NCBI GenBank assembly: GCA_017936605.1
Contig: JAGBFH010000022.1
Coordinates: 916-64,915, forward strand
DNA: 64,000 bases
Origin: Tidjanibacter sp.
Lineage (GTDB): Bacteria > Bacteroidota > Bacteroidia > Bacteroidales > Rikenellaceae
Direction of reading: 5' to 3'
Shown: one piece after another, positions 1-64,000 of the stretch
How positions within the stretch are numbered: the stretch's first letter is position 1
Layout: every line of letters begins with the position of its first letter
The notes under the pieces: model-generated
Seen by the model: the letters and a program-made list of their open reading frames with translations, nothing else
Databases searched by the model: none
What the model was told of the DNA's origin: nothing
Program-made: the position numbers and the translations under genes

Positions 1-17
1 AAAACAGATGATACACT

Positions 18-344
18 ATGGAGAATAATAACCAGAGGTTCGACCAACTCATCGAACAAGCCATTGGGCATCAGAAACATAGCGAGCAGATGAACATCCG
101 CATAATGAAGGCCGTGAAGCGTTCTGCCCGCAGGCGCAAGGTGAAAATGTGGCTGCGAATGGTGGCCTTTGCCCTCTTCGTACCCCTTACGGCCATCGGC
201 TTCGCCGCCTGCATCCTGACGACCAAAGATGCTCTGGAGGCGGCCATCGGAGGGCTCTACATCGTTCCCGTGGTGCTCGTCGCAATCGTGGGCATCGCAA
301 CCGAAATAAGGCTCGTGAAGGATTTTTCGCCTCTGGATGTGTAA
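18..344 (+). CDS. Small membrane protein, possibly ECF anti-sigma-like (DUF5056-like)
   Basis: 108 aa; basic N-terminus and two hydrophobic helices; adjacent to a DUF6249-like gene as in Bacteroidetes ECF sigma loci (sigma gene would lie outside the window). Confidence 0.5.
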   Translation: MENNNQRFDQLIEQAIGHQKHSEQMNIRIMKAVKRSARRRKVKMWLRMVAFALFVPLTAIGFAACILTTKDALEAAIGGLYIVPVVLVAIVGIATEIRLVKDFSPLDV

Positions 345-411
345 TAATCCGCCCACCTCGGACTCTTAATAATGAAAAACAAAATTCAATAACCAAAAAC
401 ACTTTTGAGAT

Positions 412-813
412 ATGAATCCCGTTCAACTTGAAGGACTTATGGCAATCATACTATTCTTTGCCATCCCCATCGTGGCGATTACAATGGTCGCCGGCGTCAT
501 CATCAAACGCAACAGCCAGAGGAACGAACTCCGCTCGGAGATTATCCGCAACGGCACCTCACCCGAAATGGCCGAACTGCTGCTCAAACCCACCAACAAG
601 GAGCGCAGCAAAGTCGTGGCTCTGCGCTGGGGCATTACACTGGTGGGCGTAGGACTTGCAGCCCTGGTCTGCAACCTCGCAGGGCTCAGCACCGAGGACA
701 TCTACACCTGGCTCTATATTGCTCTCGGCGGCGGTGTAGGACTGATTGTGGCCTTTGTGCTGGAAATGCGACTCGCCTCGCGCCAGCCTGCCGACGGTGA
801 CGAAGCAAGATAG
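412..813 (+). CDS. DUF6249-like membrane protein
   Basis: 133 aa; N-terminal TM helix, short soluble segment, 'LRWGITLVGVGL' followed by further TM helices. Confidence 0.6.
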   Translation: MNPVQLEGLMAIILFFAIPIVAITMVAGVIIKRNSQRNELRSEIIRNGTSPEMAELLLKPTNKERSKVVALRWGITLVGVGLAALVCNLAGLSTEDIYTWLYIALGGGVGLIVAFVLEMRLASRQPADGDEAR

Positions 814-1009
814 GGCGACAGAGAGAAGATATACTTGTACGGTTGATTTGATTTCGAGCGGGCGGGGTCGACATTGTTGGCTCCGCTCCTCAATTTCAGG
901 GCACATTGCAATGCGACTTAATAGGGTTATTTACAACAACTTGCGCTATGGGATAAAATGTTTTTGCGATTTTTTGCACAAAAAAGTTGCATAATAAAAA
1001 AATGCATTG

Positions 1010-1017
1010 TACTTTTG
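1010..1017 (+). promoter_or_regulatory. Bacteroidetes housekeeping promoter -7 element for tRNA-Thr
   Basis: TACTTTTG matches TAnnTTTG; TTGC about 20 nt upstream. Confidence 0.7.
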
Positions 1018-1038
1018 TCCCGCTTTTAGGAAGTAAAT

Positions 1039-1110
<72 letters not shown>

Positions 1111-1126
1111 CAAAGCAAACAATGAG

Positions 1127-1155
1127 AAGGTGAAACGAAAGTTTCACCTTTTTTT
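1127..1155 (+). terminator. Intrinsic terminator after tRNA-Thr
   Basis: AAGGTGAAAC-GAAA-GTTTCACCTT followed by a T run. Confidence 0.85.
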
Positions 1156-1256
1156 GTTGCGATGGGCTTGGGAGCTTGCTCACAAAAGCCTCTTGTGACA
1201 AAAAAAGAAGAGGGCGACACTCGTTGTCGCCCTTACTCATTGTTTGCTTTGATGGC

Positions 1257-1545
1257 GCCCCTGCGGCAGCAGAAGAGGAAAAAGCCGCCGAATGGCGGGT
1301 TAATCCTCCTTGAAATGGCCCCTGCGGCAGCAGCAGAGGAAAGACAAGCGAAGCGCAGTCAATCCTCCTTGAAATGCCCCCCTGCGGCAGCAGCAGAGGA
1401 AAGACAAGCGGAGCGCAGTCAATCCTCCTTGAAACGGTGCCCGCGGCAGCGCAAGAGGAAAGGGCAACACGCAGTGTTGGCCAATCCTCATTGAAAAGCC
1501 CCTGCGCCATCAAAAGAGGAAAGTGCAATGCGCACTCTTCCTTTG
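1257..1545. repeat. Five tandem ~60-bp units with conserved flanks and variable hairpin cores
   Basis: Unit: GCCCCTGCGGCAGC..AGAGGAAAG-[hairpin]-AATCCTCCTTGAAA; 1321-1380 and 1381-1440 nearly identical. Confidence 0.85.
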
Positions 1546-1588
1546 CCAAAAGTCCCGATTTTGGCGTACTACAAATCCACAAAAGTGC

Positions 1589-1596
1589 TATATTTG
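1589..1596 (+). promoter_or_regulatory. Promoter -7 element for umuDC
   Basis: TATATTTG matches TAnnTTTG, 30 nt upstream of the ATG. Confidence 0.6.
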
Positions 1597-1626
1597 CATC
1601 AGTAAATCTACACAACAACTTACTAT

Positions 1627-2061
1627 ATGGAATCGGAGAAGTTTATACCCCACAGCATAGATGTCGAGAACTCCTATGAGAGCGAGATGATGGGTGAGGT
1701 CAAGGCGGGGTTTCCGAGCCCTGCCGAGGATATTCGCGAGAAGTTGGATTTGGTGAAGCTCCTGGTGAGGCACAAGGCCTCGACCTTCTTCTTCCGCGTG
1801 GATGGTGTTTCGATGGTGGACAGCGGGATGGACGAGGGCGACATCCTCATCGTGGACAGGGCCCTGGACCCCTACAACAACTGCAAGGCGGTCTGCTACA
1901 TAGATGGCGAGTACACCGTCAAGCGTGTAGAGATGCTCGATGGTCGCGTGCGCCTTATGCCCGCCAACGAGAAGAGCACCAAGTATCGCCCCATTGAGGT
2001 AACCCCCGAGAACAACTTTATCATCTGGGGCGTTGTAACCTACACCATAAAAAAGATGTAG
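1627..2061 (+). CDS. umuD: UmuD/RumA-like S24 peptidase (DNA polymerase V accessory subunit)
   Basis: KAGFPSPAED cleavage region, GVSM catalytic Ser, YTVKR catalytic Lys, IWGVVT C-terminus. Confidence 0.92.
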   Translation: MESEKFIPHSIDVENSYESEMMGEVKAGFPSPAEDIREKLDLVKLLVRHKASTFFFRVDGVSMVDSGMDEGDILIVDRALDPYNNCKAVCYIDGEYTVKRVEMLDGRVRLMPANEKSTKYRPIEVTPENNFIIWGVVTYTIKKM

Positions 2062-2078
2062 AACGAGAGAGAAATAAT

Positions 2079-3344
2079 ATGTTTGCCCTTGCCGACTGCA
2101 ATAACTTTTTTGCCTCCTGCGAGAGGGTCTTTCGCCCCGACCTGCAAGGCAGGCCCATCATTGTTCTCTCGAGCAATGACGGCTGCGCTGTGGCGCGAAG
2201 CAACGAGGCAAAGGCGCTGGGCATAAAGATGGGAGCCCCGCTGTTCCAAATCAAGGATATTGTCAAGCGTCACAATGTGGCTCTCTTTTCGGGCAATATG
2301 GCCCTCTATGGCGATATGTCGCAGAGGGTGCGCTGGGTGTTGGAGGAGTACGCCCCCTCGGTGGAGGTCTACTCCATCGACGAGTGCTTCTTGGACCTAC
2401 GGGGGATGACGGGCATCGACTTCGACGCCTACGCAAAGGAGATTTCGTCCCAGTGCTGGAGGCAGACCTCCATACCCGTTTCGGTGGGCATTGCCCCCAC
2501 CAAGACACTCGCCAAGATTGCCTCGAAACTCTGCAAGCAGTACCCCAAGCTCCGCGGAGGCTGCTATATGCACCGCCCCGAGGATATCGAAAAGGTACTC
2601 CGAAAATTCCCCATTGAGGATGTGTGGGGCATAGGTCGCCGCTCCACCCCGAAGCTCAAGGCCATAGGGGTCTGCACCGCCTATGACTTCACGCAACTAT
2701 CTCGCCCGACTGTTCAGTCAATGCTTGGCATTACGGGCCTGAGGACCTGGAACGAACTTCGTGGCGTAGCGTGCATAGAGTTTGAGGATGGTTTCGAGGC
2801 CAAGCAGTCCATCTGTGTGTCGCGCAGTTTTTCGAGCGAGATATACGATGTGGCGGAGCTTCAGGAGCAGATAGCCAACTTTGCGAGCACGGTAGCCGAG
2901 AAGCTGCGCGGTCAGAGGAGCGCCACAGCCGAGATGGTCGTCTTCGCCTACACCAACCGCTTCAAGGAGTCGCAGCCCCAGACCTACTCCAACTCCCTCA
3001 TCACCTTTGCCACCCCCACCGCCGACCACCGCACGATAGTCGCCGAGGCGGCCCACGCCACCCAAAAGTTGTTCAAGAGCGGCTATGGCTACAAGAAGGC
3101 TGGCGTTGTTGCCACCAAGATTCTGCCCGAGGGCGAGATTATGCGTTCACTCTTTGATGACACCGCAGCTCTGGAGCGGGAGCAGAAGATAACCTCGGCG
3201 CTGGACAGCATCAATGCCACCTTTGGTGCCGGCACAATCAAACTGGCCGTTCAGGGCAGCGGCAAGATAAAGTCTGCGAGCGAGAGCCAATCACCCCACT
3301 ACACCACCCGCTGGAGCGACATCCCCAAGGCGAGCGTGAAGTAA
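2079..3344 (+). CDS. umuC: Y-family DNA polymerase UmuC/RumB with DUF4113 tail
   Basis: MFALADCNNFFASCE, SNNDG-like SSNDGC, YSIDE motif, C-terminal SPHYTTRWSDIP. Confidence 0.93.
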   Translation: MFALADCNNFFASCERVFRPDLQGRPIIVLSSNDGCAVARSNEAKALGIKMGAPLFQIKDIVKRHNVALFSGNMALYGDMSQRVRWVLEEYAPSVEVYSIDECFLDLRGMTGIDFDAYAKEISSQCWRQTSIPVSVGIAPTKTLAKIASKLCKQYPKLRGGCYMHRPEDIEKVLRKFPIEDVWGIGRRSTPKLKAIGVCTAYDFTQLSRPTVQSMLGITGLRTWNELRGVACIEFEDGFEAKQSICVSRSFSSEIYDVAELQEQIANFASTVAEKLRGQRSATAEMVVFAYTNRFKESQPQTYSNSLITFATPTADHRTIVAEAAHATQKLFKSGYGYKKAGVVATKILPEGEIMRSLFDDTAALEREQKITSALDSINATFGAGTIKLAVQGSGKIKSASESQSPHYTTRWSDIPKASVK

Positions 3345-3350
3345 TCTTTC

Positions 3351-3395
3351 GGGCTATTCCAATCATATTTTGATGCGAATAGCCCTTTGTTTTTT
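3351..3395 (+). terminator. Probable intrinsic terminator after umuC
   Basis: GGGCTATT...AATAGCCC stem followed by T-rich tract. Confidence 0.6.
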
Positions 3396-3487
3396 CGTTA
3401 TTTAGTAGTTAGGGGCTGCCGTGTGGGTACAAAAGTTGCACTTTTATTCCAGATACTCCAAGTGCAACACCACAATCTCACAGACCT

Positions 3488-4426
3488 ATGAAAAACATCT
3501 CTCGCCTCAACAACGGGCCGAGTCACCCTCGGGCGACACTCTGGCCCTACATCGCAATCCTTACCTGCAACCTCCTCTGGGCGACCGACTATCCGCTCTA
3601 CCACATACTCCTGCCCCACTATATGCCACCCATTGTGCTGCTCAGTGCCGCCCTGTTGGCCACGGCTCTGCTGGCGCTCATTCCGGCTTTTATGGGGCGA
3701 GTGGGACGGGTTGAGGGCAAAGACATCCCCACCCTGATAGTCGCGGGCCTGCTTCTGGGTGTCATCCACAAGGGGGCGCTGATGATGGGCCTTGCACGCA
3801 CCTCGCCCATAGATGGCTCGATTATCAATGCTGCGGGGCCACTTGTGGTGCTCATTCTCTCGGTTGCAAGGGGTAGCGACCGCCTCACACCCATACGCAT
3901 TTTGGGATTGTTGGTGGGACTTTCGGGTGCGGTGGCTGTAATTCTTATGGGCGACCACTCCTCGCGGGCCACATCGACTATCGAGGGTGACTTGCTGATT
4001 GTTTGTGCCGTAGCCGCCACGGCCCTCTATACGGTTTTTCTCAAAGGGATGCTGACCAAATACAATGTCGCAACGGTGCTCCTGTGGGTCTATGCCACCT
4101 CTGCTATCGTCATTCTCCCCTTTGGCATTTCGCGTGCGGTGGAGTTCGACTTTAGCACCTGGGACCACCGAGCCACCCTGTCGCTTGTGGTCATCCTCTG
4201 CCTGCTGACATACCTGCCCAATGGGCTCTACAACTACGCGCTGAGCCATATTGAGCCCTTCCGCACAAGCATCTTCAGTTACCTGCAACCCGTTGCTGCT
4301 ATAGCTCTTTCGGCGGCCTTGCGACTCGACACCATAACGCCACCAATCCTACTGTTCACTCTCTTGGTATTCGTGGGCATAGGCATTGTTCTGTGGTCCT
4401 ACCACCGCCCACCAAAGGCAAAATAA
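3488..4426 (+). CDS. EamA/DMT family transporter
   Basis: About 10 TM helices in two EamA repeats; 'SIFSYLQPVAA' motif. Confidence 0.85.
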   Translation: MKNISRLNNGPSHPRATLWPYIAILTCNLLWATDYPLYHILLPHYMPPIVLLSAALLATALLALIPAFMGRVGRVEGKDIPTLIVAGLLLGVIHKGALMMGLARTSPIDGSIINAAGPLVVLILSVARGSDRLTPIRILGLLVGLSGAVAVILMGDHSSRATSTIEGDLLIVCAVAATALYTVFLKGMLTKYNVATVLLWVYATSAIVILPFGISRAVEFDFSTWDHRATLSLVVILCLLTYLPNGLYNYALSHIEPFRTSIFSYLQPVAAIALSAALRLDTITPPILLFTLLVFVGIGIVLWSYHRPPKAK

Positions 4427-4469
4427 CCAACAGATTGCAACATCCTTAATGTCAAAATTACACACAATA

Positions 4470-5210
4470 CTACCTAGTAAAACGTCGCCATTTTCTAACA
4501 AAGCGAGGCTCATAACTATATGTAGACTTATACTTACCTCTACTCGCCATTTGCGCTTTTCTTAAATGAGCCGATACTATATCATCATTGTAGCCATTGT
4601 ATGCCGATTGTTTCAACAAATTCATAACCTCCCACTTGTCGGTATATGGTGCTGGTGCCAACTCCGACATTGCATTCTTAATCAAATCAACCACCTGACG
4701 AGGATACACCACACGACAATTATAAGGCACATTGGAGATCTCTCTAATTTCGCTTGAGCCATCAAAGACAACGATTGAAAAGAAAGGTATGTTTTTTAGT
4801 TGTGGTAGTGCATTACGCAGTGCTTCAATATGCCTTTCATTTTGTTTAATTGGATTATAGAATTGGTGTTTTTCTTGACCATAAGCCAAAACTTTTGTCC
4901 ACTTATCGTGCAATCCATTACCAAATATCCAACCACTATAGTCTTTTACTTCAATAACAAATATTCCAACATTTGTTGTGACAACCAAATCTATTTGGGA
5001 ATGACCATTGGTAGTTGGAACATACAAATCGTGAAATATTGTATGAGGGGGAATACCTCCCCGTATTAGACGATACACGAGGTCTCTTTCAGAGTGCTCT
5101 CCTCTTGTCAAATCTGTAACCGTACTGATAACCTGCTGTTTTTGCTTTTCACGAGCACGGCTAACTATAAAGAGAATAAGTAGGGTGACAAATAGCAATA
5201 TCATTGTCAA
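4470..5210 (-). CDS. NERD (nuclease-related domain) protein with N-terminal membrane anchor
   Basis: GEHSE...HDLYVP...SQIDLVV...GIFVIEVKDYSGWIFG...FYNPIKQN; AT-rich relative to neighbours. Confidence 0.88.
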   Translation of the reverse strand: MTMILLFVTLLILFIVSRAREKQKQQVISTVTDLTRGEHSERDLVYRLIRGGIPPHTIFHDLYVPTTNGHSQIDLVVTTNVGIFVIEVKDYSGWIFGNGLHDKWTKVLAYGQEKHQFYNPIKQNERHIEALRNALPQLKNIPFFSIVVFDGSSEIREISNVPYNCRVVYPRQVVDLIKNAMSELAPAPYTDKWEVMNLLKQSAYNGYNDDIVSAHLRKAQMASRGKYKSTYSYEPRFVRKWRRFTR

Positions 5211-5220
5211 AATTTCATTT

Positions 5221-6660
5221 TTACCACAGCAGTGCGTCGATGGCGATGCCGAAAGTCAGGGGGCGTTGGTAGCCCGAGTGGCGGGTGGAGAGGCCACCGG
5301 AGTGGGCCGAGGCGGGAGCGGGGGCCGCTGCCACACCATTAGCCGCAGCCACACCCTCGGGGCAGGCCTCAATAGGAGGGATGCGCGTCAGGATGTAGTC
5401 GGTGCGGATGTAGTTGTAGTCGGCATAGAGCCTGAGGCCCAGGTTGTCGGCCACCACATACCTGAGCGAGAGGCCCACGGTGGCTGTGAGGTGCTCGGTA
5501 TTGTCGTGCTCGATGGTTGCCACCTCGCGGCCGTAGTCGTCAATGAGACTGTTCTTGAGGTAGTGGTTGCGCGAGGTGCCCACAAGGGCCTTGGCACCCA
5601 GATGGAGCCTCTCCCCAAGCGGGTGGTTGTAGTAGATACCGCCCATCACCGAGGTGCTGTTCAGCGGCTTGGGCTCGCTCACGCTTGCACCCTCCACCAC
5701 GCCGCGCTCCACAAGGTCGGCATAGCGCCCCACCTTCAAGAGGCCGCCCACACCCACCGAGGGGGTGAAGAACCAGGCGCCCTCCACACTGAAGCCAATG
5801 CTCGAGGGGGCCAGTCGTTCGTAGCGGTCGGCATCGTAGAGCAGCGCATTGTGGGCTATGCCCACGCCCACAAACGAGGGATTGCGCCCTATGCGCACAG
5901 GCTCCCACTCATCGCTTGGCAGGATGATGCCTCGCGAGCCGAGAATCTTGTCGGTTATCCAGTAGCCGAGCTCGGTGGAGAGTATGCCCACACCCGCACC
6001 CACCACTATATCACTGAGCCAGTGGCGGTTGTTGAGCGAGCGAGAGATGCCTGTGACGGTTGCCAGCGAGTAGCCCGCAACACTCCACCACGGGCTGAGG
6101 GTGGTGCCATACTCCTTGTGGAGAATGGTGGCCGCCGTGAAGGCCATAGCCGTATGGCCCGAGGGGAAGGAGTTGTAGGTGGAGCCGTCGGGTCGGAGCC
6201 TGCCGAGGCCATATTTTACAGCATAGACGGTCGAGAGCATCAGTCCCGCCGAGAGGCCGTTGGAGAGCGCCAGTCGCTCCCACGAGCTGCGCCCCTCAAC
6301 GCCACAGAGCTTCAGACCATAGGTCAATGCCAGTGGCGAGAACTGAAGATAGTCGTCGTAGTGGTAGCGGAACGAGGGGAGATAGTCGGTGCGCAGCTCT
6401 CGGGTCTGCAGGTCGGCTGCCGAGAGCACCACACCTGCACCCACAAGCCCTGCACCCATCTGTACGGTACGCAGCCCCCAGAATGTGTGGGGTCGCTCGG
6501 GAGTGGGGAGCGCGGGGAGAGTTGTGAGTGAGGAGGGCTCACCCACACCGTAGGTGCCTACGGTGCGCTCCAGCGCTCTCCTACTCCACTCCTCACCCTC
6601 AAGGGCCCACACTTGCCCTACACAGAGCAGTGCTATAATTATTGTTGTCAGTTTTTTCAT
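5221..6660 (-). CDS. PAP2 phosphatase with C-terminal outer-membrane beta-barrel-like domain
   Basis: Signal peptide; KxxxGRLRPD, SFPSGHT, SRxxxxRHWLSD motifs; C-terminus of alternating beta strands ending IDALLW. Confidence 0.8.
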   Translation of the reverse strand: MKKLTTIIIALLCVGQVWALEGEEWSRRALERTVGTYGVGEPSSLTTLPALPTPERPHTFWGLRTVQMGAGLVGAGVVLSAADLQTRELRTDYLPSFRYHYDDYLQFSPLALTYGLKLCGVEGRSSWERLALSNGLSAGLMLSTVYAVKYGLGRLRPDGSTYNSFPSGHTAMAFTAATILHKEYGTTLSPWWSVAGYSLATVTGISRSLNNRHWLSDIVVGAGVGILSTELGYWITDKILGSRGIILPSDEWEPVRIGRNPSFVGVGIAHNALLYDADRYERLAPSSIGFSVEGAWFFTPSVGVGGLLKVGRYADLVERGVVEGASVSEPKPLNSTSVMGGIYYNHPLGERLHLGAKALVGTSRNHYLKNSLIDDYGREVATIEHDNTEHLTATVGLSLRYVVADNLGLRLYADYNYIRTDYILTRIPPIEACPEGVAAANGVAAAPAPASAHSGGLSTRHSGYQRPLTFGIAIDALLW

Positions 6661-6674
6661 AGTTATTTTCATTC

Positions 6675-6790
6675 CAGGGGTTACAGGGGTTCCAGGGGTT
6701 CTCCCTAAATTCCTTAAGGTCCTTAAGGTCTTTAAGGTCCTTAAGGTCCTATAATCCTTTTGGCCCTTTTAGCCCTTTCGGCCCTTAAGG
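6675..6790. repeat. 9-bp-period intergenic mosaic repeat
   Basis: (CCAGGGGTT)n, (TAAGGTCCT)n, (GGCCCTTTT)n blocks. Confidence 0.85.
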
Positions 6791-6812
6791 AAATGCCCCT
6801 CGCGACACCCTA

Positions 6813-7499
6813 TCAACGAATGGAGTTCATACGGATACTCGCCTTCACAAAGGCCAGGGCCCTCACCTTCTCGATTTCGATATCCTTGTCGGCGTGGTGG
6901 GGATTCTGGCTCACGAGCTTTATGCACCCCGGGCGCTCGGACTTCTGGATGTACTTGACGGTCACATACTCCTCGCCCTCGAGGTCAATCGATAGGAGGT
7001 ACATATCGCCCCAGAAGATGTTGCTCCAGTCGTTCATCTGCTTGTAGAGCACAATATCGCCGCTCTTTAGGAGGGGGTACATACTGTCGCCCACAACATA
7101 AATCGCGCCATCGCACTTGGGCAGATTGGGGATGTGGATGTAGTCTATGGGCTGCACCTTCGTGGGGTCCATAAAGAGGGGCACAAGGCCCGCCGTACCC
7201 TCCATATTGTAGAGTGGAACGCTCTGCAAGGGCACAGTGTTGTCGGTGCGCTTGGTGAACTTCTGCCACTGCTCCTTGGGACAGTTGAACATCTCGCCCT
7301 TGCCGGTCTCGAGCCAGTCGGGATTGACATTCAAATCTTGAACAAGGATATTCTTGTTTCTCTCCGAGAGGGCAGCCTTGCCTGTCTCAATCATCGAGAG
7401 GGCACTCTTGCCCACTCCGAGCAGGGCAGCGAACTGCTCACCCGTCATTTCCAAATCTTTGCGAATTTTCTTTACGCGTACTCCCTTATTGTCAGCCAT
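6813..7499 (-). CDS. CI/LexA-like repressor: XRE HTH plus S24 autopeptidase
   Basis: HTH 'MTGEQFAALLGVGKSALSMIETG'; Ala-Gly site TAGL; GDSMYP catalytic Ser; VTVKY catalytic Lys. Confidence 0.9.
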   Translation of the reverse strand: MADNKGVRVKKIRKDLEMTGEQFAALLGVGKSALSMIETGKAALSERNKNILVQDLNVNPDWLETGKGEMFNCPKEQWQKFTKRTDNTVPLQSVPLYNMEGTAGLVPLFMDPTKVQPIDYIHIPNLPKCDGAIYVVGDSMYPLLKSGDIVLYKQMNDWSNIFWGDMYLLSIDLEGEEYVTVKYIQKSERPGCIKLVSQNPHHADKDIEIEKVRALAFVKASIRMNSIR

Positions 7500-7544
7500 A
7501 TACCTCGGGGTCTTAAAATTTTTATTCCGTTATGTGATACTAAA

Positions 7545-7559
7545 TTCAATTATTGAACA
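7545..7559. promoter_or_regulatory. Candidate repressor operator, copy 1
   Basis: Palindrome TTCAAT-T-ATTGAA(CA) abutting the + strand -7 element in the cI/terminase divergent region. Confidence 0.6.
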
Positions 7560-7604
7560 TATATTTGCACTGCAAAGTTAAGAAATTTATTTCTATTATA
7601 CAAA
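7560..7604. promoter_or_regulatory. Overlapping face-to-face promoters for the terminase unit (+) and cI (-)
   Basis: + strand TATATTTG at 7560-7567; - strand TAACTTTG at 7573-7580 with TTTG at 7601-7604 (20-nt spacing). Confidence 0.65.
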
Positions 7605-7623
7605 TATTTAATTAAATCCAACT

Positions 7624-8013
7624 ATGAAAAACACACCAGCAACCCCACAGCGACTGTTCGGTTTGGTGCCCAACGCCACCCATCCCGAGCAGGCAGAGAT
7701 TAGTTTCACCCCAACTCTCTACGCCGAGGTGCTCGAGTCGCTCTTGGAGCAGATTGCGGGCCTCAGCTACTTCAACGGCCGCATCTCAACCACCCACGAG
7801 GGCTTCAGTTCGGTGCTCACCGCCACACTCATCATCTACCACGACGACGAGGGGGACCTCCAAAGCCCCGTCAGGGACTTTGTGCCCATCTGGTGGGATA
7901 TGGAGAGTTTTCGTGACGATGAGTCGTCACCCCTTGCCCGCCCCGTCGGCAATGATTTCTCGCTCGCCCTGCTGCGCAAACTGCTCCGCGAGGGCGAACT
8001 ACCGCTGGATTAG
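7624..8013 (+). CDS. Hypothetical protein, first gene of the terminase transcription unit
   Basis: 129 aa, host-like codon usage, AACT-ATG start context; contains 'VPIWWD' and 'NDFS' segments. Confidence 0.7.
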   Translation: MKNTPATPQRLFGLVPNATHPEQAEISFTPTLYAEVLESLLEQIAGLSYFNGRISTTHEGFSSVLTATLIIYHDDEGDLQSPVRDFVPIWWDMESFRDDESSPLARPVGNDFSLALLRKLLREGELPLD

Positions 8014-8038
8014 TCGACCGACGACCGACTACCTACAA

Positions 8039-8146
8039 TAAGGTCCTTAGGGTCTTTAAGGTCCTTAAGGTCCTTAAAATCCTTTTTGCCCTTTTCGCCC
8101 TTTTCGCCCTTTTCGCCCTTTCTCAACTCTTAACCCTCAACCCTCA
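8039..8146. repeat. 9-bp and 7-bp period mosaic repeat between the orphan gene and terminase
   Basis: (TAAGGTCCT)n, (CGCCCTTTT)n, (AACCCTC)n. Confidence 0.85.
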
Positions 8147-8149
8147 ACT

Positions 8150-10207
8150 ATGACTTTTCTCGACTTTACCTCGCGGATGTTTCCTTCGTTCCGCACCACA
8201 CCATTCCACGCCCGCTACTATGCACTCCTTGAGGCCTTTGCCCAGGGGCGCATAAGGCGACTTATGATTACCATTCCGCCCCAGCACGGCAAATCGCTCG
8301 GCTCATCGGTGGCACTCCCCGCCTACCTCTTGGGCCTCAACCCCGACCTCCACATAGCCATTGCCTCCTATAGCGCCTCGCTGGCCCAGAAGTTCAACAA
8401 GCGTGTGCAGCGTCTTATAGACACTCCCGCCTATGCCGACATCTTCCCCGACACCACAATCAAGGCCGCAGGACGCTCGGGTGCCTACCAGCGCACAGCC
8501 GAGCTCACGGAGGTTGTGGGCCACACGGGCGACCTTGTGGCTGTGGGCAGAGAGGGCTCCCTGACTGGCAACCCTGTGGATGTGCTCATAATTGACGACC
8601 TCTACAAGGACGCAATGGAGGCCAACTCTCCCACCGTCAGGGAGAACTGCTGGGACTGGTACACCTCCGTTGTGCGCACCCGAGAGCACAACCTCTCGCG
8701 CGAACTTATTGTCTTCACCCGATGGCACAAGGAGGACCTGATTGGCCGCATCTACCAGAAAGAGAGGGTCGTGGAGCTCAAGAACTGGAGCGACATCGAC
8801 ACCCTCCCCGACGGCTGTTGGCTCCACCTGAACCTCGAGGCCCTCAAGACTACCCCCGCCACCGAGCTCGACCCTCGCGGGGTGGGCGAGCCACTCTGGG
8901 GCGAGCGCCACTCGGCCGAGCTGCTGAAGGAGAAACAGAGGCTCGACACGCTCCAATTCGAGGCTATGTATCAGGGGCGCCCGTCGGATGCTGCCGGCCT
9001 GCTCTATGGCGACAATTTTCAGACCTACTCGGCCCTGCCTGCTAAAAACGAAATCATCAGAAGGGCCAACTACACCGACACAGCCGATATGGGCGACGAC
9101 TACCTATGCTCGGTCTGCTACTCGGTGGGCACCGACGGCAACATCTACATCGAGGATGTGGTCTACTCGCGCGAGAAGATGGAGATAACCGAGCCTCTGG
9201 TGGCCGAGATGCTCACCCGCTGTGGCACTCCCGAGGCGACCATCGAGAGCAACAATGGCGGTCGCGGCTTTGCCCGCAACATCCAGCGCTTAGTACCCAA
9301 GTGCTCCATCGGGTGGTTCCACCAGAGCGCCAACAAGGAGTCGCGCATCCTTTCTAACGCCTCCACGGTGTTGCGTACGGTGCGTATGCCGGTGGACTGG
9401 AAGGAGCGGTGGGGCGATATGGCGGCCCACCTTATGGGATACAACCGCCGCTTCCGCACCAATCGCTGGCACGATGCAGCCGATGTGCTGACGGGCATCA
9501 TCGAGAGCGAGTGCAACCGCACCATTCGCAAACGCATCTACGGCACCTCCTTCTCCATACGCAACTATGTGCAGCCCAAGGAGCCCACCCCCACTCTCTC
9601 CTCGCGCCGCCTTACGGAGGCAGATTTTGAGGCTATGGCCGAGCGGTTGGGGGTGGAAAAGGCGGCCCTCAAGGCGGTTGTGGAGGTGGAGTGCTCCTCG
9701 CGTGGCGGCTTCCTCTTAGACGGCAGGCCACGCATACTCTTCGAGGGCCACATCTTCTGGCAACAGCTCCGCAAGAGGGGTTTCAGTCCCGAGAGTCTGC
9801 AAAAGGCCCACCCGTCAATCATCTATCCCAAGTGGGTGAGGACCCACTATCGTGGTGGTGCGGGCGAGTGGGAGCGCTTCTCGGAGGCGGCAGCCATCTC
9901 GCCCGAGGCGGCGGTGGAGTCGGCCAGCTGGGGTCTGTTCCAGATTATGGGCTTCCACTGGAGCACCTGCGGATGCGGCTCGGTGGAGGAGTTCAGAGAG
10001 CGTATGGAGAGGAGCGAGAGGGAGCAAATGGCCTTGGCAATGAATTTTCTTGAAAAAACGGGCATTGCAAAGTGGCTCAAAACAAAAGATTGGTGTAACT
10101 TTGCACTCAGATACAACGGCAGCGGCTACAAGGCCAATCGCTATGACCAGAAGCTCGCCGCCGCCTACAACAAGTTCAAACAACAAGAACAACACGCAAA
10201 GGAGTAG
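8150..10207 (+). CDS. Phage terminase large subunit fused to an N-acetylmuramidase (DUF3380-type endolysin)
   Basis: Walker A IPPQHGKS, Walker B LIIDD, TRWHKEDLIG, nuclease DTAD..GDDY, IESNNGG, HDAADV; from aa 488 LTEADF..LGVEKAALKAVVEVE..GGF...ILFEGHIF...SASWGLFQIMGFH...FALRYNGSGY. Confidence 0.9.
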   Translation: MTFLDFTSRMFPSFRTTPFHARYYALLEAFAQGRIRRLMITIPPQHGKSLGSSVALPAYLLGLNPDLHIAIASYSASLAQKFNKRVQRLIDTPAYADIFPDTTIKAAGRSGAYQRTAELTEVVGHTGDLVAVGREGSLTGNPVDVLIIDDLYKDAMEANSPTVRENCWDWYTSVVRTREHNLSRELIVFTRWHKEDLIGRIYQKERVVELKNWSDIDTLPDGCWLHLNLEALKTTPATELDPRGVGEPLWGERHSAELLKEKQRLDTLQFEAMYQGRPSDAAGLLYGDNFQTYSALPAKNEIIRRANYTDTADMGDDYLCSVCYSVGTDGNIYIEDVVYSREKMEITEPLVAEMLTRCGTPEATIESNNGGRGFARNIQRLVPKCSIGWFHQSANKESRILSNASTVLRTVRMPVDWKERWGDMAAHLMGYNRRFRTNRWHDAADVLTGIIESECNRTIRKRIYGTSFSIRNYVQPKEPTPTLSSRRLTEADFEAMAERLGVEKAALKAVVEVECSSRGGFLLDGRPRILFEGHIFWQQLRKRGFSPESLQKAHPSIIYPKWVRTHYRGGAGEWERFSEAAAISPEAAVESASWGLFQIMGFHWSTCGCGSVEEFRERMERSEREQMALAMNFLEKTGIAKWLKTKDWCNFALRYNGSGYKANRYDQKLAAAYNKFKQQEQHAKE

Positions 10208-10231
10208 CACCACTCTCCGACTCAAGTAGCA

Positions 10232-12046
10232 ATGAAGACCCTCGAACTCCTCGCCCCCGCCAAGGACCTCGCCACCGCCCGTGCCGCCATCGACTCGGGT
10301 GCCGATGCGGTCTATATGGGCGGGCCGCGCCTGGGCGCACGAGCCGCCGCCACCAACTCTATGGAGGACATCCGCCAGGCGGCACGCTATGCCCACCTCT
10401 ACGGCGCAAGGCTCTATATGACAATGAACACCATCGTCTATGAGCACGAGTTGGAGGAGGCCCGCAAAATAGCCCAAGAGGCCATCGAGGCGGGTGTGGA
10501 TGCGCTCATCGTTCAGGATATGGCCTACTGCCGTATGGGGCTCGAGGGTGCCGAACTCCACGCCTCCACTCAGATGTACAACGCCTCGCCCGAGAGGGTC
10601 CGTTTCCTCGGTCAGGCGGGCTTTTCGCGAATAGTCCTCGAGAGGGGGCTTACGGCCGACCAGATGAGGGAGATATGCAGTGCCACCGACAAGGAGATTG
10701 AGGTCTTCATTCACGGGGCCATCTGCGTATGTGGCAGTGGCAGGTGTTATATGAGCCGTTCGCTCTCCCACCGCAGTGGCAATCGTGGCGAGTGCAGTCA
10801 GCCTTGCCGCCAGCGCTACGACCTGAGGGATGGCAGCGGCAAAATCATACGCAAAGGGCTACACCTCCTGTCGGTCAAAGACCTCGACCTTTCGGCCCAC
10901 ATTGGTGAACTCATAGATATGGGCGTGGTGTCGTTCAAGATTGAGGGCCGCCTGAAGGATGAGGCCTATGTGAGAAACATCACAGCCCACTACAGCCGTC
11001 TGCTCGACGAGGCCATAGCCGCTCGCAAGTGTTGCCGCAGGGCCTCCCGAGGGCGTGTGAGCCTCGACTTTAGCCCCTCGCCAGCCAAGACCTTCACCCG
11101 CAGTGGTGGCGACTACATCTTCCGCGGAAAGCGTGCGGGCCTCGCCTCGTTTGACACCCCCAAGGCTATGGGCGAACGACTCGGCAGGGTGACAAAGATA
11201 GTGGGGCGCAGTTTTCTGCTCGACAAAAAGAGTGACCTCGCCTCGGGCGACGGCATCTGCTTCATAGCCGCGGGCGAACTCGTGGGCACAAACATCAACT
11301 CAGCCGAGGCCGGCGGCCGCATAACCCCCAACAGGATGGAGGGCATTGCGGTGGGCACCGACATCTATCGCAACTACCACAAGGCCTTCTATGACACCCT
11401 CGGTGCAACTCGCACACGCCGTTCGATGCCCGTTTGGGCCACGCTCTCGACCGACAAAAAAGGCTGCACGCTCTCGCTACGCAATGAGGAGGGGACCATT
11501 GTGGAGGCCACCACAGACACCCACTTTGAGCCCGCAACCAAAGGCGAGATGGCCATAGGCTCCATAACCTCTTCGCTCCGCAAGAGCGGCTCATCGCCCT
11601 TCGATGTGGTGGATGTGGAGTTCCAGTTCGATGGGCCCGTGCCCTTCATCCCCACAGGAGCACTCAACGCCCTGCGCCGAGAGGCCCTCGAGAGGCTCGA
11701 GGAGCTGTTGCGCAACAGTCAGCCGCCGAAGAATATCGCCCCCGAGGACCCCACAGTTCCCTATTCCCTACGCACCATAGGTGGCGACCACAATGTTGCC
11801 AACTCGCTCGCCCGCCGATTCTACACCGACCACGGCGTGGAACGCATAGACGAGGGCTACGACCTGCTGCCCGACCTGGAGGGTGTGGAGGTTATGCGCA
11901 CCCCCTACTGCATACGCCGCGAGATTGGCCAGTGTCTGAAGCAGGGCTCACGACTCAAGGAGCCCCTCACACTCATCCACGGCACCGAGGAGTACCGCCT
12001 GCGCTTCGACTGCAAGGAGTGCTCAATGCACATTGAGAAAATGTAA
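10232..12046 (+). CDS. U32 family protein with DUF3656 domain (RlhA-like)
   Basis: ELLAPA, GADAVYMGG, HASTQ, HGAICVCGSGRCYMS, NRGECSQPCR, SFKIEGR. Confidence 0.88.
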   Translation: MKTLELLAPAKDLATARAAIDSGADAVYMGGPRLGARAAATNSMEDIRQAARYAHLYGARLYMTMNTIVYEHELEEARKIAQEAIEAGVDALIVQDMAYCRMGLEGAELHASTQMYNASPERVRFLGQAGFSRIVLERGLTADQMREICSATDKEIEVFIHGAICVCGSGRCYMSRSLSHRSGNRGECSQPCRQRYDLRDGSGKIIRKGLHLLSVKDLDLSAHIGELIDMGVVSFKIEGRLKDEAYVRNITAHYSRLLDEAIAARKCCRRASRGRVSLDFSPSPAKTFTRSGGDYIFRGKRAGLASFDTPKAMGERLGRVTKIVGRSFLLDKKSDLASGDGICFIAAGELVGTNINSAEAGGRITPNRMEGIAVGTDIYRNYHKAFYDTLGATRTRRSMPVWATLSTDKKGCTLSLRNEEGTIVEATTDTHFEPATKGEMAIGSITSSLRKSGSSPFDVVDVEFQFDGPVPFIPTGALNALRREALERLEELLRNSQPPKNIAPEDPTVPYSLRTIGGDHNVANSLARRFYTDHGVERIDEGYDLLPDLEGVEVMRTPYCIRREIGQCLKQGSRLKEPLTLIHGTEEYRLRFDCKECSMHIEKM

Positions 12047-12101
12047 AACTCAAAATTGACATAACTAACGGCCAATGGCTAATAGCTAACAGCAAACAGA
12101 T

Positions 12102-13001
12102 ATGAATAGTCCTGAATTACTTTCGCCCGTGTGGCAAGATTATGAGCTCATAGACTCGGGTGACTTCGAGAAACTCGAGCGATTTGGTCGTTGGGTGACT
12201 CGCCGCCCCGAGCCACAGGCCATCTGGCACAAGTCCCTCAGCGAGGAGGAGTGGCAGCGCACCGCCACGGCCACCTTTCGTCGTGAGGCCGGCAGCGAGG
12301 AGCGCGGCCGTTGGTCGCTCTCGCCCAAGCAGCCCGAGCAGTGGCGCATATCCCAGAGGGTGGGCGACAGGCAAATTGTCTTCCGTCTGGGTCTGACCAG
12401 TTTCAAGCACTTAGGCATCTTCCCCGAGCAGGCCGAGAACTGGAATTTTATATATGAGAGTGTCAGGGAGCTTATCGTAAGGGGAGGGAAGGACTCCGAC
12501 CGCCCCAAGGTCCTCAATATGTTCGCCTATACGGGTGGTGCGTCGCTTGCAGCGGCAGCGGCCGGTGCCGAGGTGACCCATGTGGATAGCGTCAAGCAGT
12601 GCATATCGTGGGCGCGAGAAAATATGGAGGAGAGCCACCTTGAGGGCATACGCTGGGTTGTGGAGGATGCTCTGAAGTTCGCACGCCGCGAGGTGCGCCG
12701 AGGCCACCGCTACGACGGCATAATCCTCGACCCGCCCGCCTATGGTCGTGGTCCCGAGGGCGAAAAGTGGGTGCTCGAGCAGAACATCGCCGAGATGCTC
12801 GCCCTGTGTGCCGAGCTACTCGGTCCCAACGGTTTCCTTGTGCTGAACCTCTACTCTATGGGGCTCTCGGCCCTGCTGGCCAAGAGTGCCGTCAATCAAC
12901 TCATACCCTCGCCCCGCACCGAGCAGTTCGGCGAGCTCTACTTCACCGACCGTCAGGGCAAAAACCTGCCGTTGGGCGTCTACTATCGTTGCAAGAAATA
13001 A
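12102..13001 (+). CDS. Class I SAM-dependent methyltransferase (RlmI/RlmK-like)
   Basis: YELIDSGDFEKLERFG, KVLNMFAYTGGAS, YDGIILDPPAYGRG. Confidence 0.85.
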   Translation: MNSPELLSPVWQDYELIDSGDFEKLERFGRWVTRRPEPQAIWHKSLSEEEWQRTATATFRREAGSEERGRWSLSPKQPEQWRISQRVGDRQIVFRLGLTSFKHLGIFPEQAENWNFIYESVRELIVRGGKDSDRPKVLNMFAYTGGASLAAAAAGAEVTHVDSVKQCISWARENMEESHLEGIRWVVEDALKFARREVRRGHRYDGIILDPPAYGRGPEGEKWVLEQNIAEMLALCAELLGPNGFLVLNLYSMGLSALLAKSAVNQLIPSPRTEQFGELYFTDRQGKNLPLGVYYRCKK

Positions 13002-13630
13002 TGAGGCCGGAGATAGTCAGCTATATCGAGGAGTGCATCTTGCCTCGCTATGCGGAGTACGATGCGGCCCATCGTCGTGACCACATTGAGGGTGTCATTG
13101 AGCGCAGCCTCGCACTTGCCGAGCACTACCCCGAGCTACACAAAGAGATGGTCTATGTTGTGGCCGCCTACCACGACCTCGGACTTCCCGAGGGGCGTGA
13201 CACTCACCACATCTCCTCTGCACGACTTATGGCCGAGGATGAGAGGCTCAGGGAGTGGTTCTCCACCGAGCAGGTGCAGACTATGCGTGAGGCCATAGAG
13301 GACCACCGCGCCTCTGCCACACGCCCGCCCCGCTCGCTCTATGGGATGATTGTCGCCGAGGCCGACCGCCAGATAGTACCCGAGGTGGTTATGCGCCGCA
13401 CGGTGCAGTATGGCCTTGCCCACTACCCCCACCTCACTCGCGAGGAGCACTGGGAGCGCTTTGTGGGCCACCTCCACGAGAAGTATGACTACGGCGGCTA
13501 CCTCACGCTCTACATTCCCAACTCCGAGAACGCCCGCCAACTCGAGATTCTCCGCACCATCATAGCCGACAAAACAAGACTCCGCGATCTCTTTGAGGAG
13601 ATTTTTGAAGGGTTGAGAAGAGAGCATTGA
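13001..13630 (+). CDS. HD-domain phosphohydrolase
   Basis: True start at the ATG overlapping the upstream TAA; AAHRRDH, AAYHDLG, EDHRAS, IVAEADR. Confidence 0.85.
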   Translation: MRPEIVSYIEECILPRYAEYDAAHRRDHIEGVIERSLALAEHYPELHKEMVYVVAAYHDLGLPEGRDTHHISSARLMAEDERLREWFSTEQVQTMREAIEDHRASATRPPRSLYGMIVAEADRQIVPEVVMRRTVQYGLAHYPHLTREEHWERFVGHLHEKYDYGGYLTLYIPNSENARQLEILRTIIADKTRLRDLFEEIFEGLRREH

Positions 13631-13810
13631 AAGGGCCAAAAGGGCAAAAAGGGCAAAAAGGGCAAAAAGGATTTTAAGGTCATTAAGGACCTTAAAGACC
13701 TTAAGGACCTTATACTTCAAGTATCAATTCCCTTTTGGCCCTTTCGGCCCTTTCGGCCCTTCCCCTCCCCTAAGTTAGGGGAGGGTCCGCGAAGCGGGGG
13801 AGAGGTCTGT
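13629..13810. repeat. 9-mer mosaic plus REP-like palindrome
   Basis: (AAAAGGGCA)n, (TAAGGACCT)n, (GGCCCTTTC)n, then CCCTCCCCTAA-G-TTAGGGGAGGG at 13763-13785. Confidence 0.85.
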
Positions 13811-13842
13811 CGACGGTCGTCGGTTGTCGCCGAGTGCATATC

Positions 13843-13940
13843 GCGGAGGGAATTTTGTGCCAACAAGATGGGCGAGTCCGCAGCTTACTCGAGGTAAGTG
13901 AGGAACTCGCCCATTGTAGGTGGTGCAAAATTCACCCGCG
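13843..13940 (+). repeat. Dispersed ~100-bp hairpin element A, copy 1
   Basis: CCGCAG-CTTAC-loop-GTAAG-TGAGGA core with imperfect terminal inverted repeats. Confidence 0.85.
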
Positions 13941-13955
13941 AGATGTGCTCGCGAG

Positions 13956-15509
13956 CTATTCTCTGTGGAAAATGGCAACCTTACCATCCGCCACCTCGAG
14001 GTCGATGACACGCGGACCGCGATGGACACGGTCGCTGCCCCACTCGCGCCACGAGCCCTTCGGCAAACGCACCATACGGGTAGCACCCTTGCCCACAGGC
14101 GGAGCCACAAGCCACCTCTCACCAAACATATACTGGTCGTCACAATTGGTGAAACCCTTGCGTGGGAACTCATACTCCAAGTGTCGCACAATGGGCTCGG
14201 CCGTAGAGGCGCACTGAGCCACAAGTGCCGATATGTAATCCCTATTTTCCTCGCGCCACAGTAGCACATCCTTGAGCGGCTCCAAATCCTCGAGGCCCCA
14301 GACCGCATAGGGGATAATCGCAATGGGCATCAGGGCCGCACACTGGGCCGCACGCATAACAAGCTCCCTATCGCCACCAAAGTCTATGCCCGCAGCAAAC
14401 AGAGTGCGGGGGTAGCCGAGCAGCGAGGCGTTGATGCTACGCGCCACACTCCTCTCCAGCTCCTGCCACGAATAGCGGCGCGTGGTCGACACCGAACAAC
14501 AGAGCCCATTGTCGGGCTCGCCAAGTGGCGAAGAGTAGACCGCCTCACTGATGCCCTCGCTCACACTATGCCACGCCTCGAGGTACTTTTCGACCCTCGC
14601 CAAATCGTCACCCAGAAGGCTGGTGGCATCGAGCATATCGAAGTAGAAACCATCCACACCATACTCTTTCTGGAGCCTGCGGAGCGAGGTGTTCATCTCC
14701 TCCACACACTCGGAGCAGAGCGAGCGACAGGCGGTATAGCCCAGTCGGCTCTGGAAAACTATGGGCTCACCCTTGGCGTTGGTGAGCAGTTGTCCCTCCT
14801 TGCGGCACCTCTGGTAGTTGCGACCCGCCGCCATAATGTATGGCGAGACGGTGAGCATCACGCCCATACCCTCCGCGTGGAGTTTCTCAATCATCATCTC
14901 GGGGTCGGGATAGGCCACCGCATCGAAGGTGAGTGTTCCCGAGGGGGTGTGCCAACCGATGGGGAGCAAAATGGTCCCCTTGGGCATACCGAGCCTTTCG
15001 AGTCGGGCTGCAAAGTCGAGCACATCCTGCTGGGTGTAGAGCAGCGCATCGTCGCCGCCGAGTTCATAGATAGGGGCGGTGAATAGGAAGTCCGAACAAT
15101 TAACTGTAGTGCTGTCTGCCAGATACTTGTGGTAGTTCATAATGTAGCTTTCGCGCAGCGAGCGACCCGCCTTTTCGAGCTCCACCTGCTGGCCCTCGGC
15201 AGGGGTGACAATAAGTTTTGTGCCGTCATAGCTCACCGTCACGGGCTTCTCGCTATGCAGATAGCGGCCACGATTGGAGAGCAGATGATTGGCCCTGAAG
15301 GTATTGGCCGCCAGCTCGGAGGTGTTAATCACAAAGCCCCCCTCGAAGGGTAGAGTCACCCTACCCTCGCCGGCCACCACTCCCCACCAACGCTCACCGC
15401 TAACGATGGGAATCTCCACATTATCTCTCCTATTTGAGGCCTCCGCCCCAACCACCGCGAGGGTCAGAGCCACAAGGGCGAGTATTGTTGTCTTGAAATT
15501 CACACTCAT
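13956..15509 (-). CDS. GH31-like glycoside hydrolase homologue (secreted), possibly catalytically degenerate
   Basis: Start re-assigned to MSVNFKTT signal peptide; ERWWG, SNRGRY, GW..F....YPDP..MIEKLH, GVDGFYFD, LLGYP, YMFGERWLVAP. Confidence 0.8.
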   Translation of the reverse strand: MSVNFKTTILALVALTLAVVGAEASNRRDNVEIPIVSGERWWGVVAGEGRVTLPFEGGFVINTSELAANTFRANHLLSNRGRYLHSEKPVTVSYDGTKLIVTPAEGQQVELEKAGRSLRESYIMNYHKYLADSTTVNCSDFLFTAPIYELGGDDALLYTQQDVLDFAARLERLGMPKGTILLPIGWHTPSGTLTFDAVAYPDPEMMIEKLHAEGMGVMLTVSPYIMAAGRNYQRCRKEGQLLTNAKGEPIVFQSRLGYTACRSLCSECVEEMNTSLRRLQKEYGVDGFYFDMLDATSLLGDDLARVEKYLEAWHSVSEGISEAVYSSPLGEPDNGLCCSVSTTRRYSWQELERSVARSINASLLGYPRTLFAAGIDFGGDRELVMRAAQCAALMPIAIIPYAVWGLEDLEPLKDVLLWREENRDYISALVAQCASTAEPIVRHLEYEFPRKGFTNCDDQYMFGERWLVAPPVGKGATRMVRLPKGSWREWGSDRVHRGPRVIDLEVADGKVAIFHRE

Positions 15510-15582
15510 ACGACAATTTCTCAAAAAAATCTGCGCAAGGTAGCTATTTCTCGGCAGAATGTCAAATTCCGTGCCTATACCC

Positions 15583-16359
15583 TCAGCCACGAGGTCCCCT
15601 CGGAGAGCCCCCAAAGCGGGGAAAGCGGCGAACGCTCCAGAGGGTGTTGGTGGCCGCACGGCGCAGCGACATATCGGGCGCTTCGGAGAGGCGCGAGGCC
15701 ACCGCAGGCGCATCACCAACGCCCTCAACCTGAGCCATATAGAGCTCCAGCAGTTGGAGATTATAGCAGCTCGCACCATCCCACCTCGGCATCTCCAGCA
15801 CCCAGTTTCGCATTTTGAGGACCTCCACAACACGCCCCATCTGTTGCCACGAAAGCCTATGGGGGTGCATTTTCAAGAGCGAAGCCACCTGCGAGGGCTT
15901 GGCATAGAGGACCACCAAGAGCCGAGCAAGAGCCGCACGGGCTGTGCGGAATCGGCACTCCTCCACCCTGCCCGCCGCCTGCAATGAGGGGTGGAGCCCG
16001 AGGAGCAGTTCCATAGCCTCGGCGGCACGGCGCGAGGAGATGGGGTGCCCAATGGTGCGGAGCAACATCTGCTCCACGCCCCAAGCCTGCGAAAGCACCC
16101 TCACGCGCTCGGCCCTGCACTCCACAAAGCACCCCGCAAGGGTGGCGAGCACCCGACCCGCACGCCATAGTTGCCACCTGCCACGCGGCACCACACCGCG
16201 CAGCCCCTCGGGGCCCGAGGTTGCCGAGAGAAAACCGTAAATCTCCACCGTGTGGGCCACAAGGTGGGCGTAGGACCTTTGGTTGCGGCGGTGGCGTAGA
16301 GCCACAGCCAGAGCAAGAACCCCAAACGAGGCGACAACAAAGAGAAGAACTACCTGCAT
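15583..16359 (-). CDS. Hypothetical protein with N-terminal TM helix and helical-repeat-like body
   Basis: Start re-assigned to MQVVLLF; overlaps the upstream receiver-like gene by 10 nt. Confidence 0.55.
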   Translation of the reverse strand: MQVVLLFVVASFGVLALAVALRHRRNQRSYAHLVAHTVEIYGFLSATSGPEGLRGVVPRGRWQLWRAGRVLATLAGCFVECRAERVRVLSQAWGVEQMLLRTIGHPISSRRAAEAMELLLGLHPSLQAAGRVEECRFRTARAALARLLVVLYAKPSQVASLLKMHPHRLSWQQMGRVVEVLKMRNWVLEMPRWDGASCYNLQLLELYMAQVEGVGDAPAVASRLSEAPDMSLRRAATNTLWSVRRFPRFGGSPRGPRG

Positions 16360-16742
16360 AGTGGTCTGTATTTTTCGAGTTCCAGGCGCACCTTGCGCGC
16401 CAGTCGGCCGAGGCTCACCGGAAGCGACAAAAACTGGTTGGCGCCACGCTCGAGCAGAGTCACCACAATCTTCTCGTCGCGTGTGTGCGATAGTAGAAAG
16501 AGGTGGGTCGCACCACCCTCCCCACGCAACCTTCGGGCCTCCTCGGGCGAGGAGATAAGTGGGTGCAGAAAGCGGCTGATAATCAGTTGGTAGTGATGGT
16601 GGCGACACCTCTCAAGAAGCTCCCTGTGGGAGCGGGCAACATCGGCCCCTATGCCGTAGCTGTGGAGCGTGTGGCTCAAGAGCTCCAGGAGCGGCTCCTC
16701 GGAGGCGGCAATGATGACGGGGTGGTGGTCGTGGTGGTTCAT
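16350..16742 (-). CDS. Atypical response-regulator receiver domain (pseudo-receiver)
   Basis: Receiver fold pattern (..LLERGANQFLSLPVSL) but QLIISRF where DLIILD is expected and no conserved Lys-Pro. Confidence 0.65.
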   Translation of the reverse strand: MNHHDHHPVIIAASEEPLLELLSHTLHSYGIGADVARSHRELLERCRHHHYQLIISRFLHPLISSPEEARRLRGEGGATHLFLLSHTRDEKIVVTLLERGANQFLSLPVSLGRLARKVRLELEKYRPLCR

Positions 16743-16866
16743 AATGTCCCTATTTTACTCTGGGGGCCACAGACCAAAAAATAGACCAAAAAGCCAAAAC
16801 GATAGAAAAAAGAGCCAGAAAGGGAATAAAATTTAGCCGAGTGTTTGGTGATTAGATTTTTCTTTG

Positions 16867-16874
16867 TACATTTG
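16867..16874 (+). promoter_or_regulatory. Promoter -7 element for rplU-rpmA
   Basis: TACATTTG matches TAnnTTTG. Confidence 0.7.
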
Positions 16875-16909
16875 CGGGCTAATTTTAGCTAAAATATAAT
16901 TTATAAACT

Positions 16910-17224
16910 ATGTACGTAATAGTAGAAATCGCAGGCCAACAGTTTAAGGCTGAGAAAGGTAGGAAGCTCTACGTAAACCGTCTCCACGAGGATGTAGATG
17001 CCTCGGTGAGCTTCGACAAAGTCCTGCTGGTAGAAAACGACGGTCAGGTTTTGGTAGGCACACCTGTTGTAGAAGGCGCCTCTGTAAAAGCTAAAGTTCT
17101 TCGCCATCTGAGGGATGACAAAGTGCTCGTATTCAAGAAGAAACGCCGCAAAGGCTATCAGAAATTGAACGGTCACCGTCAGTACCTTACCCAGGTGGTA
17201 GTAGAGGACATTATTGTTGCATAA
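16910..17224 (+). CDS. rplU: 50S ribosomal protein L21
   Basis: [13 protein letters not shown]...[21 protein letters not shown]. Confidence 0.98.
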
Positions 17225-17243
17225 CTAAAAAAATTCACAGACA

Positions 17244-17504
17244 ATGGCACACAAGAAAGGTGTAGGTAGTTCAAAGAACGGCCGTGAGTCGGAGAGCAAA
17301 CGACTCGGCGTAAAATTGTTCGGCGGTGAATTTGCAAAAGCAGGCAACATTCTGGTCCGCCAGCGTGGTACCGTACACAACCCCGGTGAGAATGTGGGTA
17401 TGGGTAAGGATCACACTCTCTTCGCTCTGGTAGATGGCACCGTTACTTTCCGCAAGAAAGAGGGTGGCAAATCGTTCGTGAGCGTTACTCCCATCAGCGA
17501 GTAA
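17244..17504 (+). CDS. rpmA: 50S ribosomal protein L27
   Basis: [24 protein letters not shown]. Confidence 0.98.
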
Positions 17505-17525
17505 TCCCTGAAGAACTGAAAAGAA

Positions 17526-17561
17526 AAAGCGACTGTCCGTATGGGCGGTCGCTTTTTTTGT
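17526..17561 (+). terminator. Intrinsic terminator after rpmA
   Basis: AAAAGCGACTGTCC-GTAT-GGGCGGTCGCTTTTTTT. Confidence 0.85.
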
Positions 17562-17574
17562 TGGTGGCTGGCTT

Positions 17575-17950
17575 GGCTGGGAAAGAGCAAAAAGGGCCAA
17601 AAGGGCGAAAAGGGCGGAAAGGCAGAAAAGAGAGATGGGAGAGATGGGAGAAATGGGAGAAATGGGAGAACTTGGCCTCTCGCTAATTTCCTGGAACTCC
17701 CTAATTTCCCTAAGGTCCTTAAAGTCATTAAAGTCCTATGGGGCCTATAAGACTTATAAGACCTATGGGACCTATAAGCCCCATAATCCCCTTTGGCCCT
17801 TTTGGCCCCTTTTGCCCTTTTGGCCCTTTTTAACTCCTCCCCTACGAAAGGGGAGGTTGGGAGGGGTGCTCGAAAATTGCGTGCGCGTCCTCGCGCACAG
17901 GGAGGGTGCCCGAAGGGCGGGAGAGGTCTGTTCTCTGTTCTCTGTTCTCG
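17575..17950. repeat. Large 9-mer mosaic with REP-like palindrome
   Basis: Blocks (AAAAGGGCC)n, (AAATGGGAG)n, (CCCTAATTT)n, (TAAGGTCCT)n, (CTTATAAGA)n, (GGCCCTTTT)n; CCTCCCCT-ACGAA-AGGGGAGG at 17836-17856. Confidence 0.9.
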
Positions 17951-17978
17951 GTAGACGACCAACAAAAAACCCCAGGAA

Positions 17979-18251
17979 TCAGTGATTCTTGGGGTTTTCT
18001 ACTGCGCCGCAGGCGCCACACTCGCCGTTGCAGTTGGGATTGGTGTCGCACGACTCCAAGCCCATAGCCTCCATCTGGGCCTCCCTCTCCTGCTGCATAG
18101 CACACTTAATGCCGAGCCTCTTCATATTGGGATTGGTCGATATTTCCGACTCTATGGGGTGGCCTTTGAACATCTGAGTGAGCGAGAGGGCCAGCACAAA
18201 GAATGCCAAGACCACAACACTTATGACGATTACGGTAAGAATTGACAACAT
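17979..18251 (-). CDS. Small membrane protein with C-terminal Cys cluster
   Basis: 90 aa from MLSILTVIV; TM helix, KRLGIKC, C-x5-C-x3-C-x2-C tail. Confidence 0.7.
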   Translation of the reverse strand: MLSILTVIVISVVVLAFFVLALSLTQMFKGHPIESEISTNPNMKRLGIKCAMQQEREAQMEAMGLESCDTNPNCNGECGACGAVENPKNH

Positions 18252-18280
18252 TTCCTTAATTAATTTGGTTGATTTTCGTG

Positions 18281-18297
18281 CAAAAATAGTATTTTTG
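18281..18297. promoter_or_regulatory. Back-to-back bidirectional promoter
   Basis: Perfect palindrome CAAAAATA-G-TATTTTTG gives TAnnTTTG on both strands. Confidence 0.55.
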
Positions 18298-18386
18298 CAT
18301 AATATTGAGAACTCTGCGAGATGTTTTTTCGCAGTGGGGACAACTAAATTGTAGATTTTCCACAAGTTAAGCAAACAAAAAGAGTT

Positions 18387-19727
18387 ATGCGTATAGTCAT
18401 TGCAGGAGCAGGTGAGGTTGGTAGCCATCTGGCCTTTATGTTGGGCAAGAACAACCACGATATTACCGTCATCGACAGCGACCCCAAACTCCTCGAGAGT
18501 GTGACAGCCGTAGCCGATGTGGTCGCCATCGAGGGCGACTGCACAACCTTCGCAACCCTCAAGAAGGCCGCCGTACGCAAGGCCGACCTCTTCATCGCCG
18601 TCAACCGCGAGGAGAGCCCCAACATCATCTCGGCAATGCTCGCCAAGCAGCTCGGCGCACGCAAGACCATCGCACGCATCGACAACAACGAGTACCTCGA
18701 ACCCAACAACAAAGAGGTCTTCATCAATATGGGTATCGACTACCTCTTCTACCCCGAGAAGGTGGCAGCCCTCGAGGTTGTGAACCTGCTGGGCCACTCC
18801 TCCTCGACCGACTATGTGGACTTCTCGGGTGGCAAGCTGGCGATGTCCGTATTCAAGGTGGATGTCAGCTCGCCCTTTGTGGACCAGAGGGTGATGGATA
18901 TGAATGAGGCTGTGGTGGGCGTACCCTTCCGCACGGTGGCCATCCAGCGCGACGAGCAGACCCTCATCCCCCACGGCGAGGACACCTACCATCAGGGCGA
19001 CACCATCTATGTCATCTCCAATGTGGTGAACACCTCGCGTCTGGTGGAGTTCTGCGGTATGAGGGATATAGCCATTGAGAATGTGATGATTCTGGGCGGC
19101 AGCAAGGTGGGCGTGAGGATTGCCTACGAGTTGCAGGAGAGAATCAATGTGAAGATTGTCGAGTACAACGCCGAGAAGGCCTATCGCCTTGCAGAGCTTC
19201 TGGACAGCACCCTCATCATCAACGAGGATGGCCGCGATATGGAGGCTATGCTGGAGGAGGGTCTCCAGAGTATGGACGCCTTCGTGGCCGTCACGGGCCG
19301 CAGCGAGACCAACATTCTGGCCGCAATGCTCGCCAAGAAGATGGGCGTCAAGAAGGTTATCGCCGAGGTGGAGAACCTCAACTACATAAACCTCGCCGAG
19401 AGCATCGGCATCGACACCATCATCAACAAGAAGATGGTGACGGCCAACAACATCTTCCGCTTCACGATGAACACCGATGTGCAGGCCATACGCTGCCTGA
19501 GGGGCTCGCAGGCCGAGGTGCTGGAGTTCATCGTCAAACCCAACTCCCCCGCCACCAAGGTGCCCGTCTCGGGGCTCGGCTTCCCCTCCGATGCGACCAT
19601 CGGCGGCATCGTCAGGGCCGACAATGTATTCCTTGTGGACGGCTCAACACAGATTAACGCATACGACCGAGTGGTGGTCTTCTCGCTCCCCTCGGCCATA
19701 GACAGGATAGGTAAGTTTTTTAATTAG
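18387..19727 (+). CDS. trkA: Trk potassium uptake protein TrkA
   Basis: MRIVIAGAGEVG, two RCK_N/RCK_C repeats, ILGGSKVG. Confidence 0.95.
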   Translation: MRIVIAGAGEVGSHLAFMLGKNNHDITVIDSDPKLLESVTAVADVVAIEGDCTTFATLKKAAVRKADLFIAVNREESPNIISAMLAKQLGARKTIARIDNNEYLEPNNKEVFINMGIDYLFYPEKVAALEVVNLLGHSSSTDYVDFSGGKLAMSVFKVDVSSPFVDQRVMDMNEAVVGVPFRTVAIQRDEQTLIPHGEDTYHQGDTIYVISNVVNTSRLVEFCGMRDIAIENVMILGGSKVGVRIAYELQERINVKIVEYNAEKAYRLAELLDSTLIINEDGRDMEAMLEEGLQSMDAFVAVTGRSETNILAAMLAKKMGVKKVIAEVENLNYINLAESIGIDTIINKKMVTANNIFRFTMNTDVQAIRCLRGSQAEVLEFIVKPNSPATKVPVSGLGFPSDATIGGIVRADNVFLVDGSTQINAYDRVVVFSLPSAIDRIGKFFN

Positions 19728-19785
19728 AATCAGATCTCTACTCCAACCCTCAATGAAGAGATCCAAACACAGATGAAGAAAGATT

Positions 19786-21318
19786 ATGAATATTGTACCA
19801 AAAATTCTTCGCCTCTACTTTGCACCCCGCATAAAGGCCATTGAGTACTTCAAGGCCCACCCTATCGAGGTACAGCAGAAGCAGTATGCACGCCTGGTGA
19901 AGGCGGGTGCCAAGACAGCCTTCGGCAAGGAGAAAGGAATACAGGCGGGTATGCCCTACTCGGAGTTCCGCAAGAGGGTCCCCGTGATGGAGTATACCGA
20001 CTTCGCTCCCTACTCGGAGCGCATCCGCCGAGGCGAGAAGAATGTCACTTGGAATAGGCCCGTAGGGTGGTTCTGTAAATCCTCGGGCACCACAGGCAGT
20101 GCGAGCAAGTTCATCCCCCTGACCAAACAGGGCCTCAAGGACTCCCATATGAGGGGCCCGCTGGATATTGCCGCCATCTACACCTACCTCTACCCCAACA
20201 GCACCGCCTTCCTCGGCAAGATGCTCACCCTCGGAGGTAGCAAGAGGCTCGAGAAGAGTGGTGACACGATTCCCGTGGGCGACCTCTCGAGTGTGCTCAT
20301 CGACAACACCCCGAAGTTTGCGATGTTTTTCCGCGAGCCCAACAAAAAAATAGCCCTGCTTCCCAGCTTCGACGAAAAGGTAGATCTCATCTGCAAGACC
20401 TCCACACAGAAGAATGTGAAGGCCTTTACGGGTGTTCCCTCGTGGAACCTTGTGATGATGCAGCGCATATTGGAATACACGGGCAAGGAGAATCTCCTGG
20501 AGGTGTGGCCCAATATGGAGCTCTTCGTCTATGGCGGTATGAGCTTCAAGCCCTACAAGGCCCAGTACGAAAAGCTCTTCCCGAGCAACAATATGAAGTA
20601 CTTTGAGACCTACAACGCCTCGGAGGGTTTCTTCGGCATCGCAGAGCAGCCCTACACCGACGAGATGCTCCTGATGCTCGACTACAACTGCTTCTATGAG
20701 TTCCTGCCGACCGATTCGCTCGGCGACTACTCCAAGATTGTACCCCTCGAGGGTGTGGAGGTGGGCAAGAACTACGCCCTGATTATCACCTCCAGCAACG
20801 GACTCTGGAGGTACCTGATTGGCGACACCATATCGTTCACCCAGAAGACCCCCTACAAGTTCCGCTTCACGGGCCGCACCAAGCTCTTCGTGAACGCCTT
20901 TGGCGAGGAGGTCATCATCGACAACGCCGAGAGCGCAATTTATGAGGCCTGCCGTCAGACGGGTGCCGAGATTAAGGAGTACACGATGGCCCCCATCTTT
21001 ATGGGCGACATCGAGGGCGAAAGCAGCAAGGGTGCCCACGAGTGGGTAGTGAGCTTCCACCGCGAGCCCGAGGATATGGAGGCCTTCACCGACGCTCTCG
21101 ACAAGGCTCTTCAGGAGGCCAACACCGACTACGCCGCCAAGCGCAAAAACAACTTCACGCTGCTCCGACCCACCGTCACACGCGTGGCCCCCGACACCTT
21201 TGAGGCTCTGCTGAGGGCAGAGGGCCGACTGGGCGGTCAGATAAAGATTCCGCGCCTGAGTGGCGAGAGGAACTATGTCGAGAAGCTCAAGGCCTTCGAC
21301 CAGGCACGCAAGGGCTGA
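19786..21318 (+). CDS. GH3 (auxin-responsive promoter) family acyl-adenylate ligase-like protein
   Basis: KSSGTTGSASKFIP, ETYNASEGFFG, GLWRYLIGDT, FTGRTKLFVNAFGEE, GGQIKIPRL. Confidence 0.9.
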   Translation: MNIVPKILRLYFAPRIKAIEYFKAHPIEVQQKQYARLVKAGAKTAFGKEKGIQAGMPYSEFRKRVPVMEYTDFAPYSERIRRGEKNVTWNRPVGWFCKSSGTTGSASKFIPLTKQGLKDSHMRGPLDIAAIYTYLYPNSTAFLGKMLTLGGSKRLEKSGDTIPVGDLSSVLIDNTPKFAMFFREPNKKIALLPSFDEKVDLICKTSTQKNVKAFTGVPSWNLVMMQRILEYTGKENLLEVWPNMELFVYGGMSFKPYKAQYEKLFPSNNMKYFETYNASEGFFGIAEQPYTDEMLLMLDYNCFYEFLPTDSLGDYSKIVPLEGVEVGKNYALIITSSNGLWRYLIGDTISFTQKTPYKFRFTGRTKLFVNAFGEEVIIDNAESAIYEACRQTGAEIKEYTMAPIFMGDIEGESSKGAHEWVVSFHREPEDMEAFTDALDKALQEANTDYAAKRKNNFTLLRPTVTRVAPDTFEALLRAEGRLGGQIKIPRLSGERNYVEKLKAFDQARKG

Positions 21319-21362
21319 GAGCTGACGACGACCGACAACTGACAACTAAAAACTCAAGAGAT

Positions 21363-21998
21363 ATGTATATAGCAATCGCAGGTAACATCGGCAGCGGTAA
21401 GACTTCGCTCACCGAGATTCTTTCGGCCCACTACGGCGCAAAGGCATACTATGAGGATATCGACAATCCTTATATCGCCGACTTCTATGAGGATATGAAC
21501 CGCTGGTCGTTCAACTTCCAGATGTTCTTCCTCGGCAGCCGCATCAACCAGACACTCCAGATGCTCAGCGAGAGCACGGGTAATGTTGTGCAGGATAGGA
21601 CCATCCACGAGGATGCCCACATCTTCGCCGGCAACCTCCACCAGATGGGCCTTATGAGCTCGAGGGACTACGGCACCTATATGAAGATTTTTACTCTGGC
21701 TACAGACCTTGTGCCCGCACCCGACATCCTCATCTACCTCAAGGCGAGCGTTCCTACCCTCGTGCGTCAGATTCTCAAGCGTGGCCGCGAGTATGAGAAG
21801 AACATCGACCTCGAGTACCTCGAGAGGCTCAACAACCGCTACAACGAGTGGATTGCCTCCTACAAGGGCAAACTCCTCACCATAAACATCGACGAGATTG
21901 ACTTTGTGGGCAAACCCGAGATTGTGGATACCATCCTCGAGAACATCGAGGCACTCAACGCCGCCGAGGGTCGCGATAGCCGAATGATTGGATTCTAA
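21363..21998 (+). CDS. Deoxynucleoside kinase
   Basis: IAIAGNIGSGKTS, QDRTIHED, RGREYE. Confidence 0.92.
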   Translation: MYIAIAGNIGSGKTSLTEILSAHYGAKAYYEDIDNPYIADFYEDMNRWSFNFQMFFLGSRINQTLQMLSESTGNVVQDRTIHEDAHIFAGNLHQMGLMSSRDYGTYMKIFTLATDLVPAPDILIYLKASVPTLVRQILKRGREYEKNIDLEYLERLNNRYNEWIASYKGKLLTINIDEIDFVGKPEIVDTILENIEALNAAEGRDSRMIGF

Positions 21999-22032
21999 AA
22001 ATCTAATTCAAAATTGGCTGAAGGCCCAAACT

Positions 22033-23406
22033 ATGAACTCGGATTTTAGAGAACTGCTCAGGGAGCAACTGCCCGAAGGGGAGATTGCGGCACTACTGGA
22101 GGCCTTGGAGTCGGCACCCCAGCCCACCTCCATACGCCTCAATCCCCACAAGGCGTACCTCGCTCCCGAGGGTGCGCCTGTGCCTTGGTGCCACTGGGGC
22201 AGTTATCTCGCCGAGAGGCCCTCTTTCACCCGCGATGGTCACTTTCAGGCGGGCGGCTACTATGTGCAGGAGGCCTCCTCGATGTTCGTAGGCCACCTTC
22301 TGTGGCAGGCTCTTGGGGGCGAGGTCCCCGAGGGAATCAGGCTGCTTGATATGTGTGCCGCACCCGGTGGCAAATCGACCCTCTACAGCTCCATTGTGGG
22401 CACCAAGGGCACCGTTGTGGCCAATGAGGTCATCCGCCAAAGGGCGCTCACACTCTCCGACAACATCATCCGTTGGGGTGTGGGCAACACGGTTGTCACC
22501 TCCAACGACCCCGAGCACTTCGCCCGTTCGCTGGCGGGGTGGTTCGATGTGGTGGCGGTGGATGTTCCCTGCTCGGGCGAGGGTATGTTTCGCAAGAGCG
22601 AGGAGGCGAGGGAGAACTGGAGTCTGGAAAATGTAAATCTTTGCGCCGCACGCGGCCGTCGCATTATGGCCGAGGCGTGGGAGTCGCTCCGCGAGGGCGG
22701 CATCTTCATCTACTCCACCTGCACCTTCAACCGCCAGGAGAACGAGGATAATATGGAGTGGCTCTGCTCCCAGATGGAGTGTGAGCACATAGAGATTGAG
22801 TGCCCCGAGGAGTGGAACATCGCACGCACAAGGGCGGGCGAGGCCGAGTGTTTCCACTTCTACCCCCACAGGACCAAGGGCGAAGGACTCTTTGCGGCCA
22901 TCGTTCGCAAGGGTGGTTCCGAAAGCGGCCGGCGCAGAGCACCCAAGGCGCGCAAAAACCCCTTCTCGGAGGTGGAACGCAAACTCCTCAAAACCACCGG
23001 TCTGGAGAACTACCTTGCCACCAGTAATCAAAAATTTCACTTTGCGGCTATTGGGGAGAGCATCTACGCCTACCCCGAGGCCCACTGGGAGGATGTGCGC
23101 ACCGTGGCCGAGCAGATGAGCGTTCTCTTCTCGGGCGTGAAGGTGGGCGAACTCTTCGGCAAGAAGTTCAAGCCCGACCACTCGCTCGCACTCTCCGCGT
23201 GGCTCAACCGCGAGGCCTTTCCCACCGCGGAACTCACCGAGGAGGATATGCTCCGCTACTTGCGCCGCGAGGAGCTCTCGTGCGTGGCCTCACTCAAGGA
23301 GGGCATCAACCTGCTCCTCTGGGAGGGTCAGCCTCTGGGTTTTACCAAGCGCGTGGGCGCACGCACCAACTCACTGCTCCCCAAGGAGTGGCGAATCTTC
23401 ATTTAA
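22033..23406 (+). CDS. RsmF/RsmB (NOL1/NOP2/Sun) rRNA m5C methyltransferase
   Basis: YYVQEASSM, LDMCAAPGGKS, DVPCSGEGMFRK, YSTCTFN; start re-assigned to MNSDF. Confidence 0.9.
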   Translation: MNSDFRELLREQLPEGEIAALLEALESAPQPTSIRLNPHKAYLAPEGAPVPWCHWGSYLAERPSFTRDGHFQAGGYYVQEASSMFVGHLLWQALGGEVPEGIRLLDMCAAPGGKSTLYSSIVGTKGTVVANEVIRQRALTLSDNIIRWGVGNTVVTSNDPEHFARSLAGWFDVVAVDVPCSGEGMFRKSEEARENWSLENVNLCAARGRRIMAEAWESLREGGIFIYSTCTFNRQENEDNMEWLCSQMECEHIEIECPEEWNIARTRAGEAECFHFYPHRTKGEGLFAAIVRKGGSESGRRRAPKARKNPFSEVERKLLKTTGLENYLATSNQKFHFAAIGESIYAYPEAHWEDVRTVAEQMSVLFSGVKVGELFGKKFKPDHSLALSAWLNREAFPTAELTEEDMLRYLRREELSCVASLKEGINLLLWEGQPLGFTKRVGARTNSLLPKEWRIFI

Positions 23407-23424
23407 CCCCCCGACACGACAACT

Positions 23425-24738
23425 ATGAACAGAGCCATACTGCGACTTACCATCCCAAACATTGTGAGCAATGTGACCATCCCCCTGTTGGGAATGATTG
23501 ACATTGCCATCGCGGGACGCATAGGCGACGACACAACCATTGGCGCACTGGCCATCGGCACCGCCATCTTCAACTTCATCTACTGGAACTTCGCATTCCT
23601 GCGTATGGGCACAAGCGGTCTGGCCGCTCAAGCCTACGGCGCGGGCGACAAAAAGGCTACGGCCAACATCTTGGGCCGCTCAATGATAGCCTCGATAGGC
23701 ATAGCTCTCCTGCTCCTGCTCTTCAACAGACCCATAGGACGGCTCGCAATGAACATTATGGAGGGCTCGCCCGAGGTTATGAGCCTCGCGGCCGAGTACT
23801 TCTTTGCCCGCATCTGGGCCGCCCCCGCCGCCATCAGCATCTTCGCCCTGCACGGCTGGCTTACGGGTATGCAGGACTCGGTGACCCCTATGGTCGTTTC
23901 CATTCTTGGCAACATAGTGAACATCGCCTGCTCGCTCTGGTTTGTCTTTGGGATGGATATGGGCGTTGTGGGTATCGCCTGGGGTACGGTTGTGGCACAA
24001 TATACCTCACTACTGCTCACCCTCCTGATTCTCCTGGTGCGCTATAGTAACTACATCCGAGGCATTAGCCTCCGCGAGAGCCTTCGTATGGAGCCTCTGG
24101 CCCGATTCTTCCGCATCAACTCCGACGCTTTCCTGCGCACACTCTCGGTCTGCACCGTCTACACCTGTTTCACCGCCTTCTCGGCACGATTCGGAGATAC
24201 CATACTCGCCACCAACGAGCTCCTGATGCAGCTCTTTATGCTCTTTAGCTATATGCTCGACGGCTTCTGCTATGCTGCCGAGTCGCTCACGGGCCGCTTC
24301 ATAGGTGAGCGCAACCGCGAGAGCCTCCGTAGGTGCATACGCCTGCTGGCCATCTGGTGCGGTGGCGTGGCAGCACTCTACATCGTGGCCTACATCTTCT
24401 GGTGGGAGCCTATACTCGGCATCTTCACCTCGAGCCCCACGATTATGGCCTGCGCGGGCGAGTATATATGGTGGATTGTGATGGTGCCTCTGGTGGGCTT
24501 CATCCCCTTCCTCATAGACGGCATACTCATCGGTGCCACCAAGACACGCATTATGCGCAACACCACATTCTTTGCCCTCGTGGCCTTCTTCGTGCTCTTC
24601 TTTGCTCTGGAGTCACTGCTCGGCAATAGGGCACTGTGGATTGCCTTCATAGGCTTCATTGTGGTGAGGTTTGTGCTGATGTTGGTGGCCACCAAGGGCG
24701 TGAGCACCGACCTGCTGATGGACACCTCCAGAAGGTAA
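23425..24738 (+). CDS. MATE efflux transporter (DinF-like)
   Basis: IPNIVSNVTIPLLGMID, FLRMGTSGLAAQAYG, 12 TM helices. Confidence 0.9.
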   Translation: MNRAILRLTIPNIVSNVTIPLLGMIDIAIAGRIGDDTTIGALAIGTAIFNFIYWNFAFLRMGTSGLAAQAYGAGDKKATANILGRSMIASIGIALLLLLFNRPIGRLAMNIMEGSPEVMSLAAEYFFARIWAAPAAISIFALHGWLTGMQDSVTPMVVSILGNIVNIACSLWFVFGMDMGVVGIAWGTVVAQYTSLLLTLLILLVRYSNYIRGISLRESLRMEPLARFFRINSDAFLRTLSVCTVYTCFTAFSARFGDTILATNELLMQLFMLFSYMLDGFCYAAESLTGRFIGERNRESLRRCIRLLAIWCGGVAALYIVAYIFWWEPILGIFTSSPTIMACAGEYIWWIVMVPLVGFIPFLIDGILIGATKTRIMRNTTFFALVAFFVLFFALESLLGNRALWIAFIGFIVVRFVLMLVATKGVSTDLLMDTSRR

Positions 24739-24776
24739 AGCGAAAAGAGATGAAATAATAAAAACGACATAACGCT

Positions 24777-25673
24777 ATGGAAACAAAGAAGAATTTTAAG
24801 AGCGGTTTTGTGAATATCATTGGCAACCCCAATGTGGGCAAATCGACCCTTATGAACGCACTTGTGGGCGAAAGGCTGGCCATCATCACCGCCAAGGCAC
24901 AGACCACGCGCCACCGCATTATGGGCATCGTCGGTGGCGACGACTTCCAGATTGTCTACTCCGACACCCCCGGAATCCTCCGCCCCAACTACAAACTCCA
25001 GGAGAGTATGATGGGCTTCGTCAGGGGCGCGCTCAAGGATGCCGATGTGATTCTCTATGTGACCGACACCGTTGAGAAGGGCGATGAGGCCTCCGAAGAG
25101 ATTGTCGAGAAGATTAAACTCTCGGCCATCCCAACTATTGTGGTTATCAACAAGATAGACCTTTCGAATCAGCAGCAGCTCGAGGGCCTTGTGGAGCTCT
25201 GGCACCAGAGGCTGCCCGAGGCCAAGATTGTGCCTGTGTCGGCACTCGAGGGCTTCAATGTGGGTGGCGTGTTCGACACGATTATGACCCTGCTGCCCGA
25301 GGGTATGCCCTACTACGAGGAGGGCACCCTGACAGATAGACCTATGAGGTTCTTTGCAAGCGAGATTATCCGCGAAAAAGTCTTTCTCAACTACGACAAG
25401 GAGATTCCCTACTCGGTGGAGATTGTGATTGAGGAGTATAAGGAGGAGCCCACGATTGACCGCATAAGCGCCATAATCTATGTTGCGCGCGACTCCCAGA
25501 AGGGTATCATCATCGGCCGCCGCGGCGAGATGCTCAAGAAGGTGGGCACCGCGGCCCGCATCGAGCTGGAGAAGTTCATCGGCAAAAAGGTCTTCCTGCA
25601 ACTCCACGTGAAGGTCGACGAGGGTTGGCGCAACAGCAGCCGCCAACTCAAACGCTACGGGTATATGGAGTAG
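24777..25673 (+). CDS. era: GTPase Era
   Basis: GNPNVGKSTLMN, DTPG, NKID, KH domain GIIIGRRG. Confidence 0.97.
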   Translation: METKKNFKSGFVNIIGNPNVGKSTLMNALVGERLAIITAKAQTTRHRIMGIVGGDDFQIVYSDTPGILRPNYKLQESMMGFVRGALKDADVILYVTDTVEKGDEASEEIVEKIKLSAIPTIVVINKIDLSNQQQLEGLVELWHQRLPEAKIVPVSALEGFNVGGVFDTIMTLLPEGMPYYEEGTLTDRPMRFFASEIIREKVFLNYDKEIPYSVEIVIEEYKEEPTIDRISAIIYVARDSQKGIIIGRRGEMLKKVGTAARIELEKFIGKKVFLQLHVKVDEGWRNSSRQLKRYGYME

Positions 25674-25680
25674 CGGTCAA

Positions 25681-25780
25681 CGCGGTGGAAATTTTGCGCG
25701 AAATGAGAAAGCGGCTCCGCAGTTTGCTTGAGGCAAATGAGGAAGCCGCTTTTGAAATTTGGTGCAAAATTTACCCGCGA
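25681..25780 (+). repeat. Hairpin element A, copy 2, between convergent era and obgE
   Basis: GCGGCT-CCGCAG-TTTGC-loop-GCAAA-TGAGGA-AGCCGC. Confidence 0.85.
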
Positions 25781-25785
25781 GAGTG

Positions 25786-26772
25786 CTATTTATTCAGTAC
25801 GCTCCACAGGGCGTCTTTGAGTTCGGTGATACCCTGCATCGCTACCGAGGAGATGAAGTAGGCGGGGATTCCGGCGGGGAGGGTTGTCTTGAGGTGGTCG
25901 ATAATCTCCTGGTCGACCATATCGCACTTGGTGATGGCCAGAAGCCTATCCTTATCGAGCAGTTCGGGGTTATACTCGCGCAGCTCGCCCAGCAGAATCT
26001 CATACTCCCTGGTGATATCATCCGAGTCGGCGGGCACCATAAAGAGCAGCACCGAGTTGCGCTCGATGTGGCGCAAGAACCTCATACCGAGGCCTCTACC
26101 CTCGTGGGCACCCTCGATAATGCCGGGGATGTCGGCCATAACGAACGAGTGGCCATCCCTCACTTCCACAATGCCGAGGTTGGGCTCGAGTGTCGTGAAG
26201 GCGTAGTTGGCAATCTTGGGTTTGGCGGCCGAAACAACGCTCAGGAGGGTCGACTTGCCCGCATTGGGGAAGCCCACAAGGCCCACATCGGCCAGCACCT
26301 TGAGCTCCAAGATGAAGGCACCCTCAAGGCCCTCCTCGCCGGGCTGTGCGTAGCGGGGAGCCTGATTGGTGGCCGTCTTGAAGTGCCAGTTGCCCAGACC
26401 ACCGCGGCCGCCCTTGAGGAGCACGAGTTCCTCGCCGTGGGCCGTAACCTCGCCCACAATCTCGCCCGTCTCGGCATCGCGTGCGACCGTACCGAGGGGC
26501 ACCTCGATAATCTGGTCCTCGGCGCTCTTGCCCGACATACGCGAGCCGCCACCCGCCTCGCCATTCTTGGCGAAGACATGGCGGGCATACTTCAGGTGGA
26601 TGAGGGTCCAATACTGGCTATTGCCGCGCAGAATGACGCTACCACCCGAGCCGCCATCGCCACCATCGGGGCCGCCATAGGCGACGAATTTCTCCCTGCG
26701 GAAGTGGGCACTACCCGCACCGCCCGCACCCGAGCGGCAAAATATCTTCACATAATCGACAAAGTTCGACAT
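25786..26772 (-). CDS. obgE: GTPase ObgE/CgtA
   Basis: [39 protein letters not shown]. Confidence 0.97.
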
Positions 26773-26821
26773 ACTCTTCTCTACGGTTTACTTATTAGGC
26801 CACAAAGATAGTTATTTTTGC

Positions 26822-27562
26822 TCATTGCTCCAAAAAGCCCATTGGCGAGGAGAGTTGCAGTTGGTAGCGGCCCGCAAAATAGTCGGCCACGCCCACTACA
26901 TCCACAATCCCAATAGGCAGCACCTCGTCGGCCAACTCCTTATGGCCCACGATGCGCACCAGGAGGGTGTCAGTAGGGCTTGCGACATCCACGACGGCCA
27001 CATTGAGTGCCTCGCCCGAGGCGGGCCAGAGCTCTCCGGCCGCAATGACCCTCACACCGCACACCCTTACAAGTCGGCCCATATCGTCGGCCGAGAGAGA
27101 GGCAATCGTTCTCGTTATGCTCCCCACCTCCTCGCGGTGGCCCACAACTCGGCTGCACCTCTGCCACTCGGCACGGCCCAGGCGGCTGACCTCCCAATCT
27201 CTCTCGGGCCCCGCGCCCAACCTCACCGAGCCGCCGTAGCCGCCAAGGGTAAGGCCGCGGCACCACACCCTCACAAGGTCGCCCACAGAGTAGCTTCGGT
27301 GGAGTGCCGGGTTGTCTATCATTATCGAGATGCCACCCGTGGGGTCCTGGATGACGAGTTGATTGAGGAAGGCGCCATAGCGGTCGCTGCTTATCACCTC
27401 GCCCTCAATCACATAATCCTCCGTAAGGGTCCGAGGGTAGCCGCCATAGAGCCCACGAAGGTAGCCAATGGACACGCTCTGCTGCTCGGCCACAGGCTCA
27501 CTGCATCCCACAAGCAGCAGGAGCGCCATCGTGGCTATTCCTCTTATAATCCTACTCCACAT
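26822..27562 (-). CDS. DUF5689-like lipoprotein (OB-fold)
   Basis: Lipobox LLVGC; IEGEVISSD..G.F..QLVIQDPTGGI, GLTLGGYGG. Confidence 0.75.
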   Translation of the reverse strand: MWSRIIRGIATMALLLLVGCSEPVAEQQSVSIGYLRGLYGGYPRTLTEDYVIEGEVISSDRYGAFLNQLVIQDPTGGISIMIDNPALHRSYSVGDLVRVWCRGLTLGGYGGSVRLGAGPERDWEVSRLGRAEWQRCSRVVGHREEVGSITRTIASLSADDMGRLVRVCGVRVIAAGELWPASGEALNVAVVDVASPTDTLLVRIVGHKELADEVLPIGIVDVVGVADYFAGRYQLQLSSPMGFLEQ

Positions 27563-28361
27563 CGCCCAAATCTCTCATCTTTAGCACATAGACCTCCTCG
27601 CCCTCGTAGCGGTCGAGATAGAGCACACCCGTGATGGCCACCTCGCGCTCGGGCACAAGGGCAGAGGCGAAGTCGGCATAGATGCTTGTGCGGACCAACA
27701 AGTGCTCTCCACTCGCCGTGGCAAACAGCCTGTCGCAACTGCTTCCATAGTTACTCTCGCCCCATTGGAGTCGGCCATCGGTCTGCTCCTCGGCGCATCG
27801 CAGCCCCTTGATCCGCACCAACCGACCACACATCTCGCTCCCGAGTTGCTCTATCGTGACCACCTCGGGCTCCAAGGCCTCGACCTCGCGTGCAACCCTC
27901 ACACGCTCGGCTATCTCGCGGCGGGTGGCCACCGGCTCCACGCGATAGTCGTCCCACTCATAGACCACACGCCCCACCTGCAAAACCCCGTCGTAGTAAT
28001 TGCCCGCCAGCCCCGAGAGGTCGGCCACAACGGTTGAACCCACAGGGTAGAGGCTCTCCAGGTCGTAGCTATCAAGGCGCAGCTCCACAGCTCCCGTCGG
28101 GTCCTCCACGACGATACTCTTGTGGAAGTTGCCCGCAATATCATTTGCCGTCACCCTGCCCATCACCACCACATCTTCTCCAAAGTGTCCCATCTCCACA
28201 AGGCGATGCAGCTCCTGGGTGGATGTCGTGCAGTGCTCCTCGGCAAGCAAAAAGGGCGGCTCTCGGTGGCTATCGTAGCCACAGCCCACCCCCAAGAGGA
28301 GTGTCACACAAAGGAGTGGCACCCTGAAAATCTGACCGTATGTGGCAAATCTAAAACTCAT
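27552..28361 (-). CDS. DUF5689-like lipoprotein (OB-fold), paralogue
   Basis: Start re-assigned to MSFRF; lipobox LGVGC; GRVTANDIAGNFHKSIVVEDPTGAVEL, VRTSIYADFAS. Confidence 0.75.
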   Translation of the reverse strand: MSFRFATYGQIFRVPLLCVTLLLGVGCGYDSHREPPFLLAEEHCTTSTQELHRLVEMGHFGEDVVVMGRVTANDIAGNFHKSIVVEDPTGAVELRLDSYDLESLYPVGSTVVADLSGLAGNYYDGVLQVGRVVYEWDDYRVEPVATRREIAERVRVAREVEALEPEVVTIEQLGSEMCGRLVRIKGLRCAEEQTDGRLQWGESNYGSSCDRLFATASGEHLLVRTSIYADFASALVPEREVAITGVLYLDRYEGEEVYVLKMRDLGDVE

Positions 28362-30696
28362 AGCCGATGGTAAGATAGAAGTGGCGTGGGTAGATGTGTT
28401 GGTAGCGGGCATCGTGGGGCATAACGATACTAATCGTTTCATTCTCACGCATCTTCAGGCGCGAGGGTTGGTAGCCGCCACGATAGGCCGAGGTCGAAGA
28501 GAGGAGGTTGCGCACCGACAGCGAGAGGCTCCAATGGTGGCCAAAGGAGCGGTGGACAAATAGGTTCAACGACGAGGCCGTACCGAGCGAGTGTTGGGCC
28601 GAGAGGGCCGCCTGCTCCTCGGGAGTGGTCGCCAGTGAGTGTATGTGGTCGCTCGAAAGTGCCAACGAGGGCTCCACAACCCTCCCCGAGGCAAAGACCC
28701 ACTCGGCACCCATCAGCCAGCCGCGCTCGGTAAAATACTTGGCCACAAGGGCCGAGGTGAGTGCAGGCGAGGAGCTCGAAGTGAGCCCGCGAAGCCGTAG
28801 CCGAGTGGAGCCGACAATATCGGCCCCGGTGTCGTAATCGACAATCTGCGCCACCGCATCGGAGGTGTAGGCCCAGCGCCCCAAGGCCAAGTGGCCCTCG
28901 ATACTGAGTCCAGAGGCTATCTCTGCTCTCACAGAGAGTTCCGCACCCACCGAGAGGCTCTCAAGGCCGCCTGCCATAAGGGCCGCATATTGGTCCGTGG
29001 GGTCGTGCCAGAAGTGCTCCACAGCGCTACCACCCAGGCGGTGGGAGGCGTACATCTGCATCGAAACCCTCCCCCGTTCAAAGAGCATCTCGCCCCAAAG
29101 CGCCAGGCTCATAGTCTTCTCCTCCGAGGCCCAAGGGTTGCGCGTAACAGCCCCCTCGGTAGCGCCCAGAAGGTCCTCAACAAAGGGTGCCGAGCGCTCA
29201 TATCGCACCGTGGCTCCCACCCTATGGCGAGTGCCCAACGCACGCAACCAAGCCCCCTTGAGGGTGAGGGTGGTAAAGTGTTGGGCACCGAGCGAGCGGC
29301 CACTATGGGCCGAGCGATAACCTACCCTCTCTCCGCCAAACTCCACAGCGCCGTAGAGCCTATTGGCCCCCACATCGCCATAGAGCCATCCGTAGAGTTC
29401 CCACCGAGGGAGCAGTAGTCGGTAGTCATAGAGGTCGAAGCCCTCGCCCACACTCTCGGCGCCGAGCATATCGCGCGGCAGCTGGTAGTCGTGGGCACTA
29501 TGCACTCCGCCACGCACACCCACTCTGCCGCCCTGCATACCGAGCAGTGCCGCCGAGGCATCCACCTCGGCCGAAAGCAGTTCACGCCGAGAGTCCACAA
29601 GCAGATAGTGGGCTCCCGAGGTGGAGAGGCGGTTAATCTCATAGAGTCGTTCCCAGTCAATCTGGGTGTAGTCCGTATCCCCCTCCATCCACACGCTCTC
29701 GGCCAGCACTCCCACCTCGGGGTCGCTCTGGCCATCGGGCAGGTAGCCCCAATAGTCGGGCGAGGGGTTTGGGGCCTCGCTCCAGTCGAGCGACGAGCTG
29801 CTGCGGCGACCCGCACGCACGAGTGCCGAAACATTTATGTGGGAGAGAATATAGGCATCCCTGAGGTCCCAGCTCGCATAGAGCGTAGGCACCGCCTCGC
29901 GCCTCAGGCGCGATGAGCGCACGCGCCCCTGCTGGTAGCCCCAGTAGGAGTTATAATGTCTATTGCCTGCTAAATCGAAGACCTCCGCGCTATTCCAACT
30001 GCGCCCCGAGCGCATCTGGGGAGCGAGCATCAGGGCGGCTTGGAAGCTACTCGTGAGCCCCTCGCGCACCTCCCTGCGCCACTGGCCCGAGAGCCACAAG
30101 TAGGCCTCACTGCTAAAGAGCCCCTCCACTACTCTATCGCGGCCCCAACGCCCTCCAAGAGCCAGCGAGTAGGCCGCACTATCGCCCCTCTGGTGGACCA
30201 TCTTATAGCCCACGCCCGCACGATAGCCCCGCGAGGCGAGTTGCAGGCGCAACGAGGAGCCCTCCTCCAAGCCGAGCGGCGAGGTGTCGTAGAGCTCGGT
30301 GCGTTGGTCGCCACCGTGGCCACGAATGGAGATGGTGGGGTGAAAGGTGCTCTCGGAGGGCACACGCCTTAGCAGCGAGAGAAGAGCATAGTCGGGGTAG
30401 CGCTCAAGTGGGCTGGAGAGCTCCATCTGCCCAAGGCGCGTGGTAAGCGAAGGGCGGTGTTCGCCCCTGAAGGAGTAGTCGACAAAACCGAAGCCGTAGA
30501 TTGCAAACCGCTCAAAGGGGGAGTAACTATCGGCCTGCAGGGTGTAGTAGTCGCCATCGGAGGCCCACAGCTCGGCATCGAGCCACGAGGGATTCTCGCG
30601 GTAGTAGCTGTCGCTCAACGGTTGGGCCACCACTCTCCACGAGCAGAGAAGCAAAAGGAGTGTAAAAAGCGCTCCTCTATGCTTAATCTCTCTCAT
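28351..30696 (-). CDS. Outer-membrane TonB-dependent-receptor-like protein (diverged)
   Basis: Signal peptide from MREIK; NSYWGYQQGRVRSSR, PSPDYWGYLP, TQIDWERLYEIN; terminal YLTIGYEF. Confidence 0.7.
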   Translation of the reverse strand: MREIKHRGALFTLLLLLCSWRVVAQPLSDSYYRENPSWLDAELWASDGDYYTLQADSYSPFERFAIYGFGFVDYSFRGEHRPSLTTRLGQMELSSPLERYPDYALLSLLRRVPSESTFHPTISIRGHGGDQRTELYDTSPLGLEEGSSLRLQLASRGYRAGVGYKMVHQRGDSAAYSLALGGRWGRDRVVEGLFSSEAYLWLSGQWRREVREGLTSSFQAALMLAPQMRSGRSWNSAEVFDLAGNRHYNSYWGYQQGRVRSSRLRREAVPTLYASWDLRDAYILSHINVSALVRAGRRSSSSLDWSEAPNPSPDYWGYLPDGQSDPEVGVLAESVWMEGDTDYTQIDWERLYEINRLSTSGAHYLLVDSRRELLSAEVDASAALLGMQGGRVGVRGGVHSAHDYQLPRDMLGAESVGEGFDLYDYRLLLPRWELYGWLYGDVGANRLYGAVEFGGERVGYRSAHSGRSLGAQHFTTLTLKGAWLRALGTRHRVGATVRYERSAPFVEDLLGATEGAVTRNPWASEEKTMSLALWGEMLFERGRVSMQMYASHRLGGSAVEHFWHDPTDQYAALMAGGLESLSVGAELSVRAEIASGLSIEGHLALGRWAYTSDAVAQIVDYDTGADIVGSTRLRLRGLTSSSSPALTSALVAKYFTERGWLMGAEWVFASGRVVEPSLALSSDHIHSLATTPEEQAALSAQHSLGTASSLNLFVHRSFGHHWSLSLSVRNLLSSTSAYRGGYQPSRLKMRENETISIVMPHDARYQHIYPRHFYLTIGYEF

Positions 30697-30746
30697 AGCC
30701 TCGCTTTTTACACTCCCTAAAAACATTTCACACCTCGCCTTACTAT

Positions 30747-31532
30747 CTACCCTTTGAGTTCTTTGGGGAGGATGCAGGTGGGGATGGGTTCCATCTTGTG
30801 GCGGTTGGCGCGGTTGCGGCGGGTGAAAATCTCGAAGACCTCCCGCTGGCGCCCCTCGAAGTCCGAAGCCATTGCGCCCCTCTCCCACTCGGCCATAGCC
30901 CACTCCAGCTCGGGATAGGTGGCACCAATCTGGTCCTCGTCGCTCCTATCATCGCCAAAGAGTCCGTCGGTGGGCTTGGCCCCGAGGATGGAGCCACACA
31001 CGCCGAGGTGCTCACTAAGGGCAAAGACCTCCGTCTTCGTTAGGTCGGCTATGGGGCTTATATCCACGCCGCCATCGCCCCACTTGGTGTAGAAACCTAT
31101 GCCGAAGTCCTCAATCTTATTGCCCGTACCCACTACCAGCGCCCCACGAAGACCCGCATAGAAGTAGAGGGTGGTCATACGCAGGCGTGCGCGTGTGTTG
31201 GCAGTGGTGAGTTCGTAGTTTGCCCCCTGGCGAGGAAGAGTGCCAATGAGGGCCTCATAGGGCTCCGTAAGGTCGGCCGTAGCACGCTCCACATTGGGGA
31301 AGCGGGCCATAAGATTCTCTATATGCTCCGCCGCACGGCTCACCTGCGAGGCGGCCTGATGGATGGGGAGTTCCACACACAGCGTCGGGAGCCCCGTAAG
31401 GGCACAGAGGGTCGAGACGAGTGCCGAATCCACACCGCCCGAGATGCCCACAACAAAACCCTTGGAGCCACACCCCGCGGCGTAGCCCGAAAGCCAACTC
31501 ACGATATAATCTACTATCTCCTGTTTTTTCAT
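30747..31532 (-). CDS. nadE: NH3-dependent NAD+ synthetase
   Basis: VVGISGGVDSALVS, NTRARLRM, GTGNKIE, KPTDGL. Confidence 0.95.
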   Translation of the reverse strand: MKKQEIVDYIVSWLSGYAAGCGSKGFVVGISGGVDSALVSTLCALTGLPTLCVELPIHQAASQVSRAAEHIENLMARFPNVERATADLTEPYEALIGTLPRQGANYELTTANTRARLRMTTLYFYAGLRGALVVGTGNKIEDFGIGFYTKWGDGGVDISPIADLTKTEVFALSEHLGVCGSILGAKPTDGLFGDDRSDEDQIGATYPELEWAMAEWERGAMASDFEGRQREVFEIFTRRNRANRHKMEPIPTCILPKELKG

Positions 31533-31553
31533 TATTTGACTCCTTTACTTTCA

Positions 31554-33224
31554 CTAAAAACTCATCTTCACGCCGCCGCGCACACCGATACCCAAGGCGC
31601 GGTAGGTGGCCCACTCATAGATGGGTTGGCAGAGCAGGTTGTCGGCCCTCATCCAGAGGTCTATGCGCTCCGAGTAGTTCCAATCGAGCCTCAGCCCCAA
31701 GTCCACATAGGCGGGCATCCTCACAACCGTAGATGTGCCCGCAATGCCCCTCTGGGTAACCTCCAGAGCGCTTGCAAACTGCGTGCTCACCGTAAGCACG
31801 GTGCTCTTATAGCCCTCGGGGCGGAGTTGCAACTCCAGACCACCTCGCCACGAGCGGGGCTTGTAGTAGTCCGTCGTGCTATCGGCGTGGCCGAGGCCCA
31901 TATACTTTAGGTCGCCCTTGAAGCTCAACCCCTCGGCAGGTCGCCACTGGCCTTCGGCCTCCAGATACCACACTCGCTGACCATTGCTGCGGCCATAGGT
32001 GAGGATGGGCGAGCCCTCCCTGAGGGCCTCATAGAAGTAGCTCGAGAACCAGCGGGTGGCACCCGCAAGCCTATAGCTCACCTTACCGACCTCGCCCCTG
32101 AAGCCCACCTCCGCAAGCATAATCTTGCGCGAATCGACGGGCAGCATCTCCATAAAGGGGTTGTTCCACAGCCCGTTGCGGGTCACCTGGGTCTGCACAT
32201 CGTTGGCCACCTTCAGGTAGGGCACCAACTCCGAGTAGCGGTCATAGGCCGTCGAGATGCTCGCAATCACACCGTTGAGTGTGTTATTTGCACCCTTGTA
32301 GACCATATAGTCGTAGCCCGCCAGAATATCCACAGGCACCCACCTGCCAATCCTCAGCGACCACTCGGGCACAAAGGTTACCGAGGTGTCGTAGTAGGGC
32401 TCCGCGCAGCGCGACTGCACGCCCGAGTAGTGAAGCGTCACACGCCCGGGCAGCCAAGGGCTCACTTTACTGAGGCCCAAGAAGCCGAAGTTCACATTGA
32501 AGCGCCAAACATCCTCGCCCAGCGCATTGGAGGCGTAGAGGCCCATAAGGTTGGCGTCGTAGCCAAAGGGCGAATACTCCCCAAAGCGACCCCTCAAGGA
32601 GGCTTTGGCCTCCAGGTCGTTGGCCGCCATCAAGCCCCTCTCCTCGGTGACATCCACACCACCATAGTAGCTACCCAGCGAGCCGCGATACTTCACATAG
32701 CTCTCCAGCTGCATAAGTGGGTTAATATCGTAGAGGAACCTCACGCCCGCCTGATTGCGAGCCAGCCTCACCCTGCGACGCTCGCCATCCAGAGCGCGAG
32801 CCTTGCCCAGCTCGCCCTCGTGGTTGGCCCACAGAGTCAGCTGCATATCGTCATTGTGTATGGGGCTCCAGTAGGTATCCATTTCGCTCTGCAAGGGCAG
32901 ACCGCCACCCACCTTCAGGTAGAAACTCGAGGGGCGCGACCAGCGGGCCGCACTCATCTCCACGGGTGTGAGCGACTGCACCGTAAACTCGGTCCTATGG
33001 GCAACGGGGAAGATGCGGTAGTCGAGCGTGGGGCGCTGGATGGTCGTATCGAGCTGCTCCACTTCGCGCTCTATGCGCTCGCGGTTATCGGCACCCACAT
33101 AGACACTCTTCTGGATGACTATCGTCTTGGCAATCTTCTCGTCCTCCGTCTCCTGTGCTGTGGCCACCGTCGTAAGGCCACACAGCAAAGCAAGGGTTGC
33201 AATTATATGTCGGTTTCTCTTCAT
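31554..33224 (-). CDS. Outer-membrane beta-barrel/TonB-receptor-like protein co-located with the TPR protein
   Basis: Signal peptide, beta-strand pattern, terminal GVKMSF; Bacteroidetes TPR plus OMP gene pair. Confidence 0.7.
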   Translation of the reverse strand: MKRNRHIIATLALLCGLTTVATAQETEDEKIAKTIVIQKSVYVGADNRERIEREVEQLDTTIQRPTLDYRIFPVAHRTEFTVQSLTPVEMSAARWSRPSSFYLKVGGGLPLQSEMDTYWSPIHNDDMQLTLWANHEGELGKARALDGERRRVRLARNQAGVRFLYDINPLMQLESYVKYRGSLGSYYGGVDVTEERGLMAANDLEAKASLRGRFGEYSPFGYDANLMGLYASNALGEDVWRFNVNFGFLGLSKVSPWLPGRVTLHYSGVQSRCAEPYYDTSVTFVPEWSLRIGRWVPVDILAGYDYMVYKGANNTLNGVIASISTAYDRYSELVPYLKVANDVQTQVTRNGLWNNPFMEMLPVDSRKIMLAEVGFRGEVGKVSYRLAGATRWFSSYFYEALREGSPILTYGRSNGQRVWYLEAEGQWRPAEGLSFKGDLKYMGLGHADSTTDYYKPRSWRGGLELQLRPEGYKSTVLTVSTQFASALEVTQRGIAGTSTVVRMPAYVDLGLRLDWNYSERIDLWMRADNLLCQPIYEWATYRALGIGVRGGVKMSF

Positions 33225-33241
33225 AGTTCCTATCTGTCTGA

Positions 33242-36200
33242 CTAATTGGTAGTTTCGGGATTATTGAGGCTCTCAACGCGGGCCTTGGCTTCGGCAATGA
33301 TGCCATCCTTTTGGTTGGCGTAGCCGTCGACCACACTCTGGTAGGTGGCGCGTGCCTGGAACAGGTTGCCCTTGATGACAAACATATCGCCCAGCAGCAA
33401 GAACGACTTGGCAAGCCAATACTGGTGGGGGGTGCTCTTGGAGGCAAACTCATAGACGAGCTCCTCGGCCCTCGAGTAGTTGCCGCTCTCGTAGGCTATC
33501 TCCACAACCCTATAGGCACTCTCGGCGCCCTCGATGTTGGCCACATTGCGCCTGAGGAGGTTGTATATCTCTACGGCCTCATTCCTATTTCCACGCTGCT
33601 CCTCCACCTTGGCCCTCTCGAACCTTGCGCGGCGCACCAGTGCGGCAGGGGCATCGCCCTGGGCCTCAACATATTGTGCGGCATCCACAATGAGGCCGCC
33701 ATCGCCACTATTCATCGCACTCGCAAAGTAGTCTGCCATCACCTCGCGCCTCTCGGAGGGGCTATTGCTCTCCTCCAACAGCCAGTGGTAGGCGGTGGTC
33801 ATCGTGGCCCAATCTCCATTGTCGGCCGCCACGCGCGCCATCTTCTCATAGCCACGACGGGTGTACTTGTTGTGGCCCATCTGGGAGAGCATCTTCAGCT
33901 GCTCCTGTGCGCCACCCTTGTCGCCAAGTTCGGCACGGCAGTCGGCCGAGTAGTAGAGAGCCGCATCGGAGTAGATGCCCGAGGGGTAGTCCTTCAGGTA
34001 CTTATCAAACGAGGCTGCGGCGGTCTTCTTGTCGCCCAAGATGTAGACCCTCTGTGCGGCCACAAAGCTGAGTGAGTCGCGCTGAACGGCTCCCAGGTCG
34101 CTATTCATACCCACCTGGTCGGCATAGGCGAAGAAGCCCTCAATATTGTTGCGCTCGAGGTAGATGGTGCGAATCTCGCCAAGGGCGTTGTGGGCAGCCA
34201 TAGAGCCGTGGCCCTCGGCCACAATGTTCTTATAGATAGCCAGTGCCGAGTCCGTATCGCCCGTATTGCGGTAGGCCAGTGCAAGGTTGCCCTGAGCGAT
34301 GGCTCTCTCACGCGAACGGGGGTATCTCTTGAGGTAGCTGCCAATGACCTCCTGTGCCGCCCCAAACTGGCCGTCGCTGATGAGCGTTGCACCCCACTCA
34401 TAGTGTGCATCCTCCACATAGGGACCCTCATCGAGGGTGACAATCTCCTCGAGGGCCGCAAGGCGTGAGGGCACATCCTTGCTGAGGCCATACATCTGGG
34501 CTATGCGATAGGCGGCATAGTAGCGGCTATGGAACTCCTCGCCGGTAATCTTCTTGTAGTCCTCAATGGCCCTCTTATACTTGCCCGCCGCGGCCATAGC
34601 GTCACCCATACAGCTATAGGAATCCTCGTAGAACTCATCCTTGGCGGAGCGCAGGTCGAGGAACGAGAGGAAGTCCTTGTGGGCACCGTTATAGTCGCCA
34701 CGCGCATACTTAGCATAGGCCATATTATAGTAGGCATAGGGGTAATCCTCGTGGTGAGTCATCTTCATCGAGAGGTACTCCTTATACATCGCTGCGGCCA
34801 TCTTATACTCCCCCGAGCGGTAGTCCAGGTGGCCCAGCAGGAAGAGTGTGCGGGCGGCAATATCACGATTCTTGTGAGAGAGGTCCAGAGCGATTTCGGC
34901 ATACTCCTTGGCCTCCTCGTAGCGCTCCAGTTCGTAACACTCGACGGCGTAGTAGTAGGCCACACTCTGCATAGCCTTGCCTATATTACCCTTGGTTGTG
35001 CCAAAAGCCTCGAGGGTTTCGTAGGCCAGTTTCAGGTCGTTGGCGGCATAGCACACCGACACGAGGTAACCCTCAATCTCTTGGCGGTTCTCCGAGGCGG
35101 GATAGCGCTCAATGAAGCTGCGCAGGGTGAGAATCTCCTCGTCGAAGTTGGCACCCCCAAGCTCCACAAGCAGCTTGCAGTAGTTATACAGAGCGTCCTC
35201 GCTCAAGGGGTCGTTGCCCTCGGGCAGGTAGGACATCGAAAAGCTCTTCATTGCCCCCAGTTTGTCGCCCTCCCTAAGCAGGCAGTCGGCCAGGTGGTAG
35301 GCGGCATTGCGGGTCATCGAGTCCTCGGCACCACAGGCGGCCTGAAGGTAGCCCGCAGCCTTGCTCGTCTGGCCCAAGCGGTAGAGCGAGTAGCCCGCTA
35401 TGTAGTTCTCCTCGCGCGAGATGGCGTCGCCTATCTCGCTCTCCAGAGCGGCAATATGCTTGTAGGCCTCCTCCCAGTTCTCCACACGGAACTGACACTC
35501 GGCACCCATCCTGTGGAGCTCCTGATGGCGGCTGCCCCCCACACCGGTGAGCACCTGGTCCACATTGGCCACCACATAGTCGTAGTTCTTCATACGATAC
35601 TCCACGTGGAGCAGATAGTAGGCGATGACACCCGAGTAGAGCTCATCGTCGGCAAACGACAAGAAGATATGGCGTGCCGTGGGGTAGTCCTCCTCCTGGT
35701 AGGCGAAATAGCCCAACATATAGCGTGCGTGGGAGCCGTAGGTTTCGGAGTGGACAACCTTCGAGAGCCACTTGCGGCTCTCGGCCACACGCGAGAGGTT
35801 GTAGTGGGCGTGGCCACACTCAAAGGCCATACGCTCCAACTGCGAGGCCGACAAGAGCTCCGTATCGACCCTCTCGAAGCACTCCACAGCATCCTCCCAC
35901 ATCTCCTTCTCGTAGTATTCGGTACCCAGAGCCATCAGCGCCTCGTTCCTGTAGGGCGAGGTTGGGCGGTGGGCCAGAAAGCCCTCCAGTGCCTCGGTGC
36001 CGTCGCCCAGGCGGGCATCGCAGATGGCCGAGAGGAACTCCACCTCACCCAGCGTGACCTCATCTACGCTGCTGAGCCTGACGGCTGCGGCTGCGGCCCT
36101 CTGGAGCTCCATCTTCGCCTCCCTATAGAGGCCCAAATTGTAGAGCTCCTCGGAGCGGCCGAGGTACTCCTCGACGGAGCGTTCCTGTGCGGATGCACCC

Positions 36201-36259
36201 AGGAGGGTCACACCCATCACAAAGGCCAATATCGTGGTTCTCAAAAAGTCTCTTCGCAT
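33242..36259 (-). CDS. Large tetratricopeptide-repeat protein
   Basis: 1005 aa with many TPR-like helical repeats; C-terminal YWLAKSFLLLGD..QARATYQSV. Confidence 0.88.
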   Translation of the reverse strand: MRRDFLRTTILAFVMGVTLLGASAQERSVEEYLGRSEELYNLGLYREAKMELQRAAAAAVRLSSVDEVTLGEVEFLSAICDARLGDGTEALEGFLAHRPTSPYRNEALMALGTEYYEKEMWEDAVECFERVDTELLSASQLERMAFECGHAHYNLSRVAESRKWLSKVVHSETYGSHARYMLGYFAYQEEDYPTARHIFLSFADDELYSGVIAYYLLHVEYRMKNYDYVVANVDQVLTGVGGSRHQELHRMGAECQFRVENWEEAYKHIAALESEIGDAISREENYIAGYSLYRLGQTSKAAGYLQAACGAEDSMTRNAAYHLADCLLREGDKLGAMKSFSMSYLPEGNDPLSEDALYNYCKLLVELGGANFDEEILTLRSFIERYPASENRQEIEGYLVSVCYAANDLKLAYETLEAFGTTKGNIGKAMQSVAYYYAVECYELERYEEAKEYAEIALDLSHKNRDIAARTLFLLGHLDYRSGEYKMAAAMYKEYLSMKMTHHEDYPYAYYNMAYAKYARGDYNGAHKDFLSFLDLRSAKDEFYEDSYSCMGDAMAAAGKYKRAIEDYKKITGEEFHSRYYAAYRIAQMYGLSKDVPSRLAALEEIVTLDEGPYVEDAHYEWGATLISDGQFGAAQEVIGSYLKRYPRSRERAIAQGNLALAYRNTGDTDSALAIYKNIVAEGHGSMAAHNALGEIRTIYLERNNIEGFFAYADQVGMNSDLGAVQRDSLSFVAAQRVYILGDKKTAAASFDKYLKDYPSGIYSDAALYYSADCRAELGDKGGAQEQLKMLSQMGHNKYTRRGYEKMARVAADNGDWATMTTAYHWLLEESNSPSERREVMADYFASAMNSGDGGLIVDAAQYVEAQGDAPAALVRRARFERAKVEEQRGNRNEAVEIYNLLRRNVANIEGAESAYRVVEIAYESGNYSRAEELVYEFASKSTPHQYWLAKSFLLLGDMFVIKGNLFQARATYQSVVDGYANQKDGIIAEAKARVESLNNPETTN

Positions 36260-36295
36260 AAGTCCTATATTAGTTTTTTGTTTGTTATCTCTTCT

Positions 36296-37390
36296 CTACT
36301 CCTCCACCCCGAGTGCCCACAGCGAGGCTTTGTGGATGATGGTGCCCTTGCTCACACTGACCATACCCGCGGGGGCACGCAGCAGTGCCCTCAGGACCAC
36401 GGGGTCCATATTGCAGAACTCCAGTTCGGGGAACATCGTCTGGGCCTCAATCAGCGGCGAGGAGGTCACAACCACAACCCTATTGCCCCTCGAGAGGCAA
36501 TCCTTGGCAATCATCCTCATCTTCCTCTGCTCCTCGAGGCTCAGCCTATCCAGGCGCTCGGCACACAGCAGGCGGCACATAGGGACCAACATAAGTTGGG
36601 GTGTGAGGTTATAGCCGCCCGAGTGGAGCACAAACTCGCTTGCCCTCACCTTGGCCTGAGTCTTGGTTGTCTTAAGCTCCACGAACTCCCACTCCTGCTC
36701 GTTCCACCAAGTAGAATCGTCGGATGCAAACTCCGTCATCTGGCCCGTCTGAAGGTTGCGGCAGACCACAACACTCTGGTCGGCCGCTCCCACAAGGTCC
36801 TCCTCGATAGCCTCGGGCAAGTTCACGCCCACGCCAAAGGGGAACTTCTCCACAACGGGGAGTTTTATGAGCGAATAGATGGCGAAGGCCAGCGTCAGAG
36901 CCGTAAGCACCAGTGTAGCCACCGTGCTCCACGCCCTACCTGACGACTCTTTGCGGCGCCATAGAATGGGGAGTGTGAGGAGTGTGAGCACCACATTCTT
37001 GCCGAAGGTCTGCCAGTTGCTCAGGATGACCACATCGCCAAAGCAGCCACACTCGGCCACAGGGTCTGCCACCGCCACCCAGAGGGTCAGCAGCAGGTAG
37101 AACCCATTGAACACCACAGCCGCCCAAGCCATCAGGCGGGGCCACGCCCTGAGCAGAAGAGCCACACCAAGGAGCATCTCCAGTGCGATGAGGCCCACGG
37201 CGAGCACCACGCCCGCGCCCGAGAGCCACTCCAGCCCCATAGCCACAAAGTACTCGTCCATCTTGAGGACCGTCCCGTAGGGGTCAATAGCCTTCACAGC
37301 CGACGAGAAGATGAATACCACGCCTATCACCACGCGGGCCACCCACTCTGTCCAACCGTGAGCCAAAATATATTTCGTAATCTTCGACAT
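36296..37390 (-). CDS. DoxX/MauE-domain membrane protein (BT_3928-like)
   Basis: VFIFSSAVKAIDP.G...KMDEYF, ECGCFGDVVILSNWQTFGKNV. Confidence 0.82.
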   Translation of the reverse strand: MSKITKYILAHGWTEWVARVVIGVVFIFSSAVKAIDPYGTVLKMDEYFVAMGLEWLSGAGVVLAVGLIALEMLLGVALLLRAWPRLMAWAAVVFNGFYLLLTLWVAVADPVAECGCFGDVVILSNWQTFGKNVVLTLLTLPILWRRKESSGRAWSTVATLVLTALTLAFAIYSLIKLPVVEKFPFGVGVNLPEAIEEDLVGAADQSVVVCRNLQTGQMTEFASDDSTWWNEQEWEFVELKTTKTQAKVRASEFVLHSGGYNLTPQLMLVPMCRLLCAERLDRLSLEEQRKMRMIAKDCLSRGNRVVVVTSSPLIEAQTMFPELEFCNMDPVVLRALLRAPAGMVSVSKGTIIHKASLWALGVEE

Positions 37391-37399
37391 AATCTTCGT

Positions 37400-37432
37400 A
37401 TAATTGACAATTGACAATTGACAATTGACAAT
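37400..37432. repeat. (AATTGAC)n heptamer array
   Basis: About four tandem AATTGAC; also at 38274-38297, 43424-43475, 45405-45437 and 61885-61918. Confidence 0.8.
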
Positions 37433-37477
37433 GATTCTCTAACTACTACTAAAATCACCACACATTTTTCATTTTTA

Positions 37478-37573
37478 GGCGGGGATTTCAAGGCTTGCGC
37501 AGTGTGAGAAACCGCAGTTTACTATAAGTAAATGAGGATTTCGAGCACAAGCATAACGCCGAAATCACCCCTA
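37478..37573 (+). repeat. Hairpin element A, copy 3
   Basis: GAAA-CCGCAG-TTTAC-TATAA-GTAAA-TGAGGA-TTTC; 14 nt from the tmk stop. Confidence 0.8.
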
Positions 37574-37586
37574 AAAATGGAAAATA

Positions 37587-38264
37587 CTACAAGAGGGGTT
37601 TCACATACTCTGCCACCCTCGCAAATATCTCCTCGGGCGAGGCCATAGCACCCTCCGAGGTGGAGCAATCCACCACCAGGAGCTCCTTATCCTCGCGTGC
37701 GGCCTCAAGGTAGACCTCCCTCACGCGGCGTTGCAGGTCGAGCGACTTCTCGTGGATATCCTGCCCGCCCGAGAGGTAACTCCTATCCTCGCCCTCGCGC
37801 TGCGCTGTAAGTTTGGCCTCCGTAAAGCCAAAGGGCACATCCAGGAAGAGCGACAGCGTGGGCTGGGGGATGGCAAACTTCTTATACTCCGTATCCAATA
37901 TCCACTCCCTCAGAGCCTTGCGCTCCTCGGCGGAGTCCACCTTGGCGCACTGGTAGCCTATGTTGGAGTAGACATACCTATCGACAATCACGCACTTGCC
38001 CTCGGCCAGCCACCCGCGAATCTGCGCGGCCGCGTCGGCCCTATCGCCCGCATACAGCAAGGCCACAAGGTAGGGGTTCACCTGCTCCACGGAGCCGAAC
38101 TCGCCCCTGAGGAAGCGGGCAATCATCTCGCCATAGACGGGCGCATCGAACCTCGGGAAGTGGAGATACTCACACTCGCGGCCCGTGGCCTCGACCATCT
38201 GGCGCAAAAGTTTAATCTGTGTGGATTTACCGGCTCCATCCAAGCCCTCAAGCACTATAAACAT
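37587..38264 (-). CDS. tmk: Thymidylate kinase
   Basis: FIVLEGLDGAGKSTQ, HFPR, LLYAGDR, VDRYVYSN. Confidence 0.95.
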   Translation of the reverse strand: MFIVLEGLDGAGKSTQIKLLRQMVEATGRECEYLHFPRFDAPVYGEMIARFLRGEFGSVEQVNPYLVALLYAGDRADAAAQIRGWLAEGKCVIVDRYVYSNIGYQCAKVDSAEERKALREWILDTEYKKFAIPQPTLSLFLDVPFGFTEAKLTAQREGEDRSYLSGGQDIHEKSLDLQRRVREVYLEAAREDKELLVVDCSTSEGAMASPEEIFARVAEYVKPLL

Positions 38265-38350
38265 ACCTTAAAATTTGACAATTGACAATTGACAATTGAA
38301 AGTTATTTCTTCCTCTTTTTTTATTTATTTTTCCTTTTTTCTTTTTCTTT

Positions 38351-38407
38351 CGCAGCTTTTTGTAAAAAGCTGCACCAAAAACTTTTAGGAGATACTCCGT
38401 ATCTCTC
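38351..38407 (+). repeat. Double-hairpin element B, copy 1
   Basis: GCAGCTTTTT-GT-AAAAAGCTGC, spacer, GAGATAC-TCC-GTATCTC. Confidence 0.85.
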
Positions 38408-38449
38408 TATTGGCACTACCCTACTTTAGAACCACCATCACTCGCTGTC

Positions 38450-38526
38450 GCCGTTGCGACCCGCAGTTTACTTTGGGGTAAATGAGGGACTCGCTATCGG
38501 GAATTTGGTGCGAAAAGCACCCACGA
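38450..38526 (+). repeat. Hairpin element A, copy 4 (partial)
   Basis: CCGCAGTTTAC-TTTGGG-GTAAATGAGG...GGTGCGAAAAGCACCCAC. Confidence 0.75.
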
Positions 38527-38538
38527 GATTGATTCAAT

Positions 38539-39756
38539 CTATCTCAACATTCTTATTGCTTTCCTTACTGCTGCCACAAGTGCATCCACCTCTGCCATAG
38601 TATTATAGAGCGCAAAGGAGGCCCTTGCCATACCCTGCACGCCATAGTGGGCCATAACGGGGTCGGCGCAGTGGGCACCCGTGCGGATGGCCACACCGCT
38701 TCGGTCCAAAACGGAGCCGAGGTCGAAGTTATGCACCCCCTCCACATTGAAGCTCACGATGCTACACTTATCCTCTGCCGAGCCATATATCCTGAGTCCC
38801 TCTATCTTGGAGAGCTCCTCGGTGGCGTAGTCCAAGAGCGCCCTCTCGTGGGCCAGGACCTCATCACCGTTGAGCTCCCTCAGGAATTTGATGGCCTCAG
38901 CCAAGCCTATGGCGTCGATATAGTTGGCCGTGCCCGCCTCGAACTTCAGGGGCACATCGGCATAGGTGGTCTTCTCGAAGGTGACCTTCCTGACCATATC
39001 GCCGCCGCCCAAGAAGGGGGGCATCTGCTCCAACCACTCCCTCTTGCCGTAGAGCACGCCCACACCATTGGGGCCGTAGAGTTTATGGCTCGAGAAGGCG
39101 TAGAAGTCGCAGTCCAGCTCCTTGACATCCACTCCGCCGTGCACAAAGCCCTGGCAGCCGTCAACCACCACAACAGCACCCACAGCGTGGGCCCTATCGA
39201 TAATAGGCCTCAGGTTGGGCCTCGTGCCGAGAGTATTGCTCGCCTGAGTGACAGCCACGACCTTCGTATTACCGTCCACCAGCCTCTCCAAATCCTCCAA
39301 CACAAGGTTACCCTCATCATCGAAGGGAATAACCCTCAGCGATGCGCCCTTGCGCTCGCACATCATCTGCCAGGGGACAATGTTGGAGTGGTGCTCCATC
39401 TCTGTGACGACCACATTGTCGCCATCCGCGAGGAACCTCTCCGAGAAGCTATAGGCCACCGTATTGAGAGCCGCCGTAGCACCCGCCGTGAAGATTACCT
39501 CGCCGCTATCCGTCGTGCCGAGAGCCTCGGCAACAACCCCACGCGCCTCCTCATAGAGTGCCGTGCAGCGCTCCGAGAGGTAGTGGACACCGCGGTGGAT
39601 ATTGGCGTTCTCCTCCCTGTACAGACGCGCCACACACTCGATAACGCACCTTGGCTTTTGGGCCGTAGCGCCATTATCAAGGTAGACCAGAGGTTTGCCA
39701 TAGACCCTCTGCTCCAATATCGGAAACTCCGCTCTTATTTTTTCTACTTCAAACAT
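38539..39756 (-). CDS. sufS: Cysteine desulfurase SufS
   Basis: VYLDNGATAQKP, NIHRGVH, EHHSNIVPW, FSSHKLYGP, RTGAHCA. Confidence 0.96.
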   Translation of the reverse strand: MFEVEKIRAEFPILEQRVYGKPLVYLDNGATAQKPRCVIECVARLYREENANIHRGVHYLSERCTALYEEARGVVAEALGTTDSGEVIFTAGATAALNTVAYSFSERFLADGDNVVVTEMEHHSNIVPWQMMCERKGASLRVIPFDDEGNLVLEDLERLVDGNTKVVAVTQASNTLGTRPNLRPIIDRAHAVGAVVVVDGCQGFVHGGVDVKELDCDFYAFSSHKLYGPNGVGVLYGKREWLEQMPPFLGGGDMVRKVTFEKTTYADVPLKFEAGTANYIDAIGLAEAIKFLRELNGDEVLAHERALLDYATEELSKIEGLRIYGSAEDKCSIVSFNVEGVHNFDLGSVLDRSGVAIRTGAHCADPVMAHYGVQGMARASFALYNTMAEVDALVAAVRKAIRMLR

Positions 39757-39793
39757 TGCAATTGCAAATTGACAGTATTATTTAATTCTTGTT

Positions 39794-39849
39794 CGCAGCT
39801 TTTTGTAAAAAGCTGCACCAAAAACTTTTAGGAGATACTCCGTATCTCT
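39794..39849 (+). repeat. Double-hairpin element B, copy 2
   Basis: Near-identical to 38351-38407; lies between sufD and sufS. Confidence 0.85.
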
Positions 39850-39893
39850 ATACCTTATCTCGTGTTTCTACCTACCGTTTAGCTTCGGAGGTA

Positions 39894-40574
39894 CTACAGG
39901 CCTACAACCCTCTCGAACTCCTCGCGGAGAGCATCGTCGGTGACCTTATCCACAATCTCCTGCATAAAGCCTCCGAGTTGCAGGCGGCGTGCGTCCTCCT
40001 CCGAGAGGCCGCGCTGGCGCATATAGTATATCTGCTCCTCGTTCATCTGGCCCACCGTTGCGCCGTGGGAGCACTTGACATCATCGGCGTAAATCTCCAA
40101 CTGGGGCTGGGTCTGAATCCTCGCCGTGGGCGCCAAGAGCACATTGCGGCTCTGCTGGTAGGCCTCGGTCTTCTGGGCATCGGGGGCAACATAGACAAGG
40201 CCATCAAAAAGGCCATAGCCCCTCTCGCCTGCAATGCCTCTTACTTGCTGGTCACTATGACAACCGGGGGCATTGTGGCGCATCTCTGTGTGGACCCTCA
40301 CGCGGCCCTCTCCGCGAGCCACAAAGACTCCGTAGAGCTCCACCTCGGCACCCTCGCCACAGAGCTCAATCTGGTAGTCGTAGCTGAGCTCACCCTCGGT
40401 CGCGGCCGCAAAGACCACCTTGGCGTGGGCCCCCGCCTCGAGGCTGAGGCGCACACTGTGGGTGCCCTCACTGCACAGCTGGTACAACTCAAGGCTCTGG
40501 CCACCGGCTACCTGCCACTCTCCGCCGCACCCTGCGCACCCCTCTCTCAATATTATCGTTCTCTTATCCGACAT
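39894..40574 (-). CDS. sufD: SufD (short, C-terminal beta-helix region only)
   Basis: FDGLVYV..DAQKTEAYQQSRNVLL, PQLEIYADDVKCSHGATVGQ, YYMRQRG; only 226 aa. Confidence 0.9.
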   Translation of the reverse strand: MSDKRTIILREGCAGCGGEWQVAGGQSLELYQLCSEGTHSVRLSLEAGAHAKVVFAAATEGELSYDYQIELCGEGAEVELYGVFVARGEGRVRVHTEMRHNAPGCHSDQQVRGIAGERGYGLFDGLVYVAPDAQKTEAYQQSRNVLLAPTARIQTQPQLEIYADDVKCSHGATVGQMNEEQIYYMRQRGLSEEDARRLQLGGFMQEIVDKVTDDALREEFERVVGL

Positions 40575-40599
40575 AAAAAGCAATTTTCAGTTCAAACTC

Positions 40600-41352
40600 C
40601 TACTCCTTGTAGTCGCTAATGAGCCAGTCGTAGCCCTCCTTCTCGAGCTTCAGAGCCAACTCCTTGCCGCCCGAGTAGATGATGCGGCCCTTATAGAGCA
40701 CATGCACAAAGTCGGGCACGATGTAGTCCAGCAGGCGCTGATAGTGGGTGATGAGCACCGTGGCGTTATTCTCCGAGCGCAACTTATTAACACCCGTAGC
40801 CACAATCCTCAGCGCGTCGATATCAAGACCACTATCGGTCTCGTCGAGCAGCGACAGCCTTGGCTCCAACATAGCCATCTGGAAAATCTCGTTCTTCTTC
40901 TTCTCGCCGCCCGAGAAGCCCTCGTTCACCGCCCTATTCATAAGCTTGGCGTCAAGCTCCACAACGGCAGCCTTCTCCCTCATATACTTGAGCATCTGGC
41001 CCGCGGTGAGGGGCTCCAAGCCCTGGGCCTTGCGGCGCTCGGCAACCGCCAGCTTCATAAAGTTGGCCATACTCACACCCGGAATCTCCACAGGATACTG
41101 GAAGCCGAGGAACAAGCCCTCACGAGCCCTCTCCTCGATGCTCATCTCCAGCAGGTTCTTGCCGTCATACTCGACCTCGCCCGCCGTAACCTCAAACTTC
41201 TCATTGCCGGCCAACACCGACGCAAAAGTGCTCTTACCCGAGCCGTTGGGACCCATTATGGCGTGTACCTCGCCCGCCTTGACCTCGAAGTCAATGCCGC
41301 GAAGTATCTCTTTGCCATCTACCGATGCGTGTAAATTCTTTACTTTTAACAT
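40600..41352 (-). CDS. sufC: Fe-S assembly ATPase SufC
   Basis: HAIMGPNGSGKST, FQYPVEIPGV, GFSGGEKKKNEIFQ, LDETDSGLDIDAL. Confidence 0.97.
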   Translation of the reverse strand: MLKVKNLHASVDGKEILRGIDFEVKAGEVHAIMGPNGSGKSTFASVLAGNEKFEVTAGEVEYDGKNLLEMSIEERAREGLFLGFQYPVEIPGVSMANFMKLAVAERRKAQGLEPLTAGQMLKYMREKAAVVELDAKLMNRAVNEGFSGGEKKKNEIFQMAMLEPRLSLLDETDSGLDIDALRIVATGVNKLRSENNATVLITHYQRLLDYIVPDFVHVLYKGRIIYSGGKELALKLEKEGYDWLISDYKE

Positions 41353-41418
41353 ACTCTATTCAAGTTGAAAGTTGAGAGTTCTTTCTTCCTCTCTCTTTAT
41401 TTATTTTTCCTTTTCTTT

Positions 41419-41780
41419 CGCGCCTTTTTATAAAAAGGCGCCCCAAAAATTTTTAGGAGATACTTCGTATCTCTGTATTTGCTCTACCCTATTTCGGAGC
41501 CACCCTCACTCGCAGCCGCCGTTGCGGCCGATACTGCGTATCGCTGCAACCTTAAGTCGTAGTTCTACCTACTGCCTTGCTTCGGAGCCACCCTAACAAA
41601 AGTGCCATTCTGGCACAAAAGGCGCCCCAAAAATTTTTAGGAGATACTATGTATCGCTATTAGCGTCTGCCAGGGCTCCTGGGGTTACTAAAGTCCTTAA
41701 AGTCCTTAAGGTCATTAAGGTCCTTAAGGTATTTTACCCTCCAAAAATTTTCAATTTTCAATTCTCAATTTTCAATTCCC
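41419..41780. repeat. Composite intergenic element: B copies 3 and 4 plus 9-mer and 7-mer arrays
   Basis: GCGCCTTTTT-AT-AAAAAGGCGC...GAGATACTTCGTATCTC at 41419-41474, partial copy at 41617-41660, (TAAGGTCCT)n at 41690-41730. Confidence 0.85.
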
Positions 41781-41794
41781 CAAGAGCGGGTTTT

Positions 41795-41895
41795 GTGGAG
41801 GGATTTTTGTGCCAAATTTCTGGAGTGACTCCGCAGTTTACTAAAGGTAAATGAGGAAGGCACTCTCGGGAATTTGGTGCAAAAAGCACCCACAA
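41795..41895 (+). repeat. Hairpin element A, copy 5
   Basis: GAGTGACT-CCGCAGTTTAC-TAAAG-GTAAATGAGGA-AGGCACTC. Confidence 0.85.
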
Positions 41896-41914
41896 GGCAC
41901 GCTCGCAACGCTCG

Positions 41915-43360
41915 CTATCCGACGGAGCCCTCGAGCGATATGGAAAGCAACTTCTGCGCCTCCACCGCAAACTCCATAGGCAGCTTGGCCAGGACCTCCT
42001 TGGCATAGCCGTTGACGATGAGCCCAACGGCCTCCTCGGTGCCGATGCCGCGCTGGTTGCAGTAGAAGAGCTGGTCGTCGGAAATCTTGGAGGTTGTAGC
42101 CTCGTGCTCCACAACGGCCGAGGTGTTCTGGCAGTCGATGTAGGGGAAGGTGTGGGCGCCACACTTGTCGCCAATCAGCAGCGAGTCGCACTGCGAGTAG
42201 TTCCTCGCGCCCTCGGCTGCGGGCACCACCTTCACCAGTCCGCGGTAGCTATTCTCGCTGCGGCCTGCCGAGATACCCTTCGACACTATGCGCGAGCGGG
42301 TATTGCGGCCTATGTGAATCATCTTTGTGCCCGTGTCGGCCTGCTGGTAGTTGTTAGTCAGGGCCACCGAGTAGAACTCGCCCACCGAGTTGTCACCCTT
42401 GAGGATGCAGCTGGGGTACTTCCAGGTGATGGCCGAGCCGGTCTCCACCTGTGTCCACGAGAGCCTTGCGTTGTCGCCACGGCAGATGCCGCGCTTGGTC
42501 ACGAAGTTGTAGATGCCACCCTTGCCCTCGGCGTCGCCCGGATACCAGTTCTGCACTGTGGAGTACTTCACCTCGGCATCCTTCTCCACGATAATCTCCA
42601 CAACGGCGGCGTGGAGTTGATTCTCGTCACGCATAGGTGCGGTGCAACCCTCCAGGTAGCTCACATAGGCGCCCTCATCGGCCACGATGAGCGTGCGCTC
42701 AAACTGGCCTGTGCCTGCGGCATTGATGCGGAAGTAGGTCGAGAGCTCCATAGGGCAGCGCACACCCTTGGGGATGTAGCAGAACGAGCCGTCGGAGAAG
42801 ACCGCAGCGTTGAGTGCCGAGTAGAAGTTGTCGCCATAGGGCACCACCGAGCCGAGGTACTTCCTCACAAGCTCGGGATACTCCCTGATGGCCTCGCTCA
42901 TAGAGCAGAAGATGATGCCCTTCTCGGCGAGGGTCTCGCGGAAGGTGGTCTTCACCGACACCGAGTCCATAACGGCATCCACAGCAACACCCGCCAGAGC
43001 CATCTGCTCCTCGAGCGGAATGCCGAGTTTGTCGAATGTTTCGCGCAGTTTGGGGTCGACCTCATCCATAGATTTTTTGTCGGGCTCCTTCTTGGGGGCG
43101 GCAAAATAGATGACATCCTGGAAGTCGATGGGGGGTATTCTCAGGTGGGCCCACTCGGGCAGCGGCATAGTGAGCCACTTGCGGTAGGCCTCGAGGCGAT
43201 ACTCGAGCATCCACTCGGGCTCCCCCTTGAGGGCCGAAATCTGACGCACAATATCCTCGTTCAGTCCCTTGGGCAGAGTGTGGGTTTCGATGTCGGTCAC
43301 GAAGCCGTACTCATACTCGCGGGAGGTAATATCGTCTAATATCTTCTTTTCGTCTGACAT
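41915..43360 (-). CDS. sufB: Fe-S assembly protein SufB
   Basis: [56 protein letters not shown]. Confidence 0.97.
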
Positions 43361-43419
43361 ATCTTGAGTGTTTAATTCACAAATATACAAAATTTATTTT
43401 GTATAACAACACAAATGCC

Positions 43420-43600
43420 GAAAATTGAAAATTGAAAATGGACAATTGAAAATTGACAATGGACAATTGACAATTGGGAGAAATGGGAGAAATGAGAGAA
43501 ATGAGAGGAATGGGAATTTTCCTTAAAAACATTAATGACATTAAAGACCTTAAGGTCCTTAAATTCCCTAATTTCCCTACCCCCCTAATAATTTTGAATT
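43420..43600. repeat. 7-mer and 9-mer mosaic
   Basis: (AATTGAA/C)n, (AAATGGGAG)n, (TAAGGTCCT)n, (TTTCCCTAA)n. Confidence 0.85.
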
Positions 43601-43634
43601 TTGCACTTCTTTTTAGAGCAATGACTCTGACAGC

Positions 43635-43674
43635 ACAACAAGGGCCGACCTGAAGCGGTCGGCCCTTGTTGTGG
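43635..43674 (-). terminator. Hairpin terminator of lipoprotein copy 1 (identical at 45641-45680)
   Basis: CACAACAAGGGCCGAC-CTGAAGCG-GTCGGCCCTTGTTGTG. Confidence 0.7.
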
Positions 43675-43691
43675 GTTTGTAGCACACTCTG

Positions 43692-44120
43692 CTACGAGCG
43701 GATGAAGGTCATCTTCCCACTGATTATTCCGGCATCCTCAGTCTGTTCATTGTATAGAACGAGGTTGTCATCGTCGAGGGTCAGGATGTCGAAGTTGGAT
43801 GTTTCGCCATCAGTCGTCATACTCAAAATCTGCTTATCGCCACTTGTGAGGACCATATAGGTAAAAGTAGCCTCCGCACTCTCATCTGCATCAGATTCAT
43901 AAGCGTAGCCTGTGCCGTCGGCCTTGAAAGTATAGCTAACATTCATACCCATCTCTGAGGGATTAACATTAAGCGTTATACCGTCATAACTAACACACAT
44001 TTCAATCATAGTCCACTTGCCAACGATAAGGTCTGCTGGCTCCTTCTCACACGAGGTGAGCGCAAACAGCGACACGAGGGCCGCCACCATCATAGTAAAA
44101 ATGTTTCTTTTCATAGTCAT
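43692..44120 (-). CDS. Lipocalin-like lipoprotein, copy 1
   Basis: Lipobox LTSC; LIVGKW lipocalin-like motif; beta-rich. Confidence 0.8.
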   Translation of the reverse strand: MTMKRNIFTMMVAALVSLFALTSCEKEPADLIVGKWTMIEMCVSYDGITLNVNPSEMGMNVSYTFKADGTGYAYESDADESAEATFTYMVLTSGDKQILSMTTDGETSNFDILTLDDDNLVLYNEQTEDAGIISGKMTFIRS

Positions 44121-44456
44121 TGGGTTATAGAAATTAATAATGTGGTTTTTAATGTTTTTAGTCTAATTCGTCACGCGCCATCGGCCCGCTCTACTCTATT
44201 AGACACACGAAGATACGAATTTGTTGCACAAGTTGCAAATTTTTTGTGGTTTTTTGTAATAATTACAGAAGTGGGAGAAATGAGAGGAATGAGAGGAATG
44301 GGAGAGATGGGAGGTTAGGGGCCTTAAGGGTTTTAAGGACATTAAGGGCTTTAAGGACCTTAAGGACCCTAATTCGACAGACCGCTCTCGCCCTTCGGCC
44401 AAACAAAAAGCCCCTCCTTGGGTGGGAGGGGCCTATGGTGTTTGGGAATTGTGGCA

Positions 44457-45359
44457 CTAACCGAGGCTGCCGACAACCAGCAGCGCGAGGGCGCACAGCA
44501 GGAAGTAGAGCGCCATAGTCTTGGACTTCAAGTTGCGCTCCTTGAAGAAGATAGCACCGAGGGTGAAGGAGACGATGACCGAGCCACGGCGCATAAGCGA
44601 GATGACCGCCAGGAGGGCTCCCTCGCCCGCCAGAGCGTTGAAGTAGCAGAAGTCGGCGATGGAGAGGAATACCGAGATGAGCACAATGCTCCAGTGCCAC
44701 TCGAAGCGTTCGGTTTTGCGTTTGGGAAGCCAGATGAAAAGCATCAGAACTCCATAGAGCAGAGCCACATAGAGGCCACACCACGCCTGCACCGATGCGG
44801 GCTGTATGCCCTTCATCAGAATCTTGTCGCAGAAGGCACTACCCACACCCAGCAACACCGCCATCATAAGGTAGAAAATACCCTTGTTTTTGGTGAAACG
44901 GATGCCCTCCTTATGGCTCGACTGATTCATCATAAAGAACGCGCCAAAGGCCACCGCCACACCTATCCATTGCACCGCATTGAGGCTCTCGCCAAAGAAG
45001 ACCAACGAGCCCAACAGCACCAATACGGGGCGCAGGGCGTAGATGGGCGATACGATGGTGAGTGGCAGATACTTAACCGCCAGATAGCCAAAGAGCCAGG
45101 TGGCCGCCACGATGGTCGCCTTGAGGGCAATAAGCAGATGCTCGCCAAGCGAAATGGGGGTCACATAGAACATCGAGCCCTCCGAAAACCAGCCCAGCGA
45201 GAACTCCGAAGAGAGTATCACAGGGAGAAAAAACAGGGCCGAAATTGAGGTTGCTACCGTCAGCACGGGAAGCACAGCGTTGCCTTCCACAGAACGCTTC
45301 TTGGCCACATCATAGAAGCCAAGCAACACCGACGAAATAAGCGCAAGCCAAATCCACAT
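44457..45359 (-). CDS. EamA/DMT family transporter
   Basis: LLGFYDVAKKRS, LPLTIVSP, two EamA repeats; own promoter TATCTTTG at 45390-45397 (-). Confidence 0.85.
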   Translation of the reverse strand: MWIWLALISSVLLGFYDVAKKRSVEGNAVLPVLTVATSISALFFLPVILSSEFSLGWFSEGSMFYVTPISLGEHLLIALKATIVAATWLFGYLAVKYLPLTIVSPIYALRPVLVLLGSLVFFGESLNAVQWIGVAVAFGAFFMMNQSSHKEGIRFTKNKGIFYLMMAVLLGVGSAFCDKILMKGIQPASVQAWCGLYVALLYGVLMLFIWLPKRKTERFEWHWSIVLISVFLSIADFCYFNALAGEGALLAVISLMRRGSVIVSFTLGAIFFKERNLKSKTMALYFLLCALALLVVGSLG

Positions 45360-45697
45360 AATAGAGTTACAACTTTATGGTTAGGGCGGCAAAGATACCT
45401 ATTAAAATTGAGAATTGAAAATGGACAATTGACAATTGGGAGAAATGGGAGAAATGGGAGAAATGAGAGAAATGAGAGGAATGGGAGAAATGAGAGGAAT
45501 GGGAATTTTCCTTAAAGACATTAAGGACATTAAAGACCTTAAGGTCCTTAAATTCCCTAATTTCCCTAATTTCCCTAATTTCCCTACCCCCTAATAATTT
45601 TGAATTTTGCACTTCTTTTTAGAGCAATGAATCTAACAGCACAACAAGGGCCGACCTGAAGCGGTCGGCCCTTGTTGTGGGTTTGTAGCACACTCTG

Positions 45698-46126
45698 CTA
45701 CGAGCGGGTGAAGGTCATCTTCATACTTACAGTCTGACCATCCTGATTCTCCTCCCTGTATAGAACGAGGTTGTTGTCATCGAGGGTCAGAATGTCGAAG
45801 TTGGCTGTATCGCCATCAATCGTCATACTCAAAATCTGTTTATCGCCACTTGTGAGGACCATATAGGTAAAGGCAGCCTCATTACTCTCATCTGCATCAC
45901 CCTCATAGGCGTAGCCGGTACCGTCGGCATTGAAGGTATAGGTAGCTTCCATACCCGCCTCCGAGGGGTCGATATCCATCGAAATACCGCCATAGCTAAC
46001 ACTCATAGCAGTTACAGTCCACTTGCCAACGATAAGGTCTGCTGGCTCCTTCTCACACGAGGTGAGCGCAAACAGCGACACGAGGGCCGCCACCATCATA
46101 GTAAAAATGTTTCTTTTCATAGTCAT
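45698..46126 (-). CDS. Lipocalin-like lipoprotein, copy 2
   Basis: Paralogue of 43692-44120 at an offset of 2006 nt; first 37 aa identical. Confidence 0.8.
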   Translation of the reverse strand: MTMKRNIFTMMVAALVSLFALTSCEKEPADLIVGKWTVTAMSVSYGGISMDIDPSEAGMEATYTFNADGTGYAYEGDADESNEAAFTYMVLTSGDKQILSMTIDGDTANFDILTLDDNNLVLYREENQDGQTVSMKMTFTRS

Positions 46127-46269
46127 TGGGTTTTAGAAATTAATATTGTGGTTTTTAATGTTTTTAGTCTAATTCGTCACGCGCCATCGGCCCGCTCTAC
46201 TCTATTAGACACACGAAGATACGAATTTGTTGCAAGAGTTGCAAATTTTTTCGCAGTTTTTTGTAATAA

Positions 46270-46455
46270 TTACAGAAATGAGAGAAATGGGAGGAATGAG
46301 AGGAATGGGAGATTAGGGAGATTAGGGACTTTAAGGACTTTAAGGTCTTTAGGGTCCTTAAGGATTCTCCTCATTAACCTCACTAAATTCACTAAATTCC
46401 CTTTTTGCCCCTTTGGCCCTTTTAGCCCTTAAGGACCTTAGGGACCTTAAGGAGT
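46270..46455. repeat. 9-mer mosaic
   Basis: (AATGAGAGG)n, (TTAGGGAGA)n, (TTTAAGGAC)n, (GCCCTTTTA)n. Confidence 0.85.
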
Positions 46456-46492
46456 TTAGGTCGGATAGACCGTAGACAAAAAAATCAAAATA

Positions 46493-46593
46493 ACGGAGGG
46501 AATTTTTTGCCAAACAAAGTAGCGGACTCCGGAGTTTGCTTGACGCAAATGAGGAAGTCCGCTATCTGAAGTTTGGTGAAAAATTCACCCGCT
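46493..46593 (+). repeat. Hairpin element A, copy 6
   Basis: TAGCGGACT-CCGGAG-TTTGC-TTGAC-GCAAA-TGAGGA-AGTCCGCTA; abuts the infB stop. Confidence 0.85.
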
Positions 46594-49390
46594 ATTTTGT
46601 TTTTTTCACTTCGACCTGGTCGTAGGACTCAATTATATCACCAATCTTAATATCGTTGTAGGACTCGATGTTAAGACCGCACTCCATATTGGTCAGCACC
46701 TCCTTGGCGTCGTCCTTGAAGCGTTTGAGCGAGCCGAGGCGGCCGGTGTAGATAACGATACCGTCGCGGATGACGCGGATGGGCGAGGTGCGGGTAATCT
46801 TACCCTCACGCACAATACCGCCGGCGATAGTACCCACCTTGCTAATCTTGAAGGTCTCGAGCACCTCGACGGTACCCATAATCTCCTCCTTCATCTCGGG
46901 CTCCAACATACCCTCGATTGCATCCTTGATGTCGTTGATGGCGTCGTAGATGATGGAGTACATACGAATCTCGATGGCCTCATTCTCGGCGAGCTTGCGG
47001 GCACCCGCGCTGGGACGCACCTGGAAGCCCACGATGACGGCATTGGAGGCGGCAGCCAAGAGCACATCGCCCTCGGTAATCTGGCCCACAGCCTTGTGGA
47101 TGACATTCACCTGTACGGTCTCGGTGGAGAGCTTCAGGAGCGAGTCGGTCATAGCCTCAATCGAGCCGTCAACATCACCCTTCACGATGATATTCAGCTC
47201 CTTGAAGTTACCGATGGCGATACGGCGACCAATCTCATCGAGGGTCACATGCTTCTGGGTCTTGATGCCCTGGATGCGCTGCAACTGCTCGCGCTTGGTG
47301 GCAATCTCGCGTGCACTCCTATCGTCGTCCATAACATTGAACTTGTCGCCTGCCTGGGGTGCGCCATTAAGACCGAGCACCAGCACAGGTGTTGCGGGGC
47401 CTGCCGAGGCCACCTTCTTGCCGTGCTCGTTGAACATAGCCTTCACGCGGCCTGTGTGGGTACCCGAGAGGATGACATCACCGGTGCGGAGGGTGCCGCT
47501 CTCAACCAGCACGGTGGCCACATAGCCACGGCCCTTGTCGAGCGACGACTCGATGACCGTACCCACAGCCTTCTTGTTGGGGTTGGCCTTCAGGTCCAAA
47601 AGCTCGGCCTCGAGGAGTACCTTCTCCAAGAGTTTGTCGAGGTTGATACCCTGCTTTGCGGAGATCTCCTGCGACTGGTACTTACCGCCCCAGTCCTCCA
47701 CAAGGTAGTTCATATTTGCCAACTGCTCCTTGATAGCGTCGGGGTTGGCCGAGGGTTTATCAATCTTGTTGATGGCGAAGACCATAGGCACGCCCGCAGC
47801 CACAGCGTGGTTGATAGCCTCCACAGTCTGGGGCATAACCTTATCGTCGGCTGCCACGATGATGATGGCCACATCGGTAACCTGGGCACCACGCGCACGC
47901 ATCGCCGTGAAGGCCTCGTGACCGGGGGTGTCGAGGAAGGTGATGGTCTTGCCGTCGAGCTGCACACTGTAGGCACCGATGTGCTGGGTGATACCACCCG
48001 CCTCACCGGCAGTCACATTGGTCTTGCGGATGTTGTCCAGCAGCGAGGTCTTACCGTGGTCCACGTGGCCCATAACGGTAACAATGGGGGGACGGGGCAG
48101 CATATCCTCTTCGCTGTCGGCCGACTCCTCGATGGCCTCCTGAATGTCGACGCTCACGAACTCCACCTTGAAGCCATACTCCTCGGCGACAATCACGAGT
48201 GCCTCGGCATCCAGACGCTGGTTGATGGACACCATCAGACCCAAGTTCATACAGGTCATAATAACCTCCGTAACGGCCACATTCATCATTGTTGCCAGGT
48301 CGCTAACGGTCACGAACTCGGTCAGCTTGAGAGTCTTGCTCTCATTCATCGACTGCTCAAACTCGGCCTCCATACGCTCGGCCACAGCCTGGCGTTTCTC
48401 CTTGCGGTGAACCGAGCCCTTGCTCTTGGCACCCTTGGCGGTGAGCCTTGCGAGGGTGTCCTTAATCTGCTTCTGCACCTCCTCGTCGCTCACCTCGGGG
48501 CGAACTACGGGCTTGGGTGCAGGCTTGTTGTGTTTGTTCTTCTTGTCCTTCTTGGAGGAGGGCTGCTGGCCGTTCTGGCCACCACCCTGACCGCCCTGCT
48601 GGGGCTTGCCGCCACCCTGCTGGGGCTTGGTCACATCGACCTTATCTTTGATGCGTTTGCGCTTCTCGCGGTGCGAAGGCTCCGAGCTCTTGCGCAGGCT
48701 GTCCACATCAATCTTGCCGAGCACCTTGGGACCCGAGAGGCTGTTGTTCTCCAGACGGAACACCTCGCTGCTCTCGGCCAGACGCTCGTCGTAGGTCTTG
48801 TGCTGAGCCTCGCTGTCGGCCACGGGCACCTCCTGCTTCTTGGGCTCCACGGGTTTGGGTGCGGGAGCGGGCGCAGGCTTAGGCTCGGGCTTGGGAGCGA
48901 CCTTCGCGGGCTCCTCCTTGGCCTTCTTGGGCTCGGGTTTCACTTCGGGTTCAGGTTTGGTTTCAGGCTGAGGCTTGGGTGCGGGTTGCTCGCTCCTAAC
49001 CTCCTCCTTGGGGGCTGCCTTGGGCTCCTCGGCCTTGGGGGCTGTGGCAGGCTCGAGGTCTATCTTGCCGACCACCTTGGGGGTGGGCACCTCGGTACGA
49101 ATGAAGCTACTATTCTTGATAATAACCTCCTTCTCCTCCGCGCCGCTCTCCTTGCGGTCACCAAGCGACACACTCTCCTGCTTGAGGTTCATACGCTCAC
49201 GCACATTGGCCCTCTCGCCGCCAAGATGATTGCCACCAAACTCCTTCTCCAGAAGAGCATAGACATCGCTCTCAACAAGCGTGTTGGGTGCTACATCCTT
49301 GATTCCTTTCTTCTCGAGAAATTCGGTAATGGTGCCCAGACCAACCTTGAACTCTCTTGCAACCTGTACGAGTCTCAGTTTCTTCTCCAT
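46592..49390 (-). CDS. infB: Translation initiation factor IF-2
   Basis: [55 protein letters not shown]. Confidence 0.98.
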
Positions 49391-49457
49391 TTGCTCTATT
49401 TTTTCTGTTTTTACTTATTATTTCCTTCTTCTACGCCCTATGGGCGTTCCTTTTCTT

Positions 49458-49730
49458 CGCAGCTTTTTGTAAAAAGCTGCACCAAAAACTTTTAGGAGAT
49501 ACTTTGTATCTCTGTATTTGCTCTACCAGGGATTCCAAGGGTCTTGTTCCTTAATCTCCTTAAGGTCATTAAGGTCCTTAAGGTCTTTAAGGTCTTTCTC
49601 TCTGCCTTACGACCCCAATTTGCTGTAGATTGCGGAGGGATTTTTGTGCCGCGCAAGGTAGCAAGTCCGCAGTTTACTGGGGTAAATGAGGAACTTGCTA
49701 TCCGCAGGGCGGTGCAAAAATCACCCGCAA
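49458..49730. repeat. Composite element between nusA and infB: B copy 5 (49458-49513), 9-mers, A copy 7 (49631-49730)
   Basis: Same motifs as the other A and B copies. Confidence 0.85.
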
Positions 49731-49741
49731 GATGCAGCAAA

Positions 49742-50965
49742 TTACTCGAACTCGGCACGCAAAATCTTCACAACCTCCTCAATAGTCTCCTCCTCGAGGT
49801 CGGTGCGCTTGGCGAGCTCCTCGTTGGATAGCTCCAGAACGCTCTTGGCGGTGTCGCAACCGATGCGCTTAAAGGCATCGATAATCCACTGCTCGATCTC
49901 GTCGTTGAACTCGTCGAGGTCTACATCCTCCTCGTCGGCATCGCGGAATACATCAATATCGTAGCCGGTGAGCATAGTGGCCAGACGGATATTGAGGCCA
50001 CCCTTACCAATGGCGAGCGACACCTCGCTGGGCTTGAGGTAGACCGAAGCGGTCTTCTTGGCCTCGTCGAGCGAGATGGAGGTAATCTTCGCGGGGTTCA
50101 GGGCACGCTGGATGAGCAGCGAGGTGTTGGCGGTCCAGTTCACAACATCGATATTCTCGTTGCGGAGCTCCTTCACGATGGAGTAGATGCGCGAGCCTTT
50201 AACACCCACACAAGCACCCACGGGGTCAACCCTATCGTCGTAGGACTCAACAGCCACCTTGGCCCTCTCGCCGGGGATGCGGACAATCTTCTTGATGGTG
50301 ATGAGGCCATCGAAAATCTCGGGCACCTCCTGCTCGAAGAGCCTCTGCAAGAACTCGGGAGCAGTACGAGACAGGATAATCACAGGGGTGTTGTTGCGCA
50401 TCTCCACCTTGGTGACGATGGCCTTGATGGCGTCGCCCTTGCGGAAGAAATCGCTGGGAATCTGCTCGCTCTTGGGCAGCACGAGCTCATTGTCATCGTC
50501 GTCGAGCACCAAGATCTCCTTCTTCCACACCTGGTAAACCTCACCGGTGATGATATCGCCCACCTTCTCGCTATACTTCTCGAAGAGGTTGGCCTTCTCC
50601 AGGTCGAGGATGCGCGAAGCCAAGTTCTGACGGAGCGACAACACCGCACGGCGACCGAACGACGACATCTCAATCTGGTCGGAAACCTCCTCACCTACCT
50701 CATAGGTGGGGTCCAAAAGGCGAGCCTCCGAGAGGGAAATCTGCTGATTCTCGTTCTCCACAGCACCATCCTCTACAATGATTCTGTTGCGCCAAATCTC
50801 CAAGTCACCCTTCTCGGGGTTGATGATGACATCGAAGTTCTCATCGGTCTCGTAGGTCTTCTGAAGGTGGTGACGGAATACATCCTCCAACACACCAATC
50901 ATAGTACTCTTGTCAATGTTCTTAAGCTCTTTGAACTCTGCAAAGTTGCTAATCAAATTCTCCAT
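49742..50965 (-). CDS. nusA: Transcription termination factor NusA
   Basis: FGRRAV, RIPGERAKVAV, DPVGACVGVKGSRI, AIGKGGLN. Confidence 0.98.
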   Translation of the reverse strand: MENLISNFAEFKELKNIDKSTMIGVLEDVFRHHLQKTYETDENFDVIINPEKGDLEIWRNRIIVEDGAVENENQQISLSEARLLDPTYEVGEEVSDQIEMSSFGRRAVLSLRQNLASRILDLEKANLFEKYSEKVGDIITGEVYQVWKKEILVLDDDDNELVLPKSEQIPSDFFRKGDAIKAIVTKVEMRNNTPVIILSRTAPEFLQRLFEQEVPEIFDGLITIKKIVRIPGERAKVAVESYDDRVDPVGACVGVKGSRIYSIVKELRNENIDVVNWTANTSLLIQRALNPAKITSISLDEAKKTASVYLKPSEVSLAIGKGGLNIRLATMLTGYDIDVFRDADEEDVDLDEFNDEIEQWIIDAFKRIGCDTAKSVLELSNEELAKRTDLEEETIEEVVKILRAEFE

Positions 50966-51012
50966 TTGTCCTTTTTGTTTTTATGTTTTGTTCCTTTTGT
51001 TTCCCTTTTTTT

Positions 51013-51410
51013 CGCAGCTTTTTATAAAAAGCGAAACTTCTTAGTCGCTTTTTTATAAAAAAGCTCCGCAAAAAATTTTTAGGAGATACTTCGTATCTCT
51101 GTATCCCAATGCAATAATTCTACCTTCGGCCTTGCTTCGGAATCCCAGTACTCGCTGGCACCGTTGTGCCCGATACTGCGTATCGCTGTGTTTACCAGGG
51201 GCTCTATGCTCCTTAATCTCCTTAAGGTCATTAAGGTCTTTAGGGTCTTTAAGGTCCTTAGGGTATTTTCTACCATCCCCAAAAAATCAACTGCCCCTGA
51301 AAATTCGTATTGCGAGGGGATTTCAAGGCTTGGTTTTGATTTTGCTCCGCAGTTTACTGGGGTAAATGAGGAAGCAAAATCGAAAGCGTAACGAAGAAAT
51401 CACCCGCAAG
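51013..51410. repeat. Composite element between rimP and nusA: B copy 6 (51013-51100), 9-mers, A copy 8 (51311-51410)
   Basis: Same motifs as the other A and B copies. Confidence 0.85.
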
Positions 51411-51418
51411 ACGGATTT

Positions 51419-51886
51419 TTATTTGAAGTCGAGATACTCCTTGACCGCCTTTATCTGGTCGAAAGTATAACTCTCCACAACCTCAACCTCCACTTTGCGT
51501 TTCTTGCCCTCTACGGCCTTGCGCTCGGTGTAGGTGATGGTGATGGCGGTGGGGTCCACCTCCTTGAGGGTCGCCAGAATCTTCTCGCCGCTGCAAAGCA
51601 CCACCTCAACACTCTTGCCAATGAGCTTGTAGTACTGGCGCAAAAGTTTCAGGGGCTGGCCCACGCCTGCCGAGTAGACGGAGAGCTCGAAGTCCTCCTC
51701 GTCCCTATCGAAGGCCGACTCCACAGCGCGACTGAAGGCCACGCAGGCATCCAGGTCCACAGCGCTGTCGGCATCAATAACAATCTCTATCTCGTTGGCG
51801 GGCGAGCACTTAAGGTCCACAATAAAGCGATCTGTACCCTCAAGAGCGGCCTCGGCCACCTGGCGTATTTTCTCGATATCCATCAT
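51419..51886 (-). CDS. rimP: Ribosome maturation factor RimP
   Basis: FDRDEEDFELSVYSAGVGQPLK; first gene of rimP-nusA-infB. Confidence 0.93.
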   Translation of the reverse strand: MMDIEKIRQVAEAALEGTDRFIVDLKCSPANEIEIVIDADSAVDLDACVAFSRAVESAFDRDEEDFELSVYSAGVGQPLKLLRQYYKLIGKSVEVVLCSGEKILATLKEVDPTAITITYTERKAVEGKKRKVEVEVVESYTFDQIKAVKEYLDFK

Positions 51887-52002
51887 AGTTTGTAAGCTGT
51901 TATCTCTTAGCCGTCAGCCATTAGCTATTGGCCTTGGGCTCAAGTAATTACTCTCTAATTGACGGTGCCACAGGAGGGCATCCATCGTCGTTATACTACG
52001 AA

Positions 52003-52076
52003 ATTCGGGGACTCATCTGGTCCCCGAATCGCTTTCTTTGCACCGCAAAGATACAACTTTTGCCGCACTTTGCAAA
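52003..52076 (-). promoter_or_regulatory. rimP promoter and leader hairpin
   Basis: - strand TATCTTTG at 52046-52053 with TTTG about 20 nt upstream; leader stem ATTCGGGGAC-N7-GTCCCCGAAT at 52003-52029. Confidence 0.7.
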
Positions 52077-52105
52077 TTTTTACATATAATTTATAGAGTT
52101 TTTCT

Positions 52106-52522
52106 CTACTCCGCCCTTCCAAAAAGGTTCTTTAGGCGACGGCCGAAGAGGAGCATAACATCCACAAAACGCCTTTCGCCCGTAACCACCGAGGCGTTCT
52201 CGAGATAGCTCCAGAACTCCACACCACAGACAAAGCCTGTGAAGAGGTTGGCAAGTCGCAGTTCGACAAAGGGTGAGGCGATGCCGTCGAGCAGCCAGGC
52301 CAGAACGATGCCCGCCATCACGAACGACAGTTTGCGGATAGTTTTCCAAGCCTTGCGGCTCTCGAAGCGCCAAGTGCGCCCCTCGGTGCGGGCCCTGCGA
52401 CGGTCTGCCAGAACTCCCGTGAGGAAGTCCACCGCCACGAACGCCATCGCACACACAAGCAAAGGCTCTACGGGTGCAAAGAGTGAGAGCACCCCCGTAA
52501 CGATTCCAGTCAAATACTTCAT
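52106..52522 (-). CDS. Phage holin (family 4-like)
   Basis: TM helices; VDFLTGV and EFWSYLEN motifs. Confidence 0.8.
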   Translation of the reverse strand: MKYLTGIVTGVLSLFAPVEPLLVCAMAFVAVDFLTGVLADRRRARTEGRTWRFESRKAWKTIRKLSFVMAGIVLAWLLDGIASPFVELRLANLFTGFVCGVEFWSYLENASVVTGERRFVDVMLLFGRRLKNLFGRAE

Positions 52523-52569
52523 TTTTTAGTTTTTAGTTTTCAGTTTTAAGTTCGTCAGTTTTCAGTTTG

Positions 52570-53049
52570 TCAGAGGACAATGCCGCCCGAGAGTGAGGTG
52601 CGGGAGCGCACATTCTCCTCGGGGGAGTAGAGGGGGCCGAGGGTGGGCAGCAGGGCGAGTTGCTCGGTGGCGGCATCGATGAGTGCCTCGGCGTCGTGGC
52701 GCAGTCGTCGTAGGGCCGCACGCATCGCCGCACTATCGGCCACCTCGAAGCTCTCGCCCGAGAGCCTCACGACACCCGCCGTGCCTACCTGTACGGCCAG
52801 CGAGGGCAAAACTACCGAGGCTACATAGAGTGCCAAGGGTACTTTAAGAAACTCCTCGGTAAACTTTGTGCACTCCTCCGAGGGGTTTTCGGCAACAAGC
52901 AGGTCGAAGAGCTCTCGGCCCACCACAGGGCGCAGAAAGCGTCGTTGGGCGGCAAGGATGGTGTGGGCGGGCACCGCCTCCTCGCGGAGGGTGTTGGTTG
53001 TGCCGAAGGCAATGGAGATGACCTCGGCAGAGGTGATGAGTTGTTTCAT
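52570..53049 (-). CDS. Putative head-tail adaptor/connector protein
   Basis: 159 aa, helical; directly downstream of the portal; AQRRFLRPVVGRELFD and KVPLALYV resemble Bacteroidetes phage adaptors. Confidence 0.55.
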   Translation of the reverse strand: MKQLITSAEVISIAFGTTNTLREEAVPAHTILAAQRRFLRPVVGRELFDLLVAENPSEECTKFTEEFLKVPLALYVASVVLPSLAVQVGTAGVVRLSGESFEVADSAAMRAALRRLRHDAEALIDAATEQLALLPTLGPLYSPEENVRSRTSLSGGIVL

Positions 53050-53055
53050 AGCTTC

Positions 53056-54300
53056 TTAGTCTACATTTTTGAGTCCATACTTGGTTACCTGTGCCACATA
53101 GTACTGCTCCTCGGGGTTTGTGGGGTCGTAGTCGAGGCCGTCGGCCTTGCGGGCCTCCCAAACACGCATATAGAGGGGCTTGGAGCGCGAGGGCGGGCGG
53201 TTGACAATCTCCAGTCGTGAGCCATCCTCACCCAGGATGGTGCTCACCAACGAGCGTATGGGCTCCATAAGCTCCTCCTGCTCGCCGAGGATGACCGTAT
53301 TGAGGGCCACCTCCCACTCGTGCAGGATGCGCTCCGAGGAGAAACCGCCGGCATAGTCGAGGCCGCTGAGGCTGCGGAACCACGAGTGGGCAATGACGAT
53401 GTCACCCGTAGCCTGGTCGTGGAGCTCGCGCCAGTCGCCCTCGTTGGTGGAGGTGATGGGGATGAAGCGCGAATTGTCGCCGTCGTCGCACTCCTTGACC
53501 ATAAACATCACCTGACCGGGCTTGCCCGAGAACTTGCGCTGTGCTGCGGCGGCCAGCTTCTCGGCCTCCTCCTCACTCTCCACGCCACCATCGAGGAGCA
53601 TCACACCCGAGAGCTGAAAGGAGTTATCCAGACGCGAGATGTTCCAGTTGTCGGTCTTGTAGGCGATGGTCGACACATTCATACCTGCAATGTAGGGCGG
53701 CACGCCATAGTGGGAGAACATAGGCTCGTAGTCCTTGTAGTGAATCATCGTGTGGAGGTTGCCATCGGCCCCCTGCTCGAAGAGCGGATAGAGTGGCACG
53801 CTAACCGCCTCGGAGCGCTGATAGCGGGTCCAGTCGTGGTGGAGCACCACGCGGCCTGAATCCTTGGCCAGTCGGCAACGCGAGGCATCCTGATGGAAGA
53901 GTGCCAGAAAGGAGTGGGCCGAGTCGGTCACTACCTCCACGAAAGCGTTGCCAAAGAGGCACTTATCGAAGGCCAGCTTATTGAGCACCTGACGCAACGA
54001 CTCGCCCTGAGAGTTGGCCTCCTCCACGAAGGCCTTGGTGCGGATGGCCTCATCGGGCAGGCTGAAGCCCGCACCCGAAATGTAGTCGGCCTTGTCGTTG
54101 ATGATGCGGCGGTGGGTTGTCGAGCAGCGCGACAGAAGCGAGAGGGCCAGGGGAAAGAGGTTGTCGCTACCCCAGTTCCAGACCTCGCCCTGCTTTGCGC
54201 CGGAGCCACCCACCTGAATGGGCAACCCGAGGCCCCCTATGGAGCTCTCGGCTCGAGGGGAGAAGATTTTGGGGGTATAGTTGATTTTTGATTTTTCCAT
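53056..54300 (-). CDS. Phage portal protein
   Basis: WGSDNLFP, STTHRRIINDKADYISG, FGNAFVEV, YGVPPY, NSFQLSGV, IVIAHSW. Confidence 0.8.
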   Translation of the reverse strand: MEKSKINYTPKIFSPRAESSIGGLGLPIQVGGSGAKQGEVWNWGSDNLFPLALSLLSRCSTTHRRIINDKADYISGAGFSLPDEAIRTKAFVEEANSQGESLRQVLNKLAFDKCLFGNAFVEVVTDSAHSFLALFHQDASRCRLAKDSGRVVLHHDWTRYQRSEAVSVPLYPLFEQGADGNLHTMIHYKDYEPMFSHYGVPPYIAGMNVSTIAYKTDNWNISRLDNSFQLSGVMLLDGGVESEEEAEKLAAAAQRKFSGKPGQVMFMVKECDDGDNSRFIPITSTNEGDWRELHDQATGDIVIAHSWFRSLSGLDYAGGFSSERILHEWEVALNTVILGEQEELMEPIRSLVSTILGEDGSRLEIVNRPPSRSKPLYMRVWEARKADGLDYDPTNPEEQYYVAQVTKYGLKNVD

Positions 54301-54331
54301 TTTTCGCTTGAAGGTTAATGGGTTAAAGATG

Positions 54332-54360
54332 AAAAAGGGGCCCGAAACGAGAGGCCCCTT
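54332..54360 (-). terminator. Internal terminator after the capsid and putative major tail genes
   Basis: On - strand AAGGGGCC-N10-GGCCCCTT followed by TTT. Confidence 0.7.
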
Positions 54361-54374
54361 AGGATTCTTTTGCG

Positions 54375-54863
54375 CTACAGTTCGAGGGGACTAAAGGGGG
54401 TCGCACTCCAACCATCCTTCGAGCCGAGGAGCATCCTCACCGTAGGGTTGTCGCTACGCTTTGTGGCGCTGTCGCCCTCGGCCTCCAGCAGCCTCAGGGG
54501 ATAATCGGCACCACCGCGGGGCGAGCACCCAACAACAAAACTCCTACCCGAGGTGAGAGTGAGTACGGCGACCACACCCTGACGGCTGAGGGCTCTTACC
54601 TGTCCGAGCAACTCGGTCCTTAGACCACTCACGACCATCTCGAGGTGGTGCTCCACCCCACCCTCGGAGTCTATGCGCTCGAGATAGCGGGCTCCGCCAT
54701 CGGCAAAATAGACCTCCAGAGGGGTCGCCTCGGGCGCCAGACTACAGTTCGTAAAGCCCGCCGAGGAGCGGTAGCCCCCGAAGCTCACATCGTCCACCTT
54801 GTAGAGGACCACCGAGCGCAAGCCCCCGAAATTACGAGAGCACGATGCAGAGGAGCCTTCCAT
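54375..54863 (-). CDS. Putative major tail (tube) protein
   Basis: 162 aa right after the capsid gene; N-terminal CSRNFGGLRSVVLY pattern typical of Bacteroidetes siphovirus tube-like proteins. Confidence 0.5.
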   Translation of the reverse strand: MEGSSASCSRNFGGLRSVVLYKVDDVSFGGYRSSAGFTNCSLAPEATPLEVYFADGGARYLERIDSEGGVEHHLEMVVSGLRTELLGQVRALSRQGVVAVLTLTSGRSFVVGCSPRGGADYPLRLLEAEGDSATKRSDNPTVRMLLGSKDGWSATPFSPLEL

Positions 54864-54865
54864 AA

Positions 54866-56089
54866 CTACTCAATCGGGAACAACATCTCGCCAGCCTTGA
54901 CAAGAGTCAGTCTATACATCGTTGCGCCCTCCACCGAGAACTCAATCTCATTGTGACCCTCATAGAGGCACAGGGACTCACCTTCAATGATGGGCTCGTA
55001 GTTGTCGTCATAGGCAAAGGCCCAAATCTCTTCTGCCCAGGGCTCAGGGGTGTTGCAGTTGCACTCAATCTTCAGCACATCGCCATCAAGAGAGCTCTCC
55101 AGATGGCCAAGGGGAGCACCCACAGCAAAGGAGAGAAGCTCGGGCAGGAGGTAGTCGCAACCGGCCATAAAGATTGCCCTCTGGCGGTTCTCCATAAGGT
55201 CGGGGTTGTACCACATACGCACCTCGGTGCCGGGCATATCGTTGGTGTTGACAGCCAGGGCGAGGTTGCGGCGGTCGGTGAGCAGTGCGAAGGAGCCGGG
55301 CAGGTCGAGGGCCTGCTCCTTGTAGCCGTTGAGCTGCACATCTACCACGGGGATGCCGCGATAGAAGAGCCCGTCACGGCCCTGCTGCTTGGCCAGATAG
55401 GCGGCCTCAATGGCCACACCATCGAGCTCCTCCTCGTAGGCATTGTAGACATCGGTGGTCACAAAGAATGCCAACTGGCCCTCCGAGCGCAAGGAGCGCA
55501 ACTCCTCGGTGGCGTTATCCCAGAGCCTCTTCAGAACGGCCTCGGCCCAACCGCTCTTGCCTTCATTCACATAGGCAAAGCGGCGAATCTCCTCCTCGTT
55601 GCAGTCGTAGACAATCTGCTTGACGAAGCCGTCGAAGGTGTCCAATACGCCATTGTCACGATCTCGGTTGCCATACCACATTGTGGCCCTCACGCTCTCG
55701 GCAATGGAGGCTCTGAAGAGCGAGGTCTCGGCCTCCTCGAGCTCGGTGCCCGAGAGGTCGTCGAGGTTCACATCCGCACGACCTGTGATGAGCTCATAGA
55801 CGGTCGAGAAGTAGTTGTCGGCCGCATAGGCCATCTCGGCCTTGACCTTGTGGAGCTTCATCTCCTTCTGGAACTTGTCGGCAGGCGCACCGCCGCTCCA
55901 GCCACTGGAGGTGAAGCGATTGAGGATGTTGCCGTCGCGCTTCCAGAAGTGGAGCGTGGTGGGCACGGGCATATTGTACATCACTTTGATGCCGAGCTGC
56001 TCGGCGTTGCTACCGGTGAGCATAGGGCGGAAAAAGATGTTGTCGAGCCTCTGTCCCGAGTAGGTCTTGATACTTTCGATTTTACTCAT
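54866..56089 (-). CDS. Major capsid protein with ~80-aa C-terminal extension
   Basis: Follows the ClpP-type protease; capsid-like segments MWYGNR..TFDGFVKQI, FFVTTDVYNAYEE, YRGIPVV, NLALAVNT, RAIFMAG. Confidence 0.7.
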   Translation of the reverse strand: MSKIESIKTYSGQRLDNIFFRPMLTGSNAEQLGIKVMYNMPVPTTLHFWKRDGNILNRFTSSGWSGGAPADKFQKEMKLHKVKAEMAYAADNYFSTVYELITGRADVNLDDLSGTELEEAETSLFRASIAESVRATMWYGNRDRDNGVLDTFDGFVKQIVYDCNEEEIRRFAYVNEGKSGWAEAVLKRLWDNATEELRSLRSEGQLAFFVTTDVYNAYEEELDGVAIEAAYLAKQQGRDGLFYRGIPVVDVQLNGYKEQALDLPGSFALLTDRRNLALAVNTNDMPGTEVRMWYNPDLMENRQRAIFMAGCDYLLPELLSFAVGAPLGHLESSLDGDVLKIECNCNTPEPWAEEIWAFAYDDNYEPIIEGESLCLYEGHNEIEFSVEGATMYRLTLVKAGEMLFPIE

Positions 56090-56124
56090 TGTTGTCTTGT
56101 TGTTTTTTTAGTGATTAATTGGTT

Positions 56125-56400
56125 GTTTTTGGGGGATTGCAAGGGGGGTAAGGGGTTGCAAAGGGTTGTAGGGGAATTTAGGGAGTTTAGGGAGTTTAGG
56201 GAGTTTAAGGTCCTTAAGGTCTTTAAGGTCTTTAAGGTCCTTAAGGTCCTTAGGGTCCTTAAGGAAAACTCCCATTTCTCTCATTTCTCTCATTTCTCCC
56301 ATCTCTCCCATCTCTCCCATTTCTCCCATTTCTCCCATTTCTCCCATTTCTCCCATTTTCTGCCGAGGCAAAACCCTCTACAATCAACCCTCAACTCCTC
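56125..56400. repeat. Host 9-mer mosaic inside the phage-like operon
   Basis: (TTAGGGAGT)n, (TAAGGTCCT)n, (TTCTCCCAT)n between the protease and capsid genes. Confidence 0.9.
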
Positions 56401-57352
56401 TTCTTATGGCCTCTCGGAGGCTCTCCATATCGGCTGCATAGGCTCCGCTGTTGCCCGAGAGTTTGGGCACACCGTTGGGTGCGGGGTCGTCGCACTCCTT
56501 CACGCGGGTGGGCTCGGCCGTATGGAGTCTCGAGGGTGGCATTGGGGGGCTCTGCTGCTCACTCTTCTCGGCCTGCGAAGGGGCCACTGAGGGACCACCG
56601 TTGGCGGAGGTGGCATTGACGGGTAGGGGGTTGTTCTTTGCAAGGCCCACACGCTTTAGGACCCTACCCCACGCCTCCGAAAGACGCTCAGCGAGGGGCT
56701 TGGGAGGTAGGGGTGTGAGCCCCAGGAGGGCAATCTGGCCACGAGCGTCGTCGGTGATGGGCGAGGAGGCTATGATGCTGTCCACCAATCCCGCCTCCAG
56801 ACACTCCTCGGGCGAGAGCCACACACCCTTGCCACCATTGCGGTTCATCAGCTGGCGATACTCCTCGGGGGTGCGACCCGCAGCAAGGGCATATATCTCC
56901 GCCAGACGCTCGTCGCTCTTGTCGAGAAGCTCTTTGGTGGCGGCCAGTGAGTGGCTGTTGCCCTCCACGGCGCTCTCGCAGCAGTGTATGAGGTAGAGTG
57001 CGTTGGCCGAGATTTCGCGGCACCCCTTGGAGGCGGCCTGAGCGATGATGGTTGCGGCCGAGGCCACATAGCCGTAGCAGCGGGTGATGACCTCCACGCC
57101 CAGCTCGCGTGCCGCATCGTAGATGAGTAGTGCATCGGCCAGACAGCCGCCCGTCGAGCGGATATTGAGCACCAGTCGGTCCACACCGCCACTCTGGCGA
57201 ATCTCCTCCAGCGCACTCTCGAAGCGCTCGTAGGTGGCCACGCGGCCATCTTCGGTGCCGAACTGTTCCACCTCGGGGGTGCCGAGTATGCCGTCGATGT
57301 CGATGGTGGCGACCCTCAGCGAGGTGGCGATTTTGTTGTTTGATTCTTCCAT
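56384..57352 (-). CDS. ClpP-type prohead protease with C-terminal scaffold-like tail
   Basis: IDIDGILG, LNIRSTGG, GYVASAATII (catalytic Ser), YLIH (His), WLSPEECLEAGLVDSI; Pro-rich tail. Confidence 0.88.
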   Translation of the reverse strand: MEESNNKIATSLRVATIDIDGILGTPEVEQFGTEDGRVATYERFESALEEIRQSGGVDRLVLNIRSTGGCLADALLIYDAARELGVEVITRCYGYVASAATIIAQAASKGCREISANALYLIHCCESAVEGNSHSLAATKELLDKSDERLAEIYALAAGRTPEEYRQLMNRNGGKGVWLSPEECLEAGLVDSIIASSPITDDARGQIALLGLTPLPPKPLAERLSEAWGRVLKRVGLAKNNPLPVNATSANGGPSVAPSQAEKSEQQSPPMPPSRLHTAEPTRVKECDDPAPNGVPKLSGNSGAYAADMESLREAIRRGVEG

Positions 57353-57378
57353 AATCTTTCTTTTCTTAATCGGTTTTC

Positions 57379-57639
57379 TTATCGGTAGATGTAGCCTACG
57401 ACCGTTCCGTAGGAGCAGTTTACGGCCTCGGCGACCAGGTGCATAGCCTCTATCTTGGGCACCCCCTGCCGCTGGAGCTGAGCCACTCGCTCACGCACAA
57501 CAAAGGCCTTGGCGGCCGAGGGGGCTATAAGGCCGTTGGAGATGAGGAACTCTATGGTCCCACACGAGGTCATCCCCCTGCAACGGGAGAGCAACAGGGC
57601 CTCCACATCACGATCCAACTTGGTTTGCGCGGCTGCCAT
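57379..57639 (-). CDS. Small protein with a possible C-terminal HTH
   Basis: 86 aa; VPKIEAMHLVAEAVNCSYGTVVGYIYR; ATG overlaps the upstream TGA. Confidence 0.65.
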   Translation of the reverse strand: MAAAQTKLDRDVEALLLSRCRGMTSCGTIEFLISNGLIAPSAAKAFVVRERVAQLQRQGVPKIEAMHLVAEAVNCSYGTVVGYIYR

Positions 57640-57806
57640 CACTCCACAATGTTTGCTTGTTCCACAACGGCCCTGACGGCCTGCTGAGCTGCTGTTATCT
57701 CGCTCTCCAGGACATAGACCTTCACTTGTCTAAGGGCCGAGGCGATGGCCGAGGCGAGCTCCTCGATGGTGAGGCTCACGGTTTTGGTTTCGGGATTGTA
57801 ATTCAT
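57639..57806 (-). CDS. 55-aa protein resembling a tape-measure C-terminus (not in the ORF track)
   Basis: Manual translation MNYNPETKTVSLTIEELASAIASALRQVKVYVLESEITAAQQAVRAVVEQANIVE; host codon bias; TGA overlaps the next ATG. Confidence 0.7.
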   Translation of the reverse strand: MNYNPETKTVSLTIEELASAIASALRQVKVYVLESEITAAQQAVRAVVEQANIVE

Positions 57807-57839
57807 AACGCTTGCAATGTTTTCTTCTCATTCTTCACA

Positions 57840-60221
57840 CTAAATTGTCGTCAGCACAACCTTGGTCGAGGGGCTCGCGGGGTTGTAGTCCACAATCTCC
57901 TCCAGTCGGCAGAGCACGGGCTCACCGTCAATCTTCACCAGGTAGTGGGCCCTAAAGTCGTGCTTTGTGCTGTTGGGGACCACAATCTGCTCCACCTCAT
58001 CTGGGCGCAGAGATACATAAAGAGAGAGGCGACGCGAGTGGTTGAGCGTATCTACACGCTGCCTCCAGTAGCGCTCGAGCCCCTCGACCCCCTCGCGGTC
58101 ACAGAAGAGCAGCGAGGAGGGCTCGCCCGCAAGGGACCCATCGTCGAAGAAGGTCAGAAGCGGATACTCTCGCCCCATACCCGAGGGGTACTCTAAGCTC
58201 TCGCCCACAGGGAGGGTCTTGAGTCCGCGGTAGTGGACAATCTTGGGCAGGAAGTTGTGGTAGTGGAGCGCCTCGGTCGCGGAGCTCTGCTTGTCGCCCA
58301 CCATCAGCAGTGAGGCCGAGGGCGAGGCCGAGAGGGTGCCCGAGGTGGTGAGGGAGGCTGTAAAGAGGCTGTTTTCGACCCTGCGGGTGCCCTCGGTGGC
58401 GAAGATGTTCTCTATGGCTGCACTCCACGCGCCATACTCCTCACCCGCCTCACTCTGCTCCTCGAGCTCTTCGACCGCCCTATCACCCTGACGATAGGTT
58501 AGCTGGAGCCTCTGGTGGTGGTCGCCACCAAGTTCCTCAACCACAATACCCTTTGTCACATCCACCCTCTCGGACCAATCTACCACCACCCGCGGGTCGC
58601 ACCACTCGCTGCGGGGCTCAATGCAGACCTTTCTGTCGAGCGGGTCGGTGTAGATTTGTAGGTCGAAGAGCTCCTTGAGGGCGGTGAGCAGGTCGAGCCC
58701 CGTGAAGGGGTAGTTCATAACATCGCGCCAGGAGAGTTCCGCACCCTCGGCAGGATGGGGTATGAAGATGGGGCGCAGGCTACTACCCCTGAGGAGCCTC
58801 ACCTCCAGCGGCTCTGCGGGGCCCATAAAGCAGAACATATCGAAGTACTTGGGCTCCTCGGGCGAGCACTCGCGGGCCTTGGAACGCAGGGTCACATCAA
58901 TCATCGTGTCGCCATACTCGTGGACATTGCCATCATAGATGGCCCAGTCCGACATAGGGAAGTAGGCGATGCCATCTCGGACCATCTCCAGACGCGCTCC
59001 GATGACGGGCCCAGAGAAGGAGTGAGAGAAGGTACCCTCACGGAAGGTTGTGGAGAGCAGTCGGTGCTCCTCGTAGTCGTCGGGGGTGAGGTTTGCGGGG
59101 TTGGCATTGGGATTGGTGATAACCTTGGCGTAGAGGTTATACTCGGCCCCCTCCACCATATCGAACACTATCAGCGTGTAGGTGTGATTGGCCTCCAGAG
59201 GGTACTTGCGATGGTCGGTGAAGGTGTTGCGGATGGGCACCACCACCCTATCTCCAAAGGAGGGCTGTATGGTCGAGAGGCCCTCGAGCAGCTCACGGCT
59301 CTTTATGCGGTAGCCGGTTTGGAGGCGCAGTCGGTGCTCAAAGGCCACCCACACCGGAGTGGTGGGGGTGAAGCAGATGCGCCCTGTGGAGTCCACCCCG
59401 AAGCAGCCACGATTGTAGCTCCCGTGCTCACCGTCGGGCACATCGACCAGATTGCCCACAGTCGCAAAATTGGCCAAGTGGTCGGCGTAGACCCTGCCGA
59501 ACTCATCGGCAAGAGCCACCGCCGAGTCCTCCTTCTTGAAGGCCAGGAAGTCCATCTTCTCACCCCACCCCTCATAGCTCCGCTCGCTCCATCGGCCGCT
59601 CATATAGAGCCCTCTGAAGAAGTCCGAGTCCATAAATTCCGACTCAACGGCATAGCCTGCCTTGGCGAAGATGGCCCTCACAAGCAGACCGATATTAACG
59701 AACGGGTGGTAGCTATCGGGCAGGAGGCGGTTGTGGTGGCCCTCGTCGCACACCCTACCCTCGTGCTCCACGGGAAAGAACTTCAGCATCGACTCCCCTC
59801 CTTGCAGTCCCTCACGGATAGCATCCTCGGTGTAGCTGAAACTCTCCTCGGGCAGCAGAGCCTGAATACTCTCGGCGGCGACCTTCACCCACTCGCGAGC
59901 ATTGCCGATGATATTGAAGCGATAGAAGCCCTCGGGGCCCAGTTGCGAGGCTGTGAGATAGATTGTGCCCTCCAGAATCACACACCCATCCTCCTCCACG
60001 CGTCCGGTGTGGAGCGTGTGGTTGAACATCCCAGCCGTCAGCGGTTGTTCGCAATCCCCCATAAGGCTGCGGTTGAGCGGTGTAGAGGGAATGGTGATAC
60101 TCTTGGAGTAGCCCGCACGGCCCCACGAAGTAGAGGTGAGCGAGGCCATAGAGAGCGAGATGGATATCTCCGAGGAGGTGTCCATATCGGCCTCCACATT
60201 GTCTATAAAGAGTTTTATCAT
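57840..60221 (-). CDS. Phage tail protein (baseplate/hub-like)
   Basis: MIKLFID..ADMD...RAGYSKSITIPSTPLN N-terminus and PLDRKVCIEPRSEW...VVDWSERVD, as in Bacteroidetes siphovirus tail proteins. Confidence 0.7.
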   Translation of the reverse strand: MIKLFIDNVEADMDTSSEISISLSMASLTSTSWGRAGYSKSITIPSTPLNRSLMGDCEQPLTAGMFNHTLHTGRVEEDGCVILEGTIYLTASQLGPEGFYRFNIIGNAREWVKVAAESIQALLPEESFSYTEDAIREGLQGGESMLKFFPVEHEGRVCDEGHHNRLLPDSYHPFVNIGLLVRAIFAKAGYAVESEFMDSDFFRGLYMSGRWSERSYEGWGEKMDFLAFKKEDSAVALADEFGRVYADHLANFATVGNLVDVPDGEHGSYNRGCFGVDSTGRICFTPTTPVWVAFEHRLRLQTGYRIKSRELLEGLSTIQPSFGDRVVVPIRNTFTDHRKYPLEANHTYTLIVFDMVEGAEYNLYAKVITNPNANPANLTPDDYEEHRLLSTTFREGTFSHSFSGPVIGARLEMVRDGIAYFPMSDWAIYDGNVHEYGDTMIDVTLRSKARECSPEEPKYFDMFCFMGPAEPLEVRLLRGSSLRPIFIPHPAEGAELSWRDVMNYPFTGLDLLTALKELFDLQIYTDPLDRKVCIEPRSEWCDPRVVVDWSERVDVTKGIVVEELGGDHHQRLQLTYRQGDRAVEELEEQSEAGEEYGAWSAAIENIFATEGTRRVENSLFTASLTTSGTLSASPSASLLMVGDKQSSATEALHYHNFLPKIVHYRGLKTLPVGESLEYPSGMGREYPLLTFFDDGSLAGEPSSLLFCDREGVEGLERYWRQRVDTLNHSRRLSLYVSLRPDEVEQIVVPNSTKHDFRAHYLVKIDGEPVLCRLEEIVDYNPASPSTKVVLTTI

Positions 60222-60250
60222 AGCGATTTCTTATCAGTTATTGTTGGGTT

Positions 60251-61243
60251 CTACCATAGTTGACTCTTTCTCGAGGGGCGCAGGGTCACATCTATCGACA
60301 TAGCCCCCTCGCCACTACATCTACACACCGACTCCTCAATGGTGCAGGGCCTCCACTCATCGCCCTCGAGCCTCCAGAGGCGGGGTGCCGAAGTAAGCCC
60401 CCTCACAAAGTCCATCTCGCCACGCGAGAGCAGACCGCTACGGAGCCTCAGGCGACTCCAACTCTCCACCGCGAGTGTGTGGGTGCCACTCAGGGTGTCG
60501 CTCTCGCGCCTCTCCACCTGCTGGTGCTCCTCGGGCTGCGAGCGGAAGGTGTAGTGGCGCACAGCACCATAGGCATCGAGCCACGCCACACGACAATCCC
60601 CCTTTGCCGACGGCACCACAAGGTAGTCAATGACACCCTTGAGCAGGCCGCCAATCCACACCCTCAGATCCAACTCCACACTCTCCTCCTGCTGGTCGAG
60701 TGCCGAGCGCAAATCCTCAAACGAGTAGGTCAGCGTATAGAGGCCCGAGGAGGGGCACACATAGCGCAGCAGACGCTCGGAGGTGTCGCTCTGGGGGGTT
60801 GTAACATCCACAATGACACCATCATCCTCCTTCAGATAGAGCGACAATTCGTCAAACTCGTCGGGAGAAATGACCCTTCGCTGTCGGGCAGGACCCACCA
60901 TTGCCGAGGGCTCCAAGGCCACCACATTGGCCCCAAACCTCGCCAGAGCACTTCGCTCTCCATCCTCACCCACGGCAACACTCAGTGCCACCTGGCGACC
61001 CGCGGGCTGCTCCAACCTCAGAGAGCCTCGCACCACTGGCTGGGGGTCCAACATACGACGAATGATTGCTCGGGGCGAGGAGTCAATCACCGAACGCCCC
61101 GCATAGCGACGAGCACCCAACCTCTGGCCCTCGCTGTCGAAGAAGTATATCTCGGTACTCTCCGCAGGGTCCACCTCCTCGAAATGGAAATAGTTGTCGG
61201 CCAAAATGGGGCTAAAGTCGGCCGGAATAGATATCAATTTCAT
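60251..61243 (-). CDS. Phage tail protein (distal-tail-like)
   Basis: C-terminal VAWLDAYGAVRHYTF...LRSGLLSRGEMDFVRGLTSAPRLW pattern. Confidence 0.6.
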   Translation of the reverse strand: MKLISIPADFSPILADNYFHFEEVDPAESTEIYFFDSEGQRLGARRYAGRSVIDSSPRAIIRRMLDPQPVVRGSLRLEQPAGRQVALSVAVGEDGERSALARFGANVVALEPSAMVGPARQRRVISPDEFDELSLYLKEDDGVIVDVTTPQSDTSERLLRYVCPSSGLYTLTYSFEDLRSALDQQEESVELDLRVWIGGLLKGVIDYLVVPSAKGDCRVAWLDAYGAVRHYTFRSQPEEHQQVERRESDTLSGTHTLAVESWSRLRLRSGLLSRGEMDFVRGLTSAPRLWRLEGDEWRPCTIEESVCRCSGEGAMSIDVTLRPSRKSQLW

Positions 61244-61261
61244 AAGTTCAGTATTTTAACT

Positions 61262-61672
61262 TTAGTTCATACACTCCACACACTCCATCCTCAAACTGAG
61301 GCTCACGGCACACTCGCCCGCAATGGTGAGCATACGCTCCTCGGGCTTGAGCTCCAGAAGCTCCACCGCGGCCACAGATGAGGCCTCACCCAAGAGCGCC
61401 ACAAAACTCCCTGCCGAGTCCATCAGCGAGGCCATAGCCTCACGCCTCGACTTAGCACCTATTACATTGTCGCTCATTAGTTTAATTGTGACATCATACT
61501 GCACCCTGCGCTCCTTTTCGCCCTCCATAGAGCCGGCTTCCGCCCAGGCAAAAGAGGCCATCGGAAAGCCTTTGGATAGTAGCGTTTGATGAAGGTCCGA
61601 CTCGAGGGTCGGATTGTACCCGAGGCTCTCGGCAATGGACCATAGGGCCGTAAATAAGGATTTGTAACTCAT
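61262..61672 (-). CDS. Putative tail completion/terminator protein
   Basis: 136 aa, first gene of the operon; size and alpha/beta pattern fit, no firm motif. Confidence 0.45.
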   Translation of the reverse strand: MSYKSLFTALWSIAESLGYNPTLESDLHQTLLSKGFPMASFAWAEAGSMEGEKERRVQYDVTIKLMSDNVIGAKSRREAMASLMDSAGSFVALLGEASSVAAVELLELKPEERMLTIAGECAVSLSLRMECVECMN

Positions 61673-61702
61673 AGTTCAGAAACTTGTTTTCGTTGTTTAT
61701 TA

Positions 61703-61718
61703 GTTCAATTTCTGAACA
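61703..61718. promoter_or_regulatory. Candidate repressor operator, copy 2
   Basis: GTTCA-ATTTC-TGAAC(A); 13/15 identical to 7545-7559; overlaps the predicted transcription start. Confidence 0.6.
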
Positions 61719-61747
61719 AAGGTAGTGCAAGCAGCGCCGCTTGTCAA
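61717..61747 (-). promoter_or_regulatory. Promoter of the phage-like structural operon
   Basis: - strand TTGA (61744-61747), 19 nt, TACCTTTG (61717-61724). Confidence 0.7.
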
Positions 61748-61879
61748 GCACTATTTTCCCTACGGATGACACATTTTTCCTCTTTTCTTGAATACAAACG
61801 AGCACAATAGACAGTGCACCAACAAGATAAGAATAGTGCAATTTTTCAACTTTTATTGAACTTTTTGCCGAAAGCAGAA

Positions 61880-62160
61880 AGTTGAAAGTTGACAATTGAA
61901 AATGGAAAATTGAAAATTAAGGTCCTTAAGGTCCTTAAAGTCCCTAAGGACTTATAGGGCTTATAGGACATATAGGGCATATAGGCCCTTTTGGCCCTTT
62001 TAGCCCTTTGGGCCCTTTGGGCCCTTTATTCCCTCCCCTAAGTTAGGGGAGGGTGAGCGAAGCTCGGGAGAGGTCTGTTGGCGGGCAGAGAGTTGAAAGT
62101 GAGTATAGGGCTTATGGGGCTTATAGGTCTTATAGGTCTTATAGGTCCCATTGTCGGTCG
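61880..62160. repeat. 7-mer and 9-mer mosaic plus REP-like palindrome
   Basis: (AATTGAA)n, (TAAGGTCCT)n, (CTTATAGGG)n, (GGCCCTTTT)n; CCCTCCCCTAA-G-TTAGGGGAGGG at 62031-62053. Confidence 0.9.
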
Positions 62161-62171
62161 TCGGCCAACAA

Positions 62172-62211
62172 AAAACCTCACGGGTATCAGAAACGATACC
62201 CGTGAGGTTTT
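62172..62211 (-). terminator. groEL terminator
   Basis: AAAACCTCACGGGTATC-N6-GATACCCGTGAGGTTTT; T run on the - strand. Confidence 0.85.
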
Positions 62212-62232
62212 GCTATGTATGTTGCGCCGCGA

Positions 62233-64000
<1,768 letters not shown>

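Follow-up and report, generated by a model that had tools for sequence, protein, structure and literature searches.

The window analysed here, a 64,000-nt stretch of DNA from Tidjanibacter sp., encodes a large terminase subunit (TerL) joined in frame to a phage-type muramidase, and this fusion is genuine, conserved and kept by selection. We consider it likely (probability about 0.7) that we are dealing with a selected fusion of single origin, in which a vertically inherited TerL and a tethered lysin, brought together by a chromosomal inversion, form a repressor-controlled protein for packaging and lysis. Few phage proteins have been studied as thoroughly as terminases and endolysins, which, to our knowledge, are always separate. 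A literature search found neither a natural TerL-endolysin fusion nor a description of this Rikenellaceae phage-like system; of 1.84 billion protein representatives, only its own cluster has the architecture with both domains, and of 50,697 phage records none has it or covers at least 80% of the protein. Recurrent TerL-lysin fusions elsewhere were also considered and rejected, as the long TerL relatives contain no lysins but inteins, homing endonucleases or extensions that lack annotation.

Architecture of the fusion protein

The fusion ORF (8150..10207, + strand) encodes 685 aa and contains no internal stop codon, as the sequence-only reading of this region had stated. Pfam profiles match it at aa 39-209 (Terminase_6N), weakly at aa 310-412 (T7-type RNaseH-like nuclease) and at aa 504-677 (PF11860), and PHROGs profiles at aa 3-460 (TerL, phrog_38) and aa 484-683 (endolysin, phrog_1224/2860). 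The same reading had placed the muramidase at aa 488-685, which holds, and the end of the terminase near aa 471, which has to be moved to aa 476, the native end according to stand-alone orthologues. Similarly, the Pro/Thr linker it described does exist, in a smaller extent: TerL of unfused orthologues ends in RNYVxPKE(N)-stop, and NYVQPKE is therefore assigned to TerL and not to the linker, which leaves only PTPTLSSRR(L) (aa 477-487; 9578..9610, + strand) as the new part. Among fused genomes the linker varies in length (5-27 aa) and in sequence, and it is made of GC-rich Pro codons. The junction peptide across the join is NYVQPKEPTPTLSSR. The AF2 model has a mean pLDDT of 83, and confidence is low across the TerL tail and the linker (pLDDT below 50 at aa 458-484). 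A short ORF opened by an out-of-frame ATG near the junction (9567-9719, 50 aa) is present as had been described.

Residues 1-476 (8150..9577, + strand; native tail ending in PKE), identified by profile, motif and fold matches, constitute a full-length large terminase in which the ATPase and nuclease motifs are all intact. The score against PF03237 is 32.9 bits (cutoff 22), and the match to phrog_38 has an E value of 1.6e-84. The ATPase motifs, namely Walker A (PPQHGKS, aa 43-49), Walker B (DDLYKDA, aa 149-155) and the coupling motif (VFTRWH, aa 188-193), are at least 98% invariant among 120 homologues; of the RNaseH-like nuclease motifs YTDTAD.GDD (aa 308-317), ESNNGGRGFAR (aa 366-376) and NRWHD..D (aa 438-445), the first, the ESNNGG part of the second and the third are invariant among the homologues. 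The nuclease scores 21.4 against PF22530, under the cutoff of 27, and its fold matches the nuclease domains of SPP1, Sf6 and RB49. A sequence search of the PDB with TerL returned only spurious TAL-effector repeats, and the relation was found by fold search instead: the two-domain TerL fold was recovered with a Foldseek probability of 1.00 to 8dgc_E, 4idh, 3cpe, 5oee and 4bil, and matches comprise the terminases of PhiV-1, Sf6, T4, D6E and T7. This part of the protein is predicted to act as a packaging ATPase-nuclease.

As judged from Pfam, PDB sequence and fold matches, residues 488-685 (9611..10207 including the stop codon, + strand) are a complete phage-type DUF3380 (PF11860) N-acetylmuramidase with its catalytic Glu. 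The PF11860 profile is matched at positions 2-175 of 175 (E value 3e-66; 223.4 bits, cutoff 22.3), the PDB sequence matches are 7q4s, 5nm7 and 7rum (E values 1e-35 to 1e-42), and the lysozyme-like fold of Pae87 and AP3gp15 is recovered with TM scores of 0.87-0.90 (target-normalised) and an rmsd of 1.9-2.7 Å. The predicted catalytic residue, Glu514 (codon 9689-9691, + strand) in VVEVECSS, aligns to Glu101, the catalytic residue of AP3gp15 (PMC5674055), and its equivalent is kept in 31 of 32 homologues. Neither the fused nor the stand-alone muramidase has a signal peptide or a membrane anchor region, so that the cell wall should be out of its reach barring a membrane lesion.

Conservation and selection

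The uninterrupted fusion was found in 17 of the 47 species-level genomes of the genus, and both domains are carried together by about 29 protein clusters with 77-99% identity. The fused genomes form a monophyletic clade in a tree of TerL and the adjacent repressor (TerL+Rep; support 99/96 to 100/99), and none of them has a DUF3380 gene besides the fused one. Within this clade, at a dS of 0.8-1.2, omega amounts to 0.05-0.15 for TerL and to 0.10-0.21 for the muramidase, and muramidase values in unfused lineages are similar. Chance does not account for the open frame, which 17 species-level genomes have kept at a dS of about 1. The sequence-only reading had left the choice between a real fusion and a lost stop codon, due to recent mutation or assembly error; with 17 independent species assemblies, a single clade and purifying selection on both domains, the former is borne out and the latter is rejected. 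An artefact of assembly or sequencing at the junction is thus extremely improbable, and so is a decaying gene produced by recent stop loss in a prophage remnant. Although the host genes on the flanks of the ORF would suit such a remnant, the identical open frame is present in assemblies from different sources, both halves have omega values well under 1, the catalytic motifs are all invariant, and TerL is single-copy and family-wide.

Genomic context

A cI/LexA-like repressor gene (HTH_3 and Peptidase_S24 by Pfam and PHROG, 228 aa; 6813..7499, - strand) is oriented divergently from the TerL unit, and in every locus examined it adjoins a small ORF and TerL. This small ORF (129 aa; 7624..8013, + strand), the first gene of the TerL unit and always located upstream of TerL, has no Pfam or PHROG match, and its motif LTATLIIY..VPVWWE..NDFSF is kept in relatives. 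Between the two divergent genes lies an operator-like palindrome, TTCAATTATTGAAC (TTCAA-N3-TTGAA; 7545..7558), which is present at the matching position in 13 of 17 compared regions; in L013 and L014 it has degenerated, and in L017 the sequence has diverged. It is directly abutted by a -7 promoter box, TATATTTG (TAnnTTTG; 7560..7567, + strand), which reads TATCTTTG, TATATTTG or TACCTTTG in relatives and corresponds to the Bacteroidetes-type consensus -7 element. On the far side of the repressor gene, downstream of it, follows a PAP2-family gene (5221..6672, - strand), which overlaps the repressor gene in some relatives. At the other end of the locus, a U32-family peptidase gene (10232..12046, + strand; Pfam, gene order) opens the series of host U32-MT-HD genes, which always follow the muramidase, whether fused or not.

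Matches to the palindrome with at most one mismatch number four in the 64,000-nt window, compared to 0.71 expected. One of them, a second exact copy (TTCAATTTCTGAAC; 61704..61717), is located upstream of a structural operon on the - strand, which encodes, within 53056..57352, a ClpP-type head-maturation protease (56384-57352), a virion structural protein (54866-56089) and the portal (53056-54300) and ends with a holin gene (Phage_holin_4_1, PF05105; 138 aa; 52106..52522, - strand; 39.7 bits, cutoff 22.2). The same palindrome is hence found upstream of both the TerL-muramidase and the structural/holin transcription units.

TerL had been read as a phage packaging gene, and this is not the case: it is an orphan that is inherited vertically throughout the family and belongs to a domesticated phage-like system whose genes are split. 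Of 151 Rikenellaceae genomes, 130 have a single copy of TerL and 123 a single copy of the portal gene, and the genera without portal are those without TerL. What is shown with respect to a packaging role is this co-inheritance of TerL with portal, protease and capsid-like genes. The flanks of TerL vary, and the muramidase-less genomes of the genus have only the triad of repressor, small ORF and TerL in common. The possibility that TerL is a prophage gene was rejected, as it is single-copy, family-wide and flanked by host genes; while in a functional prophage one would expect integrase, replication genes and attachment sites within one uninterrupted phage genome, the flanks here are PAP2, U32, methyltransferase and HD genes of the host. 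As expected for a gene transfer agent (GTA)-like system, the phage structural and packaging genes are inherited vertically and kept by purifying selection, which is apparent from the above counts (130/151, 123/151) and from omega values of 0.05-0.15. The phage-like gene set appears to be split over two chromosomal sites with a common operator, and particle production is at most predicted.

Origin of the fusion

Gene order and the TerL+Rep tree indicate that the fusion is derived and arose once, via an inversion; the polarity depends on this tree, which was built from the very genes that were inverted, and support at one key node is no higher than 89/81. In basal lineages the U32-MT-HD operon begins with a separate muramidase gene, which has a promoter-like box of its own. 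In genome G166 this block is unlinked to TerL, and in linked but unfused genomes no more than about 2.5 kb separate the muramidase gene from the repressor gene. The unfused L016 and the unlinked G166 branch below a clade of the other unfused and the fused genomes, and monophyly of the unfused genomes is rejected (AU test, p=0.03). In addition, the unfused G138 and the fused L018 have their outer flank in common, in the same outward orientation. The sequence-only reading had proposed to check whether orthologues are fused or adjacent; besides the 17 fused genes, an adjacent but unfused state was found in none of the 47 genomes of the genus, and a simple stop loss between adjacent genes is therefore rejected as the origin.

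Stand-alone muramidases start with MVSExDF, and their Met1 aligns to about aa 487-488 of the fusion. The start is conserved as ATG or TTG, as are the first nine codons; a -7 box lies 24 nt upstream, and the operator palindrome is absent upstream of these genes. The A-rich leader and the -7 box are lost in the fusions. We propose a sequence of states leading from unlinked genes over linked divergent genes and an inversion to the fusion. The four-gene block PAP2-Rep-small ORF-TerL, with the PAP2 gene as one end, would have been inverted such that the 3' end of TerL came to lie exactly at the 5' start of the muramidase, and the linker, Pro-rich and flexible, would have taken the place of the ancestral TerL stop codon and of the promoter, leader and ATG of the muramidase. 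At first the fusion was probably a side effect of the inversion that was tolerated, and not a coupling by design.

Possible function

For the selected, inversion-born fusion, which is the reading we favour, the following mode of action is predicted. One polypeptide would be produced from the repressor-controlled promoter, and its tethered, signal-less muramidase would remain cytoplasmic as long as the membrane is closed; once the holin of the structural operon has opened it, the muramidase would cut the wall, and particles or cell contents would be set free. The fusion would above all have a regulatory consequence, with the lysin shifted from its own promoter into the regulon of the repressor. 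The holin, a candidate partner of the muramidase, is encoded 42 kb from the fusion and not next to it, and no holin gene was found near 8150-10207. It is present in 17 of 17 fused and in 11 of 11 unfused genomes of the genus. The partnership is not exclusive, because the holin also occurs in at least eight muramidase-less species and G166 has a muramidase and no holin match.

Before the fusion, the role of the muramidase may have been unrelated to the phage-like system, because the gene was situated among housekeeping genes and lacked the operator. Taken further, the muramidase might still be a wall enzyme which the host recruited into the U32 operon and which was welded to TerL by accident, the join being harmless and both functions being needed. 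The unlinked Mur-U32-MT-HD block of G166 and the promoter-like box of the operator-less unfused copies would agree with this, as would the finding that most family members have the phage-like system without any DUF3380 gene and that holin presence does not track the muramidase. However, the protein has neither a signal peptide nor a membrane anchor, its nearest relatives are phage endolysins, all 28 of 28 genomes with a fused or linked-unfused muramidase have the holin, and the linked-unfused muramidase is already about 2.5 kb or less away from the repressor gene. We thus regard a host wall enzyme as quite unlikely.

A further question is whether the two enzymes act as one protein. C-terminal tails of TerL proteins are thought to dock on the portal, and an appendage of 200 aa might therefore hinder packaging. 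The enzymes could be fused and yet act separately, either because a protease, for example the ClpP-type head protease or one of the host, cuts the linker, or through an internal start. Disorder is predicted for linker and TerL tail, which would leave them open to proteases, the system encodes a head-maturation protease of its own, and release of the muramidase would spare the portal steric problems. On the other hand, the linker shows no conservation of sequence or length that would point to a cleavage site. An internal start, which the sequence-only reading had offered as an option, is disfavoured by the loss of the -7 box and the A-rich leader of the stand-alone gene and by the absence of a conserved internal Met; L018 contains no Met at all from the linker to the catalytic Glu. 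Separate action of the two halves is therefore rather unlikely, and we retain the view of a single tethered protein.

Whether the tether itself is of advantage is another matter. The coupling of packaging to lysis stoichiometry offered by the sequence-only reading is at most conjectural. In an adaptive reading, the packaging motor, of which a procapsid has five copies, would bear the only endolysin on a tether, under the control of a damage-sensitive repressor, and wall destruction would be linked with packaging both physically and in time; we consider this rather doubtful. If true, it would represent a natural single-polypeptide packaging-and-lysis enzyme in a domesticated GTA-like system, for which no phage counterpart is known. 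In any case, the fusion provides a stepwise traceable example of a chromosomal rearrangement giving rise to a new multidomain protein and to rewired regulation. That TerL has tolerated a C-terminal appendage of 200 aa while at least 17 species diverged also bears on models of portal-docking tails. Furthermore, in the fused sub-clade the lysis step of a family-wide domesticated phage system of gut Rikenellaceae should be readable via a single gene, which would aid in testing whether this system makes particles.

Comparison with known systems

The TerL half is 46-50% identical over aa 3-465 to TerL of Bacteroides fragilis siphoviruses (B40-8 and the vB_BfrS_23 group), with which it has the ATPase and nuclease motifs in common. 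Unlike its siphovirus counterparts, it is chromosomal, single-copy, family-wide and not part of a prophage, and it bears a C-terminal muramidase. The muramidase half shows 40-46% identity to Pae87 of Pseudomonas phage JG004 (7q4s), AP3gp15 of Burkholderia phage AP3 (5nm7) and LysT84 (7rum), with TM scores of 0.87-0.90 and an rmsd of about 2 Å, and it lacks a separate peptidoglycan-binding domain, as does Pae87. In contrast to DUF3380 endolysins, which are free or have an N-terminal wall-binding domain, it is located at the C-terminus of a terminase, and the holin gene is not adjacent.

With respect to regulation, non-canonical phage-like LexA motifs (GGA-N5-TCC and CTAA-N5-TTAG) have been described for Bacteroidetes, with no mention of terminase (PMC8565304). 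As in these cases, the repressor combines HTH_3 and S24 domains, and it presumably binds a dyad with a fixed short spacer near the promoter; here the motif is TTCAA-N3-TTGAA, and the targets are phage-like genes.

The GTA of Rhodobacter capsulatus (RcGTA) has its endolysin and holin genes outside the head-tail cluster (PMC5026251). The system described here differs in that it belongs to the Bacteroidota, has a cI-like S24 repressor and not GafA/CtrA, combines TerL and lysin in one polypeptide, and is at most a candidate for particle production and DNA transfer. Like RcGTA, it consists of vertically inherited, phage-derived head and packaging genes that are distributed over several chromosomal sites and subject to a cellular type of control, with lysis genes located apart from the structural genes.

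Structure and conservation of the fused gene

The fusion of the large terminase (TerL) and the muramidase is a single open frame of 685 aa, which runs without interruption at 8150-10207 on the plus strand of the window. Pfam recognizes Terminase_6N (aa 39-209), a T7-type RNaseH-like nuclease with a weak match (aa 310-412) and a full-length PF11860 muramidase (aa 504-677; 223 bits), while PHROGs assigns aa 3-460 to TerL and aa 484-683 to an endolysin. The in-frame fusion proposed by the sequence-only reading is thus borne out, but its boundaries had to be moved: because unfused TerL orthologues end in RNYVxPKE(N) before the stop codon and stand-alone muramidases begin with MVSExDF, the TerL part extends to aa 476, a new linker spans aa 477-487 and the muramidase part comprises aa 488-685. 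The out-of-frame ATG ORF at 9567 is present as that reading described it.

Motifs and predicted folds suggest that each half is active. In TerL, the ATPase motifs Walker A (PPQHGKS) and Walker B (DDLYKDA), the coupling element VFTRWH and three acidic nuclease clusters are at least 98% invariant among 120 homologues. For the muramidase, alignments with DUF3380 endolysins of solved structure (Pae87, AP3gp15, LysT84) have E values of 1e-35 to 1e-42, and E514 in the conserved VVEVECSS motif is the counterpart of Glu101, the single catalytic residue of AP3gp15, whose E101A mutant is 99.4% down in activity (PMC5674055). In the AF2 model (57-sequence alignment; mean pLDDT 83), two domains are predicted with confidence, whereas aa 458-484 are of low confidence; a pTM of 0.47 is what one would expect of two domains without fixed mutual orientation. 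Foldseek matches are the terminases of PhiV-1, Sf6, T4, D6E and T7 for the N-terminal part, and Pae87 and AP3gp15 for the C-terminal part (TM 0.87-0.90, rmsd ~2 A).

An artefact is ruled out by the recurrence of the fusion and its low omega values. A search of 5.8 billion proteins yielded approximately 29 clusters (668-703 aa, 77-99% identity) with both Pfam domains, the uninterrupted fusion is found in 17 of 47 species-level genomes in a census of the whole genus, and assemblies from ENA, Logan and NCBI contain the same fused gene. Within the fused clade, omega (Nei-Gojobori, dS 0.8-1.2) is 0.05-0.15 in the TerL part and 0.10-0.21 in the muramidase part; since the muramidase of unfused lineages has comparable omega values, constraint on it did not relax. 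In genome G154, the fused gene is present twice, with identical scores, on different contigs (G154:C17:1659-3698 and G154:C26:28699-30738); this could reflect gene duplication or a bin (5% contamination) that combines two strains.

Genomic context

Divergent from the TerL unit lies a cI-like repressor gene (Rep, HTH_3+S24; 6813-7499), and a small ORF of 129 aa and of no known family is located at 7624-8013. A second phage-like locus of the window, the structural operon, encodes a portal (53056-54300), a ClpP-type head protease, a virion structural protein and a holin that passes the Pfam cutoff. A prophage is ruled out by host genes on both flanks (PAP2 upstream; U32 peptidase, methyltransferase (MT) and HD genes downstream) and by the single-copy, family-wide occurrence of TerL and portal: exactly one TerL homologue (53-65% identity) is present in 130 of 151 family genomes (84 of 92 high-quality ones), the portal is single-copy in 123 of the 151, and both are absent from the same genera. 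TerL and portal are 3-4 kb apart in two genera (g11 and g17) and split elsewhere. In locus L017 (404-9410), whose lineage shows 68% TerL identity, only ~2.5 kb separate the Rep-small ORF-TerL triad from genes homologous to two members of the window's structural operon (793 and 330 aa). Together, L017 and the proximity in g11 and g17 suggest that the two loci were once one unit. A second holin-like ORF is found on another contig of the window's own genome (G000:C10:15952-16323; 40% identity to 52106-52522).

In the muramidase-bearing sub-clade and genome G166, a PAP2-family gene follows Rep (window 5221-7499), a link absent from other genus members. Because the two genes overlap by 1-4 nt in L009, L016 and L020 (G166), Rep appears to be co-transcribed with this membrane phosphatase-like gene.

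Probable origin by inversion

Muramidase (Mur) and TerL occur in three arrangements. In G166, Mur>U32>MT>HD and TerL<small<Rep>PAP2 are on separate contigs and unlinked; in linked-unfused genomes (L016, L003, G126, G120, G138 and others), the order is HD<MT<U32<Mur<PAP2<Rep< >small>TerL, with the muramidase a separate gene of 190-194 aa; fused genomes show PAP2<Rep< >small>TerL-Mur>U32>MT>HD. Gene order indicates that the latter two differ by an inverted PAP2-Rep-small-TerL block. An inversion predicts a shared, outward-oriented flank, in agreement with the G138 flank beyond TerL, which matches the L018 flank beyond PAP2 in the same outward orientation. We infer a derived fusion of single origin, because in the tree of TerL and Rep, muramidase-less genomes are followed by G166, L016 and then the remaining unfused genomes with the fused clade, the latter is monophyletic (support 99/96), and an AU test rejects the unfused genomes as a single clade (p=0.03). 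As caveats, both genes of the tree come from the inverted block itself, and support for the node splitting G166 from L016 is 89/81. TerL and muramidase adjacent yet unfused were found in none of the 47 genus genomes. The linker begins exactly at the position of the ancestral stop codon (TerL of G166 ends in YPKE and a stop), and varies from 5 to 27 aa without conserved sequence among fused genomes.

Regulation and possible function

At 13 of 17 loci compared, an operator-like palindrome, TTCAA-N3-TTGAA, abuts a TAnnTTTG -7 box between Rep and the small ORF; L013, L014 and L017 show degenerate or diverged versions. In the window, an exact second copy (61704) precedes the structural operon. A third operator-like palindrome with one mismatch (TTCAAATCTTGAAC, 7330-7343) lies within the repressor coding region. 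In L019 (G166:C18), an exact operator-type palindrome (TTCAAAATTTGAA) precedes the unlinked muramidase gene by ~299 nt, a position at which linked-unfused genomes have none; it could be due to chance or an older regulatory link. The spacer between small ORF and TerL (8020-8149) contains short tandem words (GGTCCTTAA-like, four CCCTTTTCG and two AACCCTCAAC), and other genomes have different ones there (TTAGACG, TTTTGAA, CTCAACT).

At linked-unfused loci, a TAnnTTTG box at -24 and an A-rich leader precede the muramidase ATG (4 of 5, not L016), and an operator palindrome was detected upstream of the muramidase at none of the five checked. With box and leader deleted in the fusion, the operator-controlled TerL promoter would be the only route to muramidase expression. 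L018 has no Met from the linker to the catalytic Glu, which argues against a conserved internal start, and the window contains no plus-strand terminator-like site from 7400 to 12200. All seven fused loci (window, L001, L004-L007, L018) show exactly one -7-box-like TA(A/C)CTTTG, 99-136 nt before the start of U32 (window copy TAACTTTG, 10096-10103) and within the muramidase codons KDWC(N/T)FA. This element may serve as an internal promoter that frees the housekeeping genes U32-MT-HD from the repressed TerL promoter, or may simply result from the protein motif.

Upon relief of the repressor, TerL and muramidase would be made as one chain, whose TerL part would package DNA and whose muramidase, having no export signal, would stay cytoplasmic until the holin acts. 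Alternatively, the chain might be a polyprotein that is processed, or the muramidase might have a role separate from the phage-like system. A holin-muramidase partnership is plausible given that the holin is encoded in each of the 28 genomes whose muramidase is fused or linked; as the holin also occurs in at least eight muramidase-less species and is absent from G166, it is not exclusive.

Comparison with known systems

Among phages, TerL is closest to the terminases of Bacteroides fragilis B40-8-like siphoviruses (~49% identity). No entry among 50,697 phage records spans at least 80% of the fused protein, and literature searches found neither a natural TerL-endolysin fusion nor a description of this Rikenellaceae phage-like system. 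A search of 1.84 billion cluster representatives revealed a match spanning both domains in no cluster other than that of the fused clade itself; where TerL relatives are long, the extra length is due to inteins, homing endonucleases or extensions lacking annotation. Several related terminases (P0126, P0133, P0208) are interrupted or extended by Hint/intein and LAGLIDADG homing-endonuclease domains. The TerL-muramidase architecture is unprecedented and its origin unusually clear, but the fusion may represent, instead of a new mechanism, a side effect of rearrangement that has been tolerated.

Follow-up and report, generated by a model that had tools for sequence, protein, structure and literature searches.

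Phage-derived genes at two chromosomal loci in Tidjanibacter are a strong candidate for a gene-transfer-agent-like particle

Phage structural genes that lie directly between housekeeping genes raise the question of whether they are the remains of a prophage or a particle maintained by the host. Such genes were found in a 64,000-nucleotide stretch of DNA (the window) from Tidjanibacter, a gut bacterium of the family Rikenellaceae. Locus B (52106-61672, minus strand) consisted of 11 intact, co-oriented genes between groEL (62233-63858) and rimP-nusA-infB; both the coordinates and the flanks agreed with the original prediction. Locus A (6813-10207) contained a CI-like repressor, a 129-aa gene and a terminase fused to a muramidase. 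Because phage genes for head, tail tip, DNA packaging and lysis at these two chromosomal sites have a common putative repressor-binding site, the gene set is, judged from its sequence, a strong candidate for a particle that resembles a gene transfer agent (GTA). If this is true, such a particle exists in a phylum, Bacteroidota, from which, to our knowledge, no GTA has been described.

Locus B, all on the minus strand, begins with g136 (136 aa, 61262-61672), which encodes a conserved virion-module protein homologous to that of a 136-aa phage gene preceding the tail-completion gene (phmmer E 1.2e-4 against L146:9137-9547). It also matched a 143-aa protein of A. hominis (BLASTP E 1.3e-7), which in turn matched the phage 136-aa protein (6e-23); its dN/dS was 0.17-0.44. 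The product of the following gene, g330 (330 aa, 60251-61243), is probably the distal tail protein. Its AlphaFold2 model (pLDDT 93) was a beta-sandwich, for which Foldseek returned Ig-like sandwiches, baseplate chain 6v8i_AB of phage 80alpha and, at a TM of 0.7-0.78, uncharacterised Bacteroidota siphophage proteins. The gene is homologous to a 331-aa phage gene (E 8e-20) and lies directly 5' of that for the tail hub or tail-tip (Tal-type) protein g793 (793 aa, 57840-60221). The modelled hub fold of g793 (AlphaFold2 pLDDT 90, pTM 0.85) is well supported: Foldseek matches in the PDB included the Milano baseplate (8fqc_C1, prob 1.00), the MuSo2 43-kDa tail protein (3cdd), Mu gp44 (1wru), Listeria gp18 (3gs9), the monocin tip (9j1k_L) and the lambda and Bxb1 tail tips, and g793 is homologous to an 823-aa phage gene (E 2e-64). 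By alignment, the 55-aa g55 (57639-57806) is the C-terminal tip of a phage tape measure, of which it is a remnant. Its residues 28-54 correspond to residues 1041-1067 of a 1070-aa phage tape measure (E 6e-4; phrog_20660), and residues 25-53 were 66% identical to the C-terminus of a 202-aa remnant in A. hominis (E ~1e-9) that itself matches the C-terminus of the phage protein. The dN/dS of g55 was 0.10-0.22.

Orthologs of the next gene, g87 (87 aa, 57379-57642; dN/dS 0.16-0.31), were present in 60 loci with a median identity of 36%, and family searches gave no match for this conserved small protein. The ClpP-type prohead protease (322 aa, 56384-57352; PF00574 1.9e-24, phrog_94 2.5e-33; dN/dS 0.04-0.16) carries a low-complexity C-terminal extension. 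After it comes the gene for the major capsid protein (407 aa, 54866-56089), with a core of approximately residues 1-323 and a lineage-specific C-terminal extension; the capsid was assigned by family (phrog_1623, head and packaging, 1.3e-9) and position, and sequence searches of the PDB gave no match. The spacer between protease and capsid contains arrays of 9-bp tandem words (GGGAGTTTA, TTAAGGTCC and CTCCCATTT; 56172-56358, Tandem Repeats Finder) that are of host type, as had been noted of a repeat here, and are also seen in >12 intergenic stretches of host DNA within the window. Conserved virion protein g162 (162 aa, 54375-54863; dN/dS 0.24-0.30), for which Pfam and PDB searches gave no match, is homologous to a 181-aa phage gene product encoded between capsid and portal (phmmer E 2.7e-5). 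A putative terminator, a hairpin and T-run with a 9-bp stem and 6 GC pairs (54335-54360, consensus scan), separates g162 from the portal (414 aa, 53056-54300; PF04860 1.1e-11, phrog_11226, TIGR01540), which was 60-79% identical across the family with a dN/dS of 0.03-0.10. The DUF6712 protein (159 aa, 52570-53049; PF20459 3.1e-6), encoded after the portal in every locus and in the phage relatives, is by position probably the head-tail adaptor, and the last gene encodes a holin (138 aa, 52106-52522; PF05105 5.7e-10; dN/dS 0.05-0.17).

The family matches bore out the labels first given to the protease, portal, holin and capsid. Family and PDB searches returned no match for the 87-aa and 162-aa proteins, earlier labelled 'small HTH' and 'putative tube', and the 'tail-type' label of the 136-aa protein is putative. 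No tail tube gene was recognised in the element. At the cluster no integrase or replication gene was found, and no flanking direct repeats besides 9-bp tandem words, in keeping with the predicted lack of integrase, replication gene and att repeat.

Locus A, which accounts for the terminase, endolysin and repressor that had been placed about 42 kb away, opens with a 228-aa repressor gene (6813-7499, minus strand) divergent from the packaging operon. The repressor combines HTH_3 (PF01381) and Peptidase_S24 (PF00717) domains and, from an Ala-Gly pair, a GDSM motif and a Lys farther downstream, appears to be of the autocleavable CI/LexA type. Its orthologs across the Rikenellaceae were 70-98% identical and were always adjoined by a g129-like gene and the large terminase gene (TerL), though the housekeeping neighbours of this module differed from genome to genome. 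No small terminase was recognised in the element. The element-specific small protein g129 (7624-8013, plus strand), encoded 5' of TerL, is a candidate small-terminase substitute or activator: family searches gave no match and similarity to phage TerS was not detectable, and homologs lie upstream of TerL in L156, L158 and L159 (E 2e-9 to 2e-19). Close homologs of g129 were few, with identity dropping fast from 98 to 51%. The 685-aa fusion protein (8150-10207, plus strand; PF03237, PF22530, PF11860) joins in frame a large terminase (residues 1 to ~470) and an N-acetylmuramidase endolysin (~504-677; PF11860 at 3.2e-66). The fusion was open in three close relatives and interrupted by an internal TAG in one further copy; in the rest of the Rikenellaceae TerL is free-standing and ~470 aa long. 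The distance from locus A to the capsid gene ranged from ~1 kb to >700 kb in relatives.

A conserved operator is common to both loci. The palindrome TTCA-N5-TGAA had three matches in the window, with 0.77 expected, and all were at the two loci: at the repressor gene and the structural operon promoter only. The palindrome itself was conserved across genera. One (TTCAATTATTGAA, 7545-7557) lies between the repressor gene and g129, abutting a TAtaTTTG box; it was found at the same position in L046, L074, L156, L157, L159 and L160, and with one mismatch in L158. Another (7330-7342) is inside the repressor gene, ~215 bp from the first, with a counterpart at the equivalent place (~+150 to +165 nt) in L046 and L156-L160. 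The structural operon promoter (61704-61747, minus strand) consists of TTGACA (61742-61747), TAccTTTG (61717-61724), which is the housekeeping TAnnTTTG box of the original prediction, and the operator TTCAGAAATTGAA (61704-61716). When 16 Tidjanibacter genomes were aligned, these three elements were the sole invariant blocks amid diverged upstream DNA. In 16 loci the operator was placed at -32 to -50 relative to the first gene, and three further loci, where g136 was undetected, had it at a corresponding place, ~-480 to -515 of g330; its position was thus kept in 19 Tidjanibacter loci, and it also occurred at the repressor/TerL modules of distant relatives. A scan of the window found no copy upstream of umuDC.

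These genes have been retained vertically across the family under purifying selection. A capsid homolog was found in 23 of 24 other genomes of the genus and in none of 16 genomes sampled from the order outside the Rikenellaceae. Of 151 Rikenellaceae genomes, 122, belonging to 24 of 31 genera, had the capsid and 130 had TerL, almost always as a single copy, and the genera without capsid were those without TerL. The family's capsid copies were 48-71% identical and few had stops. Relatives were encoded by 457 species representatives, and the best 80 of the 457 were all Rikenellaceae. The order of the eleven genes was kept in ~50 loci, while the genes flanking the structural locus varied between genera. 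Pairwise distances of the element and of host genes (rimP+nusA+infB) were correlated (r=0.88), and in trees of 15 genomes all well-supported clades were concordant within the genus. For all eleven genes dN/dS was well below 1 (0.03-0.44, mostly <0.3), with dS similar to that of adjacent host genes. TerL and portal were among the most conserved genes, with the repressor conserved to a similar degree, which indicates that DNA packaging belongs to what selection maintains. Host-like composition, also predicted, was evident in the RSCU correlation between cluster and host genes (0.98, the same as host versus host) and in CATG avoidance (0 observed versus ~35 expected in the cluster, 5 versus ~242 in the whole window). 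This avoidance was genus-specific: counts were 0 versus 65 expected in L016, 62 versus 58 in A. hominis, and 57-67 versus 54-58 in phage. The protease gene was missing from its usual position in some Alistipes lineages (L044, L046, L064 and L078) and an accessory gene of one lineage was interrupted by a stop codon, so some parts of the system are dispensable or, in certain lineages, decaying.

The descent of the element can be traced to a known phage lineage, temperate phages of 38-44 kb collinear with the chromosomal genes, through loss of the tape measure, fibre, TerS and replication genes. The ~44-kb temperate siphophage IMGVR_UViG_3300000279_000005 has the same order (TerL, 136-aa gene, 331-aa gene, hub, tape measure, protease, capsid, 181-aa gene, portal, DUF6712, holin); its TerL (58%), capsid and portal were 57-62% identical to those of the element, and its other structural genes far weaker. 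TerL was also 49% identical to the B40-8-type TerL of Bacteroides phages. The phage relatives also encode RecT, an exonuclease and a DnaC-like loader, a CI-like repressor paired with an antirepressor, TerS, the products of 312-aa and 154-aa genes, and two long tail proteins, a tape measure of 1070 aa and a fibre of 1352 aa. In IMGVR_UViG_3300000279_000005 the extra genes are those for HNH, a methyltransferase, a Neck1-type protein, TerS, the tape measure and tail fibre of these lengths, RecT, exonuclease, DnaC-like loader and the repressor with its antirepressor, and all are missing from the chromosomal system save a divergent repressor. At the tape-measure position chromosomal copies encode 55-250 aa, versus 1070-1482 aa in phages; in Tidjanibacter the 257/312-aa gene is gone and very little remains of the tape measure.

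That related prophages integrated repeatedly and were reduced in parallel, rather than domesticated once in the distant past, is very improbable. The phages do fall inside the midpoint-rooted portal+capsid tree, the TerL tree rooted with B40-8 is a trichotomy at the phage/element root, and flanking genes vary by genus. In the unrooted portal+capsid tree, however, every tape-measure-bearing phage lies on one side of a single branch, the element and host trees agree within Tidjanibacter, and genera have in common the truncated tape measure, the lack of a fibre, a g129-like gene replacing TerS, and a repressor/g129/TerL module with the same operator. The chance of a decaying, functionless remnant is next to nil. 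Replication, integration, TerS, fibre and most tape-measure sequences are gone, and lineage-specific losses occur now and then, but all eleven frames are intact, the genes are conserved across most of the family, rarely in more than one copy, under low dN/dS, and the regulatory sequences stand out as a conserved phylogenetic footprint. As had been proposed, family-wide presence, gene order, trees and dN/dS support a domesticated, maintained particle system and exclude a decaying prophage.

What the particle does is a separate matter. It is unlikely, though worth serious thought, that its heads are filled with DNA whose delivery is not the selected function, as in a PBSX-like killer or defective particle, a programme of lysis and DNA release, or a decoy against related phages. 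PBSX packages host DNA but kills (PMC12946183), an SOS-type repressor with lysis genes would suit altruistic lysis, and the tail is a tip with no recognisable tube; yet killing needs no strongly constrained terminase and portal, and the hub and tip proteins needed for DNA delivery are also under purifying selection. A dependence on helpers is improbable: here the module would make and fill heads while a phage of the 38-44 kb lineage, infecting the cell or resident in it, supplied the tube, tape measure and fibres, much as with a capsid-forming satellite but with an immobile element. Related temperate phages do encode homologs of the portal, adaptor and neck-region proteins, and the reduced tape-measure region of Tidjanibacter would fit. 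Against this, integrase, replication and excision functions are absent, chromosomal positions are fixed, the element's own tail-tip proteins and tape-measure tip are constrained even though a helper would supply them, and no known universal helper matches the near-universal presence in the family.

We moderately favour the reading that an ancient domesticated siphophage became a two-locus chromosomal system of most Rikenellaceae for packaging and transferring host DNA. Its domesticated, repressor-linked, two-locus part is highly probable, and packaging of host DNA with transfer to other cells is tentative, just short of an even call. Under this GTA-like reading, the repressor would bind the TTCA-N5-TGAA operators, which overlap the promoters of both loci, and would cleave itself upon DNA damage or another signal. 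Both operons would then fire, and proheads, built from the portal, protease, capsid and g162 of locus B, would be filled by the terminase. The packaged DNA is proposed to be chromosomal because the element lacks a replication module and any recognisable specificity subunit. A stub tail tip of g330, the hub g793 and the 55-aa tape-measure stump would attach to filled heads, and holin and muramidase would lyse the producer, releasing particles that carry host DNA, as GTAs do. Repressor binding, inducibility, the kind of DNA packaged and delivery to recipients are what we infer from these genes. In one long-read VLP study no packaging events were attributed to Rikenellaceae, which counts against the proposal.

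The layout resembles that of RcGTA (Rhodobacter capsulatus), CcGTA (Caulobacter), BaGTA (Bartonella) and VSH-1 (Brachyspira): head, tail and lysis genes of phage origin, no genes for replication or integration, and a division among two or more chromosomal loci, here with a packaging and regulation module at a variable distance. Vertical inheritance, purifying selection, host-like composition, a short tape measure, the lack of a recognisable sequence-specific small terminase and (here predicted) release by lysis are also alike. Unlike these GTAs, the present system belongs to another phylum, has no recognised tube gene and is of independent origin, its nearest kin being Rikenellaceae temperate siphophages and, for TerL, B40-8-type Bacteroides phages. 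Control of both loci apparently rests with a CI-like, autocleavable repressor kept from the phage rather than with host regulators such as CtrA or GafA; since characterised GTAs typically answer to a host system, this phage-type regulator counts against the assignment. PBSX of Bacillus subtilis is, like the proposed system, a repressor-controlled, chromosome-fixed defective phage, SOS-inducible, that packages host DNA and lyses its producer, but it is a complete contractile-tailed killing particle from one locus, whereas the present tail is a tip complex and the loci are two. FpGTA of Faecalibacterium, a proposed GTA-like element with a stubby tail, has experimental support in host fragments of 8.4-8.9 kb found in VLPs (PMC12946183, Nat Commun 2026). 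It differs in these VLP data and in its Bacillota host, and the present terminase is at a separate locus with the repressor; both systems have a compact operon of ~10 kb for head, short tail and lysis, and both are found almost throughout a genus of gut commensals.

The 11 co-oriented ORFs of the original prediction were found on the minus strand at 52106-61672 and were located, as predicted, between core genes (groEL and rimP-nusA-infB). The groEL gene is closed by a hairpin terminator of its own, with 560 bp of spacer between it and the first structural ORF. No integrase, replication or recombination genes were present among the window annotations, in agreement with the initial reading, and no att-like direct repeats flanked the structural locus, only 9-bp tandem words. 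Family matches were obtained for five of the 11 ORFs, all on the minus strand: a ClpP-type head maturation protease (PF00574, 1.9e-24; phrog_94, 2.5e-33), a putative major capsid protein in the capsid position (54866-56089; phrog_1623, head structural, 1.3e-9), a portal (PF04860, 1.1e-11), a DUF6712 protein, and a holin (PF05105, 5.7e-10). Terminase, endolysin and repressor, placed about 42 kb away in the prediction, were found at 6813-10207, and the two loci together span 54.9 kb. This second locus encodes a minus-strand repressor with HTH_3 and Peptidase_S24 domains (PF01381, PF00717), a 129-aa ORF (g129; genes are named here by product length), and a 685-aa in-frame fusion of large terminase (TerL) and muramidase (Terminase_6N plus a T7-type RNaseH-like nuclease; PF11860, 3.2e-66). 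Judged by family matches, portal, prohead protease, capsid and TerL (PF04860, PF00574, phrog_1623, PF03237) make up a Caudoviricetes head module. The TerL-muramidase fusion was limited to the closest relatives of the window and TerL stood alone elsewhere; in Alistipes hominis an SLT-type lysin was encoded 3' of the holin. The distance between TerL and capsid genes was 0.7-1.2 Mb in some relatives and about 1-3 kb in two genera.

Searches of Pfam, PHROGs and NCBIfam gave no family match for g136, g162, g87 and g129, for which there was also no structure match, and the same searches were empty for g330, g793 and g55. PDB-sequence profile searches with g793, g330, g162, g136, the capsid, and a family of 257- and 312-aa proteins returned nothing meaningful. 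The predicted model of g793 (pLDDT 90, pTM 0.85) had among its best matches the Milano baseplate (8fqc_C1, probability 1.00), MuSo2 (3cdd), Mu gp44 (1wru), Listeria gp18 (3gs9), the monocin tip (9j1k_L) and the lambda and Bxb1 tail tips. These best structural matches point to a tail hub or tail-tip fold. The model of g330 (pLDDT 93) was predicted to consist of beta-sandwich domains and matched one chain of the phage 80alpha baseplate, as well as uncharacterised Bacteroidota siphophage proteins (TM 0.7-0.78); its fold, and its position just before the hub gene, make a distal tail protein the likeliest assignment. No tail tube gene was recognised among the window genes in the family and PDB profile searches. 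The 257/312-aa gene, which has been lost in Tidjanibacter, was considered as a tail tube and dropped, its conserved sequence looking helical and having no family match. The siphovirus tail set is incomplete, with the hub fold present, the tape measure down to 55 aa and no recognised tube. Because the tube is unrecognised and the tape measure minimal, the Tidjanibacter particle would have, besides head and adaptor, a tip complex bearing a tape-measure plug, and its tail would be a stub.

Related capsids were encoded at 39 loci in IMG/VR. In two contig groups of 23-44 kb, the hub and protease genes are separated by about 5 kb of additional genes. IMGVR_UViG_3300000279_000005 (43,967 bp; loci L148, L146 and L099) is a temperate phage by gene content. 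Its early region encodes a CI-like repressor, antirepressor, HNH endonuclease, RecT, exonuclease, DnaC-like loader and DNA methyltransferase, and its packaging genes are the small terminase TerS (phrog_606) and a TerL closely related to that of the window (E 2e-177). The neck and tail genes encode proteins of 312 aa, 136 aa (g136 homolog), 154 aa (Neck1/tail-completion), 331 aa (g330 homolog, E 8e-20) and 823 aa (g793 homolog, E 2e-64), and a 1070-aa tape measure (phrog_20660). The head genes are those for protease, capsid, a 181-aa homolog of g162, portal and DUF6712 protein, and the late region has a 119-aa gene, a 1352-aa tail fibre, further genes, and a holin. Since this temperate phage has the same module order, the unusual order in the window is ancestral to the phage lineage and involved no rearrangement in the host. 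Absent from the chromosomal system, relative to the phage, are the entire early region, TerS, the 154-aa and 119-aa genes, the fibre and the genes following it, and almost the whole tape measure. A possible relationship of g129 to phage TerS found no support, as the sequences showed no detectable similarity.

The ORF at the tape-measure position was 55-250 aa in chromosomes versus 1070-1482 aa in phages. The window's g55 aligned with the final 27 residues of the phage tape measure. In A. hominis a 202-aa ORF occupies the g55 position; its C-terminus shares 66% identity with g55 (E about 1e-9) and also matches the end of the phage tape measure. This intermediate supports the identification of g55 as a tape-measure remnant. 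Truncation may have proceeded in steps, from 1070 aa to about 200 and then to 55. Two further upstream genes are retained in Alistipes-type copies, one of 108 aa and one of 257 aa that is homologous to the phage 312-aa gene; both have been lost in Tidjanibacter. The 257-aa accessory gene is interrupted by a stop codon in one relative (L049, 3399-4106), and the alignment of L048 and L049 is only partial. This gene appears to be decaying in that lineage.

Comparison with 50,697 GenBank phage records showed that the closest relatives of TerL were B40-8-type Bacteroides siphophages (49%). Matches to the portal were remote except for two records named 'Bacteriophage sp.', at 60-80% identity, and the sole match to capsid and hub was L161 (MT838736.1, 1-7414), an unverified and unannotated 7.4-kb contig. 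This contig, from human faecal samples (Mexico), is a fragment of the type of element seen in the window; if it came from a virus-like particle (VLP) preparation, it would hint that DNA of the element occurs in particles. In an unrooted tree of portal and capsid, all tape-measure-bearing phages were on one side of a single branch (support 91), and a TerL tree rooted on the B40-8-type phages gave a trichotomy. It is the shared derived layout, rather than the trees, that argues for a single domestication.

One-copy conservation in relatives, an expectation of the original prediction, was borne out. The capsid was encoded in 122 of 151 Rikenellaceae genomes and 24 of 31 genera, nearly always in one copy and with 48-71% identity, and in none of 16 genomes from other families of the order. 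It was present in 82 of the 92 high-quality family genomes and in 23 of the 24 other Tidjanibacter genomes, the sole exception being 59% complete. TerL was found in 130 of the 151 genomes, and the genera without TerL were the genera without capsid. A scan of prokaryotes with one genome per species identified 457 stretches that encode a relative, and the 80 best were all from Rikenellaceae (Tidjanibacter, Alistipes including the cultured A. hominis New-7, and further genera). Synteny likewise held: tblastn with the window proteins recovered the order g136-g330-g793-g55-g87-protease-capsid-g162-portal-DUF6712-holin in about 50 loci. Throughout Tidjanibacter the downstream neighbours were rimP-nusA-infB, and outside this genus the neighbours varied, with groEL 4-5 kb downstream in Alistipes.

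Fifteen Tidjanibacter genomes carried the element together with the host markers rimP, nusA and infB. In these genomes the pairwise distances of the host marker proteins and of six element proteins were correlated (r = 0.88), and all well-supported clades of the gene and host trees were concordant. In seven close pairs, Nei-Gojobori dN/dS was 0.03-0.44, mostly below 0.3, for all 11 genes including the 55-aa ORF, and dS was near that of the adjacent host genes. Agreement of the trees and purifying selection are what a maintained element was expected to show.

The predicted host-like composition was also found. Codon usage of the element agreed with that of the host (RSCU r = 0.98) as well as host genes agree among themselves, and the host's avoidance of CATG extended to both loci, with no occurrence where 35 (structural) and 12 (packaging/regulation) were expected. 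In the whole window there were 5 versus about 242 expected, and in another Tidjanibacter locus, L016, 0 versus 65. CATG was not avoided in A. hominis (62 observed, 58 expected) or in the phage relatives (57-67 observed, 54-58 expected). Avoidance of CATG is a trait of the genus Tidjanibacter rather than of the element lineage, and the extreme shortage suggests genus-wide, CATG-specific restriction pressure. The spacer between protease and capsid genes is occupied by host-type 9-bp tandem words, as had been noticed earlier, and such words are also present in the spacers around both loci.

The repressor is consistent with a CI/LexA-type S24 protein, having an N-terminal HTH, an S24 domain, and the AG, GDSM and Lys features in sequence. 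A predicted operator, the palindrome TTCA-N5-TGAA, occurred three times in 64 kb (0.77 expected): at 7545 between the repressor and g129, at 7330 within the repressor gene about 215 bp away, and at 61704 in the promoter of the structural operon. The motif was upstream of the structural operon in 19 Tidjanibacter loci, usually as the sole copy in 20 kb; in 16 it was between -32 and -50 relative to the first gene, and in the other three, where g136 was undetected, it was about 480-515 nt upstream of g330, the equivalent spot. Alignment of 16 diverged upstream regions left TTGACA, the predicted TAnnTTTG promoter box (invariant, 17-18 nt after TTGACA) and, directly after it, the operator as invariant blocks. 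In Alistipes the motif is at the start of a longer operon. Distant repressor/TerL modules (L046, L074, L156-L160) have intergenic and intragenic copies at matching places, adjoining a TAnnTTTG box oriented towards the terminase operon; the intergenic copy of L158 has one mismatch. The trio of repressor, g129-like gene and TerL has unrelated housekeeping neighbours in different genomes, and g129 homologs are conserved in it (E 2e-9 to 2e-19). This conserved putative operator would tie both loci to one S24 repressor of phage type. The same 4-N5-4 palindrome design has been reported for Bacteroidetes XRE-S24 SOS regulators (PMC8565304). A role of the repressor as a general host SOS regulator found no support in the window, where the operators are confined to the two element loci and none precedes umuDC.

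A decaying prophage is excluded by family-wide, nearly always single-copy presence, gene order, concordant trees, dN/dS and host-like composition. Capsid-forming satellites of the cf-PICI type have an integrase, a replication/primase module and excision functions, and move between genomes; no such genes are in the window or in the approximately 50 orthologous loci, and the host and element trees agree. The phage relatives carry RecT, exonuclease and a DnaC-like loader, whereas the element of the window is without all three. Two of the features of a gene transfer agent (GTA) are present, namely phage-like structural genes without replication, integration and excision genes, inherited vertically and under purifying selection in a host clade. 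Common descent with RcGTA-type agents, BaGTA or VSH-1 is not indicated, as the genes are closest to those of temperate phages of Rikenellaceae and, in the case of TerL, to phages of the B40-8 type. We tentatively propose, at somewhat less than an even chance, a GTA of independent origin across Rikenellaceae, the first in Bacteroidota, in which cleavage of a retained phage repressor turns on two loci in trans and stepwise truncation of the tape measure has reduced the tail to a tip complex.

To our knowledge, characterised GTAs are a handful, mostly from Alphaproteobacteria. If this family-wide, selected system is a GTA, it would represent an independent domestication in another phylum and would point to a so far overlooked way in which a major gut family exchanges chromosomal genes; Alistipes, one of the carrier genera, is abundant in the human gut. 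Full-text literature search found no such system described in Alistipes, Rikenellaceae, Tidjanibacter or Bacteroidota. FpGTA, reported in 2026, was termed the first GTA-like element of the human gut microbiome (PMC12946183), and in the VLP study of that paper there was no packaging event for Rikenellaceae, the family being only in a differential-abundance table. The living phage relatives give a clear view of before and after, in genes lost and in shrinkage of the tape measure. The regulatory design may be simple, with a single autocleavable repressor and the same operator at both loci, and a cultured carrier exists in A. hominis New-7 (L064).

Several further features of these loci were observed. 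The capsid (54866-56089) has a C-terminal extension of about 80 aa (residues about 324-407) in part of Tidjanibacter, and most relatives stop near residue 323-333. In the A. hominis/A. merdigallinarum group (L044, L046, L064 and L078) tblastn detected no protease gene in the g87-capsid interval, which contains only an ORF of 112 aa; capsid and portal are intact. In two IMG/VR contigs (L130, 386-7359; L131, 4720-13232) an insertion of about 6-7.5 kb interrupts the capsid gene. The intergenic DNA of the window consists of short tandem arrays of the 9-bp words TTAAGGTCC, GGGAGAAAT, CCCTTTTGG and TATAGGTCT and the 7-bp words GAAAATT and AATTGAC, with arrays at 6672-6786, 8039-8148, 13630-13761, 17582-17830, 41689-41777, 43420-43563, 44267-44372, 45406-45586, 46274-46453, 49548-49594, 51222-51268, 56172-56358 and 61877-62147. 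Three to four tandem 60-bp units are located at 1258-1462, upstream of the umuD-umuC pair (1627-3344).

What the first reader, a model, noticed from the sequence alone, without database searches (positions are those of the whole stretch)
57639..57806. Unannotated 55-aa ORF that looks like a tape-measure protein reduced to its C-terminal tip
Seen in sequence: an ORF below the track cutoff, translationally coupled to the next gene (TGATG) and positioned right after the large tail gene; no long helical tape-measure gene exists in the operon. From recall of Bacteroidetes siphoviruses, VYVLESEITAAQQAV matches the VYV(L/V)ESDIT..Q ending of their tape-measure proteins. Inference: the tail is extremely short or vestigial, so the particle may be nearly tailless despite siphovirus ancestry, or this peptide only retains the assembly-nucleating function.
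Basis: partly seen in the sequence, partly recalled or inferred. Interest (0 to 1): 0.68.

Follow-up and report, generated by a model that had tools for sequence, protein, structure and literature searches.

The report
Tape-measure protein cut to its tip
A real, conserved 55-residue gene in a gut bacterium's inherited phage-derived gene cluster is all that remains of the long "ruler" protein that sets phage tail length, which suggests (no particle has been seen) that the cluster builds particles with a very short or stub tail.

Summary
The ORF exists as described: 57639-57806, minus strand, 55 aa, with a TGATG overlap onto the next gene. It is a real gene. It has dN/dS of 0.08-0.21 against 10 Tidjanibacter orthologues and is found in 44 of 151 Rikenellaceae genomes.

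A profile built only from the chromosomal small proteins finds 176 proteins among 1.84 billion. Every listed match lies at the extreme C-terminus. At least 17 of them are proteins of 614-1018 aa, and 7 of the 10 I scanned hit tape-measure families.

In 79 viral contigs the motif always sits 14-17 residues before the stop. It closes ORFs of 531-1246 aa in 52 of 55 untruncated cases.

Those phages share the window's gene order, with homologous flanks: hub, two small genes, tape measure, protease, capsid, tube, portal, DUF6712. The window lacks the ruler and the two small genes.

The 793-aa neighbour folds as a baseplate hub (Tal/gpJ type). The 162-aa protein has a tail-tube fold.

The genome's only full tape measure belongs to a sporadic prophage on another contig.

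The function is inferred, not shown: the peptide keeps the hub-docking, initiator-complex role, and the tail is a stub. Several lineages have lost the peptide, and some have also lost the tube.

The parts
57639..57806 (-). Mini tape-measure protein: 55 aa, equivalent to the C-terminal domain of Bacteroidota siphovirus TMPs (I read it as helix, then a KVYVLES strand, then helix; this was not computed)
   Evidence: Translation. Purifying selection. Profile hits to TMP C-termini. hhalign against the L087 TMP end gives prob 91.6%, E 8e-7. Synteny.
57840..60221 (-). 793-aa baseplate hub / Tal-type tail-tip protein, immediately upstream
   Evidence: AF2 model with pLDDT 89 and pTM 0.83. Foldseek PDB hits include lambda gpJ tip, monocin tip, Mu gp44-type hub, Milano and JBD30 baseplates. 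Homologous to the hub gene upstream of the TMP in phage contigs (hhalign 99.8%).
60251..61243 (-). 330-aa tail-module protein of unknown fold (possibly distal-tail or baseplate)
   Evidence: Conserved upstream of the hub in all Rikenellaceae loci. The C-terminal third resembles the EMB1 339-aa protein at the same position (hhalign 76%, E 2.4e-5). No Pfam, PHROG or PDB hit.
61262..61672 (-). 136-aa first gene of the cluster, function unknown
   Evidence: Syntenic in relatives. No family hit.
57379..57639 (-). 86-aa protein whose start overlaps the mini-TMP stop; function unknown (my impression is HTH-like; not tested)
   Evidence: Conserved after the mini-TMP in Rikenellaceae. No Pfam hit. No detectable homology to the 65-aa gene at the same place in phage L087.
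56384..57352 (-). ClpP-type head maturation protease
   Evidence: PF00574 at 1.9e-24; phrog_94 at 2.5e-33.
54866..56089 (-). Probable major capsid protein
   Evidence: phrog_1623, virion structural protein, 1.3e-9. Homologues follow the protease in phage contigs.
54375..54863 (-). 162-aa tail-tube-fold protein
   Evidence: AF2 model with pLDDT 89. Foldseek PDB hits include the T5 tip, SPP1 tube, PVC/AFP tubes, Hcp and 80alpha. BFVD gives TM 0.7-0.8 to siphovirus proteins. The family HMM hits the phage proteins between capsid and portal.
53056..54300 (-). Portal protein
   Evidence: PF04860; phrog_11226 at 1.6e-20.
52570..53049 (-). DUF6712 protein (possible head-tail adaptor)
   Evidence: PF20459 at 3.1e-6. 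It holds the same position after the portal in phage contigs.
52106..52522 (-). Holin, last gene of the cluster before rimP
   Evidence: PF05105 at 5.7e-10.

Best explanation
SHOWN. The 55-aa ORF is a translated gene under purifying selection. Almost its whole length is homologous to the last 30-50 residues of the tape-measure proteins (TMPs) of a widespread lineage of Bacteroidota siphoviruses. It occupies the TMP's place in a chromosomally inherited phage-derived cluster. The cluster order is hub, mini-TMP, 86-aa, protease, capsid, tube, portal, DUF6712, holin. Related phages carry two small genes and a 530-1250-aa TMP at this spot. The window has the peptide starting 33 nt after the hub gene.

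INFERRED (history). A deletion removed the two small genes and about 95% of the TMP, including the helical ruler. These two genes are candidate tail assembly chaperones by position only. The deletion left the C-terminal domain with a new start codon.

INFERRED (mechanism). In siphoviruses the TMP C-terminus sits as a trimer in the lumen of the Dit-Tal/hub tip complex. It is needed to start tail assembly (lambda gpH 818-842, PMC10721106; TP901-1 last 30-60 aa, PMC5099701). The mini-TMP most likely keeps only that role: it docks in and plugs the 793-aa hub and nucleates or stabilises the tip complex. With no ruler, the tube-fold protein can add at most about one ring, because 55 aa is below TP901-1's zero-tail intercept of about 127 aa. 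The particle would therefore carry a stub tail: a tip complex attached almost directly to the neck.
For: The gene is real.

Profile A2, built from Rikenellaceae chromosomal proteins only, was searched against 1.84e9 proteins. It gave 176 hits with E<=1e-3. All 150 listed matches lie at the extreme C-terminus, and at least 17 are proteins of 614-1018 aa. Of the 10 long hits scanned, 7 have TMP PHROGs as their best annotated family.

In 79 viral loci the motif is always 14-17 aa from the stop. 52 of 55 untruncated ORFs are 531-1246 aa. The L087 TMP hits phrog_1533 at 3.6e-57 and ends RVYVLESDITNTQNNVSLIQSQAGF*. Profile A2 against it gives prob 91.6%, E 8e-7.

Synteny has homologous flanks. The hub matches at 99.8%, E 1.6e-28. 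Among the 79 loci, a protease follows in 76, a tube gene in 65, and a portal in 65 (E to 1e-55).

The hub fold is; the tube fold is.

The cluster contains no TMP. The genome's only canonical TMP is on contig C10 in an integrase-bearing prophage. That TMP type occurs in 2 of 41 genomes of the genus.

The role of TMP C-termini comes from PMC10721106 and PMC5099701.
Against: No direct evidence exists that particles are made, what their tails look like, or that the peptide binds the hub.

The peptide is dispensable in evolution. The hub is present in 94 of 151 Rikenellaceae genomes, but the mini-TMP in only 44. It is absent even in some Tidjanibacter genomes (L071).

Alistipes versions carry 50-250 extra residues: an N-terminal motif plus a variable P/S/T-rich linker. 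The role of that extension is not explained.

A tube-fold gene is retained, so a TMP-independent tube of some length cannot be excluded.

No deposited named phage carries the exact motif.

The structure of the peptide itself was not modelled.
Confidence: 0.72

Rival explanations
1. Reverse direction. The small protein is an ancestral stand-alone hub-lumen plug, comparable to lambda gpI or the T5 plug domain. Some phage TMPs acquired it by fusion, and the chromosomal cluster never had a long TMP.
For: Short and long forms share only the C-terminal domain. No N-terminal homology could be shown. A tree of the 48-aa domain does not separate short from long forms cleanly: 10 state changes for 18 TMPs.
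Against: In viral contigs the domain is almost never free-standing. 52 of 55 untruncated ORFs are 531-1246 aa, and two of the three short ones are Alistipes chromosomal clusters mis-binned as viral. The cluster keeps tube and hub genes of a long-tailed lineage in that lineage's exact order. Chromosomal, vertically inherited clusters are the derived state.
Confidence: 0.07
2. The peptide has been repurposed. For example, it may be a partner or regulator of the overlapping 86-aa protein, or a head or scaffold accessory. On this reading it no longer acts at the tail tip.
For: The TGATG overlap with the 86-aa gene is present in the window, and the pair stays adjacent in relatives. The 86-aa family is specific to the domesticated clusters. 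The peptide can be lost while the hub stays.
Against: The invariant residues (Y31, V32, L33, E34, S35, I37, Q41, V44, V48) mostly lie in the core motif that bona fide TMPs also keep, which argues for the same binding partner. The hub gene is always adjacent. L071 keeps the 86-aa homologue without the peptide.
Confidence: 0.12
3. The peptide is a non-functional relic of a decaying TMP gene, and its reading frame is open by inertia.
For: It has been lost repeatedly in related lineages. One genome (G085) shows a frameshift at the hub/mini-TMP junction.
Against: dN/dS is 0.08-0.21 while synonymous sites are saturated. Nine columns are invariant across 22 sequences from several genera. The intact start and stop are kept in 44 genomes of 9 genera.
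Confidence: 0.06

Closest known systems
Tail length tape-measure proteins of Bacteroidota siphoviruses. Examples: IMG/VR contigs such as UViG_3300030102_000161 (L087) and UViG_3300013947_000112 (G151); more distantly, Bacteroides phage EMB1 TMP (USR81477.1)
   Same: The C-terminal domain is homologous: ...(K/R)VYV(L/V)ES(D/E)I(T/S)..Q..V......F/Y, ending 14-17 aa after the motif. The gene holds the same position, between the hub gene and the head protease-capsid-tube-portal block.
   Different: The window's protein has 55 aa instead of 530-1250. It has no helical ruler, no hydrophobic segments and no core TMP domain (PF10145 or a TMP PHROG). The two small genes that precede the phage TMP are gone. 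It therefore cannot measure a tail.
TMP C-terminal segments resolved in tail-tip structures: lambda gpH residues 818-842 (PMC10721106); TP901-1 TMP last 30-60 residues (PMC5099701)
   Same: These are short C-terminal pieces that sit in the Dit-Tal/hub lumen and are needed to start tail assembly. TP901-1's C-terminal extremity is described as a short coil plus beta region. I read a strand (KVYVLES) in the same place here, but did not compute it.
   Different: There is no detectable sequence similarity to lambda or TP901-1 (one search found no PDB relative). In those phages the segment is covalently part of the ruler, whereas here it is a free-standing gene product.
[quoted passage not shown]
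   Same: Both are chromosomally inherited head-tail clusters flanked by core genes (here groEL and rimP-nusA-infB). Packaging and lysis genes lie elsewhere in the window (earlier notes).
   Different: From my own knowledge, not checked here: RcGTA keeps a functional TMP and a measurable tail. Here the ruler has been deleted from a siphovirus-type module. No particle, DNA packaging or transfer has been shown for this cluster.

Membership tests
Phage tail length tape-measure protein (TMP) | Sequence homology to TMPs | tested here: met
   Homology covers the C-terminal domain only. The profile of the small proteins hits the C-termini of 614-1018-aa TMPs at E 2e-9 to 2e-4 over 1.84e9 proteins. hhalign against the L087 TMP end gives 91.6%.
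Phage tail length tape-measure protein (TMP) | Position in the tail module, syntenic with the TMP of related phages | tested here: met
   The peptide lies between the hub and the protease/capsid/tube/portal block, as in 36-76 of 79 viral loci depending on the flank gene.
Phage tail length tape-measure protein (TMP) | Long, mostly alpha-helical ruler whose length scales with tail length (hundreds of residues) | tested here: not met
   It has 55 aa. TP901-1's zero-tail intercept is about 127 aa (PMC5099701).
Phage tail length tape-measure protein (TMP) | Core TMP domain or family model (PF10145 or a TMP PHROG) or hydrophobic segments | tested here: not met
   No Pfam or PHROG hit. In this genome PF10145 hits only the C10 prophage TMP.
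Phage tail length tape-measure protein (TMP) | Preceded by tail assembly chaperone gene(s) | tested here: not met
   The hub stop lies 33 nt upstream of the start. The 85-aa and 171-184-aa genes that precede the TMP in L087 and L117 are absent. Their identity as chaperones is itself unproven.
Phage tail length tape-measure protein (TMP) | Trimer inside the tube/tip lumen of the particle | not testable with these tools
   This needs cryo-EM, proteomics or multimer modelling.
Gene transfer agent (context of the cluster) | Particles that package and transfer random host DNA | not testable with these tools
   Only the gene content and the conserved chromosomal position were seen.

The most novel reading that the evidence does not exclude
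The Rikenellaceae cluster records a natural change from siphovirus-like to stub-tailed morphology, made by deleting the tape-measure ruler together with two adjacent small genes (candidate chaperones). The free-standing 55-aa C-terminal domain would then be the minimal initiator-complex module of a tape-measure protein. Related lineages have gone further, losing the peptide and then the tube gene. Together they would give a graded series of tail reduction in an inherited, possibly GTA-like, particle system of abundant gut bacteria.
Probability: 0.35. Interest if true: 0.8.

Novelty: new variant of a known kind. Interest (0 to 1): 0.66.

Why it matters
Tape-measure proteins are the textbook molecular ruler. 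Laboratory deletions show that the ends are essential and the middle sets tail length. Here nature appears to have done the limiting experiment: only the C-terminal domain survives, as its own gene, under selection, next to the hub it should bind.

This gives three things:
- A defined minimal module for studying how the TMP end nucleates the tail tip.
- A sequence signature, (K/R)VYV(L/V)ESDIT..Q..V......F at the C-terminus, that marks the TMPs of a large, poorly annotated group of Bacteroidota siphoviruses.
- A prediction about the shape of the particles that Alistipes and Tidjanibacter, common gut bacteria, may produce.

It also warns annotators that sub-60-aa ORFs in phage-derived clusters can be meaningful.

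Tried and rejected
1. tblastn of the peptide, and of an Alistipes version, against 50,697 deposited phages found no match even at E<=10. The TMP P0139 also had no match there. No named phage could be tied to the exact motif.

2. Pfam and PHROG scans of the peptide and its long forms found nothing. A PDB sequence search with the profile gave only chance hits.

3. I tested whether the mini-TMP N-terminus (MNY.., YRIxWDDxLW, LFHILLPEEWQ) is the retained N-terminus of a TMP. An HMM of 15 TMP N-termini scored real sequences no better than shuffled or reversed ones. Not supported.

4. An apparent hub/mini-TMP fusion in G085 (882 aa) looked like Rosetta-stone evidence. It results from a frameshift about 33 aa before the hub's normal end. 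It is probably an assembly error or a pseudogene, so I discarded it.

5. I tested whether the 86-aa protein matches the 65-aa gene before the protease in phage L087. hhalign found no similarity.

6. A tree of the 48-aa domain, meant to test a single origin of the short forms, was too short to resolve anything.

7. Single-sequence related-loci queries with P0132 and with the hub found nothing. Alignment queries were needed.

Full report
**1. The observation**

The minus-strand ORF 57639..57806 encodes 55 residues: MNYNPETKTVSLTIEELASAIASALRQVKVYVLESEITAAQQAVRAVVEQANIVE. Its TGA stop overlaps the ATG of an 86-aa ORF, giving TGATG at 57641-57637. It begins 33 nt after the stop of a 793-aa ORF, 57840..60221.

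The operon on this strand runs in this order:
- groEL (62233-63858)
- 136 aa
- 330 aa
- 793 aa
- 55 aa
- 86 aa
- ClpP-type head protease
- capsid-like protein
- 162 aa
- portal
- DUF6712 protein
- holin
- rimP-nusA-infB

No long helical protein is present in the operon.

**2. It is a real gene**

Ten Tidjanibacter orthologues give dN/dS of 0.08-0.21 in this frame, with synonymous sites saturated. Close relatives are called as 55-57-aa genes in other assemblies.

A search of 151 Rikenellaceae species genomes with the single sequence found homologues in 49. A profile search at E<=0.01 found 44 genomes in 9 genera. Wherever I examined the locus, the homologue sits between the large protein and the 86-90-aa protein.

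In Tidjanibacter the protein has 55-60 aa. In Alistipes and other genera it has 80-330 aa and three parts:
- a short N-terminal motif (YRIxWDDxLW, LFHILLPEEWQ or YYRI);
- a variable Pro/Ser/Thr-rich linker;
- the same conserved C-terminal 45-50 residues, usually ending ...ASF*.

**3. Test of the tape-measure claim**

I built a profile (A2) from 22 chromosomal Rikenellaceae sequences only, with no phage protein in it. I searched it against 1.84 billion representative proteins. It gave 176 hits with E<=1e-3, and all 150 listed matches lie at the extreme C-terminus of the target.

Most targets have 41-371 aa, the chromosomal family. At least 17 have 614-1018 aa, with E between 2e-9 and 2e-4. All of these end in (K/R)VYV(L/V)ESDIT..Q..V......F/Y. 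Of 10 long hits scanned against PHROGs, 7 have 'tail length tape measure protein' as their best annotated family.

An alignment of those TMP ends recovered 80 IMG/VR loci. In the 79 new loci analysed, the motif lies 14-17 residues before the stop. Of 55 untruncated ORFs, 52 have 531-1246 aa. Two of the three short ones are Alistipes chromosomal clusters binned as viral.

One example is the 883-aa protein of locus L087. It hits phrog_1533 at 3.6e-57 and more than 15 other TMP families, and it ends RVYVLESDITNTQNNVSLIQSQAGF*. The A2 profile aligns to its last 28 residues with 91.6% probability.

In several TMPs (P0132, P0140, P0147, P0158, P0161) the match extends back to profile positions 3-6. 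Essentially the whole 55-aa protein therefore corresponds to a TMP C-terminal domain.

**4. Synteny**

The same viral loci show a constant gene order:
- a 330-like protein;
- a hub homologous to the window's 793-aa protein (36 loci, E down to 1e-47);
- the TMP;
- a head protease, of XkdF/S78 type in 67 loci and ClpP type like the window's in 9;
- a capsid protein;
- a tube-family protein (65 loci);
- a portal (65 loci, E to 1e-55);
- a DUF6712 protein.

Loci L087 and L117 show it in detail: hub 719 aa, 85 aa, 171-184 aa, TMP 823-883 aa, three small genes, ClpP protease, capsid, one or two tube paralogues, 86-87 aa, portal, DUF6712. The L087 hub aligns with the Rikenellaceae hub profile over 635 columns at 99.8% probability, E 1.6e-28.

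The window therefore has the same module with three things missing: the TMP ruler and the two small genes that precede it. Those two genes may be tail assembly chaperones, but only their position suggests it (one search found no family).

A complete 27-kb phage (G151, with direct terminal repeats) and the isolated Bacteroides phage EMB1 show the same layout more distantly. EMB1's TMP ends in a degenerate form of the motif.

**5. The neighbours**

The 793-aa protein gives a confident AlphaFold model with pLDDT 89 and pTM 0.83, built on 44 sequences. Its best PDB matches are central tail-tip and baseplate hub proteins:
- lambda gpJ (9e7m, 8k35);
- the monocin tip (9j1k_L, probability 1.0);
- Mu gp44-type hubs (3cdd, 1wru);
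- the phage Milano and JBD30 baseplates;
- Listeria gp18;
- VgrG/PVC spikes.

It is a Tal/baseplate-hub protein.

The 162-aa protein (pLDDT 89) matches tail-tube-fold proteins. These include the T5 tip, the SPP1 tube, PVC/AFP tubes, Hcp, 80alpha and lambda. It also matches uncharacterised siphovirus proteins at TM 0.7-0.8, and 'major tail protein' entries more weakly. Its family HMM finds the proteins between capsid and portal in the TMP-bearing phages.

The cluster therefore keeps a hub and a tube-fold protein but no ruler.

**6. A TMP elsewhere?**

I searched all ORFs of the genome with 19 TMPs. The search found the 55-aa ORF and one 1412-aa protein on contig C10, at 24053-28291. The 1412-aa protein is a canonical TMP: phrog_25337 at 1e-109, and the only PF10145 hit in the genome.

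It lies in a prophage of roughly 39 kb that has its own integrase and portal-like gene. It ends ...QAYVVMVGKNGLVEQMKKYESMKQKANIYG*, without the motif. This TMP type occurs in only 2 of 41 species genomes of the genus. By contrast, the hub is present in all 16 genomes of that genus in the family sample.

It is an accessory prophage, not part of the conserved cluster. That condition is not met as far as sequence can tell.

**7. Mechanism (inferred)**

In lambda, gpH residues 818-842 form a three-helix coiled coil in the tail-tip lumen, held by the gpI plug (PMC10721106).

In TP901-1 the C-terminal 60 residues are required. Deleting the last 30 yields heads only, and the C-terminus is assigned to the Dit-Tal initiator complex. 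Tail length extrapolates to zero at a TMP of about 127 aa (PMC5099701).

A 55-aa protein made only of the C-terminal domain, encoded next to the hub, most likely docks as a trimer in the hub lumen. There it would nucleate, stabilise or plug the tip complex. Without a ruler, the tube-fold protein could add about one ring. The predicted particle has a tip complex joined almost directly to the neck.

Comparative data fit a tail that is being reduced:
- The hub is present in 94 of 151 genomes, the mini-TMP in 44.
- Some loci keep the hub and tube without the peptide: L063-L065, L068, L070.
- Others keep the hub without either, within the stretch held: L061, L062, L066.
- One Tidjanibacter genome (L071) has the hub followed directly by the 86-aa homologue.

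**8. What remains open**

- The role of the Alistipes N-terminal motif and linker is unknown.
- N-terminal homology to TMPs was tested and not supported.
- The direction of change (reduction versus fusion) rests on parsimony and synteny. The 48-aa tree is uninformative.
- The 330-, 136- and 86-aa proteins remain unassigned.

**9. Verdict**

The morphological consequence is a reasoned prediction.

The peptide fails the defining ruler features of a tape measure. It should be described as a free-standing TMP C-terminal (hub-docking) domain. That makes it a new variant of a known kind, sitting in a domesticated cluster that earlier notes of this scan proposed as GTA-like. I did not test the GTA-like proposal here.

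Noticed in passing
window 56108-56371 (between protease and capsid genes); also own-genome contig C10:13-288: There is a block of short tandem repeats. The minus frame reads GEM x7, then KDL x5, then LPK x3; the plus frame reads EFR.., KVL.., SHF... The same GEMGEM repeat opens contig C10. This looks like a repeated intergenic element, or a cause of contig breaks. Its function is unknown.
   Followed up: no
own genome contig C10, about 12.5-51.7 kb (outside the window): This is a complete-looking integrated prophage. It has an integrase (12508-13698), a portal-like gene (32617-33990), a 1412-aa TMP (24053-28291, minus strand), tail-tip genes after the TMP, and a 1059-aa primase/helicase-like gene. 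Its TMP type occurs in only 2 of 41 genomes of the genus.
   Followed up: partly
L069 (G085:C32:59500-64500), 1724-4372 minus strand: The hub and mini-TMP read as one 882-aa ORF. The cause is a frameshift about 33 aa before the hub's normal end. It is either an assembly error or a pseudogenising mutation, not a clean fusion.
   Followed up: yes
L070 (G116:C1), 3098-6487 minus strand, open frames of 1027-1379 aa in a dozen genomes: In several Rikenellaceae genomes the 330-aa gene and the hub gene share one open frame, for example 1129 aa in L070. This may be a real fusion of the two tail-tip proteins.
   Followed up: no
L061, L062, L066 versus L063-L065, L068, L070: Related chromosomal clusters lack the mini-TMP. 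Some of them also lack the tube-fold gene but keep the hub, protease, capsid and portal. This is a graded series of tail-gene loss.
   Followed up: partly
L087 9068-9664 and 9694-10344: The TMP-bearing phage contig carries two tandem paralogues of the tube-fold protein after the capsid gene. L117 and the window each have one.
   Followed up: no
window 57379-57639 (-): The 86-aa protein that overlaps the mini-TMP stop is conserved across the domesticated clusters, with the motif ...C(S/T)YEY(I/V)RKCMYYY.. in Alistipes. It has no Pfam hit and no detectable counterpart in the phages. My impression is that it is a small DNA-binding regulator gained or retained on domestication; this was not tested.
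   Followed up: partly
L072 (G056:C35), 3938-6010: A Rikenellaceae genome of another genus carries a phage or prophage with a full 690-aa TMP that ends IKVYVLESDITNAQRNVKTTVEQATF. It lies between a 204-aa gene (which follows the terminase) and an XkdF-type protease. TMP-bearing relatives therefore still infect this bacterial family.
   Followed up: partly
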